Part shown: positions 1 to 64,000 of the stretch, one piece after another
Layout of the letters: every line of letters begins with the position of its first letter
Position numbering within the stretch: position 1 is the stretch's first letter
Assembly (NCBI GenBank): GCA_964601155.1
Contig: CAZRMO010000002.1
Location: 25,685-89,684, forward strand
DNA from: an uncultured Enterobacteriaceae bacterium
GTDB lineage: Bacteria > Pseudomonadota > Gammaproteobacteria > Burkholderiales > SG8-39
Direction: 5' to 3'
DNA length: 64,000 nucleotides
The notes under the pieces: model-generated
Database searches by the model: none
Told to the model about the DNA's origin: nothing
What the model saw: the letters and a program-made list of their open reading frames with translations, nothing else
Program-made: the position numbers and the translations under genes

Positions 1-229
1 GATTATCGTAGTGCGTTAGAGACTGTTGAAATTCGCTTCCCGCACTGCAATCCGGTGTCGGGAACGCGGCAAGCCGTTCCGCGTGCACGCTGGCTCTTAC
101 CCCTCAATACGGTCAACCCAAGCTCCGAAAAGAACGACGCTGCGCGGAACGCGATCTCAAACCGCCGGTCGTACGCAGGTAGAAGTTGCTCAAATCGCTT
201 CGAACGCGTCGCTTAGCGCAATTTGCGAC

Positions 230-238
230 TGGTATAAT
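230..238 (+). promoter_or_regulatory. Candidate extended -10 promoter element upstream of the dac gene
   Basis: TGgTATAAT (tataat at 233-238) lies about 22 nt upstream of the ATG at 260. The -35 is weak. Sequence pattern only. Confidence 0.3.
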
Positions 239-259
239 TTATTCTTTGGTGCTGACCTC

Positions 260-1384
260 ATGACACTGATACGCTCCCTGGTCCTCCTGTTTCTGCTGCC
301 CGCACTCGCATTCGCGGACGTGCCTCCCCCGCCTGCCGTCGCTGCCAAGGCATGGTTGTTGTACGACTACACCAGCGCTCACATCATCGCCAGCGCAAAA
401 GAGCACGAACGGATCGCGCCGGCCTCGCTGACCAAACTGATGACCGCTTACCTCACATTTGCGGCGCTGAAGCAGAAGACGCTGACGCTGGACCAGGTGG
501 TGCCGGTATCGAAGCGCGCCTGGAAAACACCCGGCTCGCGCATGTTCATCGAGCCGGGAAAACCGGTGACGGTGGAGCAACTGTTGCACGGCATGATCAC
601 GCAGTCCGGAAATGACGCTGCCATGGCGCTCGCTGAAGCCGTCGCCGGATCCGAGGACGTATTTGTGCAGATGATGAACCGGGAAGCGCAGCGCCTGGGC
701 ATGAAGGACTCGCATTTCGCCGATCCGACCGGCCTTCCCGACCCCAAGCACTACTCGACTGCGTACGACCTCAACTTGCTCGCCGCGGCGCTGATCCGCG
801 ATTTCCCCGAATATTATCCGCTGTTCTCCGAACGCGAATTTCGCTACGACAACATCAGCCAGCCCAATCGCAACCGCCTGCTTTGGCTGGATCCGCACGT
901 CGACGGCATGAAGACCGGCCATACCGAAAGCGCTGGTTTTTGCCTGATCGCGTCGGCCAAACGCGGCGCGCAGCGTCTGATTTCTGTGGTACTGGGGACA
1001 GATTCCGACAGCGCCCGGGCGCAGGAGAGCCTGAAGCTGCTGAACTACGGCTTCCGCTTCTACGAGTCGGCAAAGCTGTACAGCAAGGGCCAGACGGTGA
1101 GCTCTCTGGAAGTGTGGAAGGGGGCCGAGAACCGGGTCAAGGCCGGGTTTTTGTCCGATTTATACGTCAGCGTCCCGCGCGGCCAAGACGATCAACTGAA
1201 AGCGGATATGGTGAGCACGCAGCCTCTGGTGGCGCCGATCAGCGCGGGACAGAAAGTGGGCATGGTCAAGGTAACCCTGCAGGGCAAGTTGCTGGGCGAG
1301 TATCCGGTGGTGGCGCTGGAAAACGTGCCGGTCGCCGGATTTTTCGGCCGCACCTGGGACAGCATGCGGCTTTGGTTCAAGTGA
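260..1384 (+). CDS. D-alanyl-D-alanine carboxypeptidase (PBP5/6-type serine peptidase)
   Basis: ORF 26..1384 trimmed to ATG 260, which gives the signal peptide MTLIRSLVLLFLLPALAFA. Serine-PBP motifs SLTK (SxxK), SGN and KTG are all present. Confidence 0.9.
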   Translation: MTLIRSLVLLFLLPALAFADVPPPPAVAAKAWLLYDYTSAHIIASAKEHERIAPASLTKLMTAYLTFAALKQKTLTLDQVVPVSKRAWKTPGSRMFIEPGKPVTVEQLLHGMITQSGNDAAMALAEAVAGSEDVFVQMMNREAQRLGMKDSHFADPTGLPDPKHYSTAYDLNLLAAALIRDFPEYYPLFSEREFRYDNISQPNRNRLLWLDPHVDGMKTGHTESAGFCLIASAKRGAQRLISVVLGTDSDSARAQESLKLLNYGFRFYESAKLYSKGQTVSSLEVWKGAENRVKAGFLSDLYVSVPRGQDDQLKADMVSTQPLVAPISAGQKVGMVKVTLQGKLLGEYPVVALENVPVAGFFGRTWDSMRLWFK

Positions 1385-1511
1385 CGGTCGCCAAGCGGCC
1401 GTCATCCCGAGGCGCGCCAGCGCCGAGGGATCTGCTTTTGAGAGCATAGGAACAGCAGATTCCCCGGGCGCCGCCCTCGGAATAACAGAGTTGCTTATCG
1501 GGAGAACCGGA

Positions 1512-2387
1512 ATGATCTATCTGAACGGCGAATGGAAGCCTATCGAGCAGGCCACGGTTCCCGTGCTCGACCGCGGTTTCGTCTTCGGGGACGGCGTCTA
1601 TGAAGTGATCCCCTGCTATTCCGGGCACCCATTCCGCCTGCGCGAGCACCTGCGGCGCCTGCAATCGAGCCTCGACGGCGTGCGCATCGAAAATCCATGC
1701 AGCACCGAGCGCTGGGAAGAGCTGATACGCGAGGTCGTCAAGAGAAATCCGTTCGAGGACCAGTACGTATACCTGCAGGTTACGCGCGGGGTGGCGCCGC
1801 GAGACCATGCCTTTCCCAAGGGTGTGGAACCGACCGTGTTCATGATGTCCAACCCACTCACCGTACCGCCGCCGGACCAGCGCGAGCGCGGGGTGGCCGC
1901 GGTCACCGTGGCCGACAACCGCTGGCTGCGCTGCGACATCAAGTCGGTGTCGCTGCTCGCGAACTGCCTGCTGCGCCAATCCGCCGTGGACGCGGGCGCA
2001 GCCGAATCGGTGCTGCTGCGCGACGGGTTCCTCACCGAAGGTTCGGCGAGCAATATTTTCGTGATCAGGAGCGGCGTCATCATTACCCCGCCCAAGAGCA
2101 ATTTCATTCTGCCCGGCATCACCTACGACGTGGTGATCGAACTGGCGCGCGCCAATCGGCTGCCGCTGGAAATCCGCCCGGTAAGCGAAGCCGAAGTGCG
2201 CGACGCGGACGAGCTCTGGCTCACCTCTTCGACCAAGGAAGTGCTGCCGATTTCCACGCTGGACGGCAAACCGGTCGGCCATGGAACAAGCGCGGGTAAG
2301 CCGGGACCGATGGCCGCGCGCATGTATCAGCTCTATCAGGACTACAAACGCACGGTCATGCGTGCGCCAGCCGATGCCCAAGCTTGA
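1512..2387 (+). CDS. dat: D-amino-acid (class IV) aminotransferase
   Basis: MIYLNGEW...LDRGFVFGDGVYEV is a typical class IV aminotransferase N-terminus. It sits in the conserved dac-dat-ybeD-lipB-lipA block. The ORF opens at 1491; ATG 1512 was chosen. Confidence 0.85.
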   Translation: MIYLNGEWKPIEQATVPVLDRGFVFGDGVYEVIPCYSGHPFRLREHLRRLQSSLDGVRIENPCSTERWEELIREVVKRNPFEDQYVYLQVTRGVAPRDHAFPKGVEPTVFMMSNPLTVPPPDQRERGVAAVTVADNRWLRCDIKSVSLLANCLLRQSAVDAGAAESVLLRDGFLTEGSASNIFVIRSGVIITPPKSNFILPGITYDVVIELARANRLPLEIRPVSEAEVRDADELWLTSSTKEVLPISTLDGKPVGHGTSAGKPGPMAARMYQLYQDYKRTVMRAPADAQA

Positions 2388-2649
2388 TGAACCCGAGTCG
2401 CTGCTCGCCTTTCCCTGCGACTTCCCGATCAAGGTGATGGGCGAGACCCAGCCCGGCTTCGCCCAGGCGGTGATGGAGGTGGTTCTGCGCCATGCCCCGG
2501 ATTTCGATGCGTCGGCGATGGAGATGCGCAAAAGCCGTTTGGGCAAGTACCTGTCGCTGACGGTCACCGTACGCGCGACTTCGCGCTTACAGCTCGATGG
2601 GCTGTATCGCGAGCTGTGCGATCACCCTATGGTCAAGATGGTGCTGTAG
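2374..2649 (+). CDS. ybeD: YbeD/DUF493 family protein
   Basis: The in-frame tail of ORF 2281..2649 starts at MPKLDEPESLLAFPCDFPIKVMG, the YbeD signature. It lies directly upstream of lipB, as in many proteobacteria. Confidence 0.85.
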   Translation: MPKLDEPESLLAFPCDFPIKVMGETQPGFAQAVMEVVLRHAPDFDASAMEMRKSRLGKYLSLTVTVRATSRLQLDGLYRELCDHPMVKMVL

Positions 2650-2651
2650 CC

Positions 2652-3359
2652 ATGCAAAGCGAAAGCAGCCAGCAGCCGGCCGAAGCCGCGCGGACAATGG
2701 CGACCGCGGCCGGCGCCGCGGGGCGCGCCCCGCTTGCGGCGCCGCGCATCAGGCGGCTCGGCCTCGCAGAATATCAACCGACCTATGCGGCGATGCGCGA
2801 ATTCACCAGCTTGCGCCTGCGGGACACGCCGGACGAACTCTGGCTGCTGCAGCATCCCCCCGTATACACCGCCGGACTCGCCTGCCGCGCCGAACACCTG
2901 CCGCGCCGCTCCGACATTGCGCTCGAGCGCATCGATCGCGGCGGCCAGATCACTTACCATGGCCCGGGCCAAGTGGTGATGTATACGCTGCTCGATCTGG
3001 CGCGGCGCAATCTGAAAATCCGCGCATTCGTCGGTTTGCTCGAGCAGGCGGTGATCGACACGCTGGCGCAGTATCGGGTTTCGGCGCAGCGTAAAGACGG
3101 CGCACCGGGCATCTATGTGAACGGGGCAAAAATCGCGGCGTTGGGCTTGCGCGTGCGCAGCACAGGCTGCTACCACGGCGTCGCCCTCAACGTGGACATG
3201 GACCTCACCCCTTTCCTCGCGATCGACCCCTGCGGCTACCCGGGTCTGGCGGTGACGCAGACGCGCGACCTGGGCATCGGCGCCCCGGCCGGCGAGCTGG
3301 GTACGCTGCTCGCCGCCCAGATGACGCGACTCCTGGCGCAGCATGAGCGCGGGCGCTGA
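2652..3359 (+). CDS. lipB: Octanoyltransferase (lipoyl(octanoyl) transferase)
   Basis: [25 protein letters not shown] and KIAALG motifs. ATG 2652 follows the ybeD stop by 2 nt. Confidence 0.92.
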
Positions 3360-4275
3360 AAAAGGCCGCGCCAAGACGGCGCGCATCCCCGTCAAAATCC
3401 TGCCGCAGGAGCGGCTGCGAAAACCGGAGTGGATTCGGGTCAAGGCCGGTTCCGGCAACTCGCGCTTCGACGAAATCAAGCGGCGCCTGCGCGAGAACAA
3501 GCTGCATACGGTATGCGAAGAGGCCTCCTGCCCCAATATCGGCGAGTGCTTCGGCAAGGGCACCGCGACGTTCATGATCCTGGGCGATTTGTGCACGCGG
3601 CGTTGCCCCTTCTGCGACGTGGCACACGGGCGGCCGGCGGTGCCGGACGCAGGCGAGCCGGAAAATCTGGCGCAAACCATCGCCGCGCTGGCGCTTGACT
3701 ACGTGGTCATCACCAGCGTCGACCGCGACGATCTGCGCGACGGCGGCGCGCAGCATTTCGCCGACTGCATACGCGCGGTGCGCACGCTTTCCCCACGCAC
3801 GCGCATCGAAGTGCTGGTGCCGGATTTCCGCGGGCGGCTGGACGTCGCGCTTGAAATACTTGCGGCCGAGCCGCCCGATGTAATGAATCACAACCTGGAG
3901 ACCGTGCCGCGGTTGTACCGCCAGGCCCGCCCCGGGGCCGACTATCTGCATTCGCTCGAACTGCTGCGAGAATACAAAAGGCGCCGGCCCGGCGTCCCGA
4001 CAAAATCCGGTCTGATGCTGGGCCTGGGTGAGACCGACGCGGAGATCCTCGAGGTCATGCGCGAACTGCGCGCGCACGGCGTGGACATGCTCACCATAGG
4101 CCAGTACCTGCAGCCGACTGCGCACCACCTGCCGGTGCTGCGCTACGTCCACCCCGACGGCTTCGCCGTGTTCGAGCAGGCGGCGCGGGAGATGGGATTT
4201 CTGCATGCGGCGATCGGGCCCATGGTGCGCTCGAGCTATCACGCCGACCGGCAGGCGCACGCGGCAGGGGTATAG
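3343..4275 (+). CDS. lipA: Lipoyl synthase (radical SAM)
   Basis: CPNIGEC and CTRRCPFC cysteine clusters. Overlaps lipB by 17 nt. Confidence 0.95.
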
Positions 4276-4366
4276 TCGAAGGCCGGGATCGCCGCTGCCG
4301 GAGAACGACCGGGGCGTGGAACGGCTTGGCGCAGATCTGACGTATACCTGGATCCAAGGAGATGCA

Positions 4367-5062
4367 ATGAAGTCCTTACCCGGATTTTGCGCTGCGGCCG
4401 TCCTTACATTCCTGCTCGGCGCACAGGCGCACGCCGCCGGGCTGGCGGACCTTTCCAACAGGGATGCGACGAGCGGCCTGAAACAGGCGCTGAGCAAAGG
4501 CGCAGCGTTCGCGGTGGCGTCGCTGGGCAAACGGGACGGATTTCTGGGTAATCCGCAAGTGCGCATCCCGCTGCCGGAGAACCTGCAGCGAGTCGAAGGT
4601 GTGATGCGCGGCTTGGGGATGGGAAAATACGCCGACGAGCTGGTCACCACCATGAACCGCGCCGCCGAGGCCGCTGTGGTCGCGGCAAAGCCCCTGCTGG
4701 TGAATGCAGTGAAGCGCATGAGCGTGCGGGATGCAAAAGGTATTCTCACCGGCGGCGAGGACGCCGCCACGCAGTATTTCAGGCGCACCACTTCCGCTGC
4801 GCTCACCCAAAAGTTCCTGCCGGTTGTGGCCAAGGCGACGCGGAAAGTCAAGCTCGCCGACAAGTACAACGAATTCGCCGGCATGGGGGCCAGATTCGGT
4901 CTCGTCGACAAAAGGGACGCGGATCTCAACAGCTATGTTACGCGCAAGGCGCTGGACGGCTTGTTCCTGATGATCGCCGAGCAAGAAAAGAAAATCCGCC
5001 AGGATCCCGCAGCTGCGGCGAGCGGCATCATCAGCAAAGTGTTTGGCGCGATAGGAAGGTGA
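4367..5062 (+). CDS. DUF4197-like secreted protein
   Basis: ATG 4367 is preceded by AAGGAG. Signal peptide MKSLPGFCAAAVLTFLLGAQAHA. The body resembles DUF4197 proteins, a call made from memory. Confidence 0.7.
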   Translation: MKSLPGFCAAAVLTFLLGAQAHAAGLADLSNRDATSGLKQALSKGAAFAVASLGKRDGFLGNPQVRIPLPENLQRVEGVMRGLGMGKYADELVTTMNRAAEAAVVAAKPLLVNAVKRMSVRDAKGILTGGEDAATQYFRRTTSAALTQKFLPVVAKATRKVKLADKYNEFAGMGARFGLVDKRDADLNSYVTRKALDGLFLMIAEQEKKIRQDPAAAASGIISKVFGAIGR

Positions 5063-5105
5063 GCGTGCGCATGCCTCACGGCCCGCGCCGCAAAGCGCAG
5101 GGGCG

Positions 5106-5789
5106 CTAGAAAAACACCTCGCTGCGGCGCGCCCCTGCGTCCAACTCGAACATGGCGAAGCGGATGACATTGGCCGCCTTGCGCAGGCCGCTCCGGGACA
5201 ATTGCGTCGGCTTGTCGTAATCGCCCGGTTCATTGCAGATGAGGCGCAGATCCACGAGGGATGTCCGCGCCTCGGCGGCGCGCTTGGTCACGCGGTCGTT
5301 GAATACCGCCAGCGCGGCGCTGGCGGTGCGCTGGCGCACCGGATCCTTGTAGTTGGGCACAAACATGGTGCACACGAGGATTACCAAACGCGCCGCCTGT
5401 GCCACATGAATCAGCCGCTCGAGCGTGCGCTCGAATTCGTCGGCGGCGAGCGTGAGCTGTTCCAGGGTCTGTCCGTAGGCATCCGGCCGGCTGTCGAGCA
5501 GCCCGCTGCGCTCGATCGCGTGATTGCCCTCGATGAATATTACGGCGTGGGTGGCGTCCCTGGGCAACACCATTGATGCACCGGCGCGCTCGACCTCGGC
5601 GACTGAGACAACGCTGATCTTCCATTGGTCGCGTGATCCGGGAAGCAGGTCATCCTCGAATTTTCCCGGCGTCTTGTCGATGCTGCCGTAGGCGTCGAGC
5701 AGCGCGTCCCCGAGCAGCACGACATGCTGCGGCGATCCGCGCCGGCGGCCGGACGCGGCAGAGGGCTTGTGCTTGGAAGGCTCGCTCAT
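5106..5789 (-). CDS. Hypothetical protein, SGNH/GDSL-hydrolase-like (tentative)
   Basis: ORF 5106..6125 trimmed to MSEPSK (ATG 5789), because upstream it would overlap polA. Block-like motifs VVLLGDALLD, IFIEGNHAI and DKPTQLSRSGLRKAA resemble SGNH blocks I, III and V, but lack the Ser and His. Confidence 0.55.
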   Translation of the reverse strand: MSEPSKHKPSAASGRRRGSPQHVVLLGDALLDAYGSIDKTPGKFEDDLLPGSRDQWKISVVSVAEVERAGASMVLPRDATHAVIFIEGNHAIERSGLLDSRPDAYGQTLEQLTLAADEFERTLERLIHVAQAARLVILVCTMFVPNYKDPVRQRTASAALAVFNDRVTKRAAEARTSLVDLRLICNEPGDYDKPTQLSRSGLRKAANVIRFAMFELDAGARRSEVFF

Positions 5790-5806
5790 CTTGCCCGTAG
5801 ATACAG

Positions 5807-8518
5807 TTAGTGTGCCTGTTCCCAGTTTGCGCCCGCACCCACGTCCACGACAAGGGGCACCGCGAGCTCGGCCACGCCGGTCATCAGCCCCGGCAACTCC
5901 GCGCGTACCCGCGTAAGTTCCGCCTGCGGCACTTCCAACACCAGCTCGTCGTGCACTTGCATCACCAGTTTCGCCGAAAGTTGCTCCCGGTCGAGCCAGT
6001 CCTGCACCGCGATCATCGAGAGCTTGATCAGATCGGCCGCGGTTCCCTGCATCGGCGCGTTGATCGCAGCACGCTCGGCGCCCTGGCGCCGGCCGCTGTT
6101 GGCGGCGCGGATCTCGGCCAGCCACAGGCGGCGGCCGAACACGGTTTCGACATAGCCGCGCTCCCGCGCCTGCTCGCGCGTCTGCTGCATGTAGTGCGCC
6201 ACGCCGGGATAGCGCGTGAAATAACTGTCGATATAGGCCTGGGCGGTGGCGCGCTCCAAGCCCAAGGCCTGCGCGACGCCGAACGCCGACATGCCGTAGA
6301 TCAGGCCGAAGTTGATCACCTTGGCGTAACGGCGCTCTTCCGGCGTCACTTCGTGCAGCTCGCGGTTGAAAATCTCCGCGGCGGTGTGGCGGTGCACGTC
6401 CTCGCCGGCGGCGAAAGCGCGCAGCAGGTTCTCGTCGCGCGAGATGTGCGCCATGATGCGCAGCTCGATCTGCGAGTAGTCGGCCGAGACGATGACCGAA
6501 CCCGGCGGCGCGATGAAGGCCTCGCGGATGCGCCGCCCTTCCGGCGTGCGCACCGGAATGTTCTGCAGATTGGGATCGGTGCTCGCGAGGCGCCCGGTTA
6601 CCGCCGTCGCCTGGGCATAGTTGGTGTGCACGCGCCCGGTGGCGGGATTGACCATGCGCGGCAATTTGTCCGTGTAGGTGGATTTCAGCTTGGTCAGCGC
6701 GCGGTATTCGAGCAGCGTTTTGGGCAGGGGATAGTCCGCGGCCAGGCGCTCGAGCACCTCTTCGTCTGTGGAAGGCGCGCCCCCGGGCGTCTTCTTCAGC
6801 ACCGGCAACTTCAGACGCTCGAAAAAAATCTCGCCGATCTGCTTGGGCGAATTCAGGTTGAACGGCTGGCCGGCTTCCTTGTAGGCCTTGTTTTCGAGTT
6901 CCATCATTTTCTGTCCCAGTTCGCGGCTTTGCACCTCGAGCAGGGCGACGTCAATGAGCACGCCGTTGCGCTCCATCCGAAATAGCACTTCGCGCGCAGG
7001 CAGCTCTATATGCCGGTACACGTATTCGAGCCCGGCCTCAGCCTGCACCTGCGGATACAGGCACTGGTGCACGCGCAGGGTCACGTCGGCGTCCTCGGCC
7101 GAGTACTCGGTGGCGCGCTCGATGCTCACCTGCTCGAAGCCGATGCGCTGCGCGCCCTTGCCGGTGACGTCGTCGTAGCTGATGGTGGGTAGATGCAAAT
7201 GGCGCTCGGCGAGCGTACCCAGGTCGTGGCGCAAATGCGATTCGAGCACGTAGGATTCGAGTAGTGTGTCGTGCGCCACGCCGCGCAGCGCGACGCCGTG
7301 GTTGGCGAGCACGTGCTGGTCGTACTTAAGGTTCTGCCCGAGCTTCGCCCGGTCCGCGTTCTCCAGCCACGGCCGCAGCAGTTCCAGCGCGCGCGTCACG
7401 CCCAACTGTTGCGGCGCGCCGGCGTAGTCGTGCGCCAGCGGCAGATAGGCCGCGCGCCCGGGCTCGGCGCAAAAGGACATGCCCACCAGTTGCGCCGTCA
7501 TCGGATCCAGGCCGGTGGTTTCGGTATCGAAAGCAACCAGCGCGGCGCGATCGAGCACCCGCAGCCATTCGGCCATTTTTTGTTCGTCGAGAATGGCGTC
7601 GTAGTGGCGCGCCACCGGCTCGGGCGTGCTTTGCAGCGGCGGCGCAGCCGCTGCGGGCGACGCCTCGGTGCCGGTCGGCGCCGCTTCCTTGAGCCAGCTC
7701 TTGAAGCCGAAGCGCTGGAACAGGTCGGTCAGCTCGGCCTCGCCCTGCGGCTGCGCAACCAGTTCTTCCGGCTTCACCGGCAAGGGCACCTCGCAATACA
7801 CGGTAAGCAGCTTCTTCGCCTGCGGCAGCCAGGGCAGCGCGCGGCGCAGGTTCTCCCCCACCACGCCGCCGATTTCCTGCGCATGGGCGATCACCTCATC
7901 GAGCGAGCCGTACTTGGACAACCACTTGATCGCGGTCTTGGGGCCGACTTTTTCCACGCCCGGAACGTTGTCAGCGCTGTCACCGACGAGGGTGAGGTAG
8001 TCGAGCATCAGCCGCGGCGGCACGCCGAACTTGGCCTCGACGCCGGCTTCGTCCAGGCGCTCGTTGCTCATGGTGTTGATCAGCGTGACCTGCGGATTCA
8101 CGAGCTGCGTCAGGTCCTTGTCCCCGGTGGAGACGACGCAGCGCATGCCCGCCGCGCTCGCCTGCCGCGCGAGCGTGCCGATGACATCGTCGGCTTCCAC
8201 GCCGTCTATCATCAACAGCGGCCAGCCCAGCGCGGCGACGGCCTGGTGCAGCGGCTCGATCTGGCGCACGAGGTCCTCGGGCATGGGCGGGCGCTGCGCC
8301 TTGTACTCGGCATACCAGTCGTCGCGAAACGTCCTGCCTTTGGCGTCGAACACGCAGGCGAGATAGTCCGGCTTGTAGTCGGCGGCGAGGCGTCGTAGCA
8401 TGTTGAGCACGCCGTAGATCGCACCCGTGGGCTCGCCGCGCGCGTTGCGCAGATCCGGCAGCGCGTGGAATGCGCGGTACAGGTAAGACGATCCATCCAC
8501 CAACAGCAGGGTTTTCAT
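5807..8518 (-). CDS. polA: DNA polymerase I
   Basis: 903 aa. 5'-nuclease N-terminus MKTLLLVDGSSYLYRAFHA; family A polymerase motifs DYSQIELR and QVHDELV. Confidence 0.97.
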   Translation of the reverse strand: MKTLLLVDGSSYLYRAFHALPDLRNARGEPTGAIYGVLNMLRRLAADYKPDYLACVFDAKGRTFRDDWYAEYKAQRPPMPEDLVRQIEPLHQAVAALGWPLLMIDGVEADDVIGTLARQASAAGMRCVVSTGDKDLTQLVNPQVTLINTMSNERLDEAGVEAKFGVPPRLMLDYLTLVGDSADNVPGVEKVGPKTAIKWLSKYGSLDEVIAHAQEIGGVVGENLRRALPWLPQAKKLLTVYCEVPLPVKPEELVAQPQGEAELTDLFQRFGFKSWLKEAAPTGTEASPAAAAPPLQSTPEPVARHYDAILDEQKMAEWLRVLDRAALVAFDTETTGLDPMTAQLVGMSFCAEPGRAAYLPLAHDYAGAPQQLGVTRALELLRPWLENADRAKLGQNLKYDQHVLANHGVALRGVAHDTLLESYVLESHLRHDLGTLAERHLHLPTISYDDVTGKGAQRIGFEQVSIERATEYSAEDADVTLRVHQCLYPQVQAEAGLEYVYRHIELPAREVLFRMERNGVLIDVALLEVQSRELGQKMMELENKAYKEAGQPFNLNSPKQIGEIFFERLKLPVLKKTPGGAPSTDEEVLERLAADYPLPKTLLEYRALTKLKSTYTDKLPRMVNPATGRVHTNYAQATAVTGRLASTDPNLQNIPVRTPEGRRIREAFIAPPGSVIVSADYSQIELRIMAHISRDENLLRAFAAGEDVHRHTAAEIFNRELHEVTPEERRYAKVINFGLIYGMSAFGVAQALGLERATAQAYIDSYFTRYPGVAHYMQQTREQARERGYVETVFGRRLWLAEIRAANSGRRQGAERAAINAPMQGTAADLIKLSMIAVQDWLDREQLSAKLVMQVHDELVLEVPQAELTRVRAELPGLMTGVAELAVPLVVDVGAGANWEQAH

Positions 8519-8530
8519 AGAGGGTCAGGT

Positions 8531-9253
8531 ATGAACGGAAAGCTTCCGCGGCCGGCCGACGCCGGTGCAGCAGACATGGCCCACAACGCGCGCGAGTCCT
8601 GGCGGATATTCGGGATTATGTCAGAATTCGTCGAAGCCACCGAGCGCCTGTCGCAAATCCGCCCGGCGGTGAGCATATTCGGCAGCGCGCGCGCCCCGGC
8701 CGACTCGCCCTACTACCTGCTGGCGGAGAAAATTGCGCGGCTGCTCTCCGACGCCGGCTTCTCGGTCGTCTCGGGGGGCGGCCCGGGCATCATGGAAGCA
8801 GCCAACAAGGGCGCCTACTTCGGCAAATCGCCGTCGGTCGGCCTCAATATCCTGCTTCCGAACGAGCAGCTCAGCAATCGCTACCAGGACATCAGTCTTA
8901 CCTTTCACCACTTTTTCGCACGCAAGGTGGGCTTCGTCAAGTTCGCCACCGCCTATGTGGTGTTGCCGGGCGGCTTCGGCACGCTGGACGAGCTGTCCGA
9001 GGCGCTGACGCTGGTGCAGACGGGCAAGACCCGCAAAATGCCCATCATCCTGGTGCACTCGCCTTTCTGGCAGGGACTGCTGGACTGGTTTCATGAGCGC
9101 CTGCGCACAGAACATATGATCGACGCGGCGGACCTGGATCTGGTGCAGACCATCGACGATCCGGCGGCGATCGTGGAAGCGATATTCAAGTATTACGAAA
9201 AGCGCGGATTCGCCCCACTGCCGGCAGAACGCGAAAATCAGCTCAACCTCTGA
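8531..9253 (+). CDS. LOG/TIGR00730 family protein (lysine-decarboxylase-like nucleotide hydrolase fold)
   Basis: GGGPGIMEA and PGGFGTLDE motifs. ATG 8531 chosen within ORF 8465..9253. Confidence 0.85.
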   Translation: MNGKLPRPADAGAADMAHNARESWRIFGIMSEFVEATERLSQIRPAVSIFGSARAPADSPYYLLAEKIARLLSDAGFSVVSGGGPGIMEAANKGAYFGKSPSVGLNILLPNEQLSNRYQDISLTFHHFFARKVGFVKFATAYVVLPGGFGTLDELSEALTLVQTGKTRKMPIILVHSPFWQGLLDWFHERLRTEHMIDAADLDLVQTIDDPAAIVEAIFKYYEKRGFAPLPAERENQLNL

Positions 9254-9307
9254 GGCAGCGCCTGAATCTGCTAAACTTGAGATGTGACCATAGCTGACAG
9301 GAAGCCC

Positions 9308-9643
9308 ATGATGCGCCGCTTGCTAGGTACAGCACTGCTGCTGGTTGCGCTTCCGCTGGCGGCGCAACAACCGCCCAAGCTCGAGCCTTTGCCCGCGCCT
9401 CCGCCGCCACCGCCAGGGCTCGCGCCAAATCCCGCGCTGGAGCCGCAGGTGACGATCACCCACCGCGGCAAAAACAAAGTCGAGGAGTACCGCATCAACG
9501 GCAAACTCTATGCGATGAAGGTCATACCACCCCACGGCGCGCCGTACTACCTGATCGACAAGACCGGTTCCGGCGTCATGAGCCGGGTGGATTCGCTGGA
9601 CTCCGGCCTACGCGTACCACAGTGGGTGATCCGTACATTTTGA
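9308..9643 (+). CDS. DUF2782-like secreted protein
   Basis: AGGAAG lies 4 nt before ATG 9308. Signal peptide MMRRLLGTALLLVALPLAA, a Pro-rich linker, and EEYRINGKLYAMKV...YYLID. Family recalled from memory. Confidence 0.7.
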   Translation: MMRRLLGTALLLVALPLAAQQPPKLEPLPAPPPPPPGLAPNPALEPQVTITHRGKNKVEEYRINGKLYAMKVIPPHGAPYYLIDKTGSGVMSRVDSLDSGLRVPQWVIRTF

Positions 9644-9723
9644 AACAGGTGGCGAGCCAAGGTAACGGGTGAGGGGTAACCCGCGCGCATCCCGCCACGC
9701 CTGGCTCATCGCCCATTGTCCGC

Positions 9724-10668
9724 ATGTCTGTTTTCACTCCGGTTACGCCCGAGCAGTTATCCGTATGGCTGGAGAACTACTGCCTGGGCGCACTGCTGCA
9801 AATGCAGGGCATCGCCGCAGGCATCGAAAACACCAACTACTTTGTAACCACCACCGAGGGACGCTACGTGCTGACGCTGTTCGAGAAACTCACGCCGACG
9901 GAGCTGCCATTCTATCTCGGACTGATGGCCCACCTGGCGCAACATGGGACCCCCAGCCCGGCACCGGCGACCGACCGGTCGGGCCGCATGTTTTCCGAGC
10001 TGAACGGCAAGCCGGCGGCGCTGATGTCGCGGCTGCAGGGGGAAGCCGTCACCGCGCCCACGCCGGCGCACTGCACCGAAGTGGGCGCCACGCTCGCCGA
10101 GATACATCTGGCGGGCCGCTCTTACACGGGCAAGCTGGACAATCCGCGCGGGCTGCGCTGGTGGCGCGAAGCCGCCCCAAAGGTCAGCCCTTTTCTCGAC
10201 CCGGCGCGCGCCGCCTTGTTGCACGCCGAGATCGAGTTCCAGGCGCGACAACCCCATGAGGGCCTGCCGCGCGGTCCGATCCACGCGGACCTGTTCCGCG
10301 ACAACGTGCTGTTCGTGGGTGCCCGAATCGGCGGCGTCATCGATTTTTACTTTGCCGGCGTCGATTGCCTGCTGTTCGACGTGGCGGTAACGCTCAACGA
10401 CTGGTGCGTGCGTAGCGCTGGAGAGATCGACGCGCCGCGGGCACATGCGCTGCTTACCGCTTATCATGCGCACAGGCCGTTTGCGGCGGCCGAGCGCGAC
10501 GCCTGGCCGGCCATGTTGCGCGCCGCGGCGCTGCGGTTCTGGCTGTCGCGCCTGTATGATTTCTATCTGCCGCGCCCGGGCGAAATGGTGCACGCGCACG
10601 ACCCCGAGCACTTCCGCCGCATTCTCGAGCTGCGCATCGCCCAAGGCGGCGAAGCGCCGTGGATCTGA
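9724..10668 (+). CDS. thrB: Homoserine kinase (APH-fold ThrB type)
   Basis: GIENTNYFV and HADLFRDNVLF motifs of the phosphotransferase-fold homoserine kinases. Its position after polA is typical. Confidence 0.88.
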   Translation: MSVFTPVTPEQLSVWLENYCLGALLQMQGIAAGIENTNYFVTTTEGRYVLTLFEKLTPTELPFYLGLMAHLAQHGTPSPAPATDRSGRMFSELNGKPAALMSRLQGEAVTAPTPAHCTEVGATLAEIHLAGRSYTGKLDNPRGLRWWREAAPKVSPFLDPARAALLHAEIEFQARQPHEGLPRGPIHADLFRDNVLFVGARIGGVIDFYFAGVDCLLFDVAVTLNDWCVRSAGEIDAPRAHALLTAYHAHRPFAAAERDAWPAMLRAAALRFWLSRLYDFYLPRPGEMVHAHDPEHFRRILELRIAQGGEAPWI

Positions 10669-10693
10669 TGCCCCAAACGCAGCTCATCGAAAC

Positions 10694-11500
10694 GTGAATA
10701 CCGTCCCCGCAATCTCCGGTTGGAATTGGGTGCGTACCGGCTTTGCGCTGTTTCGCAAGAGCCCAGCCATGTGGGCGTTCCTGACGCTGTCCTACATCAT
10801 GCTGATGCAGCTGTTGGGCATGATCCCGATATTGGGATGGTTCGCGGCAACTGTGCTGATTCCCGTTTTCTCGGCAAGTTTCATGATCGTGAGCCGTGAA
10901 CTCGATCAGGGCCGCAGGCTCCGCTTCGATTTGCTGTTCTCCGGATTCAAGGCGAATCTCCCCGCGTTGCTCGCGCAGGGCGGCTTCTACCTCGCCAGCG
11001 GGCTCGCGATCCTGGGCCTGTCCGCCCTGGTCGACGGCGGCACGCTGATGCAATTGATGGTGTTGGGGACGAAGCCACCGGAAGCCGCGTTCGAGGGCGG
11101 CCGCGTGGCCGCGGCGGCGCTGCTGGCGGCCGCTCTTTACTTGCCGGTGCTGGCTGCCCTCTGGTTCGCGCCCGCGCTGTCGGCGTGGCGCAAGCTGCCC
11201 GCCACGCAGGCGCTGTTCTACAGTTTTTTTGCCGCCCTGCGCAACTGGCAGGCATTCGTCGCCTACGGCCTCGCCCTGGTCATGCTGAGCGTGATCTGCA
11301 GCTTCGCGATGTTCGTGCTTACCCTGCTGCTTCACGGGCTGGTCGGCGACAAATCGCAAAATGCGTTCCTGCTGGTAATGCTGCCGGTCATGCTCACCTA
11401 TGTTCCCACGCTGTTCGCGAGCTTCTACGCCAGCTATCGCGACGTCTTCGGGGTTCCCGAGGCCGAGACCGAGACCGAGCCCGCCACGGACGCGCCGTGA
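10694..11500 (+). CDS. Integral membrane protein of unknown function (BPSS1780/DUF-type, tentative)
   Basis: In-frame GTG 10694 within ORF 10445..11500; the upstream part overlaps thrB. Several hydrophobic helices. The family name is from memory only. Confidence 0.6.
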
Positions 11501-11516
11501 CCGCACGGAGATACAG

Positions 11517-14500
11517 ATGACCGCCCGGCTGCGCGAGATTCCGTATAACTACACCTCGTTCTCCGACCGCGAGATCGTGCTGCGCCTGCTCGGCGAAAAG
11601 GCCTGGGACACGCTGCGCGAACTGCGCGCGGAGCGCAAGACCGGCCGCTCGGCACGCATGCTGTACGAAGTGCTGGGCGATATCTGGGTGGTGTCGCGCA
11701 ATCCCTACCTGCAGGACGACTTGCAGGACAACCCCGGCCGGCGCGCGGCGCTGATCGAGGCCATGCGCCACCGTCTCGAGGAAATCGAAAGACGCCGCGT
11801 GCAGTCCCTCGCCGAGACACCCGCCAACGGCGAGGCCGAAGCGCAACAGGCGGCGCGCGCGCAACGGGTGGCGTCTCTGTTGGAGAGCGCGCGCGACGCG
11901 GTCGACGCTTTCGACGCCGCCTTCGCCGAGATGGCAGCGCTGCGGCGACTCGCGCTGAAAAAACTCAGCCGCAGCACGCGCCGCGACAACATCCAGTTCG
12001 ACGGCCTGGCGCGCGTCTCCCATGTCACCGACGCCACCGACTGGCGCGTCGAATATCCCTTCGTCGTCATCCATCCGGACAGCGAAAACGAGGTGGCCGC
12101 AGTGGTGCGCGACTGCATCGACATCGGGCTCACCATCATCGCGCGCGGCGGCGGCACCGGCTACACCGGCGGCGCGGTGCCGCTCACGCGCCTCGCGGCG
12201 GTGATCAATACGGAGAAGCTCGAAGCGCTGGGCGAGGTCGAGGAGAGCTGGCTGCCGGGCGTGGCGCAGCCGGTCGCGACCATACGCTGCGGCGCGGGCG
12301 TGGTGACCAAGCGCGTGATGGAGGCGGCGGAGGCGGCCGGCCAGGTGTTCGCCGTCGACCCGACCTCGGCCGACGCCTCCTGCATCGGCGGCAACGTCGC
12401 CATGAATGCCGGCGGCAAGAAAGCGGTGCTATGGGGCACCGCCCTGGACAACCTCGTCTCCTGGCGCATGGTGGACGCGAATGGCTTTTTCCTCGAGGTC
12501 ACACGGCTTGCGCACAACCTGGGTAAGATCCACGACGCCGCGCTGGCGCGCTTCCAGATTCAGCGCTACCGCCGCGACGGCAGCACCCCGCACGGCGAGC
12601 CCGAAATACTGGAAATCCCGGGCGCACGCTTTCGCAAGACCGGCCTGGGCAAGGACGTCACCGACAAGTTCCTCGCCGGGCTGCCGGGCATCCAGAAGGA
12701 AGGCTGCGACGGTATCATCACCTCGGCGCGTTTCATTCTGCACAAAATGCCTGCGTCCACTCGCACCGTGTGCCTGGAATTCTTCGGCCAGGTGCGCGAC
12801 TCGGTGCCGGCCATAGTCGAGGTCAAGCAGTACCTCGACGAGCGCGCCCGGGCGGCGGCACCCGACGCGCGACCGGTGCTGCTCGCCGGCTTGGAGCACA
12901 TGGACGAGCGCTATTTGAAGGCCGTCGGCTATGCGACCAAGGCCAAGCGCGCAGGACGCCCAAAAATGGTGTTGATCGGGGACATCGTCGGCGAGGACGA
13001 AGACGCGGTGGCGGCGGCCGCGTCGCAGGTGGTGCGCATCGCCAACGCCCGCGGCGGCGAAGGCTTCATCGCCGTTTCGGCCGAGGCGCGGCGCACGTTC
13101 TGGCTCGATCGCGCCCGCACCGCAGCCATCGCCAAGCACACCAATGCCTTCAAGATCAACGAAGACGTGGTTATTCCGCTGGAGCGTCTGGGCGACTACT
13201 CCGACGGCATCGAACGCATCAATGTCGAACTGTCGATCACCAACAAGCTGGCCCTGCTGGACGCGCTGGACGAGTACTTCCAGGGCGAGCTGCCGCTTAC
13301 CCAGCACGGCGAAGCGCTGCCCTCGCCGGAGCTTCTCGGGGACCGGCGCGAGGCCGCGCGCGAGCTCGTCGCCAGGACGCGTACACGCTGGCGCTATTTG
13401 CTCGATCACCTCGACCTGCCGGTGGCGCAGGCAAGCGCCGCTGCGATCCCCGGCCTTGCCGCCGTGACCCATGCGGGGCTGAGCGTATTCTCGCTGCTGC
13501 AGGACCACAGTGTGCGCGTTTCCTGGAAGGACGAAGTGCGTGCCGAGTTGCAGCAGCTGTTCGACGGCTTGGTATTCAACCGCATCCTCGAGGGCTGCTA
13601 CGCGATTCACCGGCGCGTGCTCAAGGGGCGCGTGTTCGTGGCGCTGCACATGCACGCCGGCGACGGCAACGTGCACACCAACATACCGGTCAACTCCGAC
13701 AATTACGATATGCTGCAGCAGGCGAACGCTGCGGTGGCGCGCATCATGCGCCTGGCCAAATCCCTGGACGGGGTGATCTCGGGCGAACACGGCATCGGCA
13801 TCACCAAGCTCGAGTACCTCGATGCGCATGAAATCGAGGCTTTCCGCAGCTACAAAGAGAAGGCCGATCCGCACGGCCGTTTCAATGCCGGCAAGCTGCT
13901 CGCGGGCGGTGATCTCAGAAACGCCTACACGCCCAGCTTCAACCTGATCGGCGCCGAGTCGCTGATAATGGAACAGTCGGAAACGGGCAGCATCGCCGAT
14001 TCGATCAAGGATTGCCTGCGCTGCGGCAAGTGCAAGCCGGTGTGCTCGACCCATGTGCCGCGCGCCAACCTGCTCTACAGCCCGAGGAACAAAATCCTCG
14101 CTACCTCGCTGCTGATCGAAGCCTTTCTCTACGAAGAACAGACCAGACGCGGCATTTCGCTCAGGCATTTCGACGAGTTCAGCGACGTCGCCGATCACTG
14201 TACCGTGTGCCACAAATGCGCCAACCCCTGTCCTGTGGATATCGATTTCGGCGACGTCTCGATCGCGATGCGCAACATGCTGCGCAAGCAGGGGAAGAAA
14301 AAGTTCAACCCCGGCACTGCCGCGTCGATGCTGTTCCTCAACGCCACCAACCCGAACACCATCAAAATCGCGCGCGCCGTGATGATCGAATGGGGCTACC
14401 GGGCGCAGAAACTCGCCTACCGCGCCGCGAAACTACTGGGGCTGGCACAGCGCCAGACGCGGCGGCCGCCGGCGACCGTCGGGCGGCCCGCTCTGCGCGC

Positions 14501-15440
14501 GCAGGTGGTGCATTTCATCAACAAGCCCATGCCGGGCAAGCTGCCCAAGCGCACCGCGCGCGCACTGCTCGAGCTCGAAGACCGGCACATCGTGCCCATC
14601 ATCCGCGACCCAGCCAAGGTCACCGAGGACTCCGACGCGGTTTTCTACTTTCCCGGCTGCGGCTCCGAGCGGCTGTTCAGCCAGGTGGGGCTGGCGACGC
14701 AGGCGATGCTATACGCCATCGGCGCGCAGTGCGTGCTGCCGCCGGGCTATCTGTGCTGCGGCTATCCCCAAACCGCCGCCGGCGAGGAGGAGGAAGGCAG
14801 GCGCATCATCACCGACAACCGGGTGCTGTTTCACCGCGTGGCGAACACCCTCAACTATCTCGACATCAAGACTGTGATCGTTTCCTGCGGCACTTGCATG
14901 GACCAGCTGCAGAAATACGAATTCGAAAAGATCTTCCCCGGTTGCCGCCTGCTCGATATCCACGAATACCTGATGGAGCAGGGGGTGAAGCTCGATGGCG
15001 TCGCCGGCGTGCGCTACATGTATCACGATCCCTGCCACACGCCGATGAAGACCTACCAGCCGCTCAAGGTCGTCAACCAGCTGATGGGCAGCGAGGTGCA
15101 GTTGAACGAGCGCTGCTGCGGCGAGTCGGGCACGCTCGCGATGACCCGGCCTGACATTTCCACCCAGGTGCGATTTCGCAAGGAGGAGGAAATGAGGAAA
15201 GGCGCGGCGGCTGTGCGCGCAAGAAACGGCGGCGACGCCGACGGCGAATTCCGCGGCGAGGTAAAGATCCTCACTTCCTGCCCTTCCTGCCTGCAGGGTC
15301 TGGCCCGCTACAAGGACGATGCCGGTACCGACGCCGACTACATTGTGGTGGAAATCGCCAAACACGTGCTCGGTCCGGACTGGATGTCCGAGTACGTGGC
15401 TAAGGCGAACCATGGCGGGATCGAGCGCGTACTGCTCTAA
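11517..15440 (+). CDS. DUF3683 / FAD-binding (GlcD-like) / 4Fe-4S plus CCG-domain (GlcF-like) fusion oxidoreductase
   Basis: ATG 11517 ([21 protein letters not shown]). FAD motif [14 protein letters not shown]. Ferredoxin clusters [11 protein letters not shown] and [12 protein letters not shown]. Two Cys-rich CCG-type motifs, YFPGCGSE and YHDPCHTP. Confidence 0.85.
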
Positions 15441-15484
15441 GCCGTGAATAATCTCACATTCGGCGCCAAGGACCTCGGCTCGAC

Positions 15485-15916
15485 GTGAACAAATTAATGG
15501 CAGCCAACTGTGAATTGTGCGATTCTGCCGGAGGCGAGACGCTATGGCAGGACCAACTGTGCCGCGTCGTCCTGGTAGAAGACCGTGACTATGCCGGATT
15601 CTGCCGCGTAATACTAAACCGCCACGTGAGCGAAATGACCGATCTCGATGCGGCAACCAGGCAAAGACTGATGTGCGTGGTGTTTGCGGCCGAGCAGGCT
15701 TTGCGCGAGTTGATGCAGCCGGCGAAAATCAACCTGGCGAGCCTGGGCAACAGGGTGGCGCATCTGCATTGGCATGTAATCGCGCGCTTTGCCGACGACA
15801 GGCATTTTCCCGACTCCATCTGGAGCGAGGCAAGGCGGCCCGGCGCTGCGCGCCGGGTCGACCCCGCCGCCCTGAAACGTGCCTTGCACAAATTGCTGCC
15901 CGCGGTGGCAAAATGA
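15485..15916 (+). CDS. HIT family hydrolase
   Basis: Histidine triad HLHWHVI. The start is ambiguous between GTG 15485 and ATG 15497. Confidence 0.8.
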   Translation: MNKLMAANCELCDSAGGETLWQDQLCRVVLVEDRDYAGFCRVILNRHVSEMTDLDAATRQRLMCVVFAAEQALRELMQPAKINLASLGNRVAHLHWHVIARFADDRHFPDSIWSEARRPGAARRVDPAALKRALHKLLPAVAK

Positions 15917-15932
15917 GCGGGATGCCGGCCCA

Positions 15933-17549
15933 ATGACGCCCATGCCCGAATTCGAGCTGCCTCCAATCTCCCCCGACGCGCACCCCGAGTTCGCCGACAG
16001 CGTCTCCTGCGCCGCGTGGCTTGCCGAGTTGCCGCTGGTCAACGTCGCGCCGTCGCAAATCCGGCTGCTGGCTCAGCTGCAGGAACTGAACCGCTTCGAC
16101 TTGCCTGCCGCCGAGCGGCTGAAGGTGCTGGAAGCGTTGCGCGAGCCGGTCTATTTCCTGCAGGCGGAGCAGATCAAAAAGCTGGCCAGCAAACCGCTAC
16201 CGCTGACCCAGGTGGAACGCAGTATTTTCGGCCAGGTGGCAAAGCTGTGGCAGGAACTGCTGATTGGCTATCAGCGCTGCCTGGCCAGCGGGGCGGCGGA
16301 CAAGCGCGAAAGCCAGACTGCGCTGCTGTGCCAGCGCGGGCTGGACTGCTTGGCGTCGAACATGCTCGACCACTGCCGCGTCTATCACGCCCTCCCCGAT
16401 GGCTACTGGCTGGCCCTGCACCAGCTCTACCGCAAGGCTCAAGAATCGGGCGAGAGCGCCACGCAGGTCCCGGATCCGGTCAGAAAGACGAATGTCTGCT
16501 GCATCGAAGTGTACGTGCATGTACTGTTGTTCATGCTGGCAGACCCCAATGAGCAGCTGCAAAAGCAGCTCGCGCAAATTCAGCGCTGGCTCGAACGCTG
16601 GGCCCAGAGTGTTCCCGTACGCAATGCGCCGCCACAGGACCAGAGCCTGCCGCCGCTGCTGCTGGATTTTTCCGCCGCTACGGGCGCTTATCGTGAAGCC
16701 GACGCCGGCGGCCGCAGCGCCTCGGCCTGGCTCGATATCGGCGAGCTTGCGCGCATCCTGAAGAAGCGCGTGGTGCTGCTGCGCAAAGGCGAGCCGCCCG
16801 CCAGCCTGGGACTGGGCGAGGATTGTGCCATGCCCGGCGTGGAACAAATGTTGGTGCGACTATTCCGCCTCTGGTGCGAGGGCAAAAACGCGCGCGCGCA
16901 AACACGCCGCAGCGTCAGCGCAAAGGCCAAGGCATGCAGCACGCTCGTTTCCATGCACTTCCATATTTCGGGCAACAAGACGTTTCGCCAACCCGGACAT
17001 GCGACCCAACTAACCAGGCGCGAACGCGACGAAATCGCCACCTTCGGTCACACCAGCACGCGACTGGAGGATGCATTTGTCGAGGCCGGCGGCTATGCGA
17101 CCGAGGACTGGCAGCTGCAGGAGGAGAGTCTGTCGGGCCTGCGCATCGTGCGCCCGGTTGCTTCCGGCAGCGCCCGCTATACACACGCCCAGCTCATCGC
17201 GGTGCGGCCGGCAGACGCCAATAATTTTCTGCTGGGGGTAGTACGCTGGATCAAGACCGACGATAACGGCGATGTCCAAATCGGAGTTCGCGTCATTCCG
17301 GGGATACCGCGAGCTGTTGCCGTGCGGGCCACCGGGCTCAACGCGCAGAAAGAAAAGTTCGTACCCGCGCTTTATTGCCCCGCTCTGGCCGCGCTGTCCG
17401 CGCCAGCCTCGCTGATTCTGCCCCTGGGCTGGTACCGGCCCAAGCGCATACTGGAAGTCTACAGCGACAGTTCCGAGTTGCTGCTGCTCAGCGCCGTGCT
17501 CGAGCGCGGCAGCGATTTCGAGCGTGTCGCGATCGAGCCTGCGCGCTAG
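15933..17549 (+). CDS. Hypothetical 538-aa protein with possible C-terminal PilZ-like region
   Basis: ATG 15933 (MTPMPEFELPP...). No motif recognised in the N-terminal ~350 aa. The C-terminal part has RAQTRR (RxxxR) and EESLSGLRI (like D/NxSxxG), but with atypically long spacing. Confidence 0.6.
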   Translation: MTPMPEFELPPISPDAHPEFADSVSCAAWLAELPLVNVAPSQIRLLAQLQELNRFDLPAAERLKVLEALREPVYFLQAEQIKKLASKPLPLTQVERSIFGQVAKLWQELLIGYQRCLASGAADKRESQTALLCQRGLDCLASNMLDHCRVYHALPDGYWLALHQLYRKAQESGESATQVPDPVRKTNVCCIEVYVHVLLFMLADPNEQLQKQLAQIQRWLERWAQSVPVRNAPPQDQSLPPLLLDFSAATGAYREADAGGRSASAWLDIGELARILKKRVVLLRKGEPPASLGLGEDCAMPGVEQMLVRLFRLWCEGKNARAQTRRSVSAKAKACSTLVSMHFHISGNKTFRQPGHATQLTRRERDEIATFGHTSTRLEDAFVEAGGYATEDWQLQEESLSGLRIVRPVASGSARYTHAQLIAVRPADANNFLLGVVRWIKTDDNGDVQIGVRVIPGIPRAVAVRATGLNAQKEKFVPALYCPALAALSAPASLILPLGWYRPKRILEVYSDSSELLLLSAVLERGSDFERVAIEPAR

Positions 17550-17606
17550 CAGGGTGACCAAAAAAGGGGGTCGAGACCTTCGGGGCGTCTATTCCCCAAT
17601 TTTGGG

Positions 17607-17681
17607 CTGTCGAAATCCGCTTCCCTCTGAAGCATCTCGGTTGGATGCTTGAATTTGCGTCCGGGAAGCGAATTTCAACAG
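17607..17681. repeat. Long imperfect hairpin element between convergent genes; one arm repeated at 23-42
   Basis: Arms ctgtcgaaatccgcttccc (17607-17625) and gggaagcgaatttcaacag (17663-17681) pair at 17/19 positions. An inner 7-bp hairpin is aagcatc/gatgctt. The segment 17662-17681 is the exact reverse complement of 23-42. Confidence 0.6.
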
Positions 17682-17685
17682 CCTC

Positions 17686-19026
17686 CTAACTTGTATTTCC
17701 CGTCTGCGACGCCAGCGCCGCGGCGTCCGGGGTTTTAACGCGCCGCGCAGGAAACACCGCGGAAAAACAGCTGCCCTTGCCCGGCTCGCTCTCGATCTCC
17801 AGCGTCGCCTGATGCCGCGTCAGTATGTGCTTGACTATTGCCAGGCCGAGCCCGGTGCCGCCGGTTTCGCGCGAGCGGCTATGGTCGACACGGTAAAAGC
17901 GCTCGGTTAGGCGGGGAATATGGCGTGGCTCTATCCCCGGCCCGGTATCGCCGACACTGAACATCGCCTCTGCGCCGCGCCAACGCCAGCGCAGCCGGAT
18001 GTCGCCGCCCGCAGGCGTATAGTGCACCGCGTTGCTCACCAGGTTGCCGAATGCGCTGCGCAGCTCCTGCGCATTGGCGAGCAGCGCAACCGGCCCTTCG
18101 ATGCCGAGTTCGATGCGATGGCGGCCAGCGCTCAGGGCACGCGCTTCGTCGCACACGCCGGCGAGCAGCGCTGCGACATCGACTACCGCCTCGTCGTCCA
18201 GACCCCGGCTGGCCTCCAACGTCGAAAGCGTGAGCAAGTCTTCGACCAGCCGCTGCATGCGCCCGGTGTGTACCCGCATCATGTTCAGGTAACCCTGCCG
18301 GCGCTCCTCGTCCAGCTTCACTTCACCGTCGGTGATCGTCTCCAGGAATCCGGCCACTACGGTAAGCGGGCTTTTCAGTTCATGCGAGACATTGGCGACG
18401 AAATCGCGCCGCATGGTCTCGACTTTTTCGGCCATTGTGATGTCGCTCGCGAGCAGCAGTTTCTGCTCCTTGCCGTAGGGGATGATGGCGATCGACAGCA
18501 CCCGCCCCTGGCCTCGCTCCAGGCGCAGGGTGAGCGGTTCGGCGTAGTCGCCCTGTTCGAGATAGGCGGCGAAATCCGGGTGCCGCACCAGGTTGGCCAG
18601 CGGTCGTCCTACATCACGCTCCTCGTCCAGCCCCAAATACGCGCTCGCGATCGGGTTGCACCACTCGATATGGCCGTTAGTGTCCAGCAGCACCACGCCA
18701 TCGGGCAGTGCCAGCCCTGCATTGCGGAAGCGCTCCAAGTCGCCGCCGAGCTGTCTTTCGTATTTGATGCGGGCCCGCACGAAATGGTAAAGCCCGGCCA
18801 GCACCTCGTCCCAGGCGCCGCTGCCCTGCGGCACCGGCCTGACCAGGGGATCGTGCAGCCAGTCAGCCAACGCGGCCAGATTGGCAGTGTGGCTCAGTAA
18901 CAGCAGCGCGAGACCGAGGCATACGACGCCAAGCCCCCAAACCGGGTCCAGCAGCGCCCAGGTGAGGAGGCCGGCGGCCGACACCGCGACCAGCGCCAGA
19001 GCGCTGCGGATCCAGACGGAATTCAA
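17686..19026 (-). CDS. phoR: Phosphate regulon sensor histidine kinase
   Basis: Two N-terminal TM helices, a PAS region, HisKA box FVANVSHELKSPLT, and HATPase GTGLGLAIVKH. Directly downstream of phoB. Confidence 0.9.
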   Translation of the reverse strand: MNSVWIRSALALVAVSAAGLLTWALLDPVWGLGVVCLGLALLLLSHTANLAALADWLHDPLVRPVPQGSGAWDEVLAGLYHFVRARIKYERQLGGDLERFRNAGLALPDGVVLLDTNGHIEWCNPIASAYLGLDEERDVGRPLANLVRHPDFAAYLEQGDYAEPLTLRLERGQGRVLSIAIIPYGKEQKLLLASDITMAEKVETMRRDFVANVSHELKSPLTVVAGFLETITDGEVKLDEERRQGYLNMMRVHTGRMQRLVEDLLTLSTLEASRGLDDEAVVDVAALLAGVCDEARALSAGRHRIELGIEGPVALLANAQELRSAFGNLVSNAVHYTPAGGDIRLRWRWRGAEAMFSVGDTGPGIEPRHIPRLTERFYRVDHSRSRETGGTGLGLAIVKHILTRHQATLEIESEPGKGSCFSAVFPARRVKTPDAAALASQTGNTS

Positions 19027-19104
19027 TTGACGAAGGGTAGGCCGACTCTTTTCATGCCGCCAATTATCGCATGCCCGCCCCGCGCCCTTCGCAGGCTGGA
19101 CGGT

Positions 19105-19794
19105 TCAGGCCGTTAGTGCGAATCGATAGCCGGTTCCGCGCACGGTTTCGATCAGCGCATCATGGCCGCTCACCTCCAGCGCCTGGCGCAAACGACGGAT
19201 GTGCACATCCACGGTGCGCTCCTCGACGAACACATGATCGCCCCAGACCTGGTCGAGCAACTGCGCGCGGGTGTGCACGCGCTCCGCATGGGTCATGAAG
19301 AAATGCAACAGGCGGAATTCTGTCGGCCCCAGGTCCAGCACCAGGCCGTTGCCGCTGACCCGGTGCGCAGCCGGGTCGAGCCGAAGACCCTGGACCTCGA
19401 CCGCATCGTCGGTCATCTGCGGCGCGCGCCGGCGCAGCACCGCCTTGATGCGCGCCAGCAGTTCGCGCGGCGAGAATGGCTTGGTCACGTAGTCGTCGGC
19501 GCCAGCCTCCAGTCCCATGACCTTGTCCTGTTCGGCCGATTTGGCGGTGAGCATGATGATGGGAATGGCGCGCGTGCGCGCGCTGCCGCGCAAGTGCCGC
19601 GCGATCGTGAGGCCCGACTGCCCGGGCAGCATCCAGTCGAGCAGCACCAGATCGGGCAGGGTCTGACGTACGATGGCAAGCGCCGCCTCCGCGTCCGCAG
19701 CGCGCAAGGCATGGTGTCCTGCGCCTTCCAGGTTGACGGCAATCAATTCCTGGATGGCGGCTTCGTCCTCGACGATCAGAATATTGAGTGGCAT
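19105..19794 (-). CDS. phoB: Phosphate regulon response regulator (OmpR family)
   Basis: Receiver domain (LLDWMLPG) plus a winged-helix C-terminus (RGTGYRF). Paired with phoR. Confidence 0.92.
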   Translation of the reverse strand: MPLNILIVEDEAAIQELIAVNLEGAGHHALRAADAEAALAIVRQTLPDLVLLDWMLPGQSGLTIARHLRGSARTRAIPIIMLTAKSAEQDKVMGLEAGADDYVTKPFSPRELLARIKAVLRRRAPQMTDDAVEVQGLRLDPAAHRVSGNGLVLDLGPTEFRLLHFFMTHAERVHTRAQLLDQVWGDHVFVEERTVDVHIRRLRQALEVSGHDALIETVRGTGYRFALTA

Positions 19795-19825
19795 GATCTT
19801 GTGGGCGCAATAATATGTCCCTAGC

Positions 19826-19843
19826 GTGACATTTTGGTTACAG
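19826..19843 (-). promoter_or_regulatory. Candidate Pho box upstream of phoB
   Basis: The minus strand reads CTGTAAC-CAAA-ATGTCAC, against the E. coli consensus CTGTCAT-AWAW-CTGTCAY. A TATTAT hexamer follows 10 nt downstream. Confidence 0.5.
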
Positions 19844-19937
19844 CCGAAACGGTGCCGCTCGCGGTATCATAGATGCCTCTGTCCCCGGCCGCGGTGCGCG
19901 GCCCCGGTCCGGGGACCCATACTAGGCAGAAGCTGCG

Positions 19938-20672
19938 ATGAACGGCAAGACCCACTTTGGTTACGAACAGATAGACGAGGCCGATAAGGCGCGCAAGGTA
20001 GCGGGCGTATTCGACTCCGTTGCACCCAGCTACGACCTCATGAACGACCTGATGTCGGCCGGGATGCACCGCGCGTGGAAGGCGTTCACCATCGCATTGG
20101 CCGGTATCAGGGCGGGCGAGCGTGTGCTCGACGTTGCCTCCGGCAGCGGCGATCTCGCACGCGCGTTCGCCGGGCGTGTCGGCCCCGAAGGCGAAGTCTG
20201 GCTCACCGACATCAATCGTGCCATGCTCGCGCGCGGACGCGACCGATTGCTCGACGAGGGGCACGCGCTGCCGCTGGCGCAGTGCGATGCGGAGCGCCTG
20301 CCGTTTCCTACCGATTATTTCGACTGCATAAGCGTCGCCTTCGGACTGCGCAACATGACCCACAAGGAGGCGGCGCTCGCCGAGATGCGCCGCGTGCTCA
20401 AGCCGGGCGGGCGCTTGCTGGTGCTCGAATTCTCCCGTGTGTGGCGGCCTTTGACGCGTGCCTACGACTGGTATTCGTTCACGGTCCTGCCCTGGCTCGG
20501 CTCCAAGTTTGCGGGCGACGCCGGCAGTTATCGCTATCTTGCCGAATCCATACGCATGCACCCCGACCAGGAGCAGTTGAAGACCCTAATGGAACAGGCG
20601 GGCCTCGCACGCGTCGAATATTTCAACCTGAGCGCCGGTGTGGTCGCCCTGCATCGCGCTTACAAGCTTTGA
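19938..20672 (+). CDS. ubiE: Ubiquinone/menaquinone biosynthesis C-methyltransferase
   Basis: THFGYEQI N-terminus and SAM motif [12 protein letters not shown]. Upstream of ubiJ and ubiB. Confidence 0.93.
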
Positions 20673-20716
20673 TGCCATCGGCGCATAATGAACGGCTGGC
20701 GCTGCAACGGAACAAC

Positions 20717-20851
20717 ATGAAACAGCCGAAATCGGCATTGATCACTGCATTCCTCGCGTCGACGGCCGCGGTCGCCGAGGCCCGGCGCTTGGCGAAACCG
20801 GTGTCCGGTGCGACCGGCTGGGTGCCCGCGAACAGACGGCAAATGCAGTAA
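20717..20851 (+). pseudogene. 44-aa ORF, possible remnant of the Tim44-like gene usually found between ubiE and ubiJ
   Basis: MKQPKSALITAFLASTAAVAEARRLAKPVSGATGWVPANRRQMQ. Only a hydrophobic N-terminus plus an AEARRL segment remain. Interpreted from remembered synteny in other Betaproteobacteria. Confidence 0.25.
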
Positions 20852-20875
20852 GCGGGCCCAACATCCGAGGAAGCC

Positions 20876-21454
20876 GTGTTGCCACAACCTGGAATTTTCG
20901 CTCTCAACCACCTACTCGGCGCCGAAGCCTGGGCGCGTGACAAACTCAAGCCCTATGCCGGGGAGTGCGTGGAATTCCGCTCCCCGCCTCTGCCCGCGCT
21001 GCGCCTGGACATCCTCGACTCCGGGCTGGTGGGCGGCGCAGCCCAGGACGCGGTGCCCAGCTTGGTTGTCACCATCGGACCAAGCGCGTTGCCGGCGTCG
21101 CTGCGCGGTGAAGACGCGTTGATGCGCGAAATCGGCATCGAAGGGAACGCTGACCTAGCCGGCACGGTGCAATACCTGTTCCGGCATTTGCGCTGGGACC
21201 TCGCGGAGGATCTGTCCAAGGTGTTCGGCGACGTGTTCGCCCAGCGCATGGTGAGCGAAGGCAGGCGCTTCGCGGCGTGGAACCGCGAGGCCGGCGAAAA
21301 GCTGGCGCAAAACTTTGCCGAATACTGGATCGAGGAGCAGCCGCTCTTGGCCCGTCCTGCCGACGTGCGCCAATTCCTGACTGACGCCGACCAGCTGCGC
21401 GATGACTTGGCGCGGCTGCAGAAGCGGATCGAAATCTTAACCGGGAAAGCCTGA
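20876..21454 (+). CDS. ubiJ: Ubiquinone biosynthesis accessory factor UbiJ (SCP2 domain)
   Basis: GTG 20876 preceded by GAGGAAG. N-terminus LNHLL...W...L..YAG is typical of UbiJ. Sits between ubiE and ubiB. Confidence 0.8.
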   Translation: MLPQPGIFALNHLLGAEAWARDKLKPYAGECVEFRSPPLPALRLDILDSGLVGGAAQDAVPSLVVTIGPSALPASLRGEDALMREIGIEGNADLAGTVQYLFRHLRWDLAEDLSKVFGDVFAQRMVSEGRRFAAWNREAGEKLAQNFAEYWIEEQPLLARPADVRQFLTDADQLRDDLARLQKRIEILTGKA

Positions 21455-21562
21455 ACCGCGGAGGATGCAGAGGACGCAAACGCATACGCCGCCGTCTTTA
21501 TCCGGCATCCTTGACGCCCTTAGCAGTTAAAATTCGTTTTCCGATCCCCGCAGGCCGATCAA

Positions 21563-23098
21563 TTGCAGCGTCTTCTTCGCCTCGCCCGTATCATCATCGT
21601 CGGCATCCGCTTCGGCCTGGATGAGTTCGTGCTCGCCCACGCGCGCACGCGCCTCCTGCTCTTGGCGGTGCAGCGCGTGCTGTTCTGGCGCAGGCTGACC
21701 GAGCCGCGCGCGGTGCGCCTGCGCCTCGCACTGGAAGCGCTCGGGCCGTTGTTCGTCAAGTTCGGCCAGGTACTCTCCACCCGGCGCGACCTGCTGCCCA
21801 CCGATATCGCGGACGAGCTGGCGCGGCTGCAGGACCAGGTGGCGCCGTTTTCGACTGAACTGGCCCATGCCCAACTGGAACGCGCGTTTGGACGGCCGGT
21901 GGCGCAGGTATTCGAACAATTCGAAGCGCGGCCGGTGGCGAGCGCCTCCATCGCACAAGTGCACTTTGCGGTGCTGCCCGGCGGGCGCGAATGCGCGGTC
22001 AAGATACTGCGCCCGAACATGCAGCAAGCGATCGAAAAGGATGTGGCCCTACTCGACAGCGCCGCCGGCCTGATCGAGGCGCTGTGGGTCGACGGCCGAC
22101 GCCTGAAACCACGCAAGGTGGTGGCGGAATTCGCCATGCACCTCAACGACGAACTCGATCTGATGCGCGAAGCGTCGAATGCGAGCCAGCTGCGGCGCAA
22201 CTTCGCCGCCTCGCCGCTGCTGATGATTCCGGAAATCTATTGGGACTACTGCTCGTCCTCGGTGATGGTGATGCAGCGCATCAGCGGCATTCCGATCAGC
22301 CACGTGGAGGAGTTGCGCGCCGCCGGCGTGGACATCCCGCGCATCGCCCGCGCCGGGGTGGAGATCTTCTTCACCCAGGTGTTCCGCGACGGCTTTTTCC
22401 ACGCCGACATGCACCCGGGCAACATTTTCGTCTCCACCGACCCCGAAATCCGCGGCAAGTATATCGCCGTCGATTTCGGCATCATGGGCACGCTCACCGA
22501 CGTCGACAAGAATTATCTGGCGCAGAATTTTCTCGCTTTCTTCCAGCGCGATTACAAGCGCGTGGCGCAGGCGCACCTGGAAGCCGGCTGGGTACCGCCC
22601 GACACACGCATAGACGAGTTCGAAAACGCAATCCGCGCCGTGTGCGAGCCGGTGTTCGACCGGCCGATTAAGGACATTTCCTTCGGCCGGGTGCTGCTGC
22701 GCCTGTTCCAGACTTCGCGCCGCTTCCATGTCGAAATCCAGCCGCAGTTGGTGATGCTGCAAAAGACGCTGCTCAACATAGAGGGCCTGGGGCGGCAGCT
22801 CGACCCTGACCTCGATCTGTGGAAAACGGCCAAGCCCTATCTCGAGCGCTGGATGAGCGAGCAGCTGGGCTGGCGCGGCTTCGTACGCAACGTACTGAAC
22901 GAGGCGCCGCGCTGGGCCAGCATGATGCCGCAGCTGCCGCGCCTGGCACACCGCGCCCTCTACGCCGACCACGTGGCCGGAATCGAGCAGGCGCTGGAGC
23001 AGCTCGCAGCCGAGCAAAGGCGGCGCCACCGCAGCACCGTTGTGCTCGGCGTCCTGCTCGCCGTCTTGCTCGCCTGGCATATCTACCTGGTGTTATAG
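21563..23098 (+). CDS. ubiB: Ubiquinone biosynthesis kinase-like protein UbiB (ABC1 family)
   Basis: 511 aa. [11 protein letters not shown]...AVKILRP ABC1 motifs and a C-terminal TM segment. TTG start. Confidence 0.93.
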
Positions 23099-23187
23099 CA
23101 GCGACGCAGATTTCGCCGATGCGGGGCCGCAGCATACAAACTCGATCGGCGACGGATCCATTTTGCGCTTGTTCGGTCGGTCATCAC

Positions 23188-23214
23188 AACACGCCGCTGC
23201 GCGTGTTCGTTTTT
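23188..23214 (+). terminator. Rho-independent terminator after ubiB
   Basis: 7-bp stem aacacgc/gcgtgtt with a 6-nt loop, followed by cgttttt. Confidence 0.55.
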
Positions 23215-23272
23215 GAGTCTTACGCGCGGTTCCGCCGGCGTCGCCCTTTCGCGGGCACGGTAGAATCCGGTC

Positions 23273-23785
23273 ATGAACGAGAAGCTGATTGCGCTCGAAG
23301 CGGACATTACCACTCTGCAGGTAGACGCCATCGTCAACGCGGCCAACAACGCTCTGCTGGGCGGCGGCGGCGTTGACGGCGCGATCCACCGCGCCGCCGG
23401 ACCCGAGTTGCTCGCCGAGTGCCGCACCTTGAAAGGCTGCCCCACGGGGCGCGCCAAACTCACGCGCGGCTATCGCCTACCGGCGAAATACGTGATCCAC
23501 ACCGTAGGGCCGGTTTGGCAGGGCGGATCGCGGGGCGAGCCCGAACTGCTCGCCTCCTGCTACCGCGAGAGCCTGGCGCTGGGCCTCGCGCACGGCGTCA
23601 CCAGCATCGCCTTCCCCGCGATCAGCTGCGGCGTCTACGGCTACCCCTTGCAGCAGGCGGCGCGCATTGCGCTGCGCGAATGCGCGGCGGTCGCTGCAGC
23701 CGAAGCGCAAATCGCGCGGATCGTGTTCGCCTGCTTCAGCACCGAAATGCTGACGCTCTACCGGGCGGCACTGGCGGGACCGTAG
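23273..23785 (+). CDS. ymdB: Macro domain protein (O-acetyl-ADP-ribose deacetylase type)
   Basis: [29 protein letters not shown] and [13 protein letters not shown] macro-domain motifs. Confidence 0.88.
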
Positions 23786-23786
23786 C

Positions 23787-24908
23787 ATGGCGCGCACCGA
23801 GCCCGTGGTCGAAGCCAGGCCGTCGCCCCGACCTTCACCTTTGGCGCGCTACCTGCTGCTCGCTTATGTGCTGCTCATTGTTTACGCCAGCCTGTATCCC
23901 TTCTCCGGCTGGCGCGATCAGGGCGTAGGGCCGTTCGCCTATCTTTCCGGGCATCTGCCGCGCTACATCACCGCTTTCGACGTGATGACCAATTTGATCG
24001 CCTACATGCCCTTGGGATTTCTTGCGCTGCTGGCCTTGCACCCGCTTGTGCGCGGCAAACGCGCGTTCGCCCTGTCCAGCCTGGCTAGCTGCGCGCTGAG
24101 TTTCACCATGGAGGCGCTGCAGACCTACCTTCCCAGCCGCATCTCGTCCAGTCTCGATCTCGCCACCAACAGCCTGGGCGCCCTCGTCGGCGCCGGCCTG
24201 GCGCTGTACTTCGGCGCCGGCCTGCTCGGCCGCGGAAAAATGCACGAACTGCGCCATCGTTGGGTGCTCGACGGCCACCAGTACGACCTGGGTCTGGTGT
24301 TGCTCGGGCTGTGGCTGTTCACCCAACTCAACCCGGCGACCCTGCTGTTCGGCAACGGCGATCTGCGCGGCCTGTTCGCGGAAGTGCCGGCCGTGCTGCA
24401 TCCGGTCGAAGTGTTCATCCAGATGGAGGCGGCGGTCACGGCCTGCAACATGGTCGCGATCGGCCTGTTCCTGTCATGCCTGGCGCAAGACGAACGGCCG
24501 CTGCGCGGCCTGTTGCTGGGGCTGCTCGCGGCCGCGCTGGCGCTGAAGACTGTCGCGGTGGGCGAATTGCTCAAGGCGCAGACCGTGTTCGCCTGGCTCA
24601 CGCCGGGTGCACTGCTCGGCCTGGTAGCCGGCGCCCTGGCCCTGATGCTGGTGCTGGCGCTGCCGCGCGCGGCACGCATGGCGCTCGCGGGCTTGCTGCT
24701 GATGGCCGCGACCGTGCTGGTCAACCTCGCACCCGAGAACCCCTATTTCGTCGACACCCTGCAGTTCTGGCCGCAAGGCTACTTTCTCAACTTCAACGGG
24801 GTAACGCATCTGGTCTCGCTCGTCTGGCCGTTCGCCACCTTGTTTTATCTGTTGCTGCTCGCGCCGCGCTCGGCCGGAGCAGGTTCGGGCGGCGCCGACC
24901 GGCTATAA
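23787..24908 (+). CDS. VanZ family membrane protein (long form)
   Basis: The N-terminal part LLLAYVLLIVYASLYPFSGWR plus following helices resemble VanZ. About 200 extra C-terminal hydrophobic residues. The start lies 1 nt after the macro-domain gene stop. Confidence 0.7.
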   Translation: MARTEPVVEARPSPRPSPLARYLLLAYVLLIVYASLYPFSGWRDQGVGPFAYLSGHLPRYITAFDVMTNLIAYMPLGFLALLALHPLVRGKRAFALSSLASCALSFTMEALQTYLPSRISSSLDLATNSLGALVGAGLALYFGAGLLGRGKMHELRHRWVLDGHQYDLGLVLLGLWLFTQLNPATLLFGNGDLRGLFAEVPAVLHPVEVFIQMEAAVTACNMVAIGLFLSCLAQDERPLRGLLLGLLAAALALKTVAVGELLKAQTVFAWLTPGALLGLVAGALALMLVLALPRAARMALAGLLLMAATVLVNLAPENPYFVDTLQFWPQGYFLNFNGVTHLVSLVWPFATLFYLLLLAPRSAGAGSGGADRL

Positions 24909-24978
24909 TTTGCCTTCGTCGGGGGCATTCCGGCCAACTGCCTGCCCCTCAACGACGATTCTCTTGAGCCTATCCTAC

Positions 24979-25287
24979 ATGAGCTATTACACCCACCACG
25001 TTTTCTTTTGCTGCAACCAGCGTGACGGCGAACGCGTCTGCTGCAACGACAAGGGCGCGAGCAGGCTGCGCGACTACGCCAAGCAGCGCGTGAAGGAACT
25101 GGATATCGCCGGCAAAGGCGGGGTGCGCGTCAACCAAGCGGGCTGCCTGGACCGCTGCGAGGAAGGGCCCTGCATCGTCGTCTACCCGGAGGAGACCTGG
25201 TACACCTATATCGATGAGCACGATATCGACGAGATCATCGAGGAACACCTGCGCAATGGACGCGTAGTCGAGCGCCTGAAAATATGA
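24979..25287 (+). CDS. Thioredoxin-like [2Fe-2S] ferredoxin
   Basis: ATG 24979 within ORF 24910..25287. Cys ligand pairs FFCCNQR...CCN and GCLDRCEEGP. Confidence 0.8.
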   Translation: MSYYTHHVFFCCNQRDGERVCCNDKGASRLRDYAKQRVKELDIAGKGGVRVNQAGCLDRCEEGPCIVVYPEETWYTYIDEHDIDEIIEEHLRNGRVVERLKI

Positions 25288-25940
25288 CGCGGGCGGCGAA
25301 AGAGCGCTTGCTGCTCGAAGGCGCGGCGGGCGAGATTGAATGCATTATCGACCTGCCCGCGGGCGGCGAAAGCCGCGACAGGTTTCACGACGCCCCGAGG
25401 GGCGTGGCGCTGGTCGCGCACCCGCACCCGCTGTTCGGCGGCAGCCTCGACAACAAAGTGGCGCAGACCCTGGCCAAGACTTTCGTCGAGCTCGGCTATG
25501 TCGCGCTGCGGCCCAACTTCCGCGGCGTGGGCGCGAGCGCGGGCGAGCACGACCAGGGGCGCGGCGAAACCGAGGACCTGCTCGCCGTCATCGATTACGC
25601 GCGCGCGCGCTTTCACGCGGGGGCGCCGGTGCTGGCGGGCTTCTCCTTCGGCGCCTACGTGCAGACGCTGGTGGCGCGCCGCGTTCAACCCGAGCGCATG
25701 GCACTGGTGGGCGTGGCCGCAGGTTTCGTCAGCGGCGGTCGCAGCTACACGTCCGAACCGGTCCCGGCGGATAGCATCATCATTCACGGCGAGCTGGACG
25801 AGACGGTGCCGCTCGCCAACGTGCTCGCCTGGGCGCGGCCGCAGGAGTTGCCGGTGGTCGTGGTGCCGGGCGCAGACCATTTTTTTCACCGGCGGCTGCA
25901 TCTCATAAAGAACATCGTCAAGGGTTCGTGGCAGCGTTGA
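25284..25940 (+). CDS. Alpha/beta hydrolase fold protein
   Basis: VALVAHPHPLFGG, FRGVGASAG and the LAGFSFGA nucleophile-elbow-like motif. ATGA overlap with the ferredoxin gene. Confidence 0.75.
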   Translation: MTRAAKERLLLEGAAGEIECIIDLPAGGESRDRFHDAPRGVALVAHPHPLFGGSLDNKVAQTLAKTFVELGYVALRPNFRGVGASAGEHDQGRGETEDLLAVIDYARARFHAGAPVLAGFSFGAYVQTLVARRVQPERMALVGVAAGFVSGGRSYTSEPVPADSIIIHGELDETVPLANVLAWARPQELPVVVVPGADHFFHRRLHLIKNIVKGSWQR

Positions 25941-25953
25941 AGCTGCAAACGCC

Positions 25954-27162
25954 ATGAGCGTCACCGCAAAATCGATACGCAACGCCGCCGCTTTGCTCGC
26001 GGGCAATGTGGTCGACACGCCCTGTCTGTACTCGCGCACGCTGTCGGAAATCACCGGCGCCGAGGTGTATCTCAAGTTCGAAAACCTGCAGTTCACCGCT
26101 TCGTTCAAGGAACGCGGCGCGCTGGTGAAGCTGCTCTCGCTCGCGAGCGCGGAGCGCGCAGCCGGCGTGCTCGCCGTGTCCGCGGGCAATCACGCGCAGG
26201 GCGTGGCCTATCATGCGAAGCGCCTGGGCCTGCACGCCGTGATCGTCATGCCGCGCCACACGCCGCATGTGAAGGTGGAGCATACGCGCGCCTTCGGCGC
26301 CGAAGTGATCCTCGCCGGCGACAATTTCGATGAAGCCAAGGCGCAGGGTCTAGCGCTCGTCGACGAACGCGGGCTGACGCTGGTGCACCCCTACGACGAC
26401 GAGCGCGTTATCAGCGGGCAGGGCACGGTGGCCCTGGAAATGCTCGCGCGCGAGCCGCAACTGGAGATCCTGGTCGTGCCCGTAGGCGGGGGCGGGCTGA
26501 TCGCCGGCATGGCGGTCGCGGCCAAGGCAGTCAAACCGGAAATCGAGCTATACGGCGTGGAGAGCGAGAACTTTCCGTCCATGCATTGCGCGCTGCGCGG
26601 CGAGACGCCCCGCTTCGCCGCCAATACCATCGCCGAAGGGATCGCCGTCAAGCAGCCCGGCGCGCTCACCCTGCCCATCGTGCGCGAACTCGCGCGCGGC
26701 GTGCTGCTCGTAGGCGAGGGCGAGATCGAGCATGCCATCGTGCTGCTGCTGGAAATAGAAAAGACGGTGGTCGAGGGCGCCGGCGCGGCCGGTCTTGCCG
26801 CCCTGCTCGCCCATCCTGAGCACTTCCACGGCAAACGCACGGGTATTGTGCTCTCCGGCGGCAATATCGACCCGCTAATGCTGTCGGTGATCATCGAACG
26901 CGGCATGGTACGCGCCGGCCGTCTCACCCGGCTCACGGTGGAGTTACGCGACCTGCCCGGCGCGCTCGCGACGGTCACCGCCTGTCTCGCGCAGGTCAAT
27001 GCCAATATCGAGGAAGTACACCACCAGCGCGCTTTCACCAACCTGCCGCTGCAGACGGCCGAGGTCGATTTCGTGCTGCAGACGCGCAGCCGCGAGCACG
27101 TGGAGGAGATTATTCGCGCGCTGCGCGCCGCCGGCTTCACCGCGCGCAGCCATGCCGCATGA
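25954..27162 (+). CDS. ilvA: Threonine ammonia-lyase (short form with one ACT-like regulatory domain)
   Basis: PLP-lysine motif TASFKERGA, a GGGGLIAG loop, and a C-terminal ACT-like ~80 aa. Confidence 0.88.
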   Translation: MSVTAKSIRNAAALLAGNVVDTPCLYSRTLSEITGAEVYLKFENLQFTASFKERGALVKLLSLASAERAAGVLAVSAGNHAQGVAYHAKRLGLHAVIVMPRHTPHVKVEHTRAFGAEVILAGDNFDEAKAQGLALVDERGLTLVHPYDDERVISGQGTVALEMLAREPQLEILVVPVGGGGLIAGMAVAAKAVKPEIELYGVESENFPSMHCALRGETPRFAANTIAEGIAVKQPGALTLPIVRELARGVLLVGEGEIEHAIVLLLEIEKTVVEGAGAAGLAALLAHPEHFHGKRTGIVLSGGNIDPLMLSVIIERGMVRAGRLTRLTVELRDLPGALATVTACLAQVNANIEEVHHQRAFTNLPLQTAEVDFVLQTRSREHVEEIIRALRAAGFTARSHAA

Positions 27163-27193
27163 ACACAATCAACACCCAACCCGGAGCACGCAC

Positions 27194-27736
27194 ATGAAAC
27201 CAGCCCTCGTTATCATTGATATCCAGAACGACTACTTTCCCGGCGGCAAGATGGAGTTGGAAGGCAGCCCCGAGGCGAGCCTGCAGGCGGCGAAGCTGCT
27301 CGAGAGTTTTCGCGCGAAGGGGCTGCCACTGGTGCACGTCCAGCATGTTTCCAACCGGCCGGGCGCGAGCTTTTTCCTGCCCGACACCGGGGGCGTGAAG
27401 ATTCACACCAATGTTGCACCGCGCGCCAGCGAAACGGTGATCCAAAAACATTTCCCCAACAGCTTTCGCGCCACTGCGCTCCTGGAACACCTGCGCGCGC
27501 TGGATGTCGATCATTTGGTCATCGCCGGCATGATGACTCACATGTGCGTGGACGCGACCACGCGCGCCGCATTCGATCTGGGCTTTTCCTGCAGCCTCGC
27601 GCACGACGCCTGCGCCACCCGCGCCTTGGCGTTCGGCGAGCAGCGCGTGCCCGCAGCACAGGTGCACGCGGCTTTTCTTGCGGCGCTCGCTGGCCTCTAC
27701 GCCAAGGTGCAAAGCGCCGCGGAGCTCGCGGCCTAG
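27194..27736 (+). CDS. Isochorismatase-family cysteine hydrolase
   Basis: ATG 27194 within ORF 26999..27736. ALVIIDIQNDYF motif and catalytic-Cys context AGMMTHMCVDAT. Confidence 0.85.
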   Translation: MKPALVIIDIQNDYFPGGKMELEGSPEASLQAAKLLESFRAKGLPLVHVQHVSNRPGASFFLPDTGGVKIHTNVAPRASETVIQKHFPNSFRATALLEHLRALDVDHLVIAGMMTHMCVDATTRAAFDLGFSCSLAHDACATRALAFGEQRVPAAQVHAAFLAALAGLYAKVQSAAELAA

Positions 27737-27758
27737 CAGAGTATCTAAAAAGGGGCGC

Positions 27759-28331
27759 TTAGGGTTTTCTGCGCCTGCTTGCGCCCAGAAGCTCCGCCGA
27801 TTGCGCAAAACGCTCGGCCGCAGTCATTTCCTGCGGCGACGACCGGCGGAGCAATAGCCACAGCATGGCGCCGTTGACCAAAACAAAAATGACCTCAATC
27901 CAAAGCATGGCTGCGACAACTACGCGCATTGAATTGTCCCCGAACACAAAATAGAAGCCGTCAAACGTAGGCAGTACCGCCGTGGACGCCGCGTAATGAT
28001 CCTGGAACGGCGGGAACAGCAGTGCCAACAGCAGGTTCAAGGCCACCCCCATGAGCACCAGGTTCTGCCGGTCCAGGCGGCGGCGTAGACGCGCCCGCGG
28101 ATGCAGCAACAGCCAGGCGATCGCGGTATTGATCAGCACGATGAATATTTCGATAGAAAAGAAATTATCGTTGAGCACGCGATTGGGGTGGTCAGCAAAC
28201 GCGAACAGGAAGCCGCCGAAGGTGGGCGCGTTGTACTGGGCGTAGCTATGGTAGTCGTACGGCGGAAACAGGAGCATCAGCAGCAAATTGATTGCGGCAA
28301 CGATCAGCATGACTGCCTGGTGTTTGTTCAT
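27759..28331 (-). CDS. Membrane protein of unknown function with internal tandem duplication
   Basis: 190 aa. The two halves align: NLLLMLLFPPYDYH...PTFGGFLFAF.D...IEIFIVLINTAIAWLLL versus NLLLALLFPPFQDH...PTFDGFYFVFGD...IEVIFVLVNGAMLWLLL. Visibly more AT-rich than its neighbours. Confidence 0.7.
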   Translation of the reverse strand: MNKHQAVMLIVAAINLLLMLLFPPYDYHSYAQYNAPTFGGFLFAFADHPNRVLNDNFFSIEIFIVLINTAIAWLLLHPRARLRRRLDRQNLVLMGVALNLLLALLFPPFQDHYAASTAVLPTFDGFYFVFGDNSMRVVVAAMLWIEVIFVLVNGAMLWLLLRRSSPQEMTAAERFAQSAELLGASRRRKP

Positions 28332-28528
28332 CGGATTTTTTATGCTGGACTTAAGCGCATATTAGCCGCTCCCGGGCCGATCGCACGACGAGATCGTTAA
28401 AAATTGCCGAAACGGCCCCCGAATCAGGGGACATAAGGAGAGGGGGGAGCGGGGCACTCTCATGTCGTTAATCTCTTATCAGTCAAGAGTTGACGGAAAT
28501 GGCAAAGATTTTGATAAATGGCGATGAC

Positions 28529-28619
28529 GCGTGCGCGGGGGGATAAACAAGGGGGGATGCATCCCCCCTTGTTCGTCGGATAAGGGTTTTCCCCCGCCGA
28601 GGGCACTTTGCTTAGTTCC
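28529..28619 (+). repeat. Structured intergenic repeat, copy 1 (26-nt perfect palindrome core at 28547-28572)
   Basis: gcgtgc...acaaggggggatgcatccccccttgttcgtcggataagggttttcccccgccgagggcactttgcttagttcc aligns with 34709-34808. Similarity may extend left to 28474 (tcttatca). Confidence 0.7.
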
Positions 28620-28774
28620 GGCTAGTCCGGTTTAGGAAGTTTAAGTGGGTGCCGTTCGCGCTCCTGCTTCCGGGCCCGGCGATGCGCGCGAGCTTCCGGC
28701 CATGCCGTACATTCTCTCAGTCGGTTTTATGTTACTTTGGTATTCGAGCTTCGATCGATCATCGCCGATTTCCC

Positions 28775-29974
28775 ATGAGTCCGCCATCCAACGCCAAGCT
28801 GTTCACACCCTGTCCGCGCGGACTGGAAAATCCGCTCGCGGCCGAGCTCGTCGGGCTCGGCGCGACTGGGGTGCAGGCGGTCGCAGGCGGTGTCGCCTTT
28901 GAAGGCGACGCGCGCGTCGTCTACCGCGTGAATCTGGAGAGCCGCATCGCCACGCGCGTGCTGCTGCGCCTGTTCACCGTACCGTATCGCAGCGAAGAGG
29001 ACGTCTATCGCGCGGCCTACGAATTCGACTGGCCGCAGCGTTTCGACGTAGCGCGCAGCATCCGCGTCTACCTCACCGCGCAGCGCTGCCCGCTCAAGAG
29101 TCTGGACTTTCTCACGCTGCGCATCAAGGATGCGGTATGCGACCGCTTCAGGAGCGTCGTCGGCAGCCGCCCGAACGTCGACACGCGCGCGCCCGAGGTG
29201 CGCATCCACGCCTTCCTCGATGCCACGCAATTCACGCTCTACCTCGACACTTCGGGCGAACCGCTGTTCAAGCGCGGCGCGCGCGCCGCCCAAGGCGAGG
29301 CGCCGCTGAAGGAAAACCTCGCCGCCGGCATACTCAGTCTGAGCGGATGGCAAGCTGGAACGGCGCTACTCGATCCGATGTGCGGCGGCGGCACTTTCCT
29401 CGTCGAAGCGGCGCAAATCGCGCTCGATATCGCGCCGGGCGGTGCGCGCAGCTTTGGCTTCGAAAAGCTGAGAAATTTCGACGCGGCGCTGTGGCAGGCG
29501 CTACGCGCCGAATCCGAGGCGCGGCGCAAGCCGCTGACTTCCTTGCCGATCTACGGCAGCGATCTGTACGGCGACACGCTCAAGCTGGCGCAGGCGAACC
29601 TGCGCGCGGCGGGGCTGGAGGAGGCAGTGCAGCTGAAACAGGCGAATGTGCTGGAGATTTCTGCGCCGGCCGCGACCGGCGTACTGGTCACCAACCCGCC
29701 CTACGGCGAGCGCATGGGCGCCCAACAGGATCTGGCCGAGTTCTACCCAAAATTCGGTGATGCGTTGAAACAGAAATTCGCCGGCTGGAACTGCTACATT
29801 TTGAGTGCCGACATGAATCTGCCGAAACTGATCAAGCTGCAGGTGTCCAAACGCACGCCCCTGTTCAACGGCGCGCTGGAATGCCGCCTGTTCGAATACA
29901 GGATCGTGGCGGGCAGCATGCGCGGCCCCAAGCCCGTCCAGGGCGACGCCGGCGCACAAGCAGGCGAGCGCTAG
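28775..29974 (+). CDS. THUMP-domain class I SAM-dependent RNA methyltransferase (RlmL-N/RlmK-like)
   Basis: ATG 28775 within ORF 28649..29974. N-terminal THUMP-like region (CPRGLE...LESRIATRVLL), SAM site DPMCGGGTF, and catalytic NPPYG (LVTNPPYGERMG). Confidence 0.85.
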   Translation: MSPPSNAKLFTPCPRGLENPLAAELVGLGATGVQAVAGGVAFEGDARVVYRVNLESRIATRVLLRLFTVPYRSEEDVYRAAYEFDWPQRFDVARSIRVYLTAQRCPLKSLDFLTLRIKDAVCDRFRSVVGSRPNVDTRAPEVRIHAFLDATQFTLYLDTSGEPLFKRGARAAQGEAPLKENLAAGILSLSGWQAGTALLDPMCGGGTFLVEAAQIALDIAPGGARSFGFEKLRNFDAALWQALRAESEARRKPLTSLPIYGSDLYGDTLKLAQANLRAAGLEEAVQLKQANVLEISAPAATGVLVTNPPYGERMGAQQDLAEFYPKFGDALKQKFAGWNCYILSADMNLPKLIKLQVSKRTPLFNGALECRLFEYRIVAGSMRGPKPVQGDAGAQAGER

Positions 29975-30165
29975 TGTCCCGAATCGTTAGTTCGGTGAGC
30001 GAATATCCCGCAAGGCGACAAAGGCTGCAATAGAAAAGCGGCGAAATCGGCGCCAGACAAGGCGCAAAGCGCAGCAAGCTTGGACACCTTGCGAGCATTT
30101 GCAACGCCGTATGGCGTCGATTCTCGACGTCTTTTCTTCAGCGAATTAGCGATTCGGGACGCTAG
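29971..30165. repeat. ~195-bp imperfect palindromic element between convergent genes
   Basis: The outer 27-nt arms 29971-29997 and 30139-30165 match at 23/27 positions as an inverted repeat. Inner segments (gaaaagcggcgaaatcggcgcc / ggcgtcgattctcgacgtcttttc) are also inverted. Each arm begins with the TAG stop of a flanking gene. Confidence 0.65.
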
Positions 30166-32795
30166 CTGCGCTTGCGTGGCTTGGCCGTTTTGGCGGCGGT
30201 TTTGGCAGCAGTTTTGACGGCAGTTTTGGCCGTTGCTTTCGCAGCGGTTTTCGCGGCGGGCTTGACGACGCTGGCCTTGGCCTGCTCCGGCTTGGCGTCG
30301 GCCGCCGCCGGCTTAGCTGCGCCCGGCTTGGCGGCGCGCGGCGCGAACTCGAAGCCGACCTTGCCGTCGGCGCCGCGCACCAGGAAAGCCGAGAACGGCC
30401 GGCCTTTCTTGGAAATAAAGCGATGCAGCAGATCGGTTCTGCCGGTTGCCAGCAGTTTCTGCATCTGCTCGCGCTCGATCGGCCGCTGCAGGATGATGCG
30501 GCCGGAACGGAAGTCGCAGCTCTTTTCCGGGCCCAGGCTTTTCTCACACACATAGGCCATCGGCTGTTCGAACACCCGCGCTTTGCACTTGGGACAAGCC
30601 CCGAGCGGCTCCAGGCCGGAGAAATCCGGTACCTCTTCGTCGCTGTTGCTCTGCCCGAAATCGAATTCCGCCTTGAATTCGGGCGACAGCCGCACCACCG
30701 CAGCGAAGGGTTTGCCCATGCGGCTACGAAAGCCCTGCAGCGGGCCAACGCTGTGCTTGGCGATCAATTCCTCGATCTCCTCGGGCGCGAACTCGCGGCT
30801 GGAGACTACTTTCCAGATATTGAAATCGCAGGCCTGGCACTGGAATTTACGGTAGTTCTCCTGCACCGTGCCGCCGCATTTCGGGCATGGTGCTTTGAGC
30901 GTTCGGAATGCGGTATCGGGAATGTCGCCGTTCTTGATTGCGGAAACCAGTTCGCGCGTGGACTCGACGATATGGTCCATGAACTCGGCGCGACCAAGCT
31001 CGCCGCGCTCCATCTGCTTCAGTTTGAATTCCCAGTCGCCGGTGAGTTCGGGCGAGGTGAGCTCGGTGATGCCGAACTGCCCGAGCGCGAACATGAGCGA
31101 AAACGCCTTGGGCGTGGGCACGAGTTCGCGCCCGTTGCGATGCACGTAATCCTCGAAAATGAGGCCCTCGATCACCGCGGCGCGGGTCGCCGGCGTGCCC
31201 AGGCCCTTCGCGCTCATCGCTGCGCGCAATTCCTCGTCCTCGACCAGTTTACCGGCACCCTCCATCGCAGAGAGCAGCGTCGCCTCGGAAAAGCGCGCCG
31301 GCGGTCTGGTCTGGTTGGCCTTGACCTCTACCTCGGTGGTCTTCACCTTCTCGCCGTCCTCGATCGCAACCATCAGCGCATCGTCTTTTTCAGTGTCACG
31401 ACCATAGATCGCGAGCCAGCCCGGTTTCACCATCACCCGGCCCTCGCTGCGGAACGGCTCGCCCTCGACGCGCGTGATGCGCGTGGTGACGAGGAATTCG
31501 GCTGCGGGGAAGAACACCGCGAGGAAGCGTTTCACCACCAGGTCGTAGAGCTTGGCTTCGGCATCGGACAGATTGCCCGGCGTCTGCAGCGTGGGGATGA
31601 TGGCGAAATGGTCGGAAATTTTGCTGTTGTCGAAAATTCGCTTGCTCGGCTTGACCCAACCTTCCTTCAGCACCTGGCGCGCAAACGGCGCGTAGGCCGC
31701 GACGCCCTCGCTCTTGTCCTTGCCGCGGGCTTTGCCGGCGAGCATCTCCATGGTCGACTTGACAGTGGGCAGATAATCTTCGGGCAGCGCACGCGCATCG
31801 GTACGCGGGTAGGTCAGCACCTTGTGCTTCTCATACAGCGCCTGCGCCAGCGACAGCGTAGCGCGCGCGGAAAAGCCAAAGCGCCCGTTGGCTTCGCGTT
31901 GCAGGCTGGTCAAGTCGAACAACAGCGGCGATATCTGGCTGGTGGGCTTGGCCTCTTCGGTGGCAATGCCCGGCTTGCCCTCGCATTTCTGGCGCAAAGC
32001 CTCTGCCCGCGCCGCATCCCACAAGCGCTCGGGCTTGGCTTCGGCGTCCTCGTCCTTCGCCGCCTTGGCGAACTTCTCGTCGAACCAGCGCCCGCTGTAG
32101 GCCCCTGCCGCTGCGGCGAAGCGCGCATGCACTTCCCAGTAGTCGCGCGACTGGAATTTGCGGATGCGGTCCTCGCGCTCGACCAGGATGGCCAGCGTCG
32201 GCGTCTGCACCCGGCCCACGGTGGTCTTGTAGAAACCGCCCTCCTTGGAATTGAACGCGGTCATGGCGCGCGTGCCGTTGATGCCGACCAGCCAGTCGGA
32301 CTCGGAACGGCACACTGCGGCATCGGCCAGCGGCAGCATGGATTTGTCCGTGCGCAGGGCTTCAAAGCCGTCGCGGATCGCACCCTGGGTCATCGATTGC
32401 AGCCACAGTCGCTGGATCGGCTTCTTGTTGCCGGCATGCTGCATGATGTAGCGAAAGATCAGTTCGCCCTCGCGCCCGGCGTCACAGGCGTTGATCACGC
32501 CGGTGACGTCTTTGCGCTTGAGCAGCTTCAGCAGCAGCTTGAGCCGGTCCTCGGTGCGCTCTATCGGCTTGACGTCGAAATGCGGCGGGATCACCGGCAG
32601 ATTCGCGAACGACCACTTGCCACGCTTGACCTCCACGCCTTCCGGCGCCACGAGTTCGAGCAGATGGCCGATCGCCGAGGACAGTACGTACTCCTCGCTC
32701 TCGAAATAATCGCCGTGCCGGGTGAAGCCGCCCAATGCGCGCGCAACGTCGTTTGCAACAGAGGGTTTCTCGGCAATGATGAGTTTCTTGGTCAT
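30162..32795 (-). CDS. topB: DNA topoisomerase III-type (type IA) with C-terminal zinc ribbons and Lys/Ala-rich tail
   Basis: 877 aa. MTKKLIIAEKPSVA Toprim start is TopB-like. Zn-ribbon motifs CPKCGG...CQAC and CPKCKA. The last ~55 aa are AAKP/AAKT repeats. Confidence 0.9.
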   Translation of the reverse strand: MTKKLIIAEKPSVANDVARALGGFTRHGDYFESEEYVLSSAIGHLLELVAPEGVEVKRGKWSFANLPVIPPHFDVKPIERTEDRLKLLLKLLKRKDVTGVINACDAGREGELIFRYIMQHAGNKKPIQRLWLQSMTQGAIRDGFEALRTDKSMLPLADAAVCRSESDWLVGINGTRAMTAFNSKEGGFYKTTVGRVQTPTLAILVEREDRIRKFQSRDYWEVHARFAAAAGAYSGRWFDEKFAKAAKDEDAEAKPERLWDAARAEALRQKCEGKPGIATEEAKPTSQISPLLFDLTSLQREANGRFGFSARATLSLAQALYEKHKVLTYPRTDARALPEDYLPTVKSTMEMLAGKARGKDKSEGVAAYAPFARQVLKEGWVKPSKRIFDNSKISDHFAIIPTLQTPGNLSDAEAKLYDLVVKRFLAVFFPAAEFLVTTRITRVEGEPFRSEGRVMVKPGWLAIYGRDTEKDDALMVAIEDGEKVKTTEVEVKANQTRPPARFSEATLLSAMEGAGKLVEDEELRAAMSAKGLGTPATRAAVIEGLIFEDYVHRNGRELVPTPKAFSLMFALGQFGITELTSPELTGDWEFKLKQMERGELGRAEFMDHIVESTRELVSAIKNGDIPDTAFRTLKAPCPKCGGTVQENYRKFQCQACDFNIWKVVSSREFAPEEIEELIAKHSVGPLQGFRSRMGKPFAAVVRLSPEFKAEFDFGQSNSDEEVPDFSGLEPLGACPKCKARVFEQPMAYVCEKSLGPEKSCDFRSGRIILQRPIEREQMQKLLATGRTDLLHRFISKKGRPFSAFLVRGADGKVGFEFAPRAAKPGAAKPAAADAKPEQAKASVVKPAAKTAAKATAKTAVKTAAKTAAKTAKPRKRS

Positions 32796-33059
32796 GGAAT
32801 TCGGTCAGCGCCCGAGCGCGTGCTCGTAATTTCGGCCGCGCGCAATGTCGTTCGCAATGGAAGACTGTTCGACAAGGGTGTGTTTTTTGCTCATAGCATA
32901 GTATGGTCGGACTTGCGCGCGCAGACGCAATCAACATTGACCCGCGCATTGCGGCAAGCGGCAGCATGATAAGTGCAAACCAGAGCGCGAAGCAAGGAGG
33001 GGCGACAATGCGCCGTGACAAAGTTCAGCGAAACAGCGACTTAATCGGCGCCGACAGAT

Positions 33060-33518
33060 CTAATGCATGAGCAATTGCGCGCGATCGGCGAGCAGTTCTT
33101 CCAGAATGAGCGAATCGATCGAGTGCTGCTGGCTCCACAGGACCATGAGCACGATCACCTTCAGCTTCTCGATGCTGACGTTGTCCTCCGACAGCGCCAT
33201 GGCGCGCTCGATGATGATCTCCCGCAACAGCGGCGTGAGTACTTTCGCGCCCTCCAGAAAAGCGATGAAACCGCGACCCTCTACGCCCAGCTTGGTCGCC
33301 TCCGCTTCGGCGTAGCCGCGAAACGCGGTGCTTTGCGCAAGCGAAGCGGCAAGCGTCCCTGCCTCTGGTGCGGAAAGCCCTTGCAGCCAGGAAAGCGCGT
33401 CGCTGATGTCGTCGTGCTCGAAGCCGGCGGCACTCAATTTGCGCGCCAGCGCATCTTGATCGGGGTGGAGGTCGGACTGGTAATAGTTTTCGAACAGGTA
33501 GACGAGTATGTCGAACAT
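33060..33518 (-). CDS. smg: Smg protein (DUF494)
   Basis: MFDILVYLFENY N-terminus. Sits between dprA and the topoisomerase gene, as in other proteobacteria. Confidence 0.9.
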   Translation of the reverse strand: MFDILVYLFENYYQSDLHPDQDALARKLSAAGFEHDDISDALSWLQGLSAPEAGTLAASLAQSTAFRGYAEAEATKLGVEGRGFIAFLEGAKVLTPLLREIIIERAMALSEDNVSIEKLKVIVLMVLWSQQHSIDSLILEELLADRAQLLMH

Positions 33519-33534
33519 TCTTCTGGACGGCCTC

Positions 33535-34608
33535 TCAGGAAGTTCTCTGGTATAGCCCGCCGGGCAGGCCCGCGACCTTTCCGTCTAGCTCGAGTTGCAA
33601 CAGCATGGCCGATACCGCGTCCGCCGTCAAGCCGCTTCTCCCGCACAACGTGTCTATGTCACATGCATCATAGCCCAGGTGCGCGAGCAGACCGGCAGCT
33701 GGCGCGGCCACGGTGTCAGACCCTGCGACCAGCGCTTCAACGCCCAGTTCCTGCAGCAGGTCCTGCGCGCTTTCCACCAACTTTGCGCCTTGCTTGATCA
33801 GCGCGTGGCAACCCTTGGAATGCGGTGAATGGATTGATCCCGGAATCGCGAACACCTCGCGCCCCTGCTCTGCGGCCAGGCGCGCGGTGATAAGCGAGCC
33901 CGAAGCGAGCGCCGCTTCCACCACCAGGCAGCCGCGCGCCAAGCCCGAGATCACGCGGTTGCGGCGCGGAAAATTACTGCCGTGTGGTGGCGTGCCCAGC
34001 GGGAACTCGCTGACAATCAGTCCCTCGCGCGCGACGCGTTCGCCCAACGCGCGATTGCGTTGCGGATAGAGGATGTCGGCGCCGGTGCCGAGCACGGCAA
34101 TGGTCGCGCCCGCCCCGTCCAGACCGCCGCGGTGGGCTGCGGCGTCTATACCCAGCGCCAGGCCGCTGACGATGGTGAGGCCGGCGCGACTGAAAGCGCG
34201 CGCAAACTGCTCTGCGTTGCTTACCCCCTGCGGCGTGGCATTGCGGCTGCCGACCACGGCTAAGCCCGGTTGTCCGAGCAGCTCGCGCCGGCCGCGCAAA
34301 TACAGCAGTGCCGGCGGATCAGGGGTCTCAAGCAGCGACTGCGGATAATCGCTGTCGGCAAGTGTGAGAACGGCATGGCCCTCGACTGCCGCCCACTCAA
34401 GGGCCGCGTCGACAGCAGCCGAATCCAGGTCGGACAGAATGCGAGCGGCGATTTCTGCGGAAACGATGCCGGCGAGCGCACTTCGGCCTGCGGCCAACAC
34501 CTGCTGCGGCAGGCCGAAGCTACTCAGCAGTTTCCTCAGGCTTTGGCCGCCCAGCCCGGGCGTCAGGCTGAGCTTGACCCACGCAGCGAGTTCAGCGTCG
34601 CGCTGCAT
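33535..34608 (-). CDS. dprA: DNA-processing protein DprA
   Basis: SGLALGIDAAAHRG Rossmann-like motif. Start set at ATG 34608 (MQRDAELAAWVKLSL); the ORF opens at 34689. Confidence 0.88.
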   Translation of the reverse strand: MQRDAELAAWVKLSLTPGLGGQSLRKLLSSFGLPQQVLAAGRSALAGIVSAEIAARILSDLDSAAVDAALEWAAVEGHAVLTLADSDYPQSLLETPDPPALLYLRGRRELLGQPGLAVVGSRNATPQGVSNAEQFARAFSRAGLTIVSGLALGIDAAAHRGGLDGAGATIAVLGTGADILYPQRNRALGERVAREGLIVSEFPLGTPPHGSNFPRRNRVISGLARGCLVVEAALASGSLITARLAAEQGREVFAIPGSIHSPHSKGCHALIKQGAKLVESAQDLLQELGVEALVAGSDTVAAPAAGLLAHLGYDACDIDTLCGRSGLTADAVSAMLLQLELDGKVAGLPGGLYQRTS

Positions 34609-34708
34609 CGTATTGCGGGTGGGCTGCAGATGCTGGAGCCGCTCCACACCTATTCCGCCGCAACGCCAAATTTCTTGGTTTCTTATCAATCACGGGCTGA
34701 CAGACATA

Positions 34709-34808
34709 GCGTGCATGCATCCGCAGGGGGATTTACAAGGGGGGGTGCACCCCCCCTTGTTCGTGAGATAAGGGCTTTTCCTCCGCCGGAGGCACTTTGC
34801 GTGGTTCC
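34709..34808 (+). repeat. Structured intergenic repeat, copy 2 (26-nt perfect palindrome core at 34735-34760)
   Basis: gcgtgc...acaagggggggtgcacccccccttgttcgtgagataagggcttttcctccgccggaggcactttgcgtggttcc. Same orientation as copy 1. The palindrome centre differs by a paired A/T to G/C change. Confidence 0.7.
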
Positions 34809-34820
34809 ACCTTTTCCGCT

Positions 34821-35882
34821 TCAGGGCGTGGTCACCACGTCGTCGACCTGCACCGGCCGGCTCGCCGACATCACCAGTGCGAAGGAAACCCGGTCGAAGG
34901 TGCGGAATACGAAAACCAGGCCGTAGCGCTCGTCCGGCAGCTTGGTGGTCTCGACCTTGTCGGCGCGGAACCATTTGCGGCTGGGCGTTCTGTCCTCGAC
35001 GGTGCGCCCCAAGCGCAGCAGGGCGAGCACATCGCCGAGTTCGAGTCCATCGCGCCTGCCCTTGTTGATTGTGATCACGTTCTGCGGACCGGTTTCGCCC
35101 AGGCCGCCACTGTCGGCGATGATGCGGCCTCGAATCAGCATGGTCGGCGCATGCGGCACGTAGCTTTTGAACGTGATCGGCCCGGCTGCAACCAGCCGGT
35201 CGCCCTTGCCGATTTCCTGCCGCGCGCCGGAAATCAGTATGGTTGCAGGGTCGCCCGTCCTGGTCACCCTGCCGTCGCCGAGGTACACCGCTTCGTAGCC
35301 CAGCGTCTTCCCGCTCTCGGGATCGATTAGCGGTTTGCCCGGATGATAGATATGCCACCGGCTGTCAAGCTTTGCGTCCTTGATGCCGCTGACATAGGCT
35401 ACATCGTTCGAGCCCAGATAAACACGGTCCGCCTGCGCGGCAATGATTCGCGGCGCATTGTCGAGACCGTCGGCCTCAATCACCAGCGGCCGCGTCAGGA
35501 AAGGTTCGATGACCTTGGGCGGTATGCTCGGAATAGGCTGCTTGCCGAGGTCCTCCGAGCGTATGCGCGGCGACAACTTCACCGTGCGGCCCATTTCGAT
35601 TTTGAGTTCCGGTTGCGGCCCGGAGCGGTCGAGCACGATGACGTCTCCCGGATAGATCAAGTGGGGGTTCTTGATCTGCTCCCGGTTCATTCTCCACACC
35701 TCCGGCCAGCGCCACGGATCCTTGAGAAACTTTGCGGCAATAGACCATAAAGTGTCGCCTTTAACGACGACATAGCGAGCCGGCGCATGGTCCTGCAACA
35801 CGGCGCGCGTTTGCTGTTTCGCCATTAGGGGGGTAGCCGTCAACGCCGCGGCGAATAGTGCGAATATGATAGACTTGCGCAT
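34821..35882 (-). CDS. LysM peptidoglycan-binding domain protein
   Basis: Signal peptide MRKSIIFALFAAALTATPLMA. LysM motif YVVVKGDTLWSIAAKFL...NPHLIYPGDVI. Confidence 0.85.
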   Translation of the reverse strand: MRKSIIFALFAAALTATPLMAKQQTRAVLQDHAPARYVVVKGDTLWSIAAKFLKDPWRWPEVWRMNREQIKNPHLIYPGDVIVLDRSGPQPELKIEMGRTVKLSPRIRSEDLGKQPIPSIPPKVIEPFLTRPLVIEADGLDNAPRIIAAQADRVYLGSNDVAYVSGIKDAKLDSRWHIYHPGKPLIDPESGKTLGYEAVYLGDGRVTRTGDPATILISGARQEIGKGDRLVAAGPITFKSYVPHAPTMLIRGRIIADSGGLGETGPQNVITINKGRRDGLELGDVLALLRLGRTVEDRTPSRKWFRADKVETTKLPDERYGLVFVFRTFDRVSFALVMSASRPVQVDDVVTTP

Positions 35883-35989
35883 AGAGGCCTCGAACCTATC
35901 TAGTAGAGGGCTGAATCATATAAAGTCTAGCACGCTTTTTATAGACTTCATTAAATTTAGCACCTAATCCGTTCAATTAGCAAGTTATT

Positions 35990-36493
35990 ATGTCTCGCCT
36001 ACATATCCTGCGTTACCCCGATCCGCGTTTGCACAAGACCGCAGCGCCGGTAGCGGAGGTAAATGAGGGCATCCGCAGTCTGGTCGCCGACATGGCCGAA
36101 ACCATGTACGCCGCGCCCGGCGTCGGCCTGGCGGCCACCCAGGTGGACGTGCACAAGCAGGTAATCGTCATTGACGCGTCGGAAACCCGCGATCGGCTAC
36201 TGGTGCTGATCAATCCCGAGATCCTTGCCGCCACCGGCGAATCCGATTGCGAGGAGGGTTGTCTGTCGGTACCGGGCATCTACGAAAAGGTCGCGCGCGC
36301 CGACCATATCGTCGTGCGCGCGCTCGGACTCGACGGCCAGAGTTTCACCATGGAGGCCGACGGCCTGCTTGCGGTATGCATCCAGCACGAGATGGACCAC
36401 CTGAAGGGCCGGGTGTTCGTCGAATACCTGTCGCGCCTGAAACAAACCCGCATCCGGGCGAAGATGCAAAAACAACTGCGCCAGAGCGCCTGA
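35990..36493 (+). CDS. def: Peptide deformylase
   Basis: [13 protein letters not shown] and QHEMDHL metal-site motifs. Confidence 0.96.
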
Positions 36494-36510
36494 TCGCCCC
36501 GCACCAGCGG

Positions 36511-37455
36511 ATGCGCCTCATCTTCGCCGGTACCCCCGCGTTCGCCGCGCGCGCCCTGTCGGCGCTGCACGACGCCGGACACGAAATCGTTCTGGTCCTC
36601 GCTCAACCCGACCGACCGGCAGGCCGCGGGCTTAAGCTCGCAACCGGTGCGGTCAAGGCGCTGGCCGAGGAGCGCGGCCTCGAGGTTTATCAGCCCGCGG
36701 GCTTGAAGGACGCGCAGGCACAACAGCGTCTGCGCGCGCTGGGCGCAGACCTCATGGTGGTCGCCGCCTATGGCCTGATCCTGCCCGAACCGGTGCTCGC
36801 CACAGCGCGCCTCGGCGCTGTCAATATCCACGCTTCGCTGTTGCCGCGCTGGCGCGGCGCCGCACCGATCCAGCGCGCCATCCTCGCCGGCGACGCGCGC
36901 ACCGGAATCTCCATTATGCAGATGGATCGGGGGCTGGATACCGGCCCGATACTTGCCGCCGAGGCCATCCCGATTGCGGGCGACGACACCAGCGCCACCC
37001 TGCATGACAAGCTGGCCGAACTCGGCGCGCGTCTGATCGTGAGTGTTCTCGCGGGCCTCGAGCGCGGCGAATTCCGCGCCCGGCCGCAGGAGGATGCGCG
37101 CGCGAGCTATGCAGCCAAGATTACCAAATCGGAAGCCGAGATCGACTGGCGCGAAACCGCGCAGACGATTGAACGCAAGATACGCGCGTTCAATCCGCAG
37201 CCTGGAGCGTCCACAACGACAAGAAACACCGTGTTCAAAATCTGGCGCGCCGGCACTAGCGCGGCGCAAGGCGCGCCGGGGACCATACTGGAAGCCGGCC
37301 CGGAAGGCATCATCGTCGCCTGCGGCAGCGGCGCGCTGCGGATCCAGGAGCTGCAGCGCGCCGGCGGCAAACGGCTGGCCGCGGCGCAGTTCCTCGCCGG
37401 TTTCCCGCTCGCGATGGGAGAGCGGCTTGAGTTTTCCGCGAAAACCCCCATCTAA
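36511..37455 (+). CDS. fmt: Methionyl-tRNA formyltransferase
   Basis: ATG 36511 (MRLIFAGTPAFA) within ORF 36247..37455. HASLLPRWRGAAPI motif. Follows def. Confidence 0.95.
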   Translation: MRLIFAGTPAFAARALSALHDAGHEIVLVLAQPDRPAGRGLKLATGAVKALAEERGLEVYQPAGLKDAQAQQRLRALGADLMVVAAYGLILPEPVLATARLGAVNIHASLLPRWRGAAPIQRAILAGDARTGISIMQMDRGLDTGPILAAEAIPIAGDDTSATLHDKLAELGARLIVSVLAGLERGEFRARPQEDARASYAAKITKSEAEIDWRETAQTIERKIRAFNPQPGASTTTRNTVFKIWRAGTSAAQGAPGTILEAGPEGIIVACGSGALRIQELQRAGGKRLAAAQFLAGFPLAMGERLEFSAKTPI

Positions 37456-37571
37456 TTCAACGTTGCAAGAACAATTTGCGATAGCCGCCGCAGGCACGGG
37501 AGCGAGCGACCTTATTTGCCCGTTCTGCGCCGCCCGCAAGCCGCGAAACAACCGTTAAAGGTAGCCGAAAA

Positions 37572-38408
37572 ATGTTCGGAAACTGGCTAAAGACCTCCAT
37601 CCTGATGGCCGGCATCGTAGCGCTGTTCGGCCTGGTCGGCGCCGCGTTCGGTGGTGTCAATGGGATGCTCCTGGCGCTCGCGCTCGGCGGCGCGATGAAC
37701 GTCTTCGCCTATTGGTTCTCCGACGCCATGGTGCTGCGCATGTACAAGGCGCGGGAGATCGACGCGGCGAGCGCGCCGCAGTTCTACGGCCTGGTGCAGG
37801 AACTGGCGCAGAGCGCCGGGCTGCCGATGCCGCGCGTCTATCTGATAGACGAAGCCCAGCCCAATGCTTTCGCCACCGGCCGCGACCCCGAGCACGCGGC
37901 GGTGGCTGCGACCACCGGTATCCTACAGCTGCTGTCGGCGCGCGAGTTGCGCGGCGTGATGGCACACGAGCTCGCGCACGTAAAGCACCGCGACATCCTC
38001 ACTTCCACCATTGCCGCCACCGTAGCCGGAGCGATCGCCGCTGTCGCCCAGTTCGGCTTCCTGTTCGGCGGACGCGGCGGCGGCGAACGCTCCAACCCGT
38101 TCGTGGGGCTGATCGTGATGATCCTCGCGCCGATTGCGGCGATGCTGATCCAGATGGCGATCTCGCGCGCGCGCGAATTCGAAGCCGACCGCGGCGGTGC
38201 CGAAACCTCGGGCGACCCCGGCGCGCTCGCCGATGCGCTGGAGAAAATGGAGCGCTACAAGGGCCTGCCGTTGAAGGCGGCCGAAGAGCATCCGGCGACG
38301 GCGCAGATGATGATCATCAACCCGCTCTCAGGCTCAGGCATGCAAAGCCTGTTCAGCACCCACCCTGCAACCGAGAAGCGCATCGCTCGCTTGCGAGCGA
38401 TGGCGTAA
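37572..38408 (+). CDS. htpX: Zinc metalloprotease HtpX
   Basis: Membrane N-terminus and the HELAH zinc motif, with a downstream EFEAD Glu ligand context. Confidence 0.9.
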
Positions 38409-38547
38409 TGGAGCTTGCTCGCTTGCGCGCGCGATGACCTGAATCGCAAAACCTGTTCTCTGCGCCCCGTTCCCGGTGTAGCATGCTGGACTCGTCTATC
38501 ACCACTGCGCCACCGCAATCCCGACGACTGCGGCGGCGCCTGCCTCC

Positions 38548-39807
38548 TTGTCCAGATCAGCCAACCTAGAGCTAGCACTGCACGCCGCCGCAGAAGCGAT
38601 TGCACAGGTACGCGCCGGTCGCAGTCTGCCCGAGGCGCTGTCCGGGCTGGAGGCAGGCTCGAGCCTGGGCGCTGCCGTGCAGGACCTGGCCTACGGCGCC
38701 TTGCGCAACCTCGGCCTTCTGGACGCCCTCCTGGCTGAGTTGCTGCGCAAGCCGGTCAAACCGGCCGTACACGCTGTCCTGCTCGCCGCGCTTTACCAGT
38801 TGCGCGCGCGGCCGCGGACCAGCCATACCACCGTGGATCAGGCGGTGCGCGCGGTATCGCGCATCGAGCCCGCGGCCAAAGGCTTGGCCAACGCCGTGCT
38901 GCGCAACTATCTGCGTGAGGCGGACGCGCTGGTCGCACGCTGCAACTCCGAAACCGCGCATTATTCCTACCCGCAGTGGTGGATAGACCGCGTGCGCACC
39001 GCCTGGCCGCAGCAGTGGGAGTCGATTCTGAACGCCGGCAACCTGCACCCGCCGATGAGCTTGCGCGTCAACCGGCGCCGCCTCACGGCCGAGCAGTATC
39101 TGGCCAGGCTGGGCGAGCGCGGCCTCGTCGGCGAGCGCCTCGGCGCGCACGCGATCCTGCTTGAACGCCCGCTGCGGATCGAGTCGATTCCGGGTTTCGC
39201 TGCCGGAGAGGTGTCGGTACAGGACGCCGGCGCCCAACTCGCCGCGCCGCTGCTCGACGTACGACCCGGCATGCGCGTGCTCGACGCCTGCGCCGCGCCT
39301 GGCGGCAAAGCGGGCCACATCCTGGAACTTGCCGATTGCAGTCTCACCGCACTGGACAGCGACCCGACGCGCGTGCCGCGCATCAGCGACAACCTGGCAC
39401 GCCTCGGCTTTTCGGCGCGGGTCGTCTGCGGCGACTGCGCCTCCCCCGCCGGCTGGTCCGACGGCGGACTGTTCGAACGCATCCTGCTCGACGCCCCCTG
39501 CACCGCATCCGGCGTGGTCAAGCGCCACCCCGACATCAAATGGCTGCGCCGCGACGGCGACATCCAGCGGCTCGCGGCAACCCAGGGCCGAATGCTGGAC
39601 GCACTGTGGCAACTCCTGGCGCCGGGTGGTAAATTGTTGTATGCGACGTGCTCGGTGTTCCCGCAGGAAAACGCACAGACGGTCGCGTCCTTCCTGGCGC
39701 GCTGCGGCGACGCCCGCCACCTGCCGCTGGCGGAACCGGAGGACGGACAACTCCTGCCCGATGCGCGGCACGACGGTTTTTTCTATGCCCTGCTGGAAAA
39801 AATTTAG
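38548..39807 (+). CDS. rsmB: 16S rRNA (cytosine967-C5)-methyltransferase
   Basis: NusB-like N-terminus. DACAAPGGK SAM site, with catalytic Cys contexts PCTASGV and ATCS. TTG start is uncertain. Confidence 0.88.
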   Translation: MSRSANLELALHAAAEAIAQVRAGRSLPEALSGLEAGSSLGAAVQDLAYGALRNLGLLDALLAELLRKPVKPAVHAVLLAALYQLRARPRTSHTTVDQAVRAVSRIEPAAKGLANAVLRNYLREADALVARCNSETAHYSYPQWWIDRVRTAWPQQWESILNAGNLHPPMSLRVNRRRLTAEQYLARLGERGLVGERLGAHAILLERPLRIESIPGFAAGEVSVQDAGAQLAAPLLDVRPGMRVLDACAAPGGKAGHILELADCSLTALDSDPTRVPRISDNLARLGFSARVVCGDCASPAGWSDGGLFERILLDAPCTASGVVKRHPDIKWLRRDGDIQRLAATQGRMLDALWQLLAPGGKLLYATCSVFPQENAQTVASFLARCGDARHLPLAEPEDGQLLPDARHDGFFYALLEKI

Positions 39808-39895
39808 ACGTCCGTCAGTAAATATCGGGAGATCTTCCCTCGTGTTCCTCTGGATCAGCCCGCGGCAAAATACATTTTGCCGTGGGTTCTAGAAT

Positions 39896-40477
39896 ATGAG
39901 CCTGCGGCTGCTCGTGTCGCTGCTGCTGGCGCTGGTGCTAGGCTGGTCCGCACCGGCACGCGCCCAGAACATTGAAATCACCCATATTTCTCTCGAAGGC
40001 AACGACGCAGGCTACGCTCTCGATGCCGACTTTGAAATTAGCCTGACCCCGCGGCTCGAGGACGCCATCAACAACGGCGTCCCAGTGTATTTCGAGGTTG
40101 ATTTCGAACTCACGCGCAAACGCTGGTACTGGTTCGACGAACGTTCCGTCAGCCGGCAGTTGATGTTGCGCCTGTCCTACCACGCGCTCACGCGCCAATA
40201 CCGCGTTTCGAGCGGCGCCCTGTACCAGGCCTTTTCCACTCTGCCGGAGGCGCTGCGCGTGCTGTCCCGGGTGCGTTCCTGGGAGGTGCTGAAGCGCGCT
40301 GAACTGAACGCCGGCACCGAATACCAGGCTGGGCTGCGCATGCGCCTGGACGTGACGCAGCTGCCCAAGCCGTTCCAGCTGGATGCGCTCACCAACCGAG
40401 AATGGAATTTGACCTCCGAATGGCAGCACTGGCCGTTCCGGGTCAAGGCGCCGGTGACGGAGAAGACGCCGCAATGA
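39896..40477 (+). CDS. DUF4390-like secreted protein
   Basis: Signal peptide MSLRLLVSLLLALVLGWSAPARA. Conserved position between rsmB and the NtrY-like kinase. Family recalled from memory. Confidence 0.7.
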   Translation: MSLRLLVSLLLALVLGWSAPARAQNIEITHISLEGNDAGYALDADFEISLTPRLEDAINNGVPVYFEVDFELTRKRWYWFDERSVSRQLMLRLSYHALTRQYRVSSGALYQAFSTLPEALRVLSRVRSWEVLKRAELNAGTEYQAGLRMRLDVTQLPKPFQLDALTNREWNLTSEWQHWPFRVKAPVTEKTPQ

Positions 40478-42585
40478 AATATGTGCTCATCTTCAGCGTG
40501 GCGCTGGGCGCGATTCTGCTGTTCCTGCTGGCGGCGGCGAGCGGCAACACCGAGTTGTTCTCGCACAATTATGCGCTGTTGCTCGGCCTGAACGTGGCGC
40601 TGGCCGCCGCGCTGCTGGCGTTGATCGGCTATCAATTGTGGGTGCTCACGAGCAAGCTGCGCAAGCGCGTGTTCGGCTCGCGATTGACGCTGCGCTTTGT
40701 GCTCATGTTTCTACCTATGGTCATCGTGCCCGGCGGTCTCGTCTATGTGGTATCGGTGCAGTTCATGGCAAAAAGCATCGAATCCTGGTTCGACGTGCGC
40801 GTCGATAACGCGCTCGAGGGCGGGCTCAACCTCGGCCGCACCGCGCTCGATATGCTGCTGACGGAACTGCACGACAAGGCAGAGCGCATGGCGCTCGCGC
40901 TGTCCGACAAGACCGCGGCGCAGCAGGTGGTGCTGCTGGACCAGCTGCGCGAACAGGCGGGCGTCGACAATGCGCTGCTGTTGTCCTCAGGCGGCGACGT
41001 CATCGCCAGCGCCAGCAAAGGCGTGGGCAATCTCCTGCCGTACATGCCCAGCGCCATCATCCAGCGCCAGGCGCGGCAGGCGCGCAGTTATTCCGCGATC
41101 GAGAGCGAGCCCGACAAGAGCTTGAGCCTGCGCGTGCTGGTTCCGGTGGCCGCCCTCAGCATCGCCGAGGACGAGCGTCTGCTGCAGCTGGTGCAACCGG
41201 TGCCGCCGGCGCTGGCGCACGACGCGGAGGCGGTGCAAGAGGTATACCGCGACTACAAGGAGCTGTCGCTGTCGCGCCAGGGCCTGAAGGAAATCTATAT
41301 TCTCACGCTCACCCTGACGCTGTTGCTGACGCTGTTCTCCGCCACCGCGCTCGCCTTCCTGCTCTCGTCGCGCCTGTCGGAACCCCTGGCGCTGCTTGCC
41401 GCGGGCACCCAGGCGGTGGCGCGCGGCGACTACAGCCGTCGCGCGCAAGTCACCAGCAGCGACGAGCTGGGCATCCTCACCCAATCGTTCAACAGCATGA
41501 CCGAGCAGTTGGACGATGCGCGCACGGCCGCCGAATCGCACCGCGCCGAGCTGGAAACCGCCAAGGCTTATCTGGAAAACATCCTGGCCAATCTTTCTGC
41601 CGGCGTGCTGGTATTGGATGAACAGTTGCGCCTGGGCACCGTCAATCACGGTGCCGGCGCCATTCTGCAGGAGACATTCGAAGACCTCAAAGGCCGGTCG
41701 CTCGCCGATTGGCCGCGGCTGCAACCGCTCGCGCACGCCATCGTCGAAGGTTTCAAACGGCACGGCGCCGATACCTGGCAACAGCAGCTGGAGCTGGCCG
41801 AGCGCACGCTGCTGGTGCGCGGCTCGGTTCTGCCGCGAGCGAGCGGCGGCGGCTACGTGATCGTGTTCGACGACGTCACTAAGCTGATCGAGGCGCAGCG
41901 CGCAACCGCCTGGGGCGAAGTGGCGCGGCGTCTGGCACACGAGATCAAGAATCCGCTCACGCCGATTCAACTCTCGGCCGAGCGTCTGCTGGCGAAGCTC
42001 GAGAACAAGCTCGCGCCCGAGGACGCGGCCACGCTCAACCGGGCCGCGGCGACCATCGTCAACCAGGTTGCGGCAATGAAGGGGATGGTGGACGACTTCG
42101 GCGAGTATGCGCGCACGCCCGCGCCCCAGCTGCAAGCGCTGGACCTGAACGCGCTGGTAGCCGAAGTGCTCGGCCTGTACGAGCATACGGGCGCGCTGGT
42201 GCAGACCGTATTGCAGGCGGGGCTGCCGCAGGTTAGGGGCGACCCGACGCAATTGCGCCAAGTGATACACAATCTGCTGCAAAACGCCCAGGACGCACTC
42301 GCCGGGAGCGCCGGCCCGCGCATCGAGGTCGTGACCGAGCGCGCCGGCAACCGCGCCTGCCTCAGAATCAGCGACAATGGCTGCGGCTTTCCCGCGGCCA
42401 TCATGGCGCGCGTGTTCGATCCCTATGTCACCACCAAACCCCGGGGAACCGGACTGGGCCTGGCGATCGTGAAGAAGATCATCGAAGAGCACAATGGCGC
42501 AGTCAGCGTGGAAAACCTGCCCAGGCACGGCGCCAGCGTCAGCATCACGCTGCCGCTGCAAGCCGATTCGACAAGGACAAGTTAG
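40474..42585 (+). CDS. NtrY-like sensor histidine kinase (TM-HAMP-PAS-HisKA-HATPase)
   Basis: ATG 40474 overlaps the upstream stop (ATGA). H-box LAHEIKNPLTPIQL and G-box GTGLGLAIVKK. Confidence 0.85.
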   Translation: MKYVLIFSVALGAILLFLLAAASGNTELFSHNYALLLGLNVALAAALLALIGYQLWVLTSKLRKRVFGSRLTLRFVLMFLPMVIVPGGLVYVVSVQFMAKSIESWFDVRVDNALEGGLNLGRTALDMLLTELHDKAERMALALSDKTAAQQVVLLDQLREQAGVDNALLLSSGGDVIASASKGVGNLLPYMPSAIIQRQARQARSYSAIESEPDKSLSLRVLVPVAALSIAEDERLLQLVQPVPPALAHDAEAVQEVYRDYKELSLSRQGLKEIYILTLTLTLLLTLFSATALAFLLSSRLSEPLALLAAGTQAVARGDYSRRAQVTSSDELGILTQSFNSMTEQLDDARTAAESHRAELETAKAYLENILANLSAGVLVLDEQLRLGTVNHGAGAILQETFEDLKGRSLADWPRLQPLAHAIVEGFKRHGADTWQQQLELAERTLLVRGSVLPRASGGGYVIVFDDVTKLIEAQRATAWGEVARRLAHEIKNPLTPIQLSAERLLAKLENKLAPEDAATLNRAAATIVNQVAAMKGMVDDFGEYARTPAPQLQALDLNALVAEVLGLYEHTGALVQTVLQAGLPQVRGDPTQLRQVIHNLLQNAQDALAGSAGPRIEVVTERAGNRACLRISDNGCGFPAAIMARVFDPYVTTKPRGTGLGLAIVKKIIEEHNGAVSVENLPRHGASVSITLPLQADSTRTS

Positions 42586-43832
42586 TGCCCCAAATTCTGG
42601 TCGTCGACGACGAAATCGGCATCCGCGAACTGCTGTCGGAGATCCTCGCCGACGAGGGTCACACGGTGCAGCTGGCGCAAAACGCAGCGCGTGCGCGTGC
42701 GCTGCGCGCCGCGGAGCGCCCGGATCTGGTACTGCTCGACATCTGGATGCCCGATACAGACGGCATTACCCTGCTCAAGGAATGGGCGGCGAACGGCCAG
42801 CTAACCATGCCGGTAGTTATGATGTCCGGGCACGGCACCATCGAAACCGCGGTAGAGGCCACACGCATCGGCGCCATCGATTTTCTGGAAAAGCCGATTG
42901 CATTGCAAAAGCTGCTGGCCACGGTGAAGCGCGCACTGCGACACGCAGACGGCCAGCCGCAGGCTGGTCTCACGCTGCTCAGCCTGGGCCGCTCGCCCGT
43001 GCTGGCCGAACTGCGCAAGCGCCTCGCGCAGGTGGCGACCATGTCGATGCCGGTGCTGCTGCGCGGGGAACCGGGCGTCATGCCGGAGCTGTTCGCGCGC
43101 TACCTGCACCAGCCTAATACACCCTGGGTGGTGGCGGGCGCAGCGCTGGCCGACGCGCCGCAGGACTTGCTGACGCAGGCCGCCAGTGGCCTGCTTTTCG
43201 TCGAAGAGCTGGCGGCGCTCACCCGGGCGCAGCAAAAGAATCTGGCCTTGATCCTGGGCAAACAGGAAAAAACCAAAACGCGCATCGTCTCCTTCACCGT
43301 CGAGGAGCCGGCGCGCCTCGTCGCAGAGCTCGGATTCGACGCTGGCCTGCTCACGCGCCTGTCCGAGCTGTCGCTGCCGCTGCCGGCGCTGCGCGAGCAC
43401 GCCGAGGACATTCCCGACATTGCCGGCATTTTGCTGGCGCAGTTGGTCGAGGCCAAGAGTTGCCCTCCCCGTCATTTTTCCACCGCCGCGCTCAATGCCC
43501 TGCGCCAGTTCCACTGGCCGCACAACCTGCAAGACCTGCAGGGCGCGGTGAAGAACCTGGCGCTCACCGCGCTGGAGGAGGAAATCGGCGCGGCCGACGT
43601 GGAGCGGGTGGCGGCGCAGTTTCATCCGGCTGCAGACGCACAAGTCGCTCTACCGCTGGCGCTGCCGCTGCGCGAGGCGCGCGAAGCATTTGAGCGCGCT
43701 TATTTCGAACAGCTGTTGGCGCGCGAGGCCGGGTCGATCGCGCGCGTGGCCGAGAAGAGCGGCCTGGAACGCACTCATCTTTACCGCAAGCTCAAGGCAC
43801 TTGGAATCGCGCCCGGCAAAAAGGAAGAATAG
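42585..43832 (+). CDS. NtrX-like response regulator with degenerate AAA+ core and Fis-type HTH
   Basis: GTG 42585 overlaps the kinase stop (TAGTG). Receiver domain (VLLDIWMPDTDG). The central domain has GEPGVMPE in place of GESGTGKE and lacks GAFTGA. C-terminal HTH IARVAEKSGLERTHLYRKLK. Confidence 0.8.
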   Translation: MPQILVVDDEIGIRELLSEILADEGHTVQLAQNAARARALRAAERPDLVLLDIWMPDTDGITLLKEWAANGQLTMPVVMMSGHGTIETAVEATRIGAIDFLEKPIALQKLLATVKRALRHADGQPQAGLTLLSLGRSPVLAELRKRLAQVATMSMPVLLRGEPGVMPELFARYLHQPNTPWVVAGAALADAPQDLLTQAASGLLFVEELAALTRAQQKNLALILGKQEKTKTRIVSFTVEEPARLVAELGFDAGLLTRLSELSLPLPALREHAEDIPDIAGILLAQLVEAKSCPPRHFSTAALNALRQFHWPHNLQDLQGAVKNLALTALEEEIGAADVERVAAQFHPAADAQVALPLALPLREAREAFERAYFEQLLAREAGSIARVAEKSGLERTHLYRKLKALGIAPGKKEE

Positions 43833-43946
43833 GCTACTGCTTTGCGCGGCGGCAAAAAAGCATAAAATGCTGTCGGTCAGCCATCAAGTTTCCGCCTCGG
43901 CGTAGCGCAGCAGAAATCACCGCTGACAGTATTCAGGGGAGCAACA

Positions 43947-45320
43947 TTGAAAATTATCATCCTCGGCGCGGGTCAGGTCGGTACCAGCGTCGCAGAAAGT
44001 CTGGTTTCCGAGGCGAATGACATCACCGTCGTGGATGTCGACGGTGCGCGCCTGCGCCTGTTGCAGGACCGGCTGGACCTGCGCACGGTCATCGGCAGCG
44101 CGGCGCATCCGCCGGTTCTGAAAGAGGCCGGCATCGACGACGCCGACATGCTGATCGCGGTAACTCAAAGCGACGAGACCAACCTTGTTGCCTGCAAAAT
44201 CGCTGCGCACCTGTATAACGTTCCCACCCGCATCGCGCGCATCCGCGCCCCGCAGTACCTCGCCAACGCGCAGCTGTTCGCAGCGGACTGCTTTGCCGTC
44301 GATTACGCTATTTGCCCGGAGCAACTGATCACGGAATACCTGGTCAAGCTGGTGCAATTTCCAGAGGCGTTGCAGGTGCTCGAATTTGCCGATGGCCGCG
44401 TGAGCCTGGTGGCCGTGCGCGCGTTTCCGGGCGGAACACTGGTGGGTCACCAGCTGCAGGACATCCGCACGCACATACCCGGCGTGGATGTGCGCGTCGC
44501 CGCGATTTTCCGCGGCGACCGCCCGATCGTACCCGAGGGCACGACGGTGGTCGAGGCCGGCGACGAAGTGTTCTGCCTCGCCGCCAGCCAGAATATCCGC
44601 AAGGTGATGCAGGAACTGCGCCGCCAGGACAAGCCCGTGCGCCGGGTCATGATCGCCGGCGGCGGCAACATCGGCCTGAGGCTGGCACGCGCGCTCGAGC
44701 GCGATTACACGGTAAAGGTCGTCGAGCACGACAAGCGCCGCTGCGAAGAGTTGTCGACGCGGCTCGATACGACGCTGGTGCTGCAGGGCGACGTCACCGA
44801 TGAATTGCTGCTCGAAGCCGAGAACGTCGAGGAGATGGATCTGTTCGTCGCCGTTACCAATGACGACGAAAACAACATCATGAGCTGCCTGCTCGCCAAG
44901 CGCATGGGCGCGCGCCGGGTCGTCGCCCTGATCAACCGGCGCTCGTACGTGGACCTGCTGCAATCGGGGCAGATCGACATCGCCATCTCCCCGGCTCAGG
45001 CGACCATAGGCTCGCTGCTGGCGCGGGTGCGCCGCGGCGACATCACCGAGGTGCACTCGCTGCGCCGCGGCGCGGCGGAGGCCCTCGAAGCGGTGGTGCA
45101 CGGCGATGCGACGTCGTGCCGCGTGGTTGGCCGCCAAATAGACCAAATCGAATTGCCCAAGGGCACGACCATCGCCGCGGTGGTACGCGGCGACGAGGTG
45201 CTGATGGCGCACCACGATACCGTGATCCAGACCGAGGACCACGCCATCGTCTTCGTCACCAACAAGAAAATGGTGCCCAAGGTGGAAAAGCTATTCCAGG
45301 TCAGCGCAGGCTTTCTCTGA
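43947..45320 (+). CDS. trkA: Trk potassium uptake system NAD-binding protein
   Basis: Two Rossmann motifs, ILGAGQVG and IAGGGNIG. TTG start preceded by AGGGGAG. Followed by trkH. Confidence 0.93.
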   Translation: MKIIILGAGQVGTSVAESLVSEANDITVVDVDGARLRLLQDRLDLRTVIGSAAHPPVLKEAGIDDADMLIAVTQSDETNLVACKIAAHLYNVPTRIARIRAPQYLANAQLFAADCFAVDYAICPEQLITEYLVKLVQFPEALQVLEFADGRVSLVAVRAFPGGTLVGHQLQDIRTHIPGVDVRVAAIFRGDRPIVPEGTTVVEAGDEVFCLAASQNIRKVMQELRRQDKPVRRVMIAGGGNIGLRLARALERDYTVKVVEHDKRRCEELSTRLDTTLVLQGDVTDELLLEAENVEEMDLFVAVTNDDENNIMSCLLAKRMGARRVVALINRRSYVDLLQSGQIDIAISPAQATIGSLLARVRRGDITEVHSLRRGAAEALEAVVHGDATSCRVVGRQIDQIELPKGTTIAAVVRGDEVLMAHHDTVIQTEDHAIVFVTNKKMVPKVEKLFQVSAGFL

Positions 45321-45336
45321 GTTAAGAACGCCTCCC

Positions 45337-46794
45337 ATGGTTCGGATTCTTGCCGTTCTCAACGTGCTGAGCGTAGTCATCATGATTTTCGCTCTGTGCC
45401 TGTTTTTCCCGCTCGCCTGGTCGTTCATTCTCGGCGATGCTGCGCGCGCCGCCTACGACGAAGCAATTTTGCTGACCGCGTCTTCCGGTGCGCTGCTGTG
45501 GGCGATGACGCGCAAGAAACGGCGCGAACTGCAGCCGCGCGACGGTTTTCTCCTGGTGGTGTTGGTGTGGACCGTACTGCCCGCCTTCGCCACGCTGCCG
45601 CTGCTGCTCTACCTGCCACATCTTTCTTTCACCCATGCCTACTTCGAGACGGTTTCCGGCCTCACCACGACCGGGGCGACGGTACTCTCCGGCCTGGACG
45701 CGCTGCCGCCGTCGATCAACATCTGGCGCACCTTTCTCGTCTGGATCGGCGGCATGGGTGTAATCGTGCTGGCGGTGGCCATCCTGCCCTTGCTGGGCGT
45801 GGGCGGCAGCCAGATCTACAAGGCCGAGACGCCCGGGCCGATGAAAGACACGAAGCTGACACCGCGCATTGCCGAAACCGCGAAGGGCCTGTGGCTGGTG
45901 TATTTCATGATCACCGTTGCCTGCCTCCTGTGCTACCGGATCGCCGGCATGAACTGGCTCGACGCCATGATGCATGCCTTCAGCACGATGGGCCTGGGTG
46001 CCTTCTCCTCGCACGACGCGAGCTTTGCCTACTGGAACTCGCCGGCAATCGAAATGGTCTCCATCTATTTCATGCTGCTCGCGGGCATGAACTTCGGCAC
46101 CCACTTTCTCGCCTGGCGGCGCTGGAGCTTCGGTCCGTACGTGCGCGATCCGGAGGCCTGGTTATACCTGCTGGTGGTCTCCGGCAGCGTGTTCGGCATT
46201 GCATATTACCTGCTCGCCAACCACACCTACCCCAATTTCTGGACGGCGCTGCGCTATTCCGCCTTCAACGTGGTTTCCATCGCTACCACCACCGGTTATT
46301 CGAATACCAACTTCAACATGTGGCCGATCTTCGCGCCGATTTGGATGCTGTTTCTGTGCAGCTTCGCCACCTGCTCCGGCTCGACCGGGGGCGGCATCAA
46401 GATGATCCGCGCCGAACTGATGGCGCGCCAGGCGGTGCGCGAATTGACGCGCATCATCCATCCACGTGCCGTGGTGCCGGTAAAACTGGGAGGCGTTCCG
46501 GTGGAGAACAACATCATCTTCGCCGTGCTTGCCTTCATGCTGGTATACATCGGCGCAGTGATCGTCATGACCATGCTGCTCGCGGCTTCCGGCCTGGACA
46601 TCATCACCGCGTTTTCCGCCGTGATCGCGTGCATCAACAACACCGGACCGGGTCTGGGCGGGGTAGGGCCGGCAACGACCTACGCCGGGCTGAACGGTTT
46701 CCAGATATGGATCTGCACCGCCGCCATGCTGCTCGGGCGGCTGGAGCTGTTCACCCTGCTGGTAGTGTTCACCCCCGGCTTCTGGCGCAAATGA
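45337..46794 (+). CDS. trkH: Trk potassium uptake system membrane protein
   Basis: 485 aa polytopic protein with repeated selectivity-filter-like TTTG / TTGYS / SGSTGGG segments. Confidence 0.93.
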   Translation: MVRILAVLNVLSVVIMIFALCLFFPLAWSFILGDAARAAYDEAILLTASSGALLWAMTRKKRRELQPRDGFLLVVLVWTVLPAFATLPLLLYLPHLSFTHAYFETVSGLTTTGATVLSGLDALPPSINIWRTFLVWIGGMGVIVLAVAILPLLGVGGSQIYKAETPGPMKDTKLTPRIAETAKGLWLVYFMITVACLLCYRIAGMNWLDAMMHAFSTMGLGAFSSHDASFAYWNSPAIEMVSIYFMLLAGMNFGTHFLAWRRWSFGPYVRDPEAWLYLLVVSGSVFGIAYYLLANHTYPNFWTALRYSAFNVVSIATTTGYSNTNFNMWPIFAPIWMLFLCSFATCSGSTGGGIKMIRAELMARQAVRELTRIIHPRAVVPVKLGGVPVENNIIFAVLAFMLVYIGAVIVMTMLLAASGLDIITAFSAVIACINNTGPGLGGVGPATTYAGLNGFQIWICTAAMLLGRLELFTLLVVFTPGFWRK

Positions 46795-47310
46795 TCAGCG
46801 CAGCAACTTGAACGAGGTAAGGAACATGTCGATGTCGGCCATGGCCACAGCGCCGCGTGCGCCGACATAGGCGATCTCGTACAGACGATTGCCGGCCACG
46901 ACAAAACGCGCTTTCAGCAGCGCACTGCGCGTGCCGGTCCTGCCTTCAGCGTAGATTTGCCGCCCCGGCAATCCGCCGATCAAGACTGGCTCCTCGGAAT
47001 GCGAACTGGCGCCGATATTGCGCAACAGCGCATCGCGCTCCGCATCCAGCTGCGCGCGTCCGTGATCTCCGGCAAGCGCCCCTGCGGGATAGCCGGCGTA
47101 GGCGACGGCCATGGTTCCGCGCTTAAGGCTGACGGCGTACATGGTCATCGTGACTGCGCCCGCCGTCGTGTCGAGCGTGCGCACCTCGCGGCTCGCTCTG
47201 CCCGGAAGCAGCACCGCAAAACCTCCTTGAGGTACGGACAACTCGCGCCAGTCGAGTTCCGGCGCGCAGGCCGCGAGCGCGAGCACTGCGCAGGTGAGCA
47301 AAAAGCACAT
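46795..47310 (-). CDS. Hypothetical lipoprotein
   Basis: Lipobox LALAAC after MCFLLTCAV. An alternative upstream GTG (about 47340) would add a KR n-region. The stop abuts the trkH stop with zero spacer. Confidence 0.6.
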   Translation of the reverse strand: MCFLLTCAVLALAACAPELDWRELSVPQGGFAVLLPGRASREVRTLDTTAGAVTMTMYAVSLKRGTMAVAYAGYPAGALAGDHGRAQLDAERDALLRNIGASSHSEEPVLIGGLPGRQIYAEGRTGTRSALLKARFVVAGNRLYEIAYVGARGAVAMADIDMFLTSFKLLR

Positions 47311-47423
47311 CAGCCGTTTCGGAGTTTCCGAAACGGCCACCGGCCCGGTGAAACGTGAAAGGCAGTAACCGCTCACTTTGTGATAAGCGCTCGGCGCGCA
47401 GGCTCGCAGCCTCAAGTGTTATC

Positions 47424-47771
47424 TTACTTCGCCGCGATCACCGCAATCTCGACCAGTATGTCGGCGGCGGCGAGCTTGGCTTCGACGCACGCGCGCGCCG
47501 GCAGGCTGGCGGGGTCGACCCAGGCGAGCCAGGCCTGGTTCATTTCCTCGCGCGTGCGGATGTCGGCCAGCCAGATCTGCGCCGAGACGATCTTGGATTT
47601 ATGGCTGCCCGCCCGCGCCAGCAGCGCATCTATCCTGTCGAGGATCTCCTCGGTCTGTGCCTTGACCGTAGCCGGCCGCTTGTCGGCAACGGTGCCGCCG
47701 ACATAAACCATACCGTTCGCTTCGACGGCGCCGGAAAGAATTTTTGCGCTCTGGTGGCGGACGATGCTCAT
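47424..47771 (-). CDS. ridA: RidA/YjgF family reactive-intermediate deaminase
   Basis: 115 aa. C-terminal ARACVEAKL...VEIAVIA is typical of the RidA/L-PSP family. Confidence 0.85.
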   Translation of the reverse strand: MSIVRHQSAKILSGAVEANGMVYVGGTVADKRPATVKAQTEEILDRIDALLARAGSHKSKIVSAQIWLADIRTREEMNQAWLAWVDPASLPARACVEAKLAAADILVEIAVIAAK

Positions 47772-47793
47772 GCTGTGCTCCTTGAGTGGTGGG

Positions 47794-50700
47794 TCAAATC
47801 GGTTCGTAATTCAGCGCCGGCGCGAGCCATTTTTCAGTCTCGGACAATGCTAAGCCCTTGCGCCGCGCGTAATCCTCGACCTGGTCGCGGCCGATTTTTC
47901 CGACCGCGAAGTACTGCGACTCCGGGTGCGAGAAATAAAACCCGCTCACCGCCGCCGCCGGCCACATGGCATAGCTTTCGGTCAGTGTGATGCCGATCTG
48001 CGGCGCGCCCAGCAGGCGGAACAAATCGCCTTTCTCGGTATGGTCGGGACAGGCAGGATAACCCGGCGCCGGCCGGATGCCGCGGTACTCTTCGCGGATC
48101 AGGGCCTCGTTGTCGAGCGCTTCGTCCGCGGCGTAACCCCAGAGTTCGCGCCGCACGCGCTGGTGCAGGTGCTCGGCGAAGGCCTCGGCGAGACGGTCGG
48201 CCAGGGCCTTCAGCATGATCGCGCTGTAATCGTCATGCCTGGACTCGAATTCCTTTACCCGCGCCTCGATGCCGATGCCGCTGGTCACGGCAAAAGCGCC
48301 GATGTAATCCTTCATCCCCGAGCTCTTTGGTGCGACGAAATCCGCCAGGCAGTAATTCGGCTTGCCCGAAGGCCTTTGCGCCTGCTGGCGCAAATTGTGA
48401 AAATGCATTGCCACCTGGCCGCGCGATTCGTCCGTGTAAATCTCGATGTCATCGCCCACGCTGTTTGCCGGAAACAATCCGACTACCGCGTTTGCGGTCA
48501 GCCATTTTTCCGCGATGATCTTCTGCAGCATCGCCTGTCCCTCGGCGAGCACGTTGCGCGCCGCTTCCCCGACCTGCGGGTCCTGCAGAATCTTGGGATA
48601 GGAGCCGGACAACTCCCAGGTCTGGAAAAAAGGCGACCAGTCGATGTGCTCGGCGATCGCGGCAAGATCGCAATCGCGAAACTCCCTCACCCCGGCGGAT
48701 TTCGGCGCCGGCGGCACGTAAGCCGGCCAGTCGGTGACGAAGGCATTGGCGCGCGCTTGCTCGATCGAGAGCAATGGCGCGCGCGGCTTTTTGGCGAGGT
48801 GCTGGCTGCGGATCTTGTCGTAGTCGGCGCGCACCGTGTGCGCATAGCCTTCGCGCGAGTCATCCGACAGCAGGCTGGAACACACGCCTACCGCGCGCGA
48901 GGCATCCGGCACATATACGGTGGTGCCGCTGTAATTGGGCGCAATCTTCACCGCCGTGTGCACGCGCGAGGTGGTTGCGCCGCCGATCAGCAGCGGAATG
49001 CTGAAACCTTCGCGCTCCATCTCGTGCGCCACGTGCGCCATCTCTTCGAGCGAAGGCGTGATCAGCCCAGACAGGCCAATGATGTCGCATTTCTCTTCTC
49101 GCGCCACCTGCAGGATCTTGCTTGCCGGCACCATGACACCGAGGTTAACGACCTCGTAGTTGTTGCACTGGAGCACCACGGCGACGATATTCTTGCCGAT
49201 ATCGTGCACGTCGCCCTTCACCGTTGCGACCACGATCTTGCCCTTGGGCTTGGCCGCTTCCCCGGATTCCAGCGCGAGCTTCTCCTTTTCCGCCTCGATG
49301 TAGGGCACCAGATGCGCCACCGCCTGCTTCATCACCCGCGCCGATTTCACCACCTGCGGCAGAAACATTTTGCCGGCGCCGAACAAGTCGCCGACCACGT
49401 TCATCCCGTCCATGAGCGGGCCTTCGATCACGTGGATCGGGCGCCCACCCTCGCGGTCGGCCTGTTGCCGCGCCTCTTCCGTGTCCTCGACGACCCAATC
49501 GGTGATCCCTTTTACCAAGGCGTGCGACAGGCGCGCCTCCACGCTCTGCTTGCGCCACGCCAGATCCTCGACCTGCACCTTGCCGCCGCCTTTGATCGTC
49601 TCGGCGAACGCGACCAGGCGCTCGGCCGCGTCCGGCCTGCGGTTGAGAATGATGTCTTCGACGTGTTCGAGTAGCTCTTTTGGAATTTCCTCGTACACGC
49701 CGAGCTGGCCGGCGTTGACGATGCCCATGGACATGCCCGCCTTAATCGCATGGTAGAGAAAGGCGGTGTGGATCGCCTCGCGCACGGCGTCGTTGCCGCG
49801 GAAGGAGAAAGAAACATTGGACACGCCGCCCGATACTCTGGCGTAGGGAAGGTTGGCGCGGACCCAGCGCGTCGCCTCGATGTAATCGAGCGCATAGTTG
49901 CTGTGTTCCTCGATCCCGGTGGCGATGGCGAAGATGTTCGGATCGAAAATGATGTCCTCGGCCGGAAAGTGGACTTCGCCGATCAGGATGTCGTAGCAGC
50001 GCCGGCAAATGATCTTGCGCCGCTCCAGGCTGTCGGCCTGACCCTGTTCGTCGAACGCCATGACGATAACCGCCGCGCCGTAGCGGCGCGCCAGCCTCGC
50101 CTGGCGCACGAATTCGTCCTTGCCTTCCTTGAGCGAGATCGAGTTCACTACCGCCTTGCCCTGCACGCATTTCAGCCCGGCCTCGATCACCGACCACTTG
50201 GAAGAATCGAGCATCAGCGGCACGCGCGAGATGTCGGGCTCGGACGCGACGAGGTTGAGGAAAGTGACCATGGCCTTATGCGAATCGAGCATCGCCTCGT
50301 CCATGTTCACGTCGACCATTTGCGCGCCGCTCTCGACCTGCTGGCGCGCCACCGCTAGGGCCGCCGTGTAATCGCCGGCGAGGATCAGGCGCGCGAACGC
50401 CTTGGAACCGGTGACGTTGGTGCGCTCGCCGACGTTGACGAACAGCGAGTCGTCGCCGATGTTGAGCGGCTCCAGGCCCGACAGGCGCAGCTTCGTTTCG
50501 ATCTGCGGTAGCTGCCGCGGCGGCAGGCCTTTGACCGCGCGCGCGATTGCCCGGATGTGAGCGGGCGTGGTGCCACAGCAGCCGCCTACGATATTGAGGA
50601 AACCACTCTGGGCGAATTCCTGTAGCTGTCCAGAGGTATAGTCCGGCGTCTCGTCGTAGCCGGTTTCCGACAGGGGATTGGGCAGCCCGGCGTTGGGATA

Positions 50701-51510
50701 ACAGCTGAGGTAGGTGTCGGCGACACCGGACAGTTCCTCGATATAGGGCCGCATCAGCTTTGCGCCCAGGGCGCAATTCAGCCCCACTGCCAGCGGGCGC
50801 GCGTGGCGCACCGAGTTCCAGAACGCTTCCGGCGTCTGTCCGGTGAGCGTGCGACCAGAGGCGTCGGTGATGGTGCCGGAGATGATAATAGGCCAGCGCC
50901 GGCCGCGCTCTTCGAACGCACAGTCGATCGCGAACAGCGCGGCTTTGGCGTTGAGCGTATCGAAAATGGTTTCGACCAGAATCAGGTCGGCGCCACCGTC
51001 GAGCAGCCCGCGTAGCGATTCAGCGTAGGCTGCGACCAGGGTATCAAAGTCGATGTTGCGAAAACCGGGATCGTTGACGTCGGGCGAAATCGAAGCCGTC
51101 TTGGTCGTGGGGCCGAGCACGCCGGCGACAAAACGCGGCTGGTCCGGCGTGCTGTGCACGCAGGCATCGGCGGCGGCGCGCGCCAGGCGCGCCGCCTCGC
51201 GGTTGAGTTCGTACACCAGGTCCTGCAGGCCGTAGTCGGCCATCGACGGCGCGTTCGCGTTGAAAGTGTTGGTGGAGACGATGTCCGCGCCGGCATTCAG
51301 GTAGGCGTCGTGAATCTCCCGAATGATGCCCGGCTGGGTTAGCGACAAGAGGTCGTTGTTGCCCCTGAGGTCGCGGTCGAATGCGGCGAAACGCTCACCC
51401 CGATAGTCCGGCTCGGCGAGCTTGTAGCCCTGGATCATGGTGCCCATAGCGCCGTCCAGAACCAGAATGCGTTCGCCGAGCAGGCGTTCCAATTGTGCAG
51501 CTTTGTTCAT
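47794..51510 (-). CDS. metH: Cobalamin-dependent methionine synthase
   Basis: 1238 aa. Homocysteine and pterin-binding barrels, B12-binding [10 protein letters not shown] (DxHxxG), and a C-terminal AdoMet reactivation domain. Confidence 0.97.
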
Positions 51511-51566
51511 TTAGTGCCTATTGCGAAATGCAGGGATGTTCACCCCGTGCTTTTTCGAATTGAAGG

Positions 51567-51587
51567 CATTTCGGAAATTCTGAAATG
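51567..51587. promoter_or_regulatory. 21-bp dyad CATTTCnGAAnTTCnGAAATG upstream of metH
   Basis: catttcggaaattctgaaatg is self-complementary except at the three n positions. It lies 57-77 nt upstream of the metH ATG. It resembles LysR/MetR-type interrupted dyads; the regulator assignment is inference. Confidence 0.35.
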
Positions 51588-51615
51588 CGCTGAAGTTGAG
51601 GTGAGGTCGGCAAAT

Positions 51616-51645
51616 AAAAAACCCGCCCTGCCTGCCAGGTACGGG
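51616..51645 (-). terminator. Intrinsic-terminator-like hairpin plus U-tract on the minus strand inside the metH upstream region
   Basis: Minus-strand RNA CCCGUACCUGGCAGGCAGGGCGGG-UUUUUUAUUU. The stem is 9 bp with one bulged A and a 5-nt loop. It lies about 105 nt upstream of the metH ATG, with no upstream minus-strand gene. Confidence 0.45.
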
Positions 51646-51833
51646 TTCCCTCGCTTTAGCAGTATTTGTTTTTCGTCCGGCGGGGACCGGCGGCGCCCGC
51701 AATCGGACATCAAATCGGCGCGATGCCCAATTTTAGCGCGGGCGCGCGCCCCTTGTCCACCCGCGCGGGGCTGCATTCGCGTACAGCGCGCCGACGCCTT
51801 ATACTATGCGCTTTACCGCCGACGCCGGAAATC

Positions 51834-52220
51834 ATGCAGCATTTGACGCCAAAGGAAGCCTACGAATTCCTGCACCAGCATCCGACTGCGATATTCATCG
51901 ATTGCCGCAGCGAAATGGAGTTCCTGTTCGTCGGCCACCCGTCCGGTGCGATCATGATTCCCTGGAACGATGGCCCCGACTGGGAGGTGAATCCGCATTT
52001 CGTCGGACACGTGAAGAAGGCTGCAAGTGTGGACCGCCCGCTGGTGCTGATCTGTCGCAGCGGCAATCGCTCGCTCGACGCCGGCGCGGCGCTGGAGAAA
52101 GCCGGCTTCACCCAAGTCTACAATGTGCTGCACGGCTTCGAGGGTGAATTGAACGACCAGCACCGGCGCAACTCCGTCACCGGCTGGCGCCACGACGGAC
52201 TACCGTGGGAACAATGCTGA
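51834..52220 (+). CDS. Rhodanese-domain sulfurtransferase
   Basis: ATG 51834 within ORF 51666..52220. Active-site loop CRSGNRS. Confidence 0.85.
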   Translation: MQHLTPKEAYEFLHQHPTAIFIDCRSEMEFLFVGHPSGAIMIPWNDGPDWEVNPHFVGHVKKAASVDRPLVLICRSGNRSLDAGAALEKAGFTQVYNVLHGFEGELNDQHRRNSVTGWRHDGLPWEQC

Positions 52221-52287
52221 CAAGCGCGGATCGGGAATGATCCGGCCGCGCGCCGGATACGGTCCGAGTTCCGCATAAGTACCCGCC

Positions 52288-53571
52288 GTGACGTCACGTG
52301 AGCGCGTCTATCCGCCGCTGCGCCTTGGCTTTGCCACGTGGGGCTTGGGCGCCGCTTTTTATCTGATCGGCTTCTACCAGCGCGTCGCACCGGCGGTTAT
52401 CACGCGCGAACTGATGAGCGAGTTCACGCTCGGCGCCGCCGCATTGGGCAATCTCGCCGCGCTCTACTACTACAGTTATGTAGCGATTCAGATACCGGCG
52501 GGCCTGCTCGCCGATCGCTGGGGCCCGCGGCGCGTGCTCACCGCCGGAGCCGCGATCGCCGCGGCAGGCACACTGCTGTTTGCGCTCGCGCCGGATTATG
52601 CCCTGGCGGGCCTGGGCCGGCTGCTGATCGGGGGCTCGGTCGGCGTCGCCTTCGTCTCCATGCTCAAGCTCGCGGGCCACTGGTTCGCGCCTACGCGCTT
52701 TGCCATGATCGCCGGCCTCGCGCTGGCCTGCGGCGTCCTAGGTGCGGTCTCCGCCGGCGTGCCCCTGCGCCTGCTGGTGGATGCCTTCGGCTGGCGCAAT
52801 GTCATGAGCGCCGCCGCCGCCGTAACCGTGCTGCTCGCGGTGGCGATCTGGCTGGCGGTGCGCGACGACCCCGCCGAGCGCGGTTACGCCAGCTACGCGC
52901 CGGTCGCGCCCACGCAGCATGCGCCGATACTGGCAAGCATCGGGCGGGCGCTGGCCACGCGCAATGTCTGGCTGGTGTTCCTGATCTCGGGCGCGGTTTC
53001 GGGCCCGGCGCTCACCTTTGGCGGCTTGTGGGGCGTGCCCTTCCTGAGCACGCAATACGGAATCAGCATTTCGCAGGCTTCCATGATCACCTCGCTGGTC
53101 CTAGTTTGCTGGGCGGTGACCGGGCCGTTCGTGGGGGCGCTCTCGGACCGCTTGCGCCGGCGCAAGCCCCTGTATGTCCTAGGTGCCGTGGTCGCCGCCG
53201 CGGGCTGGTGCTGCGCCCTGCTGCTGCCGAACCTGCCGCTCACCTTGGTGATCGTCCTCCTCGCAATCACCGGCTGCGCTTCGTCCGCAGTGATGGTGGG
53301 CTTCGCCATCGCCAAGGAATCGGCGCCGGCGGCCCTGGCCGGAACCGCGGGCGGCATTGCCAATATGGGCAATATGCTGGGCGGCATGATCATGCAGCCG
53401 GCGGTCGGATGGGTGCTGGACCGGCGCTGGGCCGGGACGCTGGCCAACGGCGCGCGCGTCTACGATTTCAACGCCTACCGCGCCGGCTTTGCGCTGATGC
53501 TTGCTTGGCTCGCAGCCGCGCTCTTACTGCTCGTGTTCGTGCGCGAAACCCATTGCCGCCAGACGCAGTAG
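52288..53571 (+). CDS. MFS transporter
   Basis: 427 aa with about 12 predicted TM helices. The MFS loop motif is G.LADRWGPRR. GTG start. Confidence 0.85.
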   Translation: MTSRERVYPPLRLGFATWGLGAAFYLIGFYQRVAPAVITRELMSEFTLGAAALGNLAALYYYSYVAIQIPAGLLADRWGPRRVLTAGAAIAAAGTLLFALAPDYALAGLGRLLIGGSVGVAFVSMLKLAGHWFAPTRFAMIAGLALACGVLGAVSAGVPLRLLVDAFGWRNVMSAAAAVTVLLAVAIWLAVRDDPAERGYASYAPVAPTQHAPILASIGRALATRNVWLVFLISGAVSGPALTFGGLWGVPFLSTQYGISISQASMITSLVLVCWAVTGPFVGALSDRLRRRKPLYVLGAVVAAAGWCCALLLPNLPLTLVIVLLAITGCASSAVMVGFAIAKESAPAALAGTAGGIANMGNMLGGMIMQPAVGWVLDRRWAGTLANGARVYDFNAYRAGFALMLAWLAAALLLLVFVRETHCRQTQ

Positions 53572-53738
53572 TCTGGCGGGCGCGAGAACGACGTTGCGGC
53601 GTACCTGCCATTGATGTAGATTCCGCAGCAGTTGGTCAGAAATACCGCGCAAGCACCCAGTCCAATATAGAGGTGTGGAGCGCGGTCGAATCAGAACCGA
53701 ATTCCGGTCAGCCAATCAACAAGGGGGAGTAAGTCATC

Positions 53739-54788
53739 ATGATAAAGAAACCGACGCGAATTGCATTGACCGGCGCCATCCTGGGCCTAGCCATGGCTCT
53801 ATCCGGGCTTGTGCAAGCCGCACCCAAATATATATTCAAGCTGCACCACTTTCTGAGCGCAAAGTCGCCGGCCCAAACCAAGATGCTCGAGCCGTGGGTG
53901 GCTCAGGTGGAGAAGAATTCCGGCGGGCGCGTCAGAATCGACATCTATCCGTCCATGACCCTAGGCGGCAGCCCGCCGCAGCTGATTAACCAGGTCCGCG
54001 ACGGCGTCGTCGATCTAGTCTGGACCGTCAACGGCTACACGCCGGGATTGTTCCCGCGTACGGAGGTGTTCGAACTGCCGTTCATCCACACCAACAATCC
54101 CGGTGCGACTTCGCGCGCGATGTACGACATGTTCAAGGAAGATCTCGCTCCGGAGTACAAGGGCGTGGAGGTCATGTTCCTGCACGTGCATGCCGGTCAG
54201 GCTTTCCAGATGGTCGACAAGCCAGTGCGCAAGCCTTCGGACCTCGCGGGTCTGAAGATACGCATCCCGAGCCGAACAGGCGCGTGGGTCATCGAGGCGC
54301 TCGGCGCGACGCCGGTCGGCATGCCGGTGCCACAGCTGCCGCAGGCGCTGTCGAAGAAGATCGTAGACGGTGCGCTGATCCCATGGGAGATCATCCCGCC
54401 GCTCAAGCTACAGAATCAAACCGAGTACGACATCGAAGGTCCGAACAAGACCCGTTTCGGCACCACCACGTTCCAGGTGTCGATGAACAAGGCGCGCTGG
54501 GACAGCCTACCCGCCGATATCAAGAAGGCCTTCAGGGATGCATCCGGTCCAGACTGGTGGCGGAAAGTCGGCGATATCTGGGCCGCCGATGACGATGAAG
54601 GCATCGCGGTCGCGGTAAAATCCGGCAACAAGCACATCATGCTTACCGACGCCGAGATGGCGGCTTTCCGCACCAAGCTTAATCCGGTTGTCGATCGCTG
54701 GATCGCCGAAGTCAATAGCAAGGGTATCGACGGCGCGGCGCTGGTAGCGAAGGCGCGCAGACTGATCGCCAAGTACTCCAAGCAGTAG
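53739..54788 (+). CDS. TRAP transporter substrate-binding protein (DctP family)
   Basis: Signal peptide MIKKPTRIALTGAILGLAMALSGLVQA. DctP-like body. Followed by Q and M subunits. Confidence 0.88.
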   Translation: MIKKPTRIALTGAILGLAMALSGLVQAAPKYIFKLHHFLSAKSPAQTKMLEPWVAQVEKNSGGRVRIDIYPSMTLGGSPPQLINQVRDGVVDLVWTVNGYTPGLFPRTEVFELPFIHTNNPGATSRAMYDMFKEDLAPEYKGVEVMFLHVHAGQAFQMVDKPVRKPSDLAGLKIRIPSRTGAWVIEALGATPVGMPVPQLPQALSKKIVDGALIPWEIIPPLKLQNQTEYDIEGPNKTRFGTTTFQVSMNKARWDSLPADIKKAFRDASGPDWWRKVGDIWAADDDEGIAVAVKSGNKHIMLTDAEMAAFRTKLNPVVDRWIAEVNSKGIDGAALVAKARRLIAKYSKQ

Positions 54789-54794
54789 AGTAAA

Positions 54795-55322
54795 TTGGTC
54801 GCGGAAACGCCTGAAGCATCGCGGTGGGCGAAATTCGATAAACTCGCCCGCCGCCTTATCGAGGGATGGGCGCTGCTCGGCGGGGTGCTGCTGCTAACCA
54901 TCGCGCTGATGAACACCTGGTCGGTGATCTCCTTGGCCGTTCTTGGTTTCCCGGTGCCCGGAGACTTCGAGATGGTAAAGATGGGCGTCGCCATCGCCGC
55001 GTTCAGCTTTCTGCCCTACTGCCAGCTGAAGGGCGCCAACGTCACTGCCGATATTTTCACCGCATGGGCGTCACGCAAAACGGTGGCGGCATTCGAACTG
55101 TTGGCGGCAATCGTGGCGGCGCTTTTCTCCGTTCTCCTGCTCTGGAGGATGTCGTACGGGATGGTCAGTTACCTGCGCTACGACGAGGTTACGACCATCC
55201 TGAACATTCCGCAGTGGACCGCCTTCCCGCCTATCCTGGCCTCGCTTGCATTGCTCGTTCTCGCCGCAGCGCTCACCCTGCACGAGGCGATCATCGAGAT
55301 GCGCTCCGGAAATCCCGCATAA
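54795..55322 (+). CDS. TRAP transporter small permease (DctQ family)
   Basis: 175 aa, four hydrophobic helices, lying between the P and M subunits. TTG start is uncertain. Confidence 0.8.
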   Translation: MVAETPEASRWAKFDKLARRLIEGWALLGGVLLLTIALMNTWSVISLAVLGFPVPGDFEMVKMGVAIAAFSFLPYCQLKGANVTADIFTAWASRKTVAAFELLAAIVAALFSVLLLWRMSYGMVSYLRYDEVTTILNIPQWTAFPPILASLALLVLAAALTLHEAIIEMRSGNPA

Positions 55323-55337
55323 GCCGAGCTGGACGAC

Positions 55338-56696
55338 GTGGAATATCAACTTCTGACTGGTATCGTCGGGCTGCTCGCGCTGGTCGCGCTGATCGCCATC
55401 CGCATGCCCATCGCCTATGCCATGATCCTAGTCGGGGGCGTCGGCGTGACCATCCTCAACGGGCCGGATATCTTCCTGGCGCAACTCAAGAACCTGGCCT
55501 ATTCCCAGTTCTCGATCTACGATCTGTCTGTGGTGCCGATGTTTGTCCTGATGGGCTCCATTGCGACCCAGGCAGGGCTGTCGCGCGATCTCTTCGCCGC
55601 CGCCAATGCCTGGCTCGGATGGTTGCGCGGCGGAGTCGCAATGTCGGCCATTGCCGCCTGCGCCGGATTCGGTGCGGTCTGCGGTTCGTCGCTCGCGACC
55701 GCTTCCACCATGGGGCAGGTTGCGTTTCCAGAGCTGCGCCGCTATCACTACAAGGACGCGCTGGCCACCGGAACCCTGGCTGCCGGCGGGGTTCTAGGCA
55801 TCCTGATCCCGCCGTCGGTGGTGCTGGTCATCTATGCCATCATCGTCGAGGCCAACATCATAACCATGTTCATGGCCGCGATGCTGCCCGGCATCCTCGC
55901 GGTCGTCATGTTTATGGTGACCATCGCCCTCTACGTCGCCTTCTTTCCGGAATCCGGGCCCAAAGGTCGCGCCGCTGGTCGCGCCGAGTTCATCGTGGCA
56001 ACAGTCCGCGTCCTGCCGGTGCTGGTGATCTTCGGGATAGTCATTGGCGGCATCTATGCAGGCCTGTTTGACCCGACCCCGGCGGCAGCCGTAGGCGTCG
56101 TCCTGGTAGCGATCTACGGCATCGCCCGCGGATCGGTGAAACTGCCTCAGTTGAAGCTTTCGCTGCTCGAGACCGCGCGCACCACCGGCATGATCTACCT
56201 GATACTGCTCGGCGCCGAAATGCTCAAGATATTCATGGCGCGCGGCGGCGTACCGCAGGCGATGGCGACGTGGATGCTCGGCTCAGGACTGTCGGCGATG
56301 TCGATATTGATCATCCTGCTGATCGCGCTGATTCTCCTGGGCTGCCTGATGGACAGCCTGTCGATGATCCTGCTGGCGATTCCGTTCTTCTGGCCGGTGC
56401 TGGTCGCCATCAACGGCGGCGACCACGTCAGCGCCGCCAACGCCGCCTTCGGCATGACGGCTGAAGACCTGAAGATCTGGTTCGGCATCCTCGCGCTGGT
56501 CGTGGTCGAACTGGGGCTGATTACGCCGCCGGTGGGAATGAACGTCTTCGTCATATCGGCGATGGTTCCGGATGTGCCGATGGGCAAAATCTTCCTCGGC
56601 GTGGTACCGTTTTTCGTCTCGGAGATGATCCGCGTAACCTTGCTGGTCATGTTCCCAGCCATCACCCTCTGGTTGCCGAGGATACTTAGCGGCTGA
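55338..56696 (+). CDS. TRAP transporter large permease (DctM family)
   Basis: 452 aa polytopic protein of typical DctM length and position. GTG start. Confidence 0.88.
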   Translation: MEYQLLTGIVGLLALVALIAIRMPIAYAMILVGGVGVTILNGPDIFLAQLKNLAYSQFSIYDLSVVPMFVLMGSIATQAGLSRDLFAAANAWLGWLRGGVAMSAIAACAGFGAVCGSSLATASTMGQVAFPELRRYHYKDALATGTLAAGGVLGILIPPSVVLVIYAIIVEANIITMFMAAMLPGILAVVMFMVTIALYVAFFPESGPKGRAAGRAEFIVATVRVLPVLVIFGIVIGGIYAGLFDPTPAAAVGVVLVAIYGIARGSVKLPQLKLSLLETARTTGMIYLILLGAEMLKIFMARGGVPQAMATWMLGSGLSAMSILIILLIALILLGCLMDSLSMILLAIPFFWPVLVAINGGDHVSAANAAFGMTAEDLKIWFGILALVVVELGLITPPVGMNVFVISAMVPDVPMGKIFLGVVPFFVSEMIRVTLLVMFPAITLWLPRILSG

Positions 56697-56804
56697 TTCG
56701 CGGCGCGCCGATCATTGCGGACCGACGACAGATCGGTATCAGCTACCGGTCGGCGCAGTCCTCTGCCCTCGCCCAATGTCCGGCCGTTCTCTGCGTATCG
56801 CCGC

Positions 56805-57635
56805 TCACTGGCGCCATACCGCCAGATTTGCGTTGCCGCTGCCTGAAGACTGGGCGTAGCCGCCAAACTGCTCACCAGCGAGCCGCGCACCATCTTCCTT
56901 CAACGCCTGCAAGGCGCCGAGCATGACAGCCAGGGGCTTGCCGTTCATTTCCGCCACCGCCGCGCGGCTGTATTCAGGAAACCCGGCAATCGCTTCTGCC
57001 AGCGCCCCTTGCTTCAGCTGATTGATGAAGCGCTGGTCCAGCGCTTCGCGCTCAGGCGTGGGCTTCAAGTGACGGCCGCGCACCAGATCGTGGCTAAAGG
57101 CAGAACTCGCGAGGAACACGACGCGCCTACCCAGGCGCTTCGCCGTCGCATGCACGGCACGTCCCGCCTGCATGCACTCGGCATGATCGGCGAGAATTAC
57201 CGTAGGCATCTGCACCACCGGCACCTCCGCATCGGGGTCCAGGTGCAGCAGCGGCACCAGGCTGCCGTAGTCCCAAGCGTAGTGCGGCGTTTCATTGCGG
57301 CCGCCGGGAAGTCCCTGCGCCTGCCATTCTTCGACCATGGCAGAGGCGAACTCGCTGTCGCCCTTGCGCCGATAGGGTATGCCCGGAATCAAATCGGGTG
57401 CCTCGTCCGCAACGCACATGCCTTCGTGCACGCTCTGGCAGGTCGCATACCAGCCAAAGGTGCAGATCCAGTGCGCCGAGTTGACCACAAACAGGTCCGG
57501 TTTCAGATCGCGCAAGGCGCGGCCCAGCGCGCGCTCGCCCTCGACCAGGGTAAGCTGGAAGTCGGGGGTGTTCTGCGCCAGGCCCAGCGTTGGCACATGG
57601 GGCACGACAGCAGCGGAGATAACGCCCGGTTCCAT
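56805..57635 (-). CDS. Class III (LigB-type) extradiol ring-cleavage dioxygenase, single subunit
   Basis: AAVVPHVP N-terminal His motif, then NSAHW, WDYGSLVPL and SSAFSHDL segments typical of the LigB/MEMO-fold dioxygenase superfamily. No LigA-like small subunit nearby. Confidence 0.75.
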   Translation of the reverse strand: MEPGVISAAVVPHVPTLGLAQNTPDFQLTLVEGERALGRALRDLKPDLFVVNSAHWICTFGWYATCQSVHEGMCVADEAPDLIPGIPYRRKGDSEFASAMVEEWQAQGLPGGRNETPHYAWDYGSLVPLLHLDPDAEVPVVQMPTVILADHAECMQAGRAVHATAKRLGRRVVFLASSAFSHDLVRGRHLKPTPEREALDQRFINQLKQGALAEAIAGFPEYSRAAVAEMNGKPLAVMLGALQALKEDGARLAGEQFGGYAQSSGSGNANLAVWRQ

Positions 57636-57647
57636 GGAATGTCCTCG

Positions 57648-58094
57648 CTATACAGCCTTGGTTTCGGCTTCGCGCTTGGCTAGGTTGGCGAGGATTTCCG
57701 CGCCGCGGTTGGCCGCAGGCAGGCCGCGGAAAAGAAAACAAAGATTGATCACCCCCTGCAACTCCTCCCAGCTCGCGCCCGCGCGCCGCGCCGCGATCGC
57801 GTGCAGCGGGGCCGCGTCGCTCAGATCCATCAGCAGCATGCCGAACAGCATCATTTGGGCGGTTTTCACGTCGAAGCACTTGGGGTACATGCCGTGCTCG
57901 CGGATGCGCTCCTGCAAATCCAGCATCTGCGGGTCGAGCGCGCCGGTCACATTGAGCCGCGCCTCAATGCGCGGCGGGACGAAGCCGATCAACTCCTGAT
58001 AGATCGCGGCGCGCTGCGCCATCGTCTCTTTATCGTCGGCGTATTCGCCCATCGCAGCCTGTACGGCCTTGATGTCTATGCGTGGTGGCAGCAT
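57648..58094 (-). CDS. Carboxymuconolactone decarboxylase (AhpD-like) family protein
   Basis: 148-aa all-helical protein resembling CMD/AhpD-fold proteins, a call made from memory. Its stop is 12 nt upstream of the dioxygenase start. Confidence 0.6.
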   Translation of the reverse strand: MLPPRIDIKAVQAAMGEYADDKETMAQRAAIYQELIGFVPPRIEARLNVTGALDPQMLDLQERIREHGMYPKCFDVKTAQMMLFGMLLMDLSDAAPLHAIAARRAGASWEELQGVINLCFLFRGLPAANRGAEILANLAKREAETKAV

Positions 58095-58185
58095 GAGCCT
58101 CCCGGTAATGATTTGTCAGAACGAATACGCGCAGGCGCAGCTGTGCCGCTTAGCGCTCCCGTCGCGTACAAGAATATTGTTCGAC

Positions 58186-59664
58186 TCATTTCTCTACCGC
58201 TCCCGTGAGATACAAGTCTTTCAGTTTGCGCCGCTGCAGCTTGCCGGTAGCTGTGAGCGGCAGCTCGCTTACCCATTTCACCAGACGCGGCCGCTTAAGC
58301 TTAGGCAATGCGGCGATGCCCGTGGCCAAACGCTCGCGCGCTTGCGTCTCCTGCCCGCTCGCGGCCACGGCGAATAAGGCGATTGAAACCAGGCCTTCGG
58401 CGTTTTCAAAGCCCACCGCCGCCAAGCCATCGACGCAGCCCGCGCTCGCCGCGAGCAGCGCTTGCTCCACGTCCAGGATGCTTACCCACTGCCCGGAAAT
58501 CTTCACCATATCGTCGTTGCGCCCGCACAACTCCATGGACCCGTCTTCGTGCCGCCGGAACAAGTCCCCAGGTGAAAACCAGCCGTCGTCGAAGCTGTCG
58601 CGTACGGCGTCTGGGCGGCGCCAGTAGCCGAGCGCGACCGAGGGATGGCGCAGCCACAAGCGCTGCGGCGCCGCGGCGTCACTCGCATCGCGCATACGAT
58701 ATTCGAGCCGCGGCGACGGCTTGAGCAGCGCGCTGTCATCATCGCAGTAGAACATCAGAGCCACGGTTTCCGAGGCGCCATAGCCCGAGACCGGCGCCAC
58801 GCCGCTTGCCTCGCGCCATTCGCGCCGCACCGCCTGCGGCAGGGCTTCGCCCGCCGAGCCGTAGTGGCGCACCCCCGCCGCGCGCAACCGCCCCGCCACG
58901 CCTGCCTGCAGCATCTTCAGGTAAAGCGTGGGTACCGAAAACAACGCCGTCGGCCGATGCTTTTCGGCCACCTCGGCCACCCGCTCGGCTGTAGGCCACT
59001 CGGTGTCGAGAATCACCGTAGCACCCAAGCGCAAGCCGGCGCAAAAGCTGTTGCCGAGCGCGTAGGCGAAAAACATTTTTGACGAAGCGTAGATGCGGTC
59101 TTGCGCGCCGAGGCCGAGGATTTGTTGCGCGAAATCGGCGCTGGCGATGACGGTGCGTTGGGCGTGTATAACGGCTTTGGGAACGCCGGTAGTGCCGGAA
59201 GTATAGATCCACATCGCTGGGGCGTCGTCAGGCAATTCCGCCGCCGCTATGGGTGCGACAGACGCCAGCCCTGCGCTCCACTCGGCATCGATCACCAGCC
59301 GCGGCGGGTTGGCGATGTTCGCGAGCAGCCGCTCCAGCAGTGCGCGCGAGCTTTCCTTGCACCAGATGAAACGCGCCTCGGATTCCGACAGCACCACCGT
59401 CAGCTCGCGCTCGAACAGGCGCGAGTTCAAACCCACGGCGACGCCCCCCGCCCAGATCGCACCCAGATAGGCGATCGCCCAGTCGATGCCGTCCGGTGCG
59501 AACACCAACACGCGATCGCCCTGTGCAAGACCACGCGCGCGCCAGGCAGCGGCGGCGCGCCCCACTAGTTCGCGCAGTTCGCTATAACTCAGGCGCTCCT
59601 CTCCGCATTCCAGCGCGATCGCGCCGGCTTCACCGGTAGCGAGCAGATATGCAGCGGCGTTCAT
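58186..59664 (-). CDS. Aryl-carboxylate-CoA ligase (benzoate-CoA ligase-like, AMP-forming)
   Basis: AMP motif YTSGTTGVPKAV, GYGASE, DDMVKISGQWVS (compare DDMLKVSG.WVS of benzoate/4-hydroxybenzoate-CoA ligases), and C-terminal TATGKLQRRKL. Confidence 0.85.
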   Translation of the reverse strand: MNAAAYLLATGEAGAIALECGEERLSYSELRELVGRAAAAWRARGLAQGDRVLVFAPDGIDWAIAYLGAIWAGGVAVGLNSRLFERELTVVLSESEARFIWCKESSRALLERLLANIANPPRLVIDAEWSAGLASVAPIAAAELPDDAPAMWIYTSGTTGVPKAVIHAQRTVIASADFAQQILGLGAQDRIYASSKMFFAYALGNSFCAGLRLGATVILDTEWPTAERVAEVAEKHRPTALFSVPTLYLKMLQAGVAGRLRAAGVRHYGSAGEALPQAVRREWREASGVAPVSGYGASETVALMFYCDDDSALLKPSPRLEYRMRDASDAAAPQRLWLRHPSVALGYWRRPDAVRDSFDDGWFSPGDLFRRHEDGSMELCGRNDDMVKISGQWVSILDVEQALLAASAGCVDGLAAVGFENAEGLVSIALFAVAASGQETQARERLATGIAALPKLKRPRLVKWVSELPLTATGKLQRRKLKDLYLTGAVEK

Positions 59665-59682
59665 GGGCGGCGGTGGCTTGGT

Positions 59683-60387
59683 CTAGAGCGGCGCGACAAT
59701 GTTCACGCGCAACTCGCCCAGGCCGTCTATGCCAGCCAGCAATTCGTCACCGACCTTGGCCGCGCCTACCCCTGCCGGGGTCCCGGTGAATATGGCGTCG
59801 CCGGCCTCGAGCGTGTAATACTGCGTCAGGAACGCGATCTGCTCGGGCACGCTCCAGATCATCTGGTCGATATCCGATTGCTGCCGAAACTCGCCATTCA
59901 CCTTGAGCCAGAGCTTGCCCGTGGACGGATGTCCCACCTTGCTCGCCGGCGTAGCCGGCCCGCAAGGCGCGGCTTGGTCGAAATCCTTGCCGAAGCTCCA
60001 CGGGCGACCTTTGTCCTTGCCGACCTGCTGCAGGTCGCGCCGGGTCATGTCCAGGCCGATGGCGTAGCCCCAGACGTGATCATTGGCGCGCTCGGCGGCG
60101 ATCTTGTAGCCACCCTTGCCGATCAGCGCAACCATCTCGGTTTCCCAGTGATAGTTGTTGCTCATCGGCGGGTAGTGAATGTTGCCTTTCTCGCCTGCTT
60201 CGACCGCGACCAGATCATGCGGCGCTTTACAGAAAAAGAATGGCTGCTCGCGGCCGTCGCCGCCCATCTCCTTCTGGTGTTCGACATAATTGCGGCCGAC
60301 GCAGAATATGCGCCGCACCGGAAAGCGGTCTTTGGAACCAGCCACAGGCAGCGAAGGCAGCTGCCACATTTCGACGACATAATTCAC
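59683..60387 (-). CDS. Fumarylacetoacetate hydrolase (FAH) family protein, fumarylpyruvate-hydrolase-like
   Basis: RIFCVGRNYVEHQKEMG...PFFFCK, E.E(M)V.LIGK and TGTPAGVG motifs of the short FAH family. Confidence 0.85.
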   Translation of the reverse strand: MNYVVEMWQLPSLPVAGSKDRFPVRRIFCVGRNYVEHQKEMGGDGREQPFFFCKAPHDLVAVEAGEKGNIHYPPMSNNYHWETEMVALIGKGGYKIAAERANDHVWGYAIGLDMTRRDLQQVGKDKGRPWSFGKDFDQAAPCGPATPASKVGHPSTGKLWLKVNGEFRQQSDIDQMIWSVPEQIAFLTQYYTLEAGDAIFTGTPAGVGAAKVGDELLAGIDGLGELRVNIVAPL

Positions 60388-60849
60388 TTCTGACTCCCTT
60401 ACGTGAAGCCCGGCACTTGCCGGGGTGCAACCCAGAAAAAATCCAATCCGCCGTACTTACCGCAGCCGGAATCGATGTCGCATCGCGGTTCCGATCGGCT
60501 GTTCAAAAACGACTTAGCTCGCTGCGACAGGAACCGCATGGGCCGGGGCGTGCCCGCGTGATCCGCATGAACCCTCCTCCTGACACCGTTGCGGCGCTCG
60601 ACGCGCTCTGCAGCCGGCTGCTCGTTCGACACACTATGATGATTTGTGTCTATCGTGTCAATTCATCGCTTACCCGCATGATGCGACTGTTAGCTGCGCC
60701 GCAGCGACAGCGCAGCAACGCTCGAACGACGTATTGCAACTGCCATGATGCCGTCGGCGCCCTGGGTATGCTGTCGCGCCCAATGCCTTGTCGTCGGCGC
60801 CGCTTTGCTTCTTGCCTTTTTACCATAATTCATGTTACTTTTGCGCAAC

Positions 60850-60867
60850 TGAATGAATATTCATTCA
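60850..60867. promoter_or_regulatory. Perfect 18-bp palindrome, candidate operator in the divergent catabolic promoter region
   Basis: TGAATGAATATTCATTCA equals its own reverse complement. Extra ATTCAT copies occur at about 60661, 60828 and 60884. It sits in an AT-richer patch about 160 nt upstream of the SDR gene. Confidence 0.5.
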
Positions 60868-61028
60868 TCCGGATTCTAGCCGATTCATGCGCAGGCGGAA
60901 AGGGGTTGGTGCGTTCCGTCAGGCCGGGTCGATCCGGGTTCGGGGCGAACACGGCGAACGCGCGGCGCGGCGCGGCAATGGCCGTGCAACGAAAATTTTA
61001 AGATTTTCCTTAATTTGCGGAGCGAAAA

Positions 61029-61775
61029 ATGCGACTGGACGGCAAGACGGCTGTGGTTACCGGAGCGGCATCGGGTATCGGGCGGGCGACCGCGGAAACA
61101 CTGGCTCAGGCGGGGGCGCACGTGCTGCTCGGCGACATTGCCGAGCAGTCGGGCGAGGACGCCGCCGCGGCGATCCGCGCCAAGGGCCTGGGAGCGGATT
61201 TTTTCCGCCTGGATGTAACCGATCTCGAATCGATCGAGGCGTTCAAACGCGCCGCCTACGCGAAGCGCGGGCACGTGGACATAATCGTGAACGTAGCCGG
61301 CTGGGGCAAGATAGAACCGTTCGTCAAGAACACGCCCGACTTCTGGCGCAAGGTCATCGATCTCAACCTGTTCGGGCCGATCGCGGTAACGCGCGCGTTC
61401 CTCGACGACATGATAGAGCGCAAGACAGGCAAGGTCGTCACTGTTTCCAGCGATGCGGGCCGCGTCGGCAGCCTGGGAGAGTCGGTTTATTCCGGTGCGA
61501 AAGGCGGCGCGATCGCGTTCACCAAATCGCTGGCGCGGGAAATGGCGCGCTTCAACATTAACGTGAACTGCGTCTGCCCCGGTCCGACGGACACGCCGCT
61601 GCTCGCGGTGGTGCCGGAGAAGCACCGGGAGGCGTTTGTGCGCGTTACCCCGATGGGGCGCCTGGCCAAGCCTTCCGAGATCGCCGATGCCGTGCTGTTC
61701 TTCGCCAGCGGCCGCGCGGACTTCGTCACCGGTCAGACCTTGAGCGTGAGCGGCGGCCTGACCCTCGCCGGTTGA
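61029..61775 (+). CDS. SDR family oxidoreductase, BadH-like (2-hydroxyacyl/alicyclic acyl-CoA dehydrogenase type)
   Basis: TGAASGIG cofactor motif and YSGAK catalytic motif. NVAGWGKIEPFVKNT and SDAGRVGSLGESVYSGAKGGAIAFTKSLAREMARFNINVNCVCPGPTDTPLL track the BadH sequence as I remember it. Confidence 0.85.
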   Translation: MRLDGKTAVVTGAASGIGRATAETLAQAGAHVLLGDIAEQSGEDAAAAIRAKGLGADFFRLDVTDLESIEAFKRAAYAKRGHVDIIVNVAGWGKIEPFVKNTPDFWRKVIDLNLFGPIAVTRAFLDDMIERKTGKVVTVSSDAGRVGSLGESVYSGAKGGAIAFTKSLAREMARFNINVNCVCPGPTDTPLLAVVPEKHREAFVRVTPMGRLAKPSEIADAVLFFASGRADFVTGQTLSVSGGLTLAG

Positions 61776-61820
61776 TTCCGCGAATTTTCATTACCCACTA
61801 TCAGCAACCTGGAGAATCGC

Positions 61821-62639
61821 ATGTACAAACTCAAAGCCGCCGAGTGGCGTCCGCAGCATTTCAAATGGGAAGTCAAGGATCGCGTCGGCACCGTCACGCT
61901 GAATCGTCCCGAACGCAAGAACCCGCTGACGCTGGAGAGCTACGCCGAACTGCGCGACACGTTCCACAAGCTGCAGTACGCCGAGGACGTGCGCGCCGTG
62001 GTATTCACCGGTGAGGGCGGCAATTTCTGCTCCGGCGGTGACGTGCACGAAATCATCGGCCCGCTGACCAAGATGGACATGACCGGACTGATCAACTTTA
62101 CCCGCATGACCGGAAACCTGGTGAAGGAAATGCGCACCTGCCCGCAGCCGATCATCTCGGCGGTCGACGGAATATGCGCCGGAGCGGGGGCGATCATTTC
62201 AATGGCGAGCGACCTGCGCTACGGCACCCCGGAATGCAAGACCGCGTTCTTGTTCGTGCGCGTCGGCCTGGCTGGCTGCGACATGGGCGCTTGCGCGATA
62301 CTGCCGCGCATCATCGGGCAGGGCCGGGCGTCGGAGTTGTTTTACACCGGGCGCGCGATGTCGGCCCAGGAAGGGCAGGCATGGGGCTACTACAATGAAA
62401 TCGTACCCAAGGACAAGCTGGTCGAGCGTGCGCATGCAATGGCGCAGGAAATCGCCGACGGCCCGTATTTCGCCCATTCGATGACCAAGAAGTGCCTGCA
62501 CCAGGAATGGAACCAGACCATCGAGCAGGCGCTGGAGACGGAGGCGGAGGCACAGGCGATCTGCATGCAGACCAAAGACTTCACGCGCGCCTACAACGCG
62601 TTCGTGGCCAAGCAAAAACCGGCCTTCGAGGGTAATTGA
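61821..62639 (+). CDS. Enoyl-CoA hydratase/isomerase (crotonase) family protein
   Basis: [25 protein letters not shown] and ICAGAGA oxyanion-hole segments. Confidence 0.88.
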
Positions 62640-62724
62640 GGCGCCGCCGCCCGGCTGCTGCAGCGCCCACCGATTCTAAGGGGCGCTGCGGGGACGCGGC
62701 CCACCGATCTGCAGCGGGTGTAAG

Positions 62725-63453
62725 ATGAAATCGCCGGGACATGTGGCAAGTCTGGTCACCGACACCAAACTGGTGGAAGAGCGCCGGGGACAAATTCTGC
62801 GCGCGGCGGTGAAGCTTTTTTCGGACAAGGGTTACTACACTACTACCATCTCACAGATCGCCCGCGAAGCGGGCGTGAGCACCGGCCTGATCTACCAATA
62901 TTTCGGCGACAAGGACGACGTCCTGCTGCTTTCGCTCAAGCTGGTGCTGGAGACTTATGAAAAGGAAATTCCGCCTCGCCTCGAGGGCATCAAGCACCCG
63001 GTCGAGCGGCTGTGCATGGCATTGTGGGCGTACTGCACCATAGTGGACGGCTTGCGCGAGGCGACCATCCTCGCCTACCGCTCGACCAAATCGCTGCGCG
63101 CAGACCGCAGGGCCTTGATCAAGCAGGATGAGATCCGGACCAACCGGCTGCTGCAGGACTGCTTGCGCGCCTGCATCGCCGGAGGCTACATGCGCCAAGT
63201 GAACGAGTATCTTCTGGTCTATCAGTATGTGCATTTCTGTCATGCCTGGGCGCTGAAACATTGGGCTTGGCGCGCCCGGTTCAGCCTGGGCAAATACGTA
63301 TCCGAAGGCATAGGGCTTCTGGTCGAGCCTTTTCTAACGTCCAAGGGACACAAGGCGCTCGCAACGATGCGGCGGCGCACCGCCGATTTCACGCGCGAGG
63401 CGAAACCGACGCCGCGCTCAGGACGCGGACCCAGGCACCTGAGCGCGCGCTGA
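62725..63453 (+). CDS. TetR/AcrR family transcriptional regulator
   Basis: N-terminal HTH ILRAAVKLFSDKGYYTTTISQIAREAGVSTGLIYQYF. Confidence 0.88.
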   Translation: MKSPGHVASLVTDTKLVEERRGQILRAAVKLFSDKGYYTTTISQIAREAGVSTGLIYQYFGDKDDVLLLSLKLVLETYEKEIPPRLEGIKHPVERLCMALWAYCTIVDGLREATILAYRSTKSLRADRRALIKQDEIRTNRLLQDCLRACIAGGYMRQVNEYLLVYQYVHFCHAWALKHWAWRARFSLGKYVSEGIGLLVEPFLTSKGHKALATMRRRTADFTREAKPTPRSGRGPRHLSAR

Positions 63454-63465
63454 CACGCCGGCGCC

Positions 63466-63497
63466 TAAAAAAACGGGCACCCGAAGGTGCCCGTTTT
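63466..63497. terminator. Bidirectional rho-independent terminator between the TetR gene and amt
   Basis: aaaaaaa-CGGGCACC-cgaa-GGTGCCCG-tttt. An 8-bp GC-rich stem (63474-63493) is flanked by an A-run and a T-run. Confidence 0.8.
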
Positions 63498-63568
63498 GCT
63501 ACCAGCCCTTGCGGACTCGGTACGCGTTCTGCGCAAGCGCCCAAGCTTGCGCCGGCGGCGCGGCTAGA

Positions 63569-64000
63569 TCATTCGACTTTTTCGCCGTGCAGGGCGAGGT
63601 CGAGACCTTCACGCTCTTCATCCGCGGTGACGCGCAGGCCGATGGTCATGTCGAGCACCTTGAGAATGATGAAGCTCATGATGCCGCTGTAGAGCAGAGT
63701 AGTCATCACACCGTAGAACTGGGTGAGCAGGCTGCCGTCGGCGCCACTGATCTCCTTGACGTTGAGCACACCGGTAAGCAGCGCACCGACAATGCCGCCG
63801 ACGCAGTGCACACCGAAGGCGTCCAGAGAGTCGTCATAGCCGAAGGCCTTCTTAACCGACGTCGAGGCGAAGAAGCAGATTACGCCGGCGGCGATACCGA
63901 TGATCAGGGCACCGCTCGGTCCGACGAAGCCCGAAGCCGGCGTAATCGCGACCAGTCCGGCAACGGCGCCAGAAGCGATACCCAGGACCGAGGGCTTGCC
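63569..64000 (-). CDS. amtB: Ammonium transporter (C-terminal part; 5' end beyond the window)
   Basis: The frame stays open to the window edge. The segment FGYDDSLDAFGVHCVGGIVGALLTG is the conserved Amt twin-His region. The ORF-track entry 63569..63811 is only the part after an internal Met. Confidence 0.9.
   Translation of the reverse strand, partial: GKPSVLGIASGAVAGLVAITPASGFVGPSGALIIGIAAGVICFFASTSVKKAFGYDDSLDAFGVHCVGGIVGALLTGVLNVKEISGADGSLLTQFYGVMTTLLYSGIMSFIILKVLDMTIGLRVTADEEREGLDLALHGEKVE

Follow-up and report, generated by a model that had tools for sequence, protein, structure and literature searches.

A putative aromatic-acid catabolic locus in an uncultured Burkholderiales bacterium places a LigB-type dioxygenase beside CoA enzymes in separable modules

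A ten-gene chromosomal locus of an uncultured Burkholderiales bacterium places predicted aromatic-acid import and O2-dependent ring cleavage beside CoA enzymes, a combination without a described pathway. We tentatively read it as a chromosomal aromatic-acid catabolic island of three separable modules; the full module-by-module explanation is plausible, though short of probable. An earlier note on this DNA had proposed a hybrid route for one imported carboxylate. Its view of the site as an aromatic-acid catabolic locus is supported, its treatment of the three units as one fixed set is not. That no textbook pathway matches agrees with the literature searched, in which no characterised counterpart was found.

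The window is the whole stretch of DNA analysed, 64,000 nucleotides long. Ten genes, all intact at the coordinates below, lie between an MFS gene and amtB.

52288-53571, plus strand: MFS gene, flank
53739-54788, plus strand: DctP (Pfam DctP, 161 bits)
54795-55322, plus strand: DctQ, TRAP small membrane subunit (Pfam DctQ, 59 bits)
55338-56696, plus strand: DctM, TRAP large membrane subunit (Pfam DctM, 251 bits; TIGR00786, 271 bits, above cut-off)
56805-57635, minus strand: LigB-superfamily (type II) extradiol dioxygenase, 276 aa (Pfam LigB, 88 bits)
57648-58094, minus strand: CMD/AhpD-fold protein (Pfam CMD, 19 bits, below the cut-off of 23)
58186-59664, minus strand: AMP-forming aryl-CoA ligase (Pfam AMP-binding, 209 bits)
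59683-60387, minus strand: short FAH-family hydrolase (Pfam FAA_hydrolase, 187 bits)
60388-61028: spacer between the divergent operons, 641 bp
60633-60661, minus strand: sigma-70-like promoter TTGACA-17-CATAGT (consensus scan)
60850-60867, no strand: perfect 18-bp palindrome TGAATGAATATTCATTCA, candidate TetR operator
61029-61775, plus strand: SDR, BadH-like (Pfam adh_short_C2, 208 bits)
61821-62639, plus strand: crotonase-fold enzyme of the NF006107 (PRK08258) family (484 bits, above the cut-off of 330)
62725-63453, plus strand: TetR-family regulator (Pfam TetR_N, 64 bits; TetR_C_24, 27 bits)
63572-64000, minus strand: amtB, 3' part in the window

ORF and profile assignment bore out the genes, strands and order described earlier and confirmed that observation as a whole; only the number of genes, given as eleven, had to be corrected to ten. 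The minus-strand operon is transcribed from the FAH gene through the ligase and CMD-like genes to the LigB-like gene, its last, with gaps of 18, 91 and 12 bp, and both hexamers of its promoter are invariant in seven aligned relatives. On the plus strand the TetR gene lies downstream of the crotonase gene across an 85-bp gap. The locus is literally more AT-rich, as had been noticed (62.4% GC versus 64.1% elsewhere in the window), but the difference is marginal. Its GC is the third lowest of 109 sliding windows, and the window at 28-36 kb is comparably low, which makes composition a weak argument for accessory DNA. Since the same chromosomal site (metH ... amtB) is occupied in relatives down to 70% MetH identity, the locus is not recently acquired DNA; gene content at the site is flexible despite this long-held position. 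The source bacterium belongs to a metagenome-only, uncultured Burkholderiales lineage of soil and groundwater, and every relative compared here is a metagenome contig.

In the LigB-like protein, residues H13, H55, H182 and E229 occupy the positions of the conserved His/His/His/Glu set in an alignment to HpaD 8iq8 and are invariant across relatives; with iron ligands and catalytic histidine kept, it is a predicted single-subunit Fe(II) extradiol dioxygenase. Its nearest homologue with informative context (34% identity) lies in a pra-like Priestia cluster, where IclR, an Amidohydro_2 decarboxylase, an HMSD-like dehydrogenase, 4-OD, 4-OT and a DmpG-like aldolase make up the pra gene set. Relatives of 60-63% identity stand in CMD-Aldedh-LigB-XylJ-XylI clusters, whose Aldedh reaches 881 bits against an equivalog cut-off of 693 for 2-hydroxymuconic-semialdehyde dehydrogenase, and a true 2-hydroxymuconate-semialdehyde dehydrogenase gene accompanies relatives of 60-67% identity. 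Many other genomes have LigB and CMD genes, with or without a TarP-type TRAP, and no CoA enzyme alongside (60-67% LigB identity), so the dioxygenase most likely takes its substrate as a free acid.

The earlier assignment of the adjacent protein to the CMD family is upheld by homologues annotated as such and by weak fold matches that are all CMD/AhpD, but not by Pfam, where the match is weak (19 bits, cut-off 23). The protein is without the redox CxxC and has invariant H98, E62, R65, K77, Q80, R103, E111 and N129. It is 67-68% identical to Thermus proteins and belongs to a small, very conserved subfamily (just 233 clusters at 50% identity in a set of 1.84 billion), whose genes, from Burkholderiales to Thermus, neighbour those for extradiol dioxygenases and the 2-hydroxymuconate-semialdehyde pathway. 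In T. thermophilus JL-18, the one Thermus case examined, the stop of the CMD-like gene and the start of a catechol 2,3-dioxygenase gene overlap; the same cluster encodes 4-hydroxybenzoate 3-monooxygenase and all steps of the meta pathway but lacks an Amidohydro_2 decarboxylase. CMD-like and LigB genes occur together in 43 of the 48 close loci and in 20 of the 29 distant ones; the CMD-like gene is also terminal in lower meta-pathway operons, occurs in some contexts without a nearby dioxygenase, and is missing altogether from five close relatives. A carboxylate importer that supplies a pathway through an unsubstituted-HMS dehydrogenase calls for a decarboxylation step, for which the CMD-like protein is the sole candidate. 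We therefore propose it as the putative decarboxylase of the carboxylated ring-fission product, which would do the job of PraH with an unrelated fold; alternatively it may be an isomerase or a dioxygenase helper.

The importer belongs to the aromatic-acid/TarP clade by sequence and structure, which supports its earlier placement in an aromatic-acid locus. The best PDB sequence matches of DctP are 5im2, 7nr2, 5i5p, 5iga and 7nsw, and its AF2 model (pLDDT 87) matches aromatic-acid-specific TRAP binding proteins and TarP structures with TM 0.85-0.87 at 36-40% identity. Ligands in the matched TarP structures are coumarate, cinnamate, ferulate or caffeate (PDB entry titles), in line with the binding of these four acids by TarP proteins (PMC3610893); the closest structural matches also include hydroxybenzoate-type "aromatic acid" binders. 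Orthologues of this DctP elsewhere adjoin aromatic-acid genes, and both of the alternative TRAP binding proteins that occur at the site match the same structures. In 32 close relatives the TRAP genes are interleaved in the operon as CMD-DctP-LigB-DctQ-DctM, a unit that is also free-standing in other genomes (L122/L123, L109). The transporter slot holds nothing, one of two TRAP types or an ABC system, and the TRAP type of the window is present in just 5 of 57 classifiable relatives, so the three units are not one co-conserved set.

The ligase is a peripheral member of the benzoate-CoA ligase family, with 368 bits to the HbdA model (cut-off 1000), 311 bits to TIGR02262 (cut-off 375), 217 bits against the PDB benzoate-CoA ligase 2v7b and adenylation motifs readable in the translation. 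The FAH protein is, judged by its homologues, a NagK-type acylpyruvate (fumarylpyruvate) hydrolase: it matches PDB 6j5y with 280 bits and 4maq, a "putative fumarylpyruvate hydrolase", with 242 bits, and homologues of 52-55% identity are encoded between gentisate 1,2-dioxygenase or 3-hydroxybenzoate 6-monooxygenase genes and maleylpyruvate isomerase genes. That the ligase goes with the dioxygenase and the short hydrolase, as claimed before, is borne out by their common operon in 37 of the 39 close relatives whose flanks are long enough and in the distant loci L106, L107 and L117, where ligase (36-38% identity), FAH (66%) and LigB (61-65%) are found and CMD is absent. Loci elsewhere have CMD and no ligase; only ligase, FAH and LigB are persistently in one operon. 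These loci all lie at one site (metH ... amtB), so that their synteny is largely inherited and not independent evidence. In some relatives a separate MarR gene lies ahead of the LigB operon.

The SDR had been called BadH-like, and likeness is all that holds: TIGR03206 (BadH) gives 256 bits against a cut-off of 431. The crotonase carries Ile and Val at the positions of the two catalytic Glu residues of FadB-like hydratase and hence is unlikely to be a hydratase of beta-oxidation, one of the roles suggested for it before. Its orthologues of 67% identity cluster with "salicylyl-CoA 5-hydroxylase/oxidoreductase", acyl-CoA dehydrogenase, ligase, thioesterase and RidA. The palindrome TGAATGAATATTCATTCA occurs nowhere else in the window, where chance predicts 0 copies, and is conserved in 41 related loci at 85-170 bp from the SDR start (309 bp in one) and 200-565 bp from FAH; in L021, an otherwise intact relative, SDR, crotonase, TetR and palindrome are all absent. 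It is thus a candidate TetR operator of the SDR-crotonase-TetR operon. This operon is adjacent to the LigB operon in 29 of 31 relatives, usually co-inherited with it yet separable; its own operator and its loss in L021 speak against a fixed partner.

The absences listed in the earlier note hold. Profile searches detected no thiolase, LigA, gentisate 1,2-dioxygenase or maleylpyruvate isomerase in the stretch, and a tblastn search of the window, with reference proteins as queries, was negative for acyl-CoA dehydrogenase, DmpG aldolase, semialdehyde dehydrogenase and lower meta-pathway genes, including praB-G.

In the modular reading that we tentatively favour, the TarP-type importer would take up an aromatic monocarboxylate, as its family suggests. 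The LigB-like enzyme would cleave this acid in its free form; the substrate would be catecholic, with protocatechuate or a close analogue the likeliest. To judge from gene context, the CMD-like protein may then remove the benzoate-derived carboxyl from the ring-fission product, and the resulting 2-hydroxymuconate semialdehyde (or 2-hydroxymuconate) would pass into a standard lower meta pathway whose genes would lie elsewhere in the genome. More speculatively, ligase and NagK-type hydrolase could be a lineage-specific addition, a second route for this additional carboxyl or for a related acid, by thioesterification and then hydrolysis of a 2,4-dioxo acid to pyruvate and a shorter acid. Against this, a NagK-type hydrolase would normally take gentisate-derived fumarylpyruvate, a product not expected from a LigB-type enzyme, and the ligase resembles enzymes for intact aromatic rings, so that a feeder role would fit equally. 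The third module (SDR, non-hydratase crotonase, TetR) would be self-regulated and serve CoA-thioester chemistry on ring or alicyclic compounds, as in aryl-CoA monooxygenase/reductase clusters.

The modules may instead be unrelated neighbours at a hot spot that gathers aromatic-acid genes, which we consider unlikely. Ligase and FAH would then serve a gentisate/3-hydroxybenzoate-type route whose dioxygenase and hydroxylase genes lie elsewhere, LigB and CMD a protocatechuate-type route, and SDR-crotonase-TetR a benzoyl-CoA-type route. The gentisate-pathway homologues of FAH, the best model for the ligase (3-hydroxybenzoate-CoA ligase) and the separate regulators suit such an assembly, as does the very flexible content of the site, with four transporter states, an FNR-like reductase, MarR and CMD each optional, an acyl-CoA mutase module inserted in L010 and hcr genes in L106. 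However, the four minus-strand genes are packed (12-91 bp gaps) behind one conserved promoter, and the ligase-FAH-LigB trio outlasts both a change of gene order and the swap of the ligase for a 36-38% identical paralogue, which is hard to explain without shared function.

A true hybrid pathway with all seven enzymes in one line, as read in the earlier note, we regard as improbable. The ligase would form a catecholic aryl-CoA, the LigB enzyme cleave this thioester to a 2-formyl-enoyl-CoA, crotonase and SDR hydrate and oxidise it to a 2,4-dioxo acid, and FAH split the latter into pyruvate and a malonyl-type CoA fragment that the CMD-like protein would finally decarboxylate. The scheme draws on the operon shared by ligase, LigB and FAH in close and distant relatives and on the control region common to both adjacent operons; chemically, thioester hydration and oxidation would yield the acylpyruvate required by a NagK-type FAH, and aldehyde dehydrogenase, of which none is in the window, would be unnecessary. 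The locus of distant L106 further encodes a PaaA-like di-iron oxygenase together with a BenC-like reductase and a true 4-hydroxybenzoyl-CoA reductase, and aryl-CoA chemistry therefore belongs to the site. Yet LigB and CMD do without ligase, crotonase or SDR in many genomes, the crotonase is without both hydratase glutamates, the operator tracks the SDR operon only, with L021 dispensing with that operon, and we know of no LigB-type enzyme that acts on a CoA thioester. Slightly less probable still, in our view, is a feeder scheme in which the TarP-type TRAP brings in a hydroxycinnamate, for example caffeate, and a CoA-dependent beta-oxidative side-chain route (ligase, crotonase, SDR, with FAH as C-C hydrolase) shortens it to protocatechuate before LigB and CMD open the ring. 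Beta-oxidative deacetylation in Agrobacterium fabrum (Atu1414-1421) begins with a ligase, a hydratase and a dehydrogenase, in that order, and the TarP ligands named above are of this kind, but the DctP matches extend to hydroxybenzoate-type binders and this TRAP type is rare among the relatives. Moreover, the ligase is in the benzoate-CoA ligase and not the 4CL/feruloyl-CoA synthetase family, the crotonase lacks hydratase residues and has its 67%-identical orthologues in ring-CoA clusters, and thiolase was not detected in the stretch.

Among known systems, TarPQM and aromatic-acid TRAP transporters (Rhodopseudomonas palustris, Chromohalobacter salexigens, marine metagenome EFI targets) share the binding-protein clade, with couAB as neighbours there and a LigB-type dioxygenase and CMD-like protein here. 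Aerobic aryl-CoA hybrid clusters (2-aminobenzoyl-CoA/salicylyl-CoA monooxygenase-reductase, on annotated Ralstonia and Paracoccus replicons), which we take to be of the Azoarcus evansii abm type, have the 67% crotonase orthologue, SDR, aryl-CoA ligase and a small transcription factor in common with the locus, but MarR in place of TetR and their own monooxygenase/reductase, acyl-CoA dehydrogenase, thioesterase and RidA, all absent here. The gentisate-pathway hydrolases (NagK/MhbH-type; 6j5y, 4maq) share the GRNYxEHxxE motif with the FAH protein, whose ring-cleavage neighbour here, however, is LigB-type. HpaD (homoprotocatechuate 2,3-dioxygenase, LigB-type) and AmnB (2-aminophenol 1,6-dioxygenase), the best solved-structure matches of the dioxygenase, share its superfamily and active-site residues, but identity is only about 25-28% and the HpaD equivalog model gives 94 bits against a cut-off of 316. 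The pra pathway of Paenibacillus sp. JJ-1b, for 2,3-cleavage of protocatechuate, runs from PraA dioxygenase and PraH decarboxylase, an ACMSD-like amidohydrolase (PMC6362003), into the 4-oxalocrotonate branch. The 881-bp PraA clone (PMC13254512) and the Priestia cluster suggest that PraA is itself LigB-type. While praB-G are not in the window and identity to the Priestia enzyme is low (34%), both systems would use a single-subunit extradiol dioxygenase of about 280 aa on a carboxylated catechol and then decarboxylate into the catechol meta pathway, and in proteobacterial relatives the LigB-type gene is accompanied by genes for a true HMS dehydrogenase, XylI and XylJ. Here a CMD-fold protein stands in place of the unrelated PraH, and a CoA ligase and a NagK-type FAH hydrolase are added.

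The locus comprises ten intact genes in three modules, and their families, strands and order are as the earlier note described them:

52288-53571, MFS gene bordering the locus
53739-56696, plus strand, dctPQM, importer genes
57635-56805, minus strand, LigB-like gene, last in the operon, 12-bp gap after the CMD-like gene
58094-57648, minus strand, CMD-like gene, third in the operon, 91-bp gap after the ligase gene
59664-58186, minus strand, aryl-CoA ligase gene, second in the operon, 18-bp gap after FAH
60387-59683, minus strand, FAH gene, first in the operon
61029-61775, plus strand, SDR gene, across a 641-bp spacer from the FAH operon
61821-62639, plus strand, crotonase gene, second in the SDR operon
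62725-63453, plus strand, TetR gene, third in the SDR operon
63572-64000, minus strand, end of amtB, opposite border of the locus

Searches of the whole window by tblastn with reference proteins revealed no 2-hydroxymuconate semialdehyde (HMS) dehydrogenase, XylI/J-type FAH, DmpFG or tautomerase, and neither an acyl-CoA dehydrogenase nor an aryl-CoA monooxygenase/reductase. This agrees with the absence of acyl-CoA dehydrogenase, aldolase and aldehyde dehydrogenase reported before, as far as acyl-CoA dehydrogenase, DmpFG and HMS dehydrogenase are concerned. The GC content of the locus is 62.4% as compared to 64.1% in the remainder of the window. The AT-richness noticed earlier is thus real but small, and a second stretch of the window is equally low; composition was rejected as a sign of foreign origin, since the effect is too small. 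RidA proteins are deaminases found in aminophenol and aryl-CoA clusters. A RidA/YjgF-family gene lies 3' of metH (window about 47400-47790; 15720-16067 in the related locus L001) and is found in most related loci, kept apart from the locus by metH, a rhodanese gene and the MFS gene.

The LigB-like protein carries a LigB-superfamily domain (PF02900, 88.2 bits, cut-off 26.3). In the alignment H13, H55, E229 and H182 match conserved residues of HpaD (8iq8), and all four are invariant in two sets of 15 and 8 relatives. Judged by these residues, it possesses a 2-His-1-carboxylate Fe(II) site with a catalytic histidine and is a putative O2-dependent type II extradiol ring-cleavage enzyme. Its place in the superfamily is a distant one: identity to HpaD and AmnB is about 25-28%, and its 94.4 bits fall short of the equivalog cut-off of 315.95 for 3,4-dihydroxyphenylacetate 2,3-dioxygenase (HpaD_Fe, TIGR02298). 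A two-subunit LigAB-type protocatechuate 4,5-dioxygenase was considered and dismissed: as previously noted for the LigA-like small subunit, none of the ORFs of the stretch matches the LigA family, and the 148-aa protein encoded upstream is the CMD-like protein. LigB (1BOU-type) chains are absent among the PDB matches of the LigB-like protein. In most loci of the group with 60-67% identical LigB, an SMP-30/gluconolactonase-like (SGL) gene is found close by on the opposite strand (L033, L090, L092, L093, L102, L103, L105, L110-L112 and L115); it may encode a lactonase tied to the ring-fission product.

Assignment of the CMD-like protein to the CMD family stood only in part. The Pfam profile (PF02627, CMD/AhpD) scores 19 bits, below its gathering cut-off of 23, but the weak fold matches are all CMD/AhpD proteins. 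Its AF2 model (pLDDT 83) is all helical, and Foldseek places 2qeu, 2af7, 1vke and 1p8c on top with E values of at least 0.5 and TM scores of 0.33-0.45. A profile built for the subfamily retrieved only 233 clusters at 50% identity among 1.84 billion representatives and therefore leaves out most of the CMD family. Orthologues are 74% (Hydrogenophaga plasmid), 67-68% (Thermus plasmids) and 47% (Bacillus mycoides) identical. The alignment shows an invariant histidine and glutamate and no CxxC; C119 is replaced by alanine in Thermus and Bacillus. The missing redox motif speaks against an AhpD-type alkylhydroperoxidase and, together with the lack of a cofactor motif, makes a XylT-like redox reactivator unlikely. 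A role as LigA-like small subunit was rejected because the protein also pairs with a type I dioxygenase and with lower-pathway operons devoid of any dioxygenase.

Neighbours of the CMD-like gene are mostly extradiol dioxygenase and meta-pathway genes. In Thermus its stop codon and the beginning of a true catechol 2,3-dioxygenase gene overlap, in a cluster that includes IclR, 4-hydroxybenzoate 3-monooxygenase and every step of the lower pathway. In Burkholderiales it is the terminal gene of Aldedh-DmpFG-FAH-tautomerase operons. Further units read CMD-FAH-LigB, LigB-CMD-Aldedh and CMD-Aldedh-LigB-XylJ-XylI, and in a stand-alone CMD-DctP-LigB-DctQ-DctM unit it comes first. The aldehyde dehydrogenase of one CMD/LigB cluster scores above the equivalog cut-off for 2-hydroxymuconic-semialdehyde dehydrogenase. 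On a Bacillus mycoides plasmid (L026 8977-13146) the 47% identical gene lies in an apparently biosynthetic cluster with KAS III-like genes, an aminotransferase, an adenylate-forming enzyme and an ATP-grasp protein and with no dioxygenase in the vicinity; in Firmicutes the subfamily may serve another purpose as well.

The ligase belongs to the AMP-binding family (208.7 bits) and remains below the cut-offs for the benzoate-CoA ligase family (TIGR02262, 310.8 bits, cut-off 375.25) and for 3-hydroxybenzoate-CoA ligase HbdA (NF053567, 367.8 bits, cut-off 1000). Its sequence is that of a complete adenylate-forming enzyme, placed at the margin of the benzoate-CoA ligase family. No homologue was found on plasmids at E <= 1e-60. 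FAH (PF01557, 187 bits) matches the structures 6j5y (280 bits) and 4maq (242 bits) and is 52-55% identical to genes in gentisate clusters; similarity to structurally assigned members predicts a fumarylpyruvate hydrolase of the NagK type. In the gentisate pathway this enzyme is partnered with gentisate 1,2-dioxygenase and maleylpyruvate isomerase, whereas neither is encoded in the stretch. We regard the ligase and the NagK-type FAH as a lineage-specific addition to the operon.

The crotonase is a member of NF006107 (484 bits, cut-off 330). Aligned with a FadB-like hydratase, it shows isoleucine and valine at the positions of the two catalytic glutamates, and its 67% identical orthologues likewise are without them. 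This speaks against a beta-oxidation hydratase, one of the options in the earlier note; lacking the glutamate pair, it is probably an isomerase, hydrolase or lyase for ring-CoA compounds. In Ralstonia and Paracoccus the 67% identical orthologues adjoin genes annotated as 'salicylyl-CoA 5-hydroxylase/oxidoreductase', acyl-CoA dehydrogenase, ligase, thioesterase and RidA. The bifunctional gene that marks the aryl-CoA monooxygenase/reductase pathway (2-aminobenzoyl-CoA or salicylyl-CoA) was not found when the entire window was searched by tblastn with the Ralstonia sequence as query. Of the aerobic Box and Paa CoA pathways, too, the marker was missing: no ORF of the stretch matches PaaA_PaaC, the family of the di-iron oxygenase. 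The SDR does resemble BadH, as had been proposed, but misses the equivalog cut-off for 2-hydroxycyclohexanecarboxyl-CoA dehydrogenase (TIGR03206, 256 bits, cut-off 431.2) and is a classical SDR.

Two elements were recognised in the spacer:

60661-60633, minus strand, conserved sigma-70-like promoter for the FAH operon
60850-60867, 18-bp perfect palindrome TGAATGAATATTCATTCA, unique in the window

The palindrome recurs in 41 related loci, where its distance to the SDR start is 85-170 bp with one exception (309 bp) and its distance to FAH varies; it is absent in L021, a related locus that has no TetR. The fixed distance to SDR and the joint absence with TetR make it a candidate operator of the SDR-crotonase-TetR operon alone, and it is probably the TetR operator. 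One TetR operator common to all units was excluded, as the palindrome is single, tracks the SDR operon and has no counterpart upstream of dctP. The spacer gave no Rfam match to a riboswitch or small RNA at E <= 1. A 47-codon ORF (60690-60833, minus strand), called as a gene on JGI contigs, begins just past the palindrome toward FAH, where relatives have an FNR-like gene; being poorly conserved, it is probably not a gene.

The importer is a putative aromatic-acid transporter of the TarP type. Structures that the DctP model (pLDDT 87) matches at TM scores of 0.85-0.87 are TRAP binding proteins listed as 'specific for aromatic acid ligands' and TarP with bound coumarate, cinnamate, ferulate or caffeate; DctP is closest to these binders, and DctQ and DctM are present. 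Its orthologues (68-77% identical; Pelagibius, Rhodovulum and one metagenome genome) adjoin either a ThDP-dependent enzyme with an aldehyde dehydrogenase/molybdenum-cofactor oxidoreductase or an Hcr-like enzyme with a ligase. In Pelagibius marinus (L126 7424-13683) and Rhodovulum iodosum (L127 6350-13577) the TRAP orthologues are followed by the ThDP-dependent enzyme and preceded by the aldehyde dehydrogenase or molybdenum-cofactor oxidoreductase. These neighbours make an aryl-2-oxo-acid (phenylglyoxylate-type) a possible substrate of such a TRAP system.

Identical copies of the LigB-type protein were confined to metagenome contigs, all with the same gene order. The GTDB scan yielded 17 loci (79-94% identity), all in MAGs of uncultured Burkholderiales/Betaproteobacteria and none in a cultured host. 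A further 80 loci, including 29 at 60-67% identity, came from scanning metagenomes with a broader alignment, and JGI, ENA and SRA-derived assemblies contain close relatives in 751 LigB-type and 2,318 CMD-like protein clusters. Contig titles point to groundwater and lake samples. Relative loci were annotated by tblastn/blastp against labelled reference proteins, and key unknowns by Pfam and NCBIfam. The counts below cover those close relatives whose loci allowed classification; genes on metagenome loci were called heuristically, and many loci may stem from closely related populations. Ligase and FAH lie upstream of LigB in 37 of 39 loci with enough flank, the remaining two being end-cut contigs. 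CMD is present in 43 of 48 close relatives and SDR-crotonase(-TetR) in 29 of 31. One exception is L021, with a pyruvate carboxylase gene between amtB and FAH in place of SDR-crotonase-TetR. The other is L010, where an insert between the aryl-CoA ligase and CMD-like genes pushes SDR-crotonase out of range. This insert (L010 2370-7993: TetR, PaaK-like ligase, MeaB, large and small subunits of an acyl-CoA mutase) resembles a 2-hydroxyisobutyryl-CoA mutase module. The transporter slot is empty in 9 loci and holds the window's TRAP system on the opposite strand in 5, a second, TarP-like TRAP system interleaved in the operon in 32 and an ABC system with Peripla_BP_6 in 11. Neighbourhood conservation, which the earlier note had put up for examination, thus extends to ligase, FAH and LigB but not to the transporter slot, to CMD or, in L021, to the SDR-crotonase-TetR unit.

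An FNR/Fre-like reductase gene lies upstream of FAH in 11 of 37 loci, in several together with MarR; the window has neither, nor a remnant of the reductase gene. The reductase (BenC C-terminal-like, without Fer2 domain) is the first gene of the LigB operon in many relatives (L009 4761-5621; L013 6299-7159; L019 5665-6519; L039-L043, L051, L053-L055) and could keep the dioxygenase iron reduced. Three distant loci at the same chromosomal site (L106, L107 and L117) have a changed gene order without CMD, the ligase being 36-38%, FAH 66% and LigB 61-65% identical. L106 (2946-17756) additionally encodes a BenC-like reductase, a 235-aa PaaA-like di-iron protein found only in this distant relative, two members of the benzoate-CoA-ligase family, a further SDR and FAH, a genuine 4-hydroxybenzoyl-CoA reductase (HcrA 1228 bits, HcrB 439 bits, each above cut-off) and, further along, TetR-crotonase-SDR. 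Because of the common chromosomal site, synteny of the ligase locus is mostly inherited; function is better indicated by the ligase having been swapped for a remote paralogue and by different aromatic-acid transporters having been recruited independently.

We propose that the TarP-type importer would bring in a catecholic acid, which the LigB-type dioxygenase would cleave in its free form, that the CMD-like protein would then decarboxylate the product in the manner of PraH, the decarboxylase of protocatechuate 2,3-cleavage in Paenibacillus, and that the lower meta pathway would be encoded elsewhere in the genome. Elsewhere the CMD-like gene is found without the ligase, in L106 and L117 the ligase without CMD, and in this locus the two stand together. 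From this complementary pattern we speculate that CMD and ligase are alternative means of treating one and the same extra carboxyl group. The single hybrid route favoured before, with ligase, dioxygenase, crotonase, SDR, FAH and CMD all in one line on thioesters, is possible on chemical grounds, as a ring-fission enoyl-CoA that is hydrated and then oxidised would give FAH its acylpyruvate. Against it stand a crotonase that is not a hydratase, the separate operator and LigB+CMD modules that exist without a ligase. Other rivals are a hydroxycinnamate side-chain route and mere adjacency of the modules. Should the modules prove independent, they would make up no more than an ordinary catabolic hot spot.

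On a bolder reading, the CMD-fold protein may represent a new decarboxylase/isomerase family that acts on carboxylated extradiol ring-fission products and ranges from Burkholderiales to Thermus. In this lineage a benzoate-CoA-ligase-like enzyme could alternatively capture the carboxyl as CoA thioester; meta-cleavage would then have a CoA-dependent branch not described so far, with an acylpyruvate hydrolase as its last enzyme. Taken jointly, these propositions are rather doubtful. If the reading is right, the operon of aryl-CoA ligase and extradiol dioxygenase would offer a concrete case in which to test whether ring-fission products are processed as CoA derivatives, for which we know of no precedent; the literature found on this gene combination consisted of generic genome surveys only. 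A function would also be provided for a small, extremely conserved family in meta-cleavage clusters of several phyla.

Among the closest known systems is the pra pathway. The nearest LigB-type homologue with informative context (34% identity) lies in a Priestia cluster which, with an Amidohydro_2 decarboxylase among its genes, resembles the pra operon of Paenibacillus. From this cluster and the 881-bp praA clone (PMC13254512) we infer that the dioxygenase PraA is LigB-type. PraH is an ACMSD-like amidohydrolase related to NbaD and OpaD (PMC6362003), so the CMD-like protein is not its homologue; no Amidohydro_2 protein is encoded in the stretch, and the CMD-like protein may therefore work like PraH without being a PraH. 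The amidohydrolase is missing from clusters carrying the CMD-like gene, yet the carboxyl must go on the way from the TRAP-imported aromatic acid to unsubstituted HMS, a pattern which would fit a non-homologous replacement of PraH. The CMD-fold family may stand in for the unrelated amidohydrolases PraH, DhbB and CmtD; protocatechuate meta-cleavage would then have a new, non-homologous way of carrying out one of its known steps.
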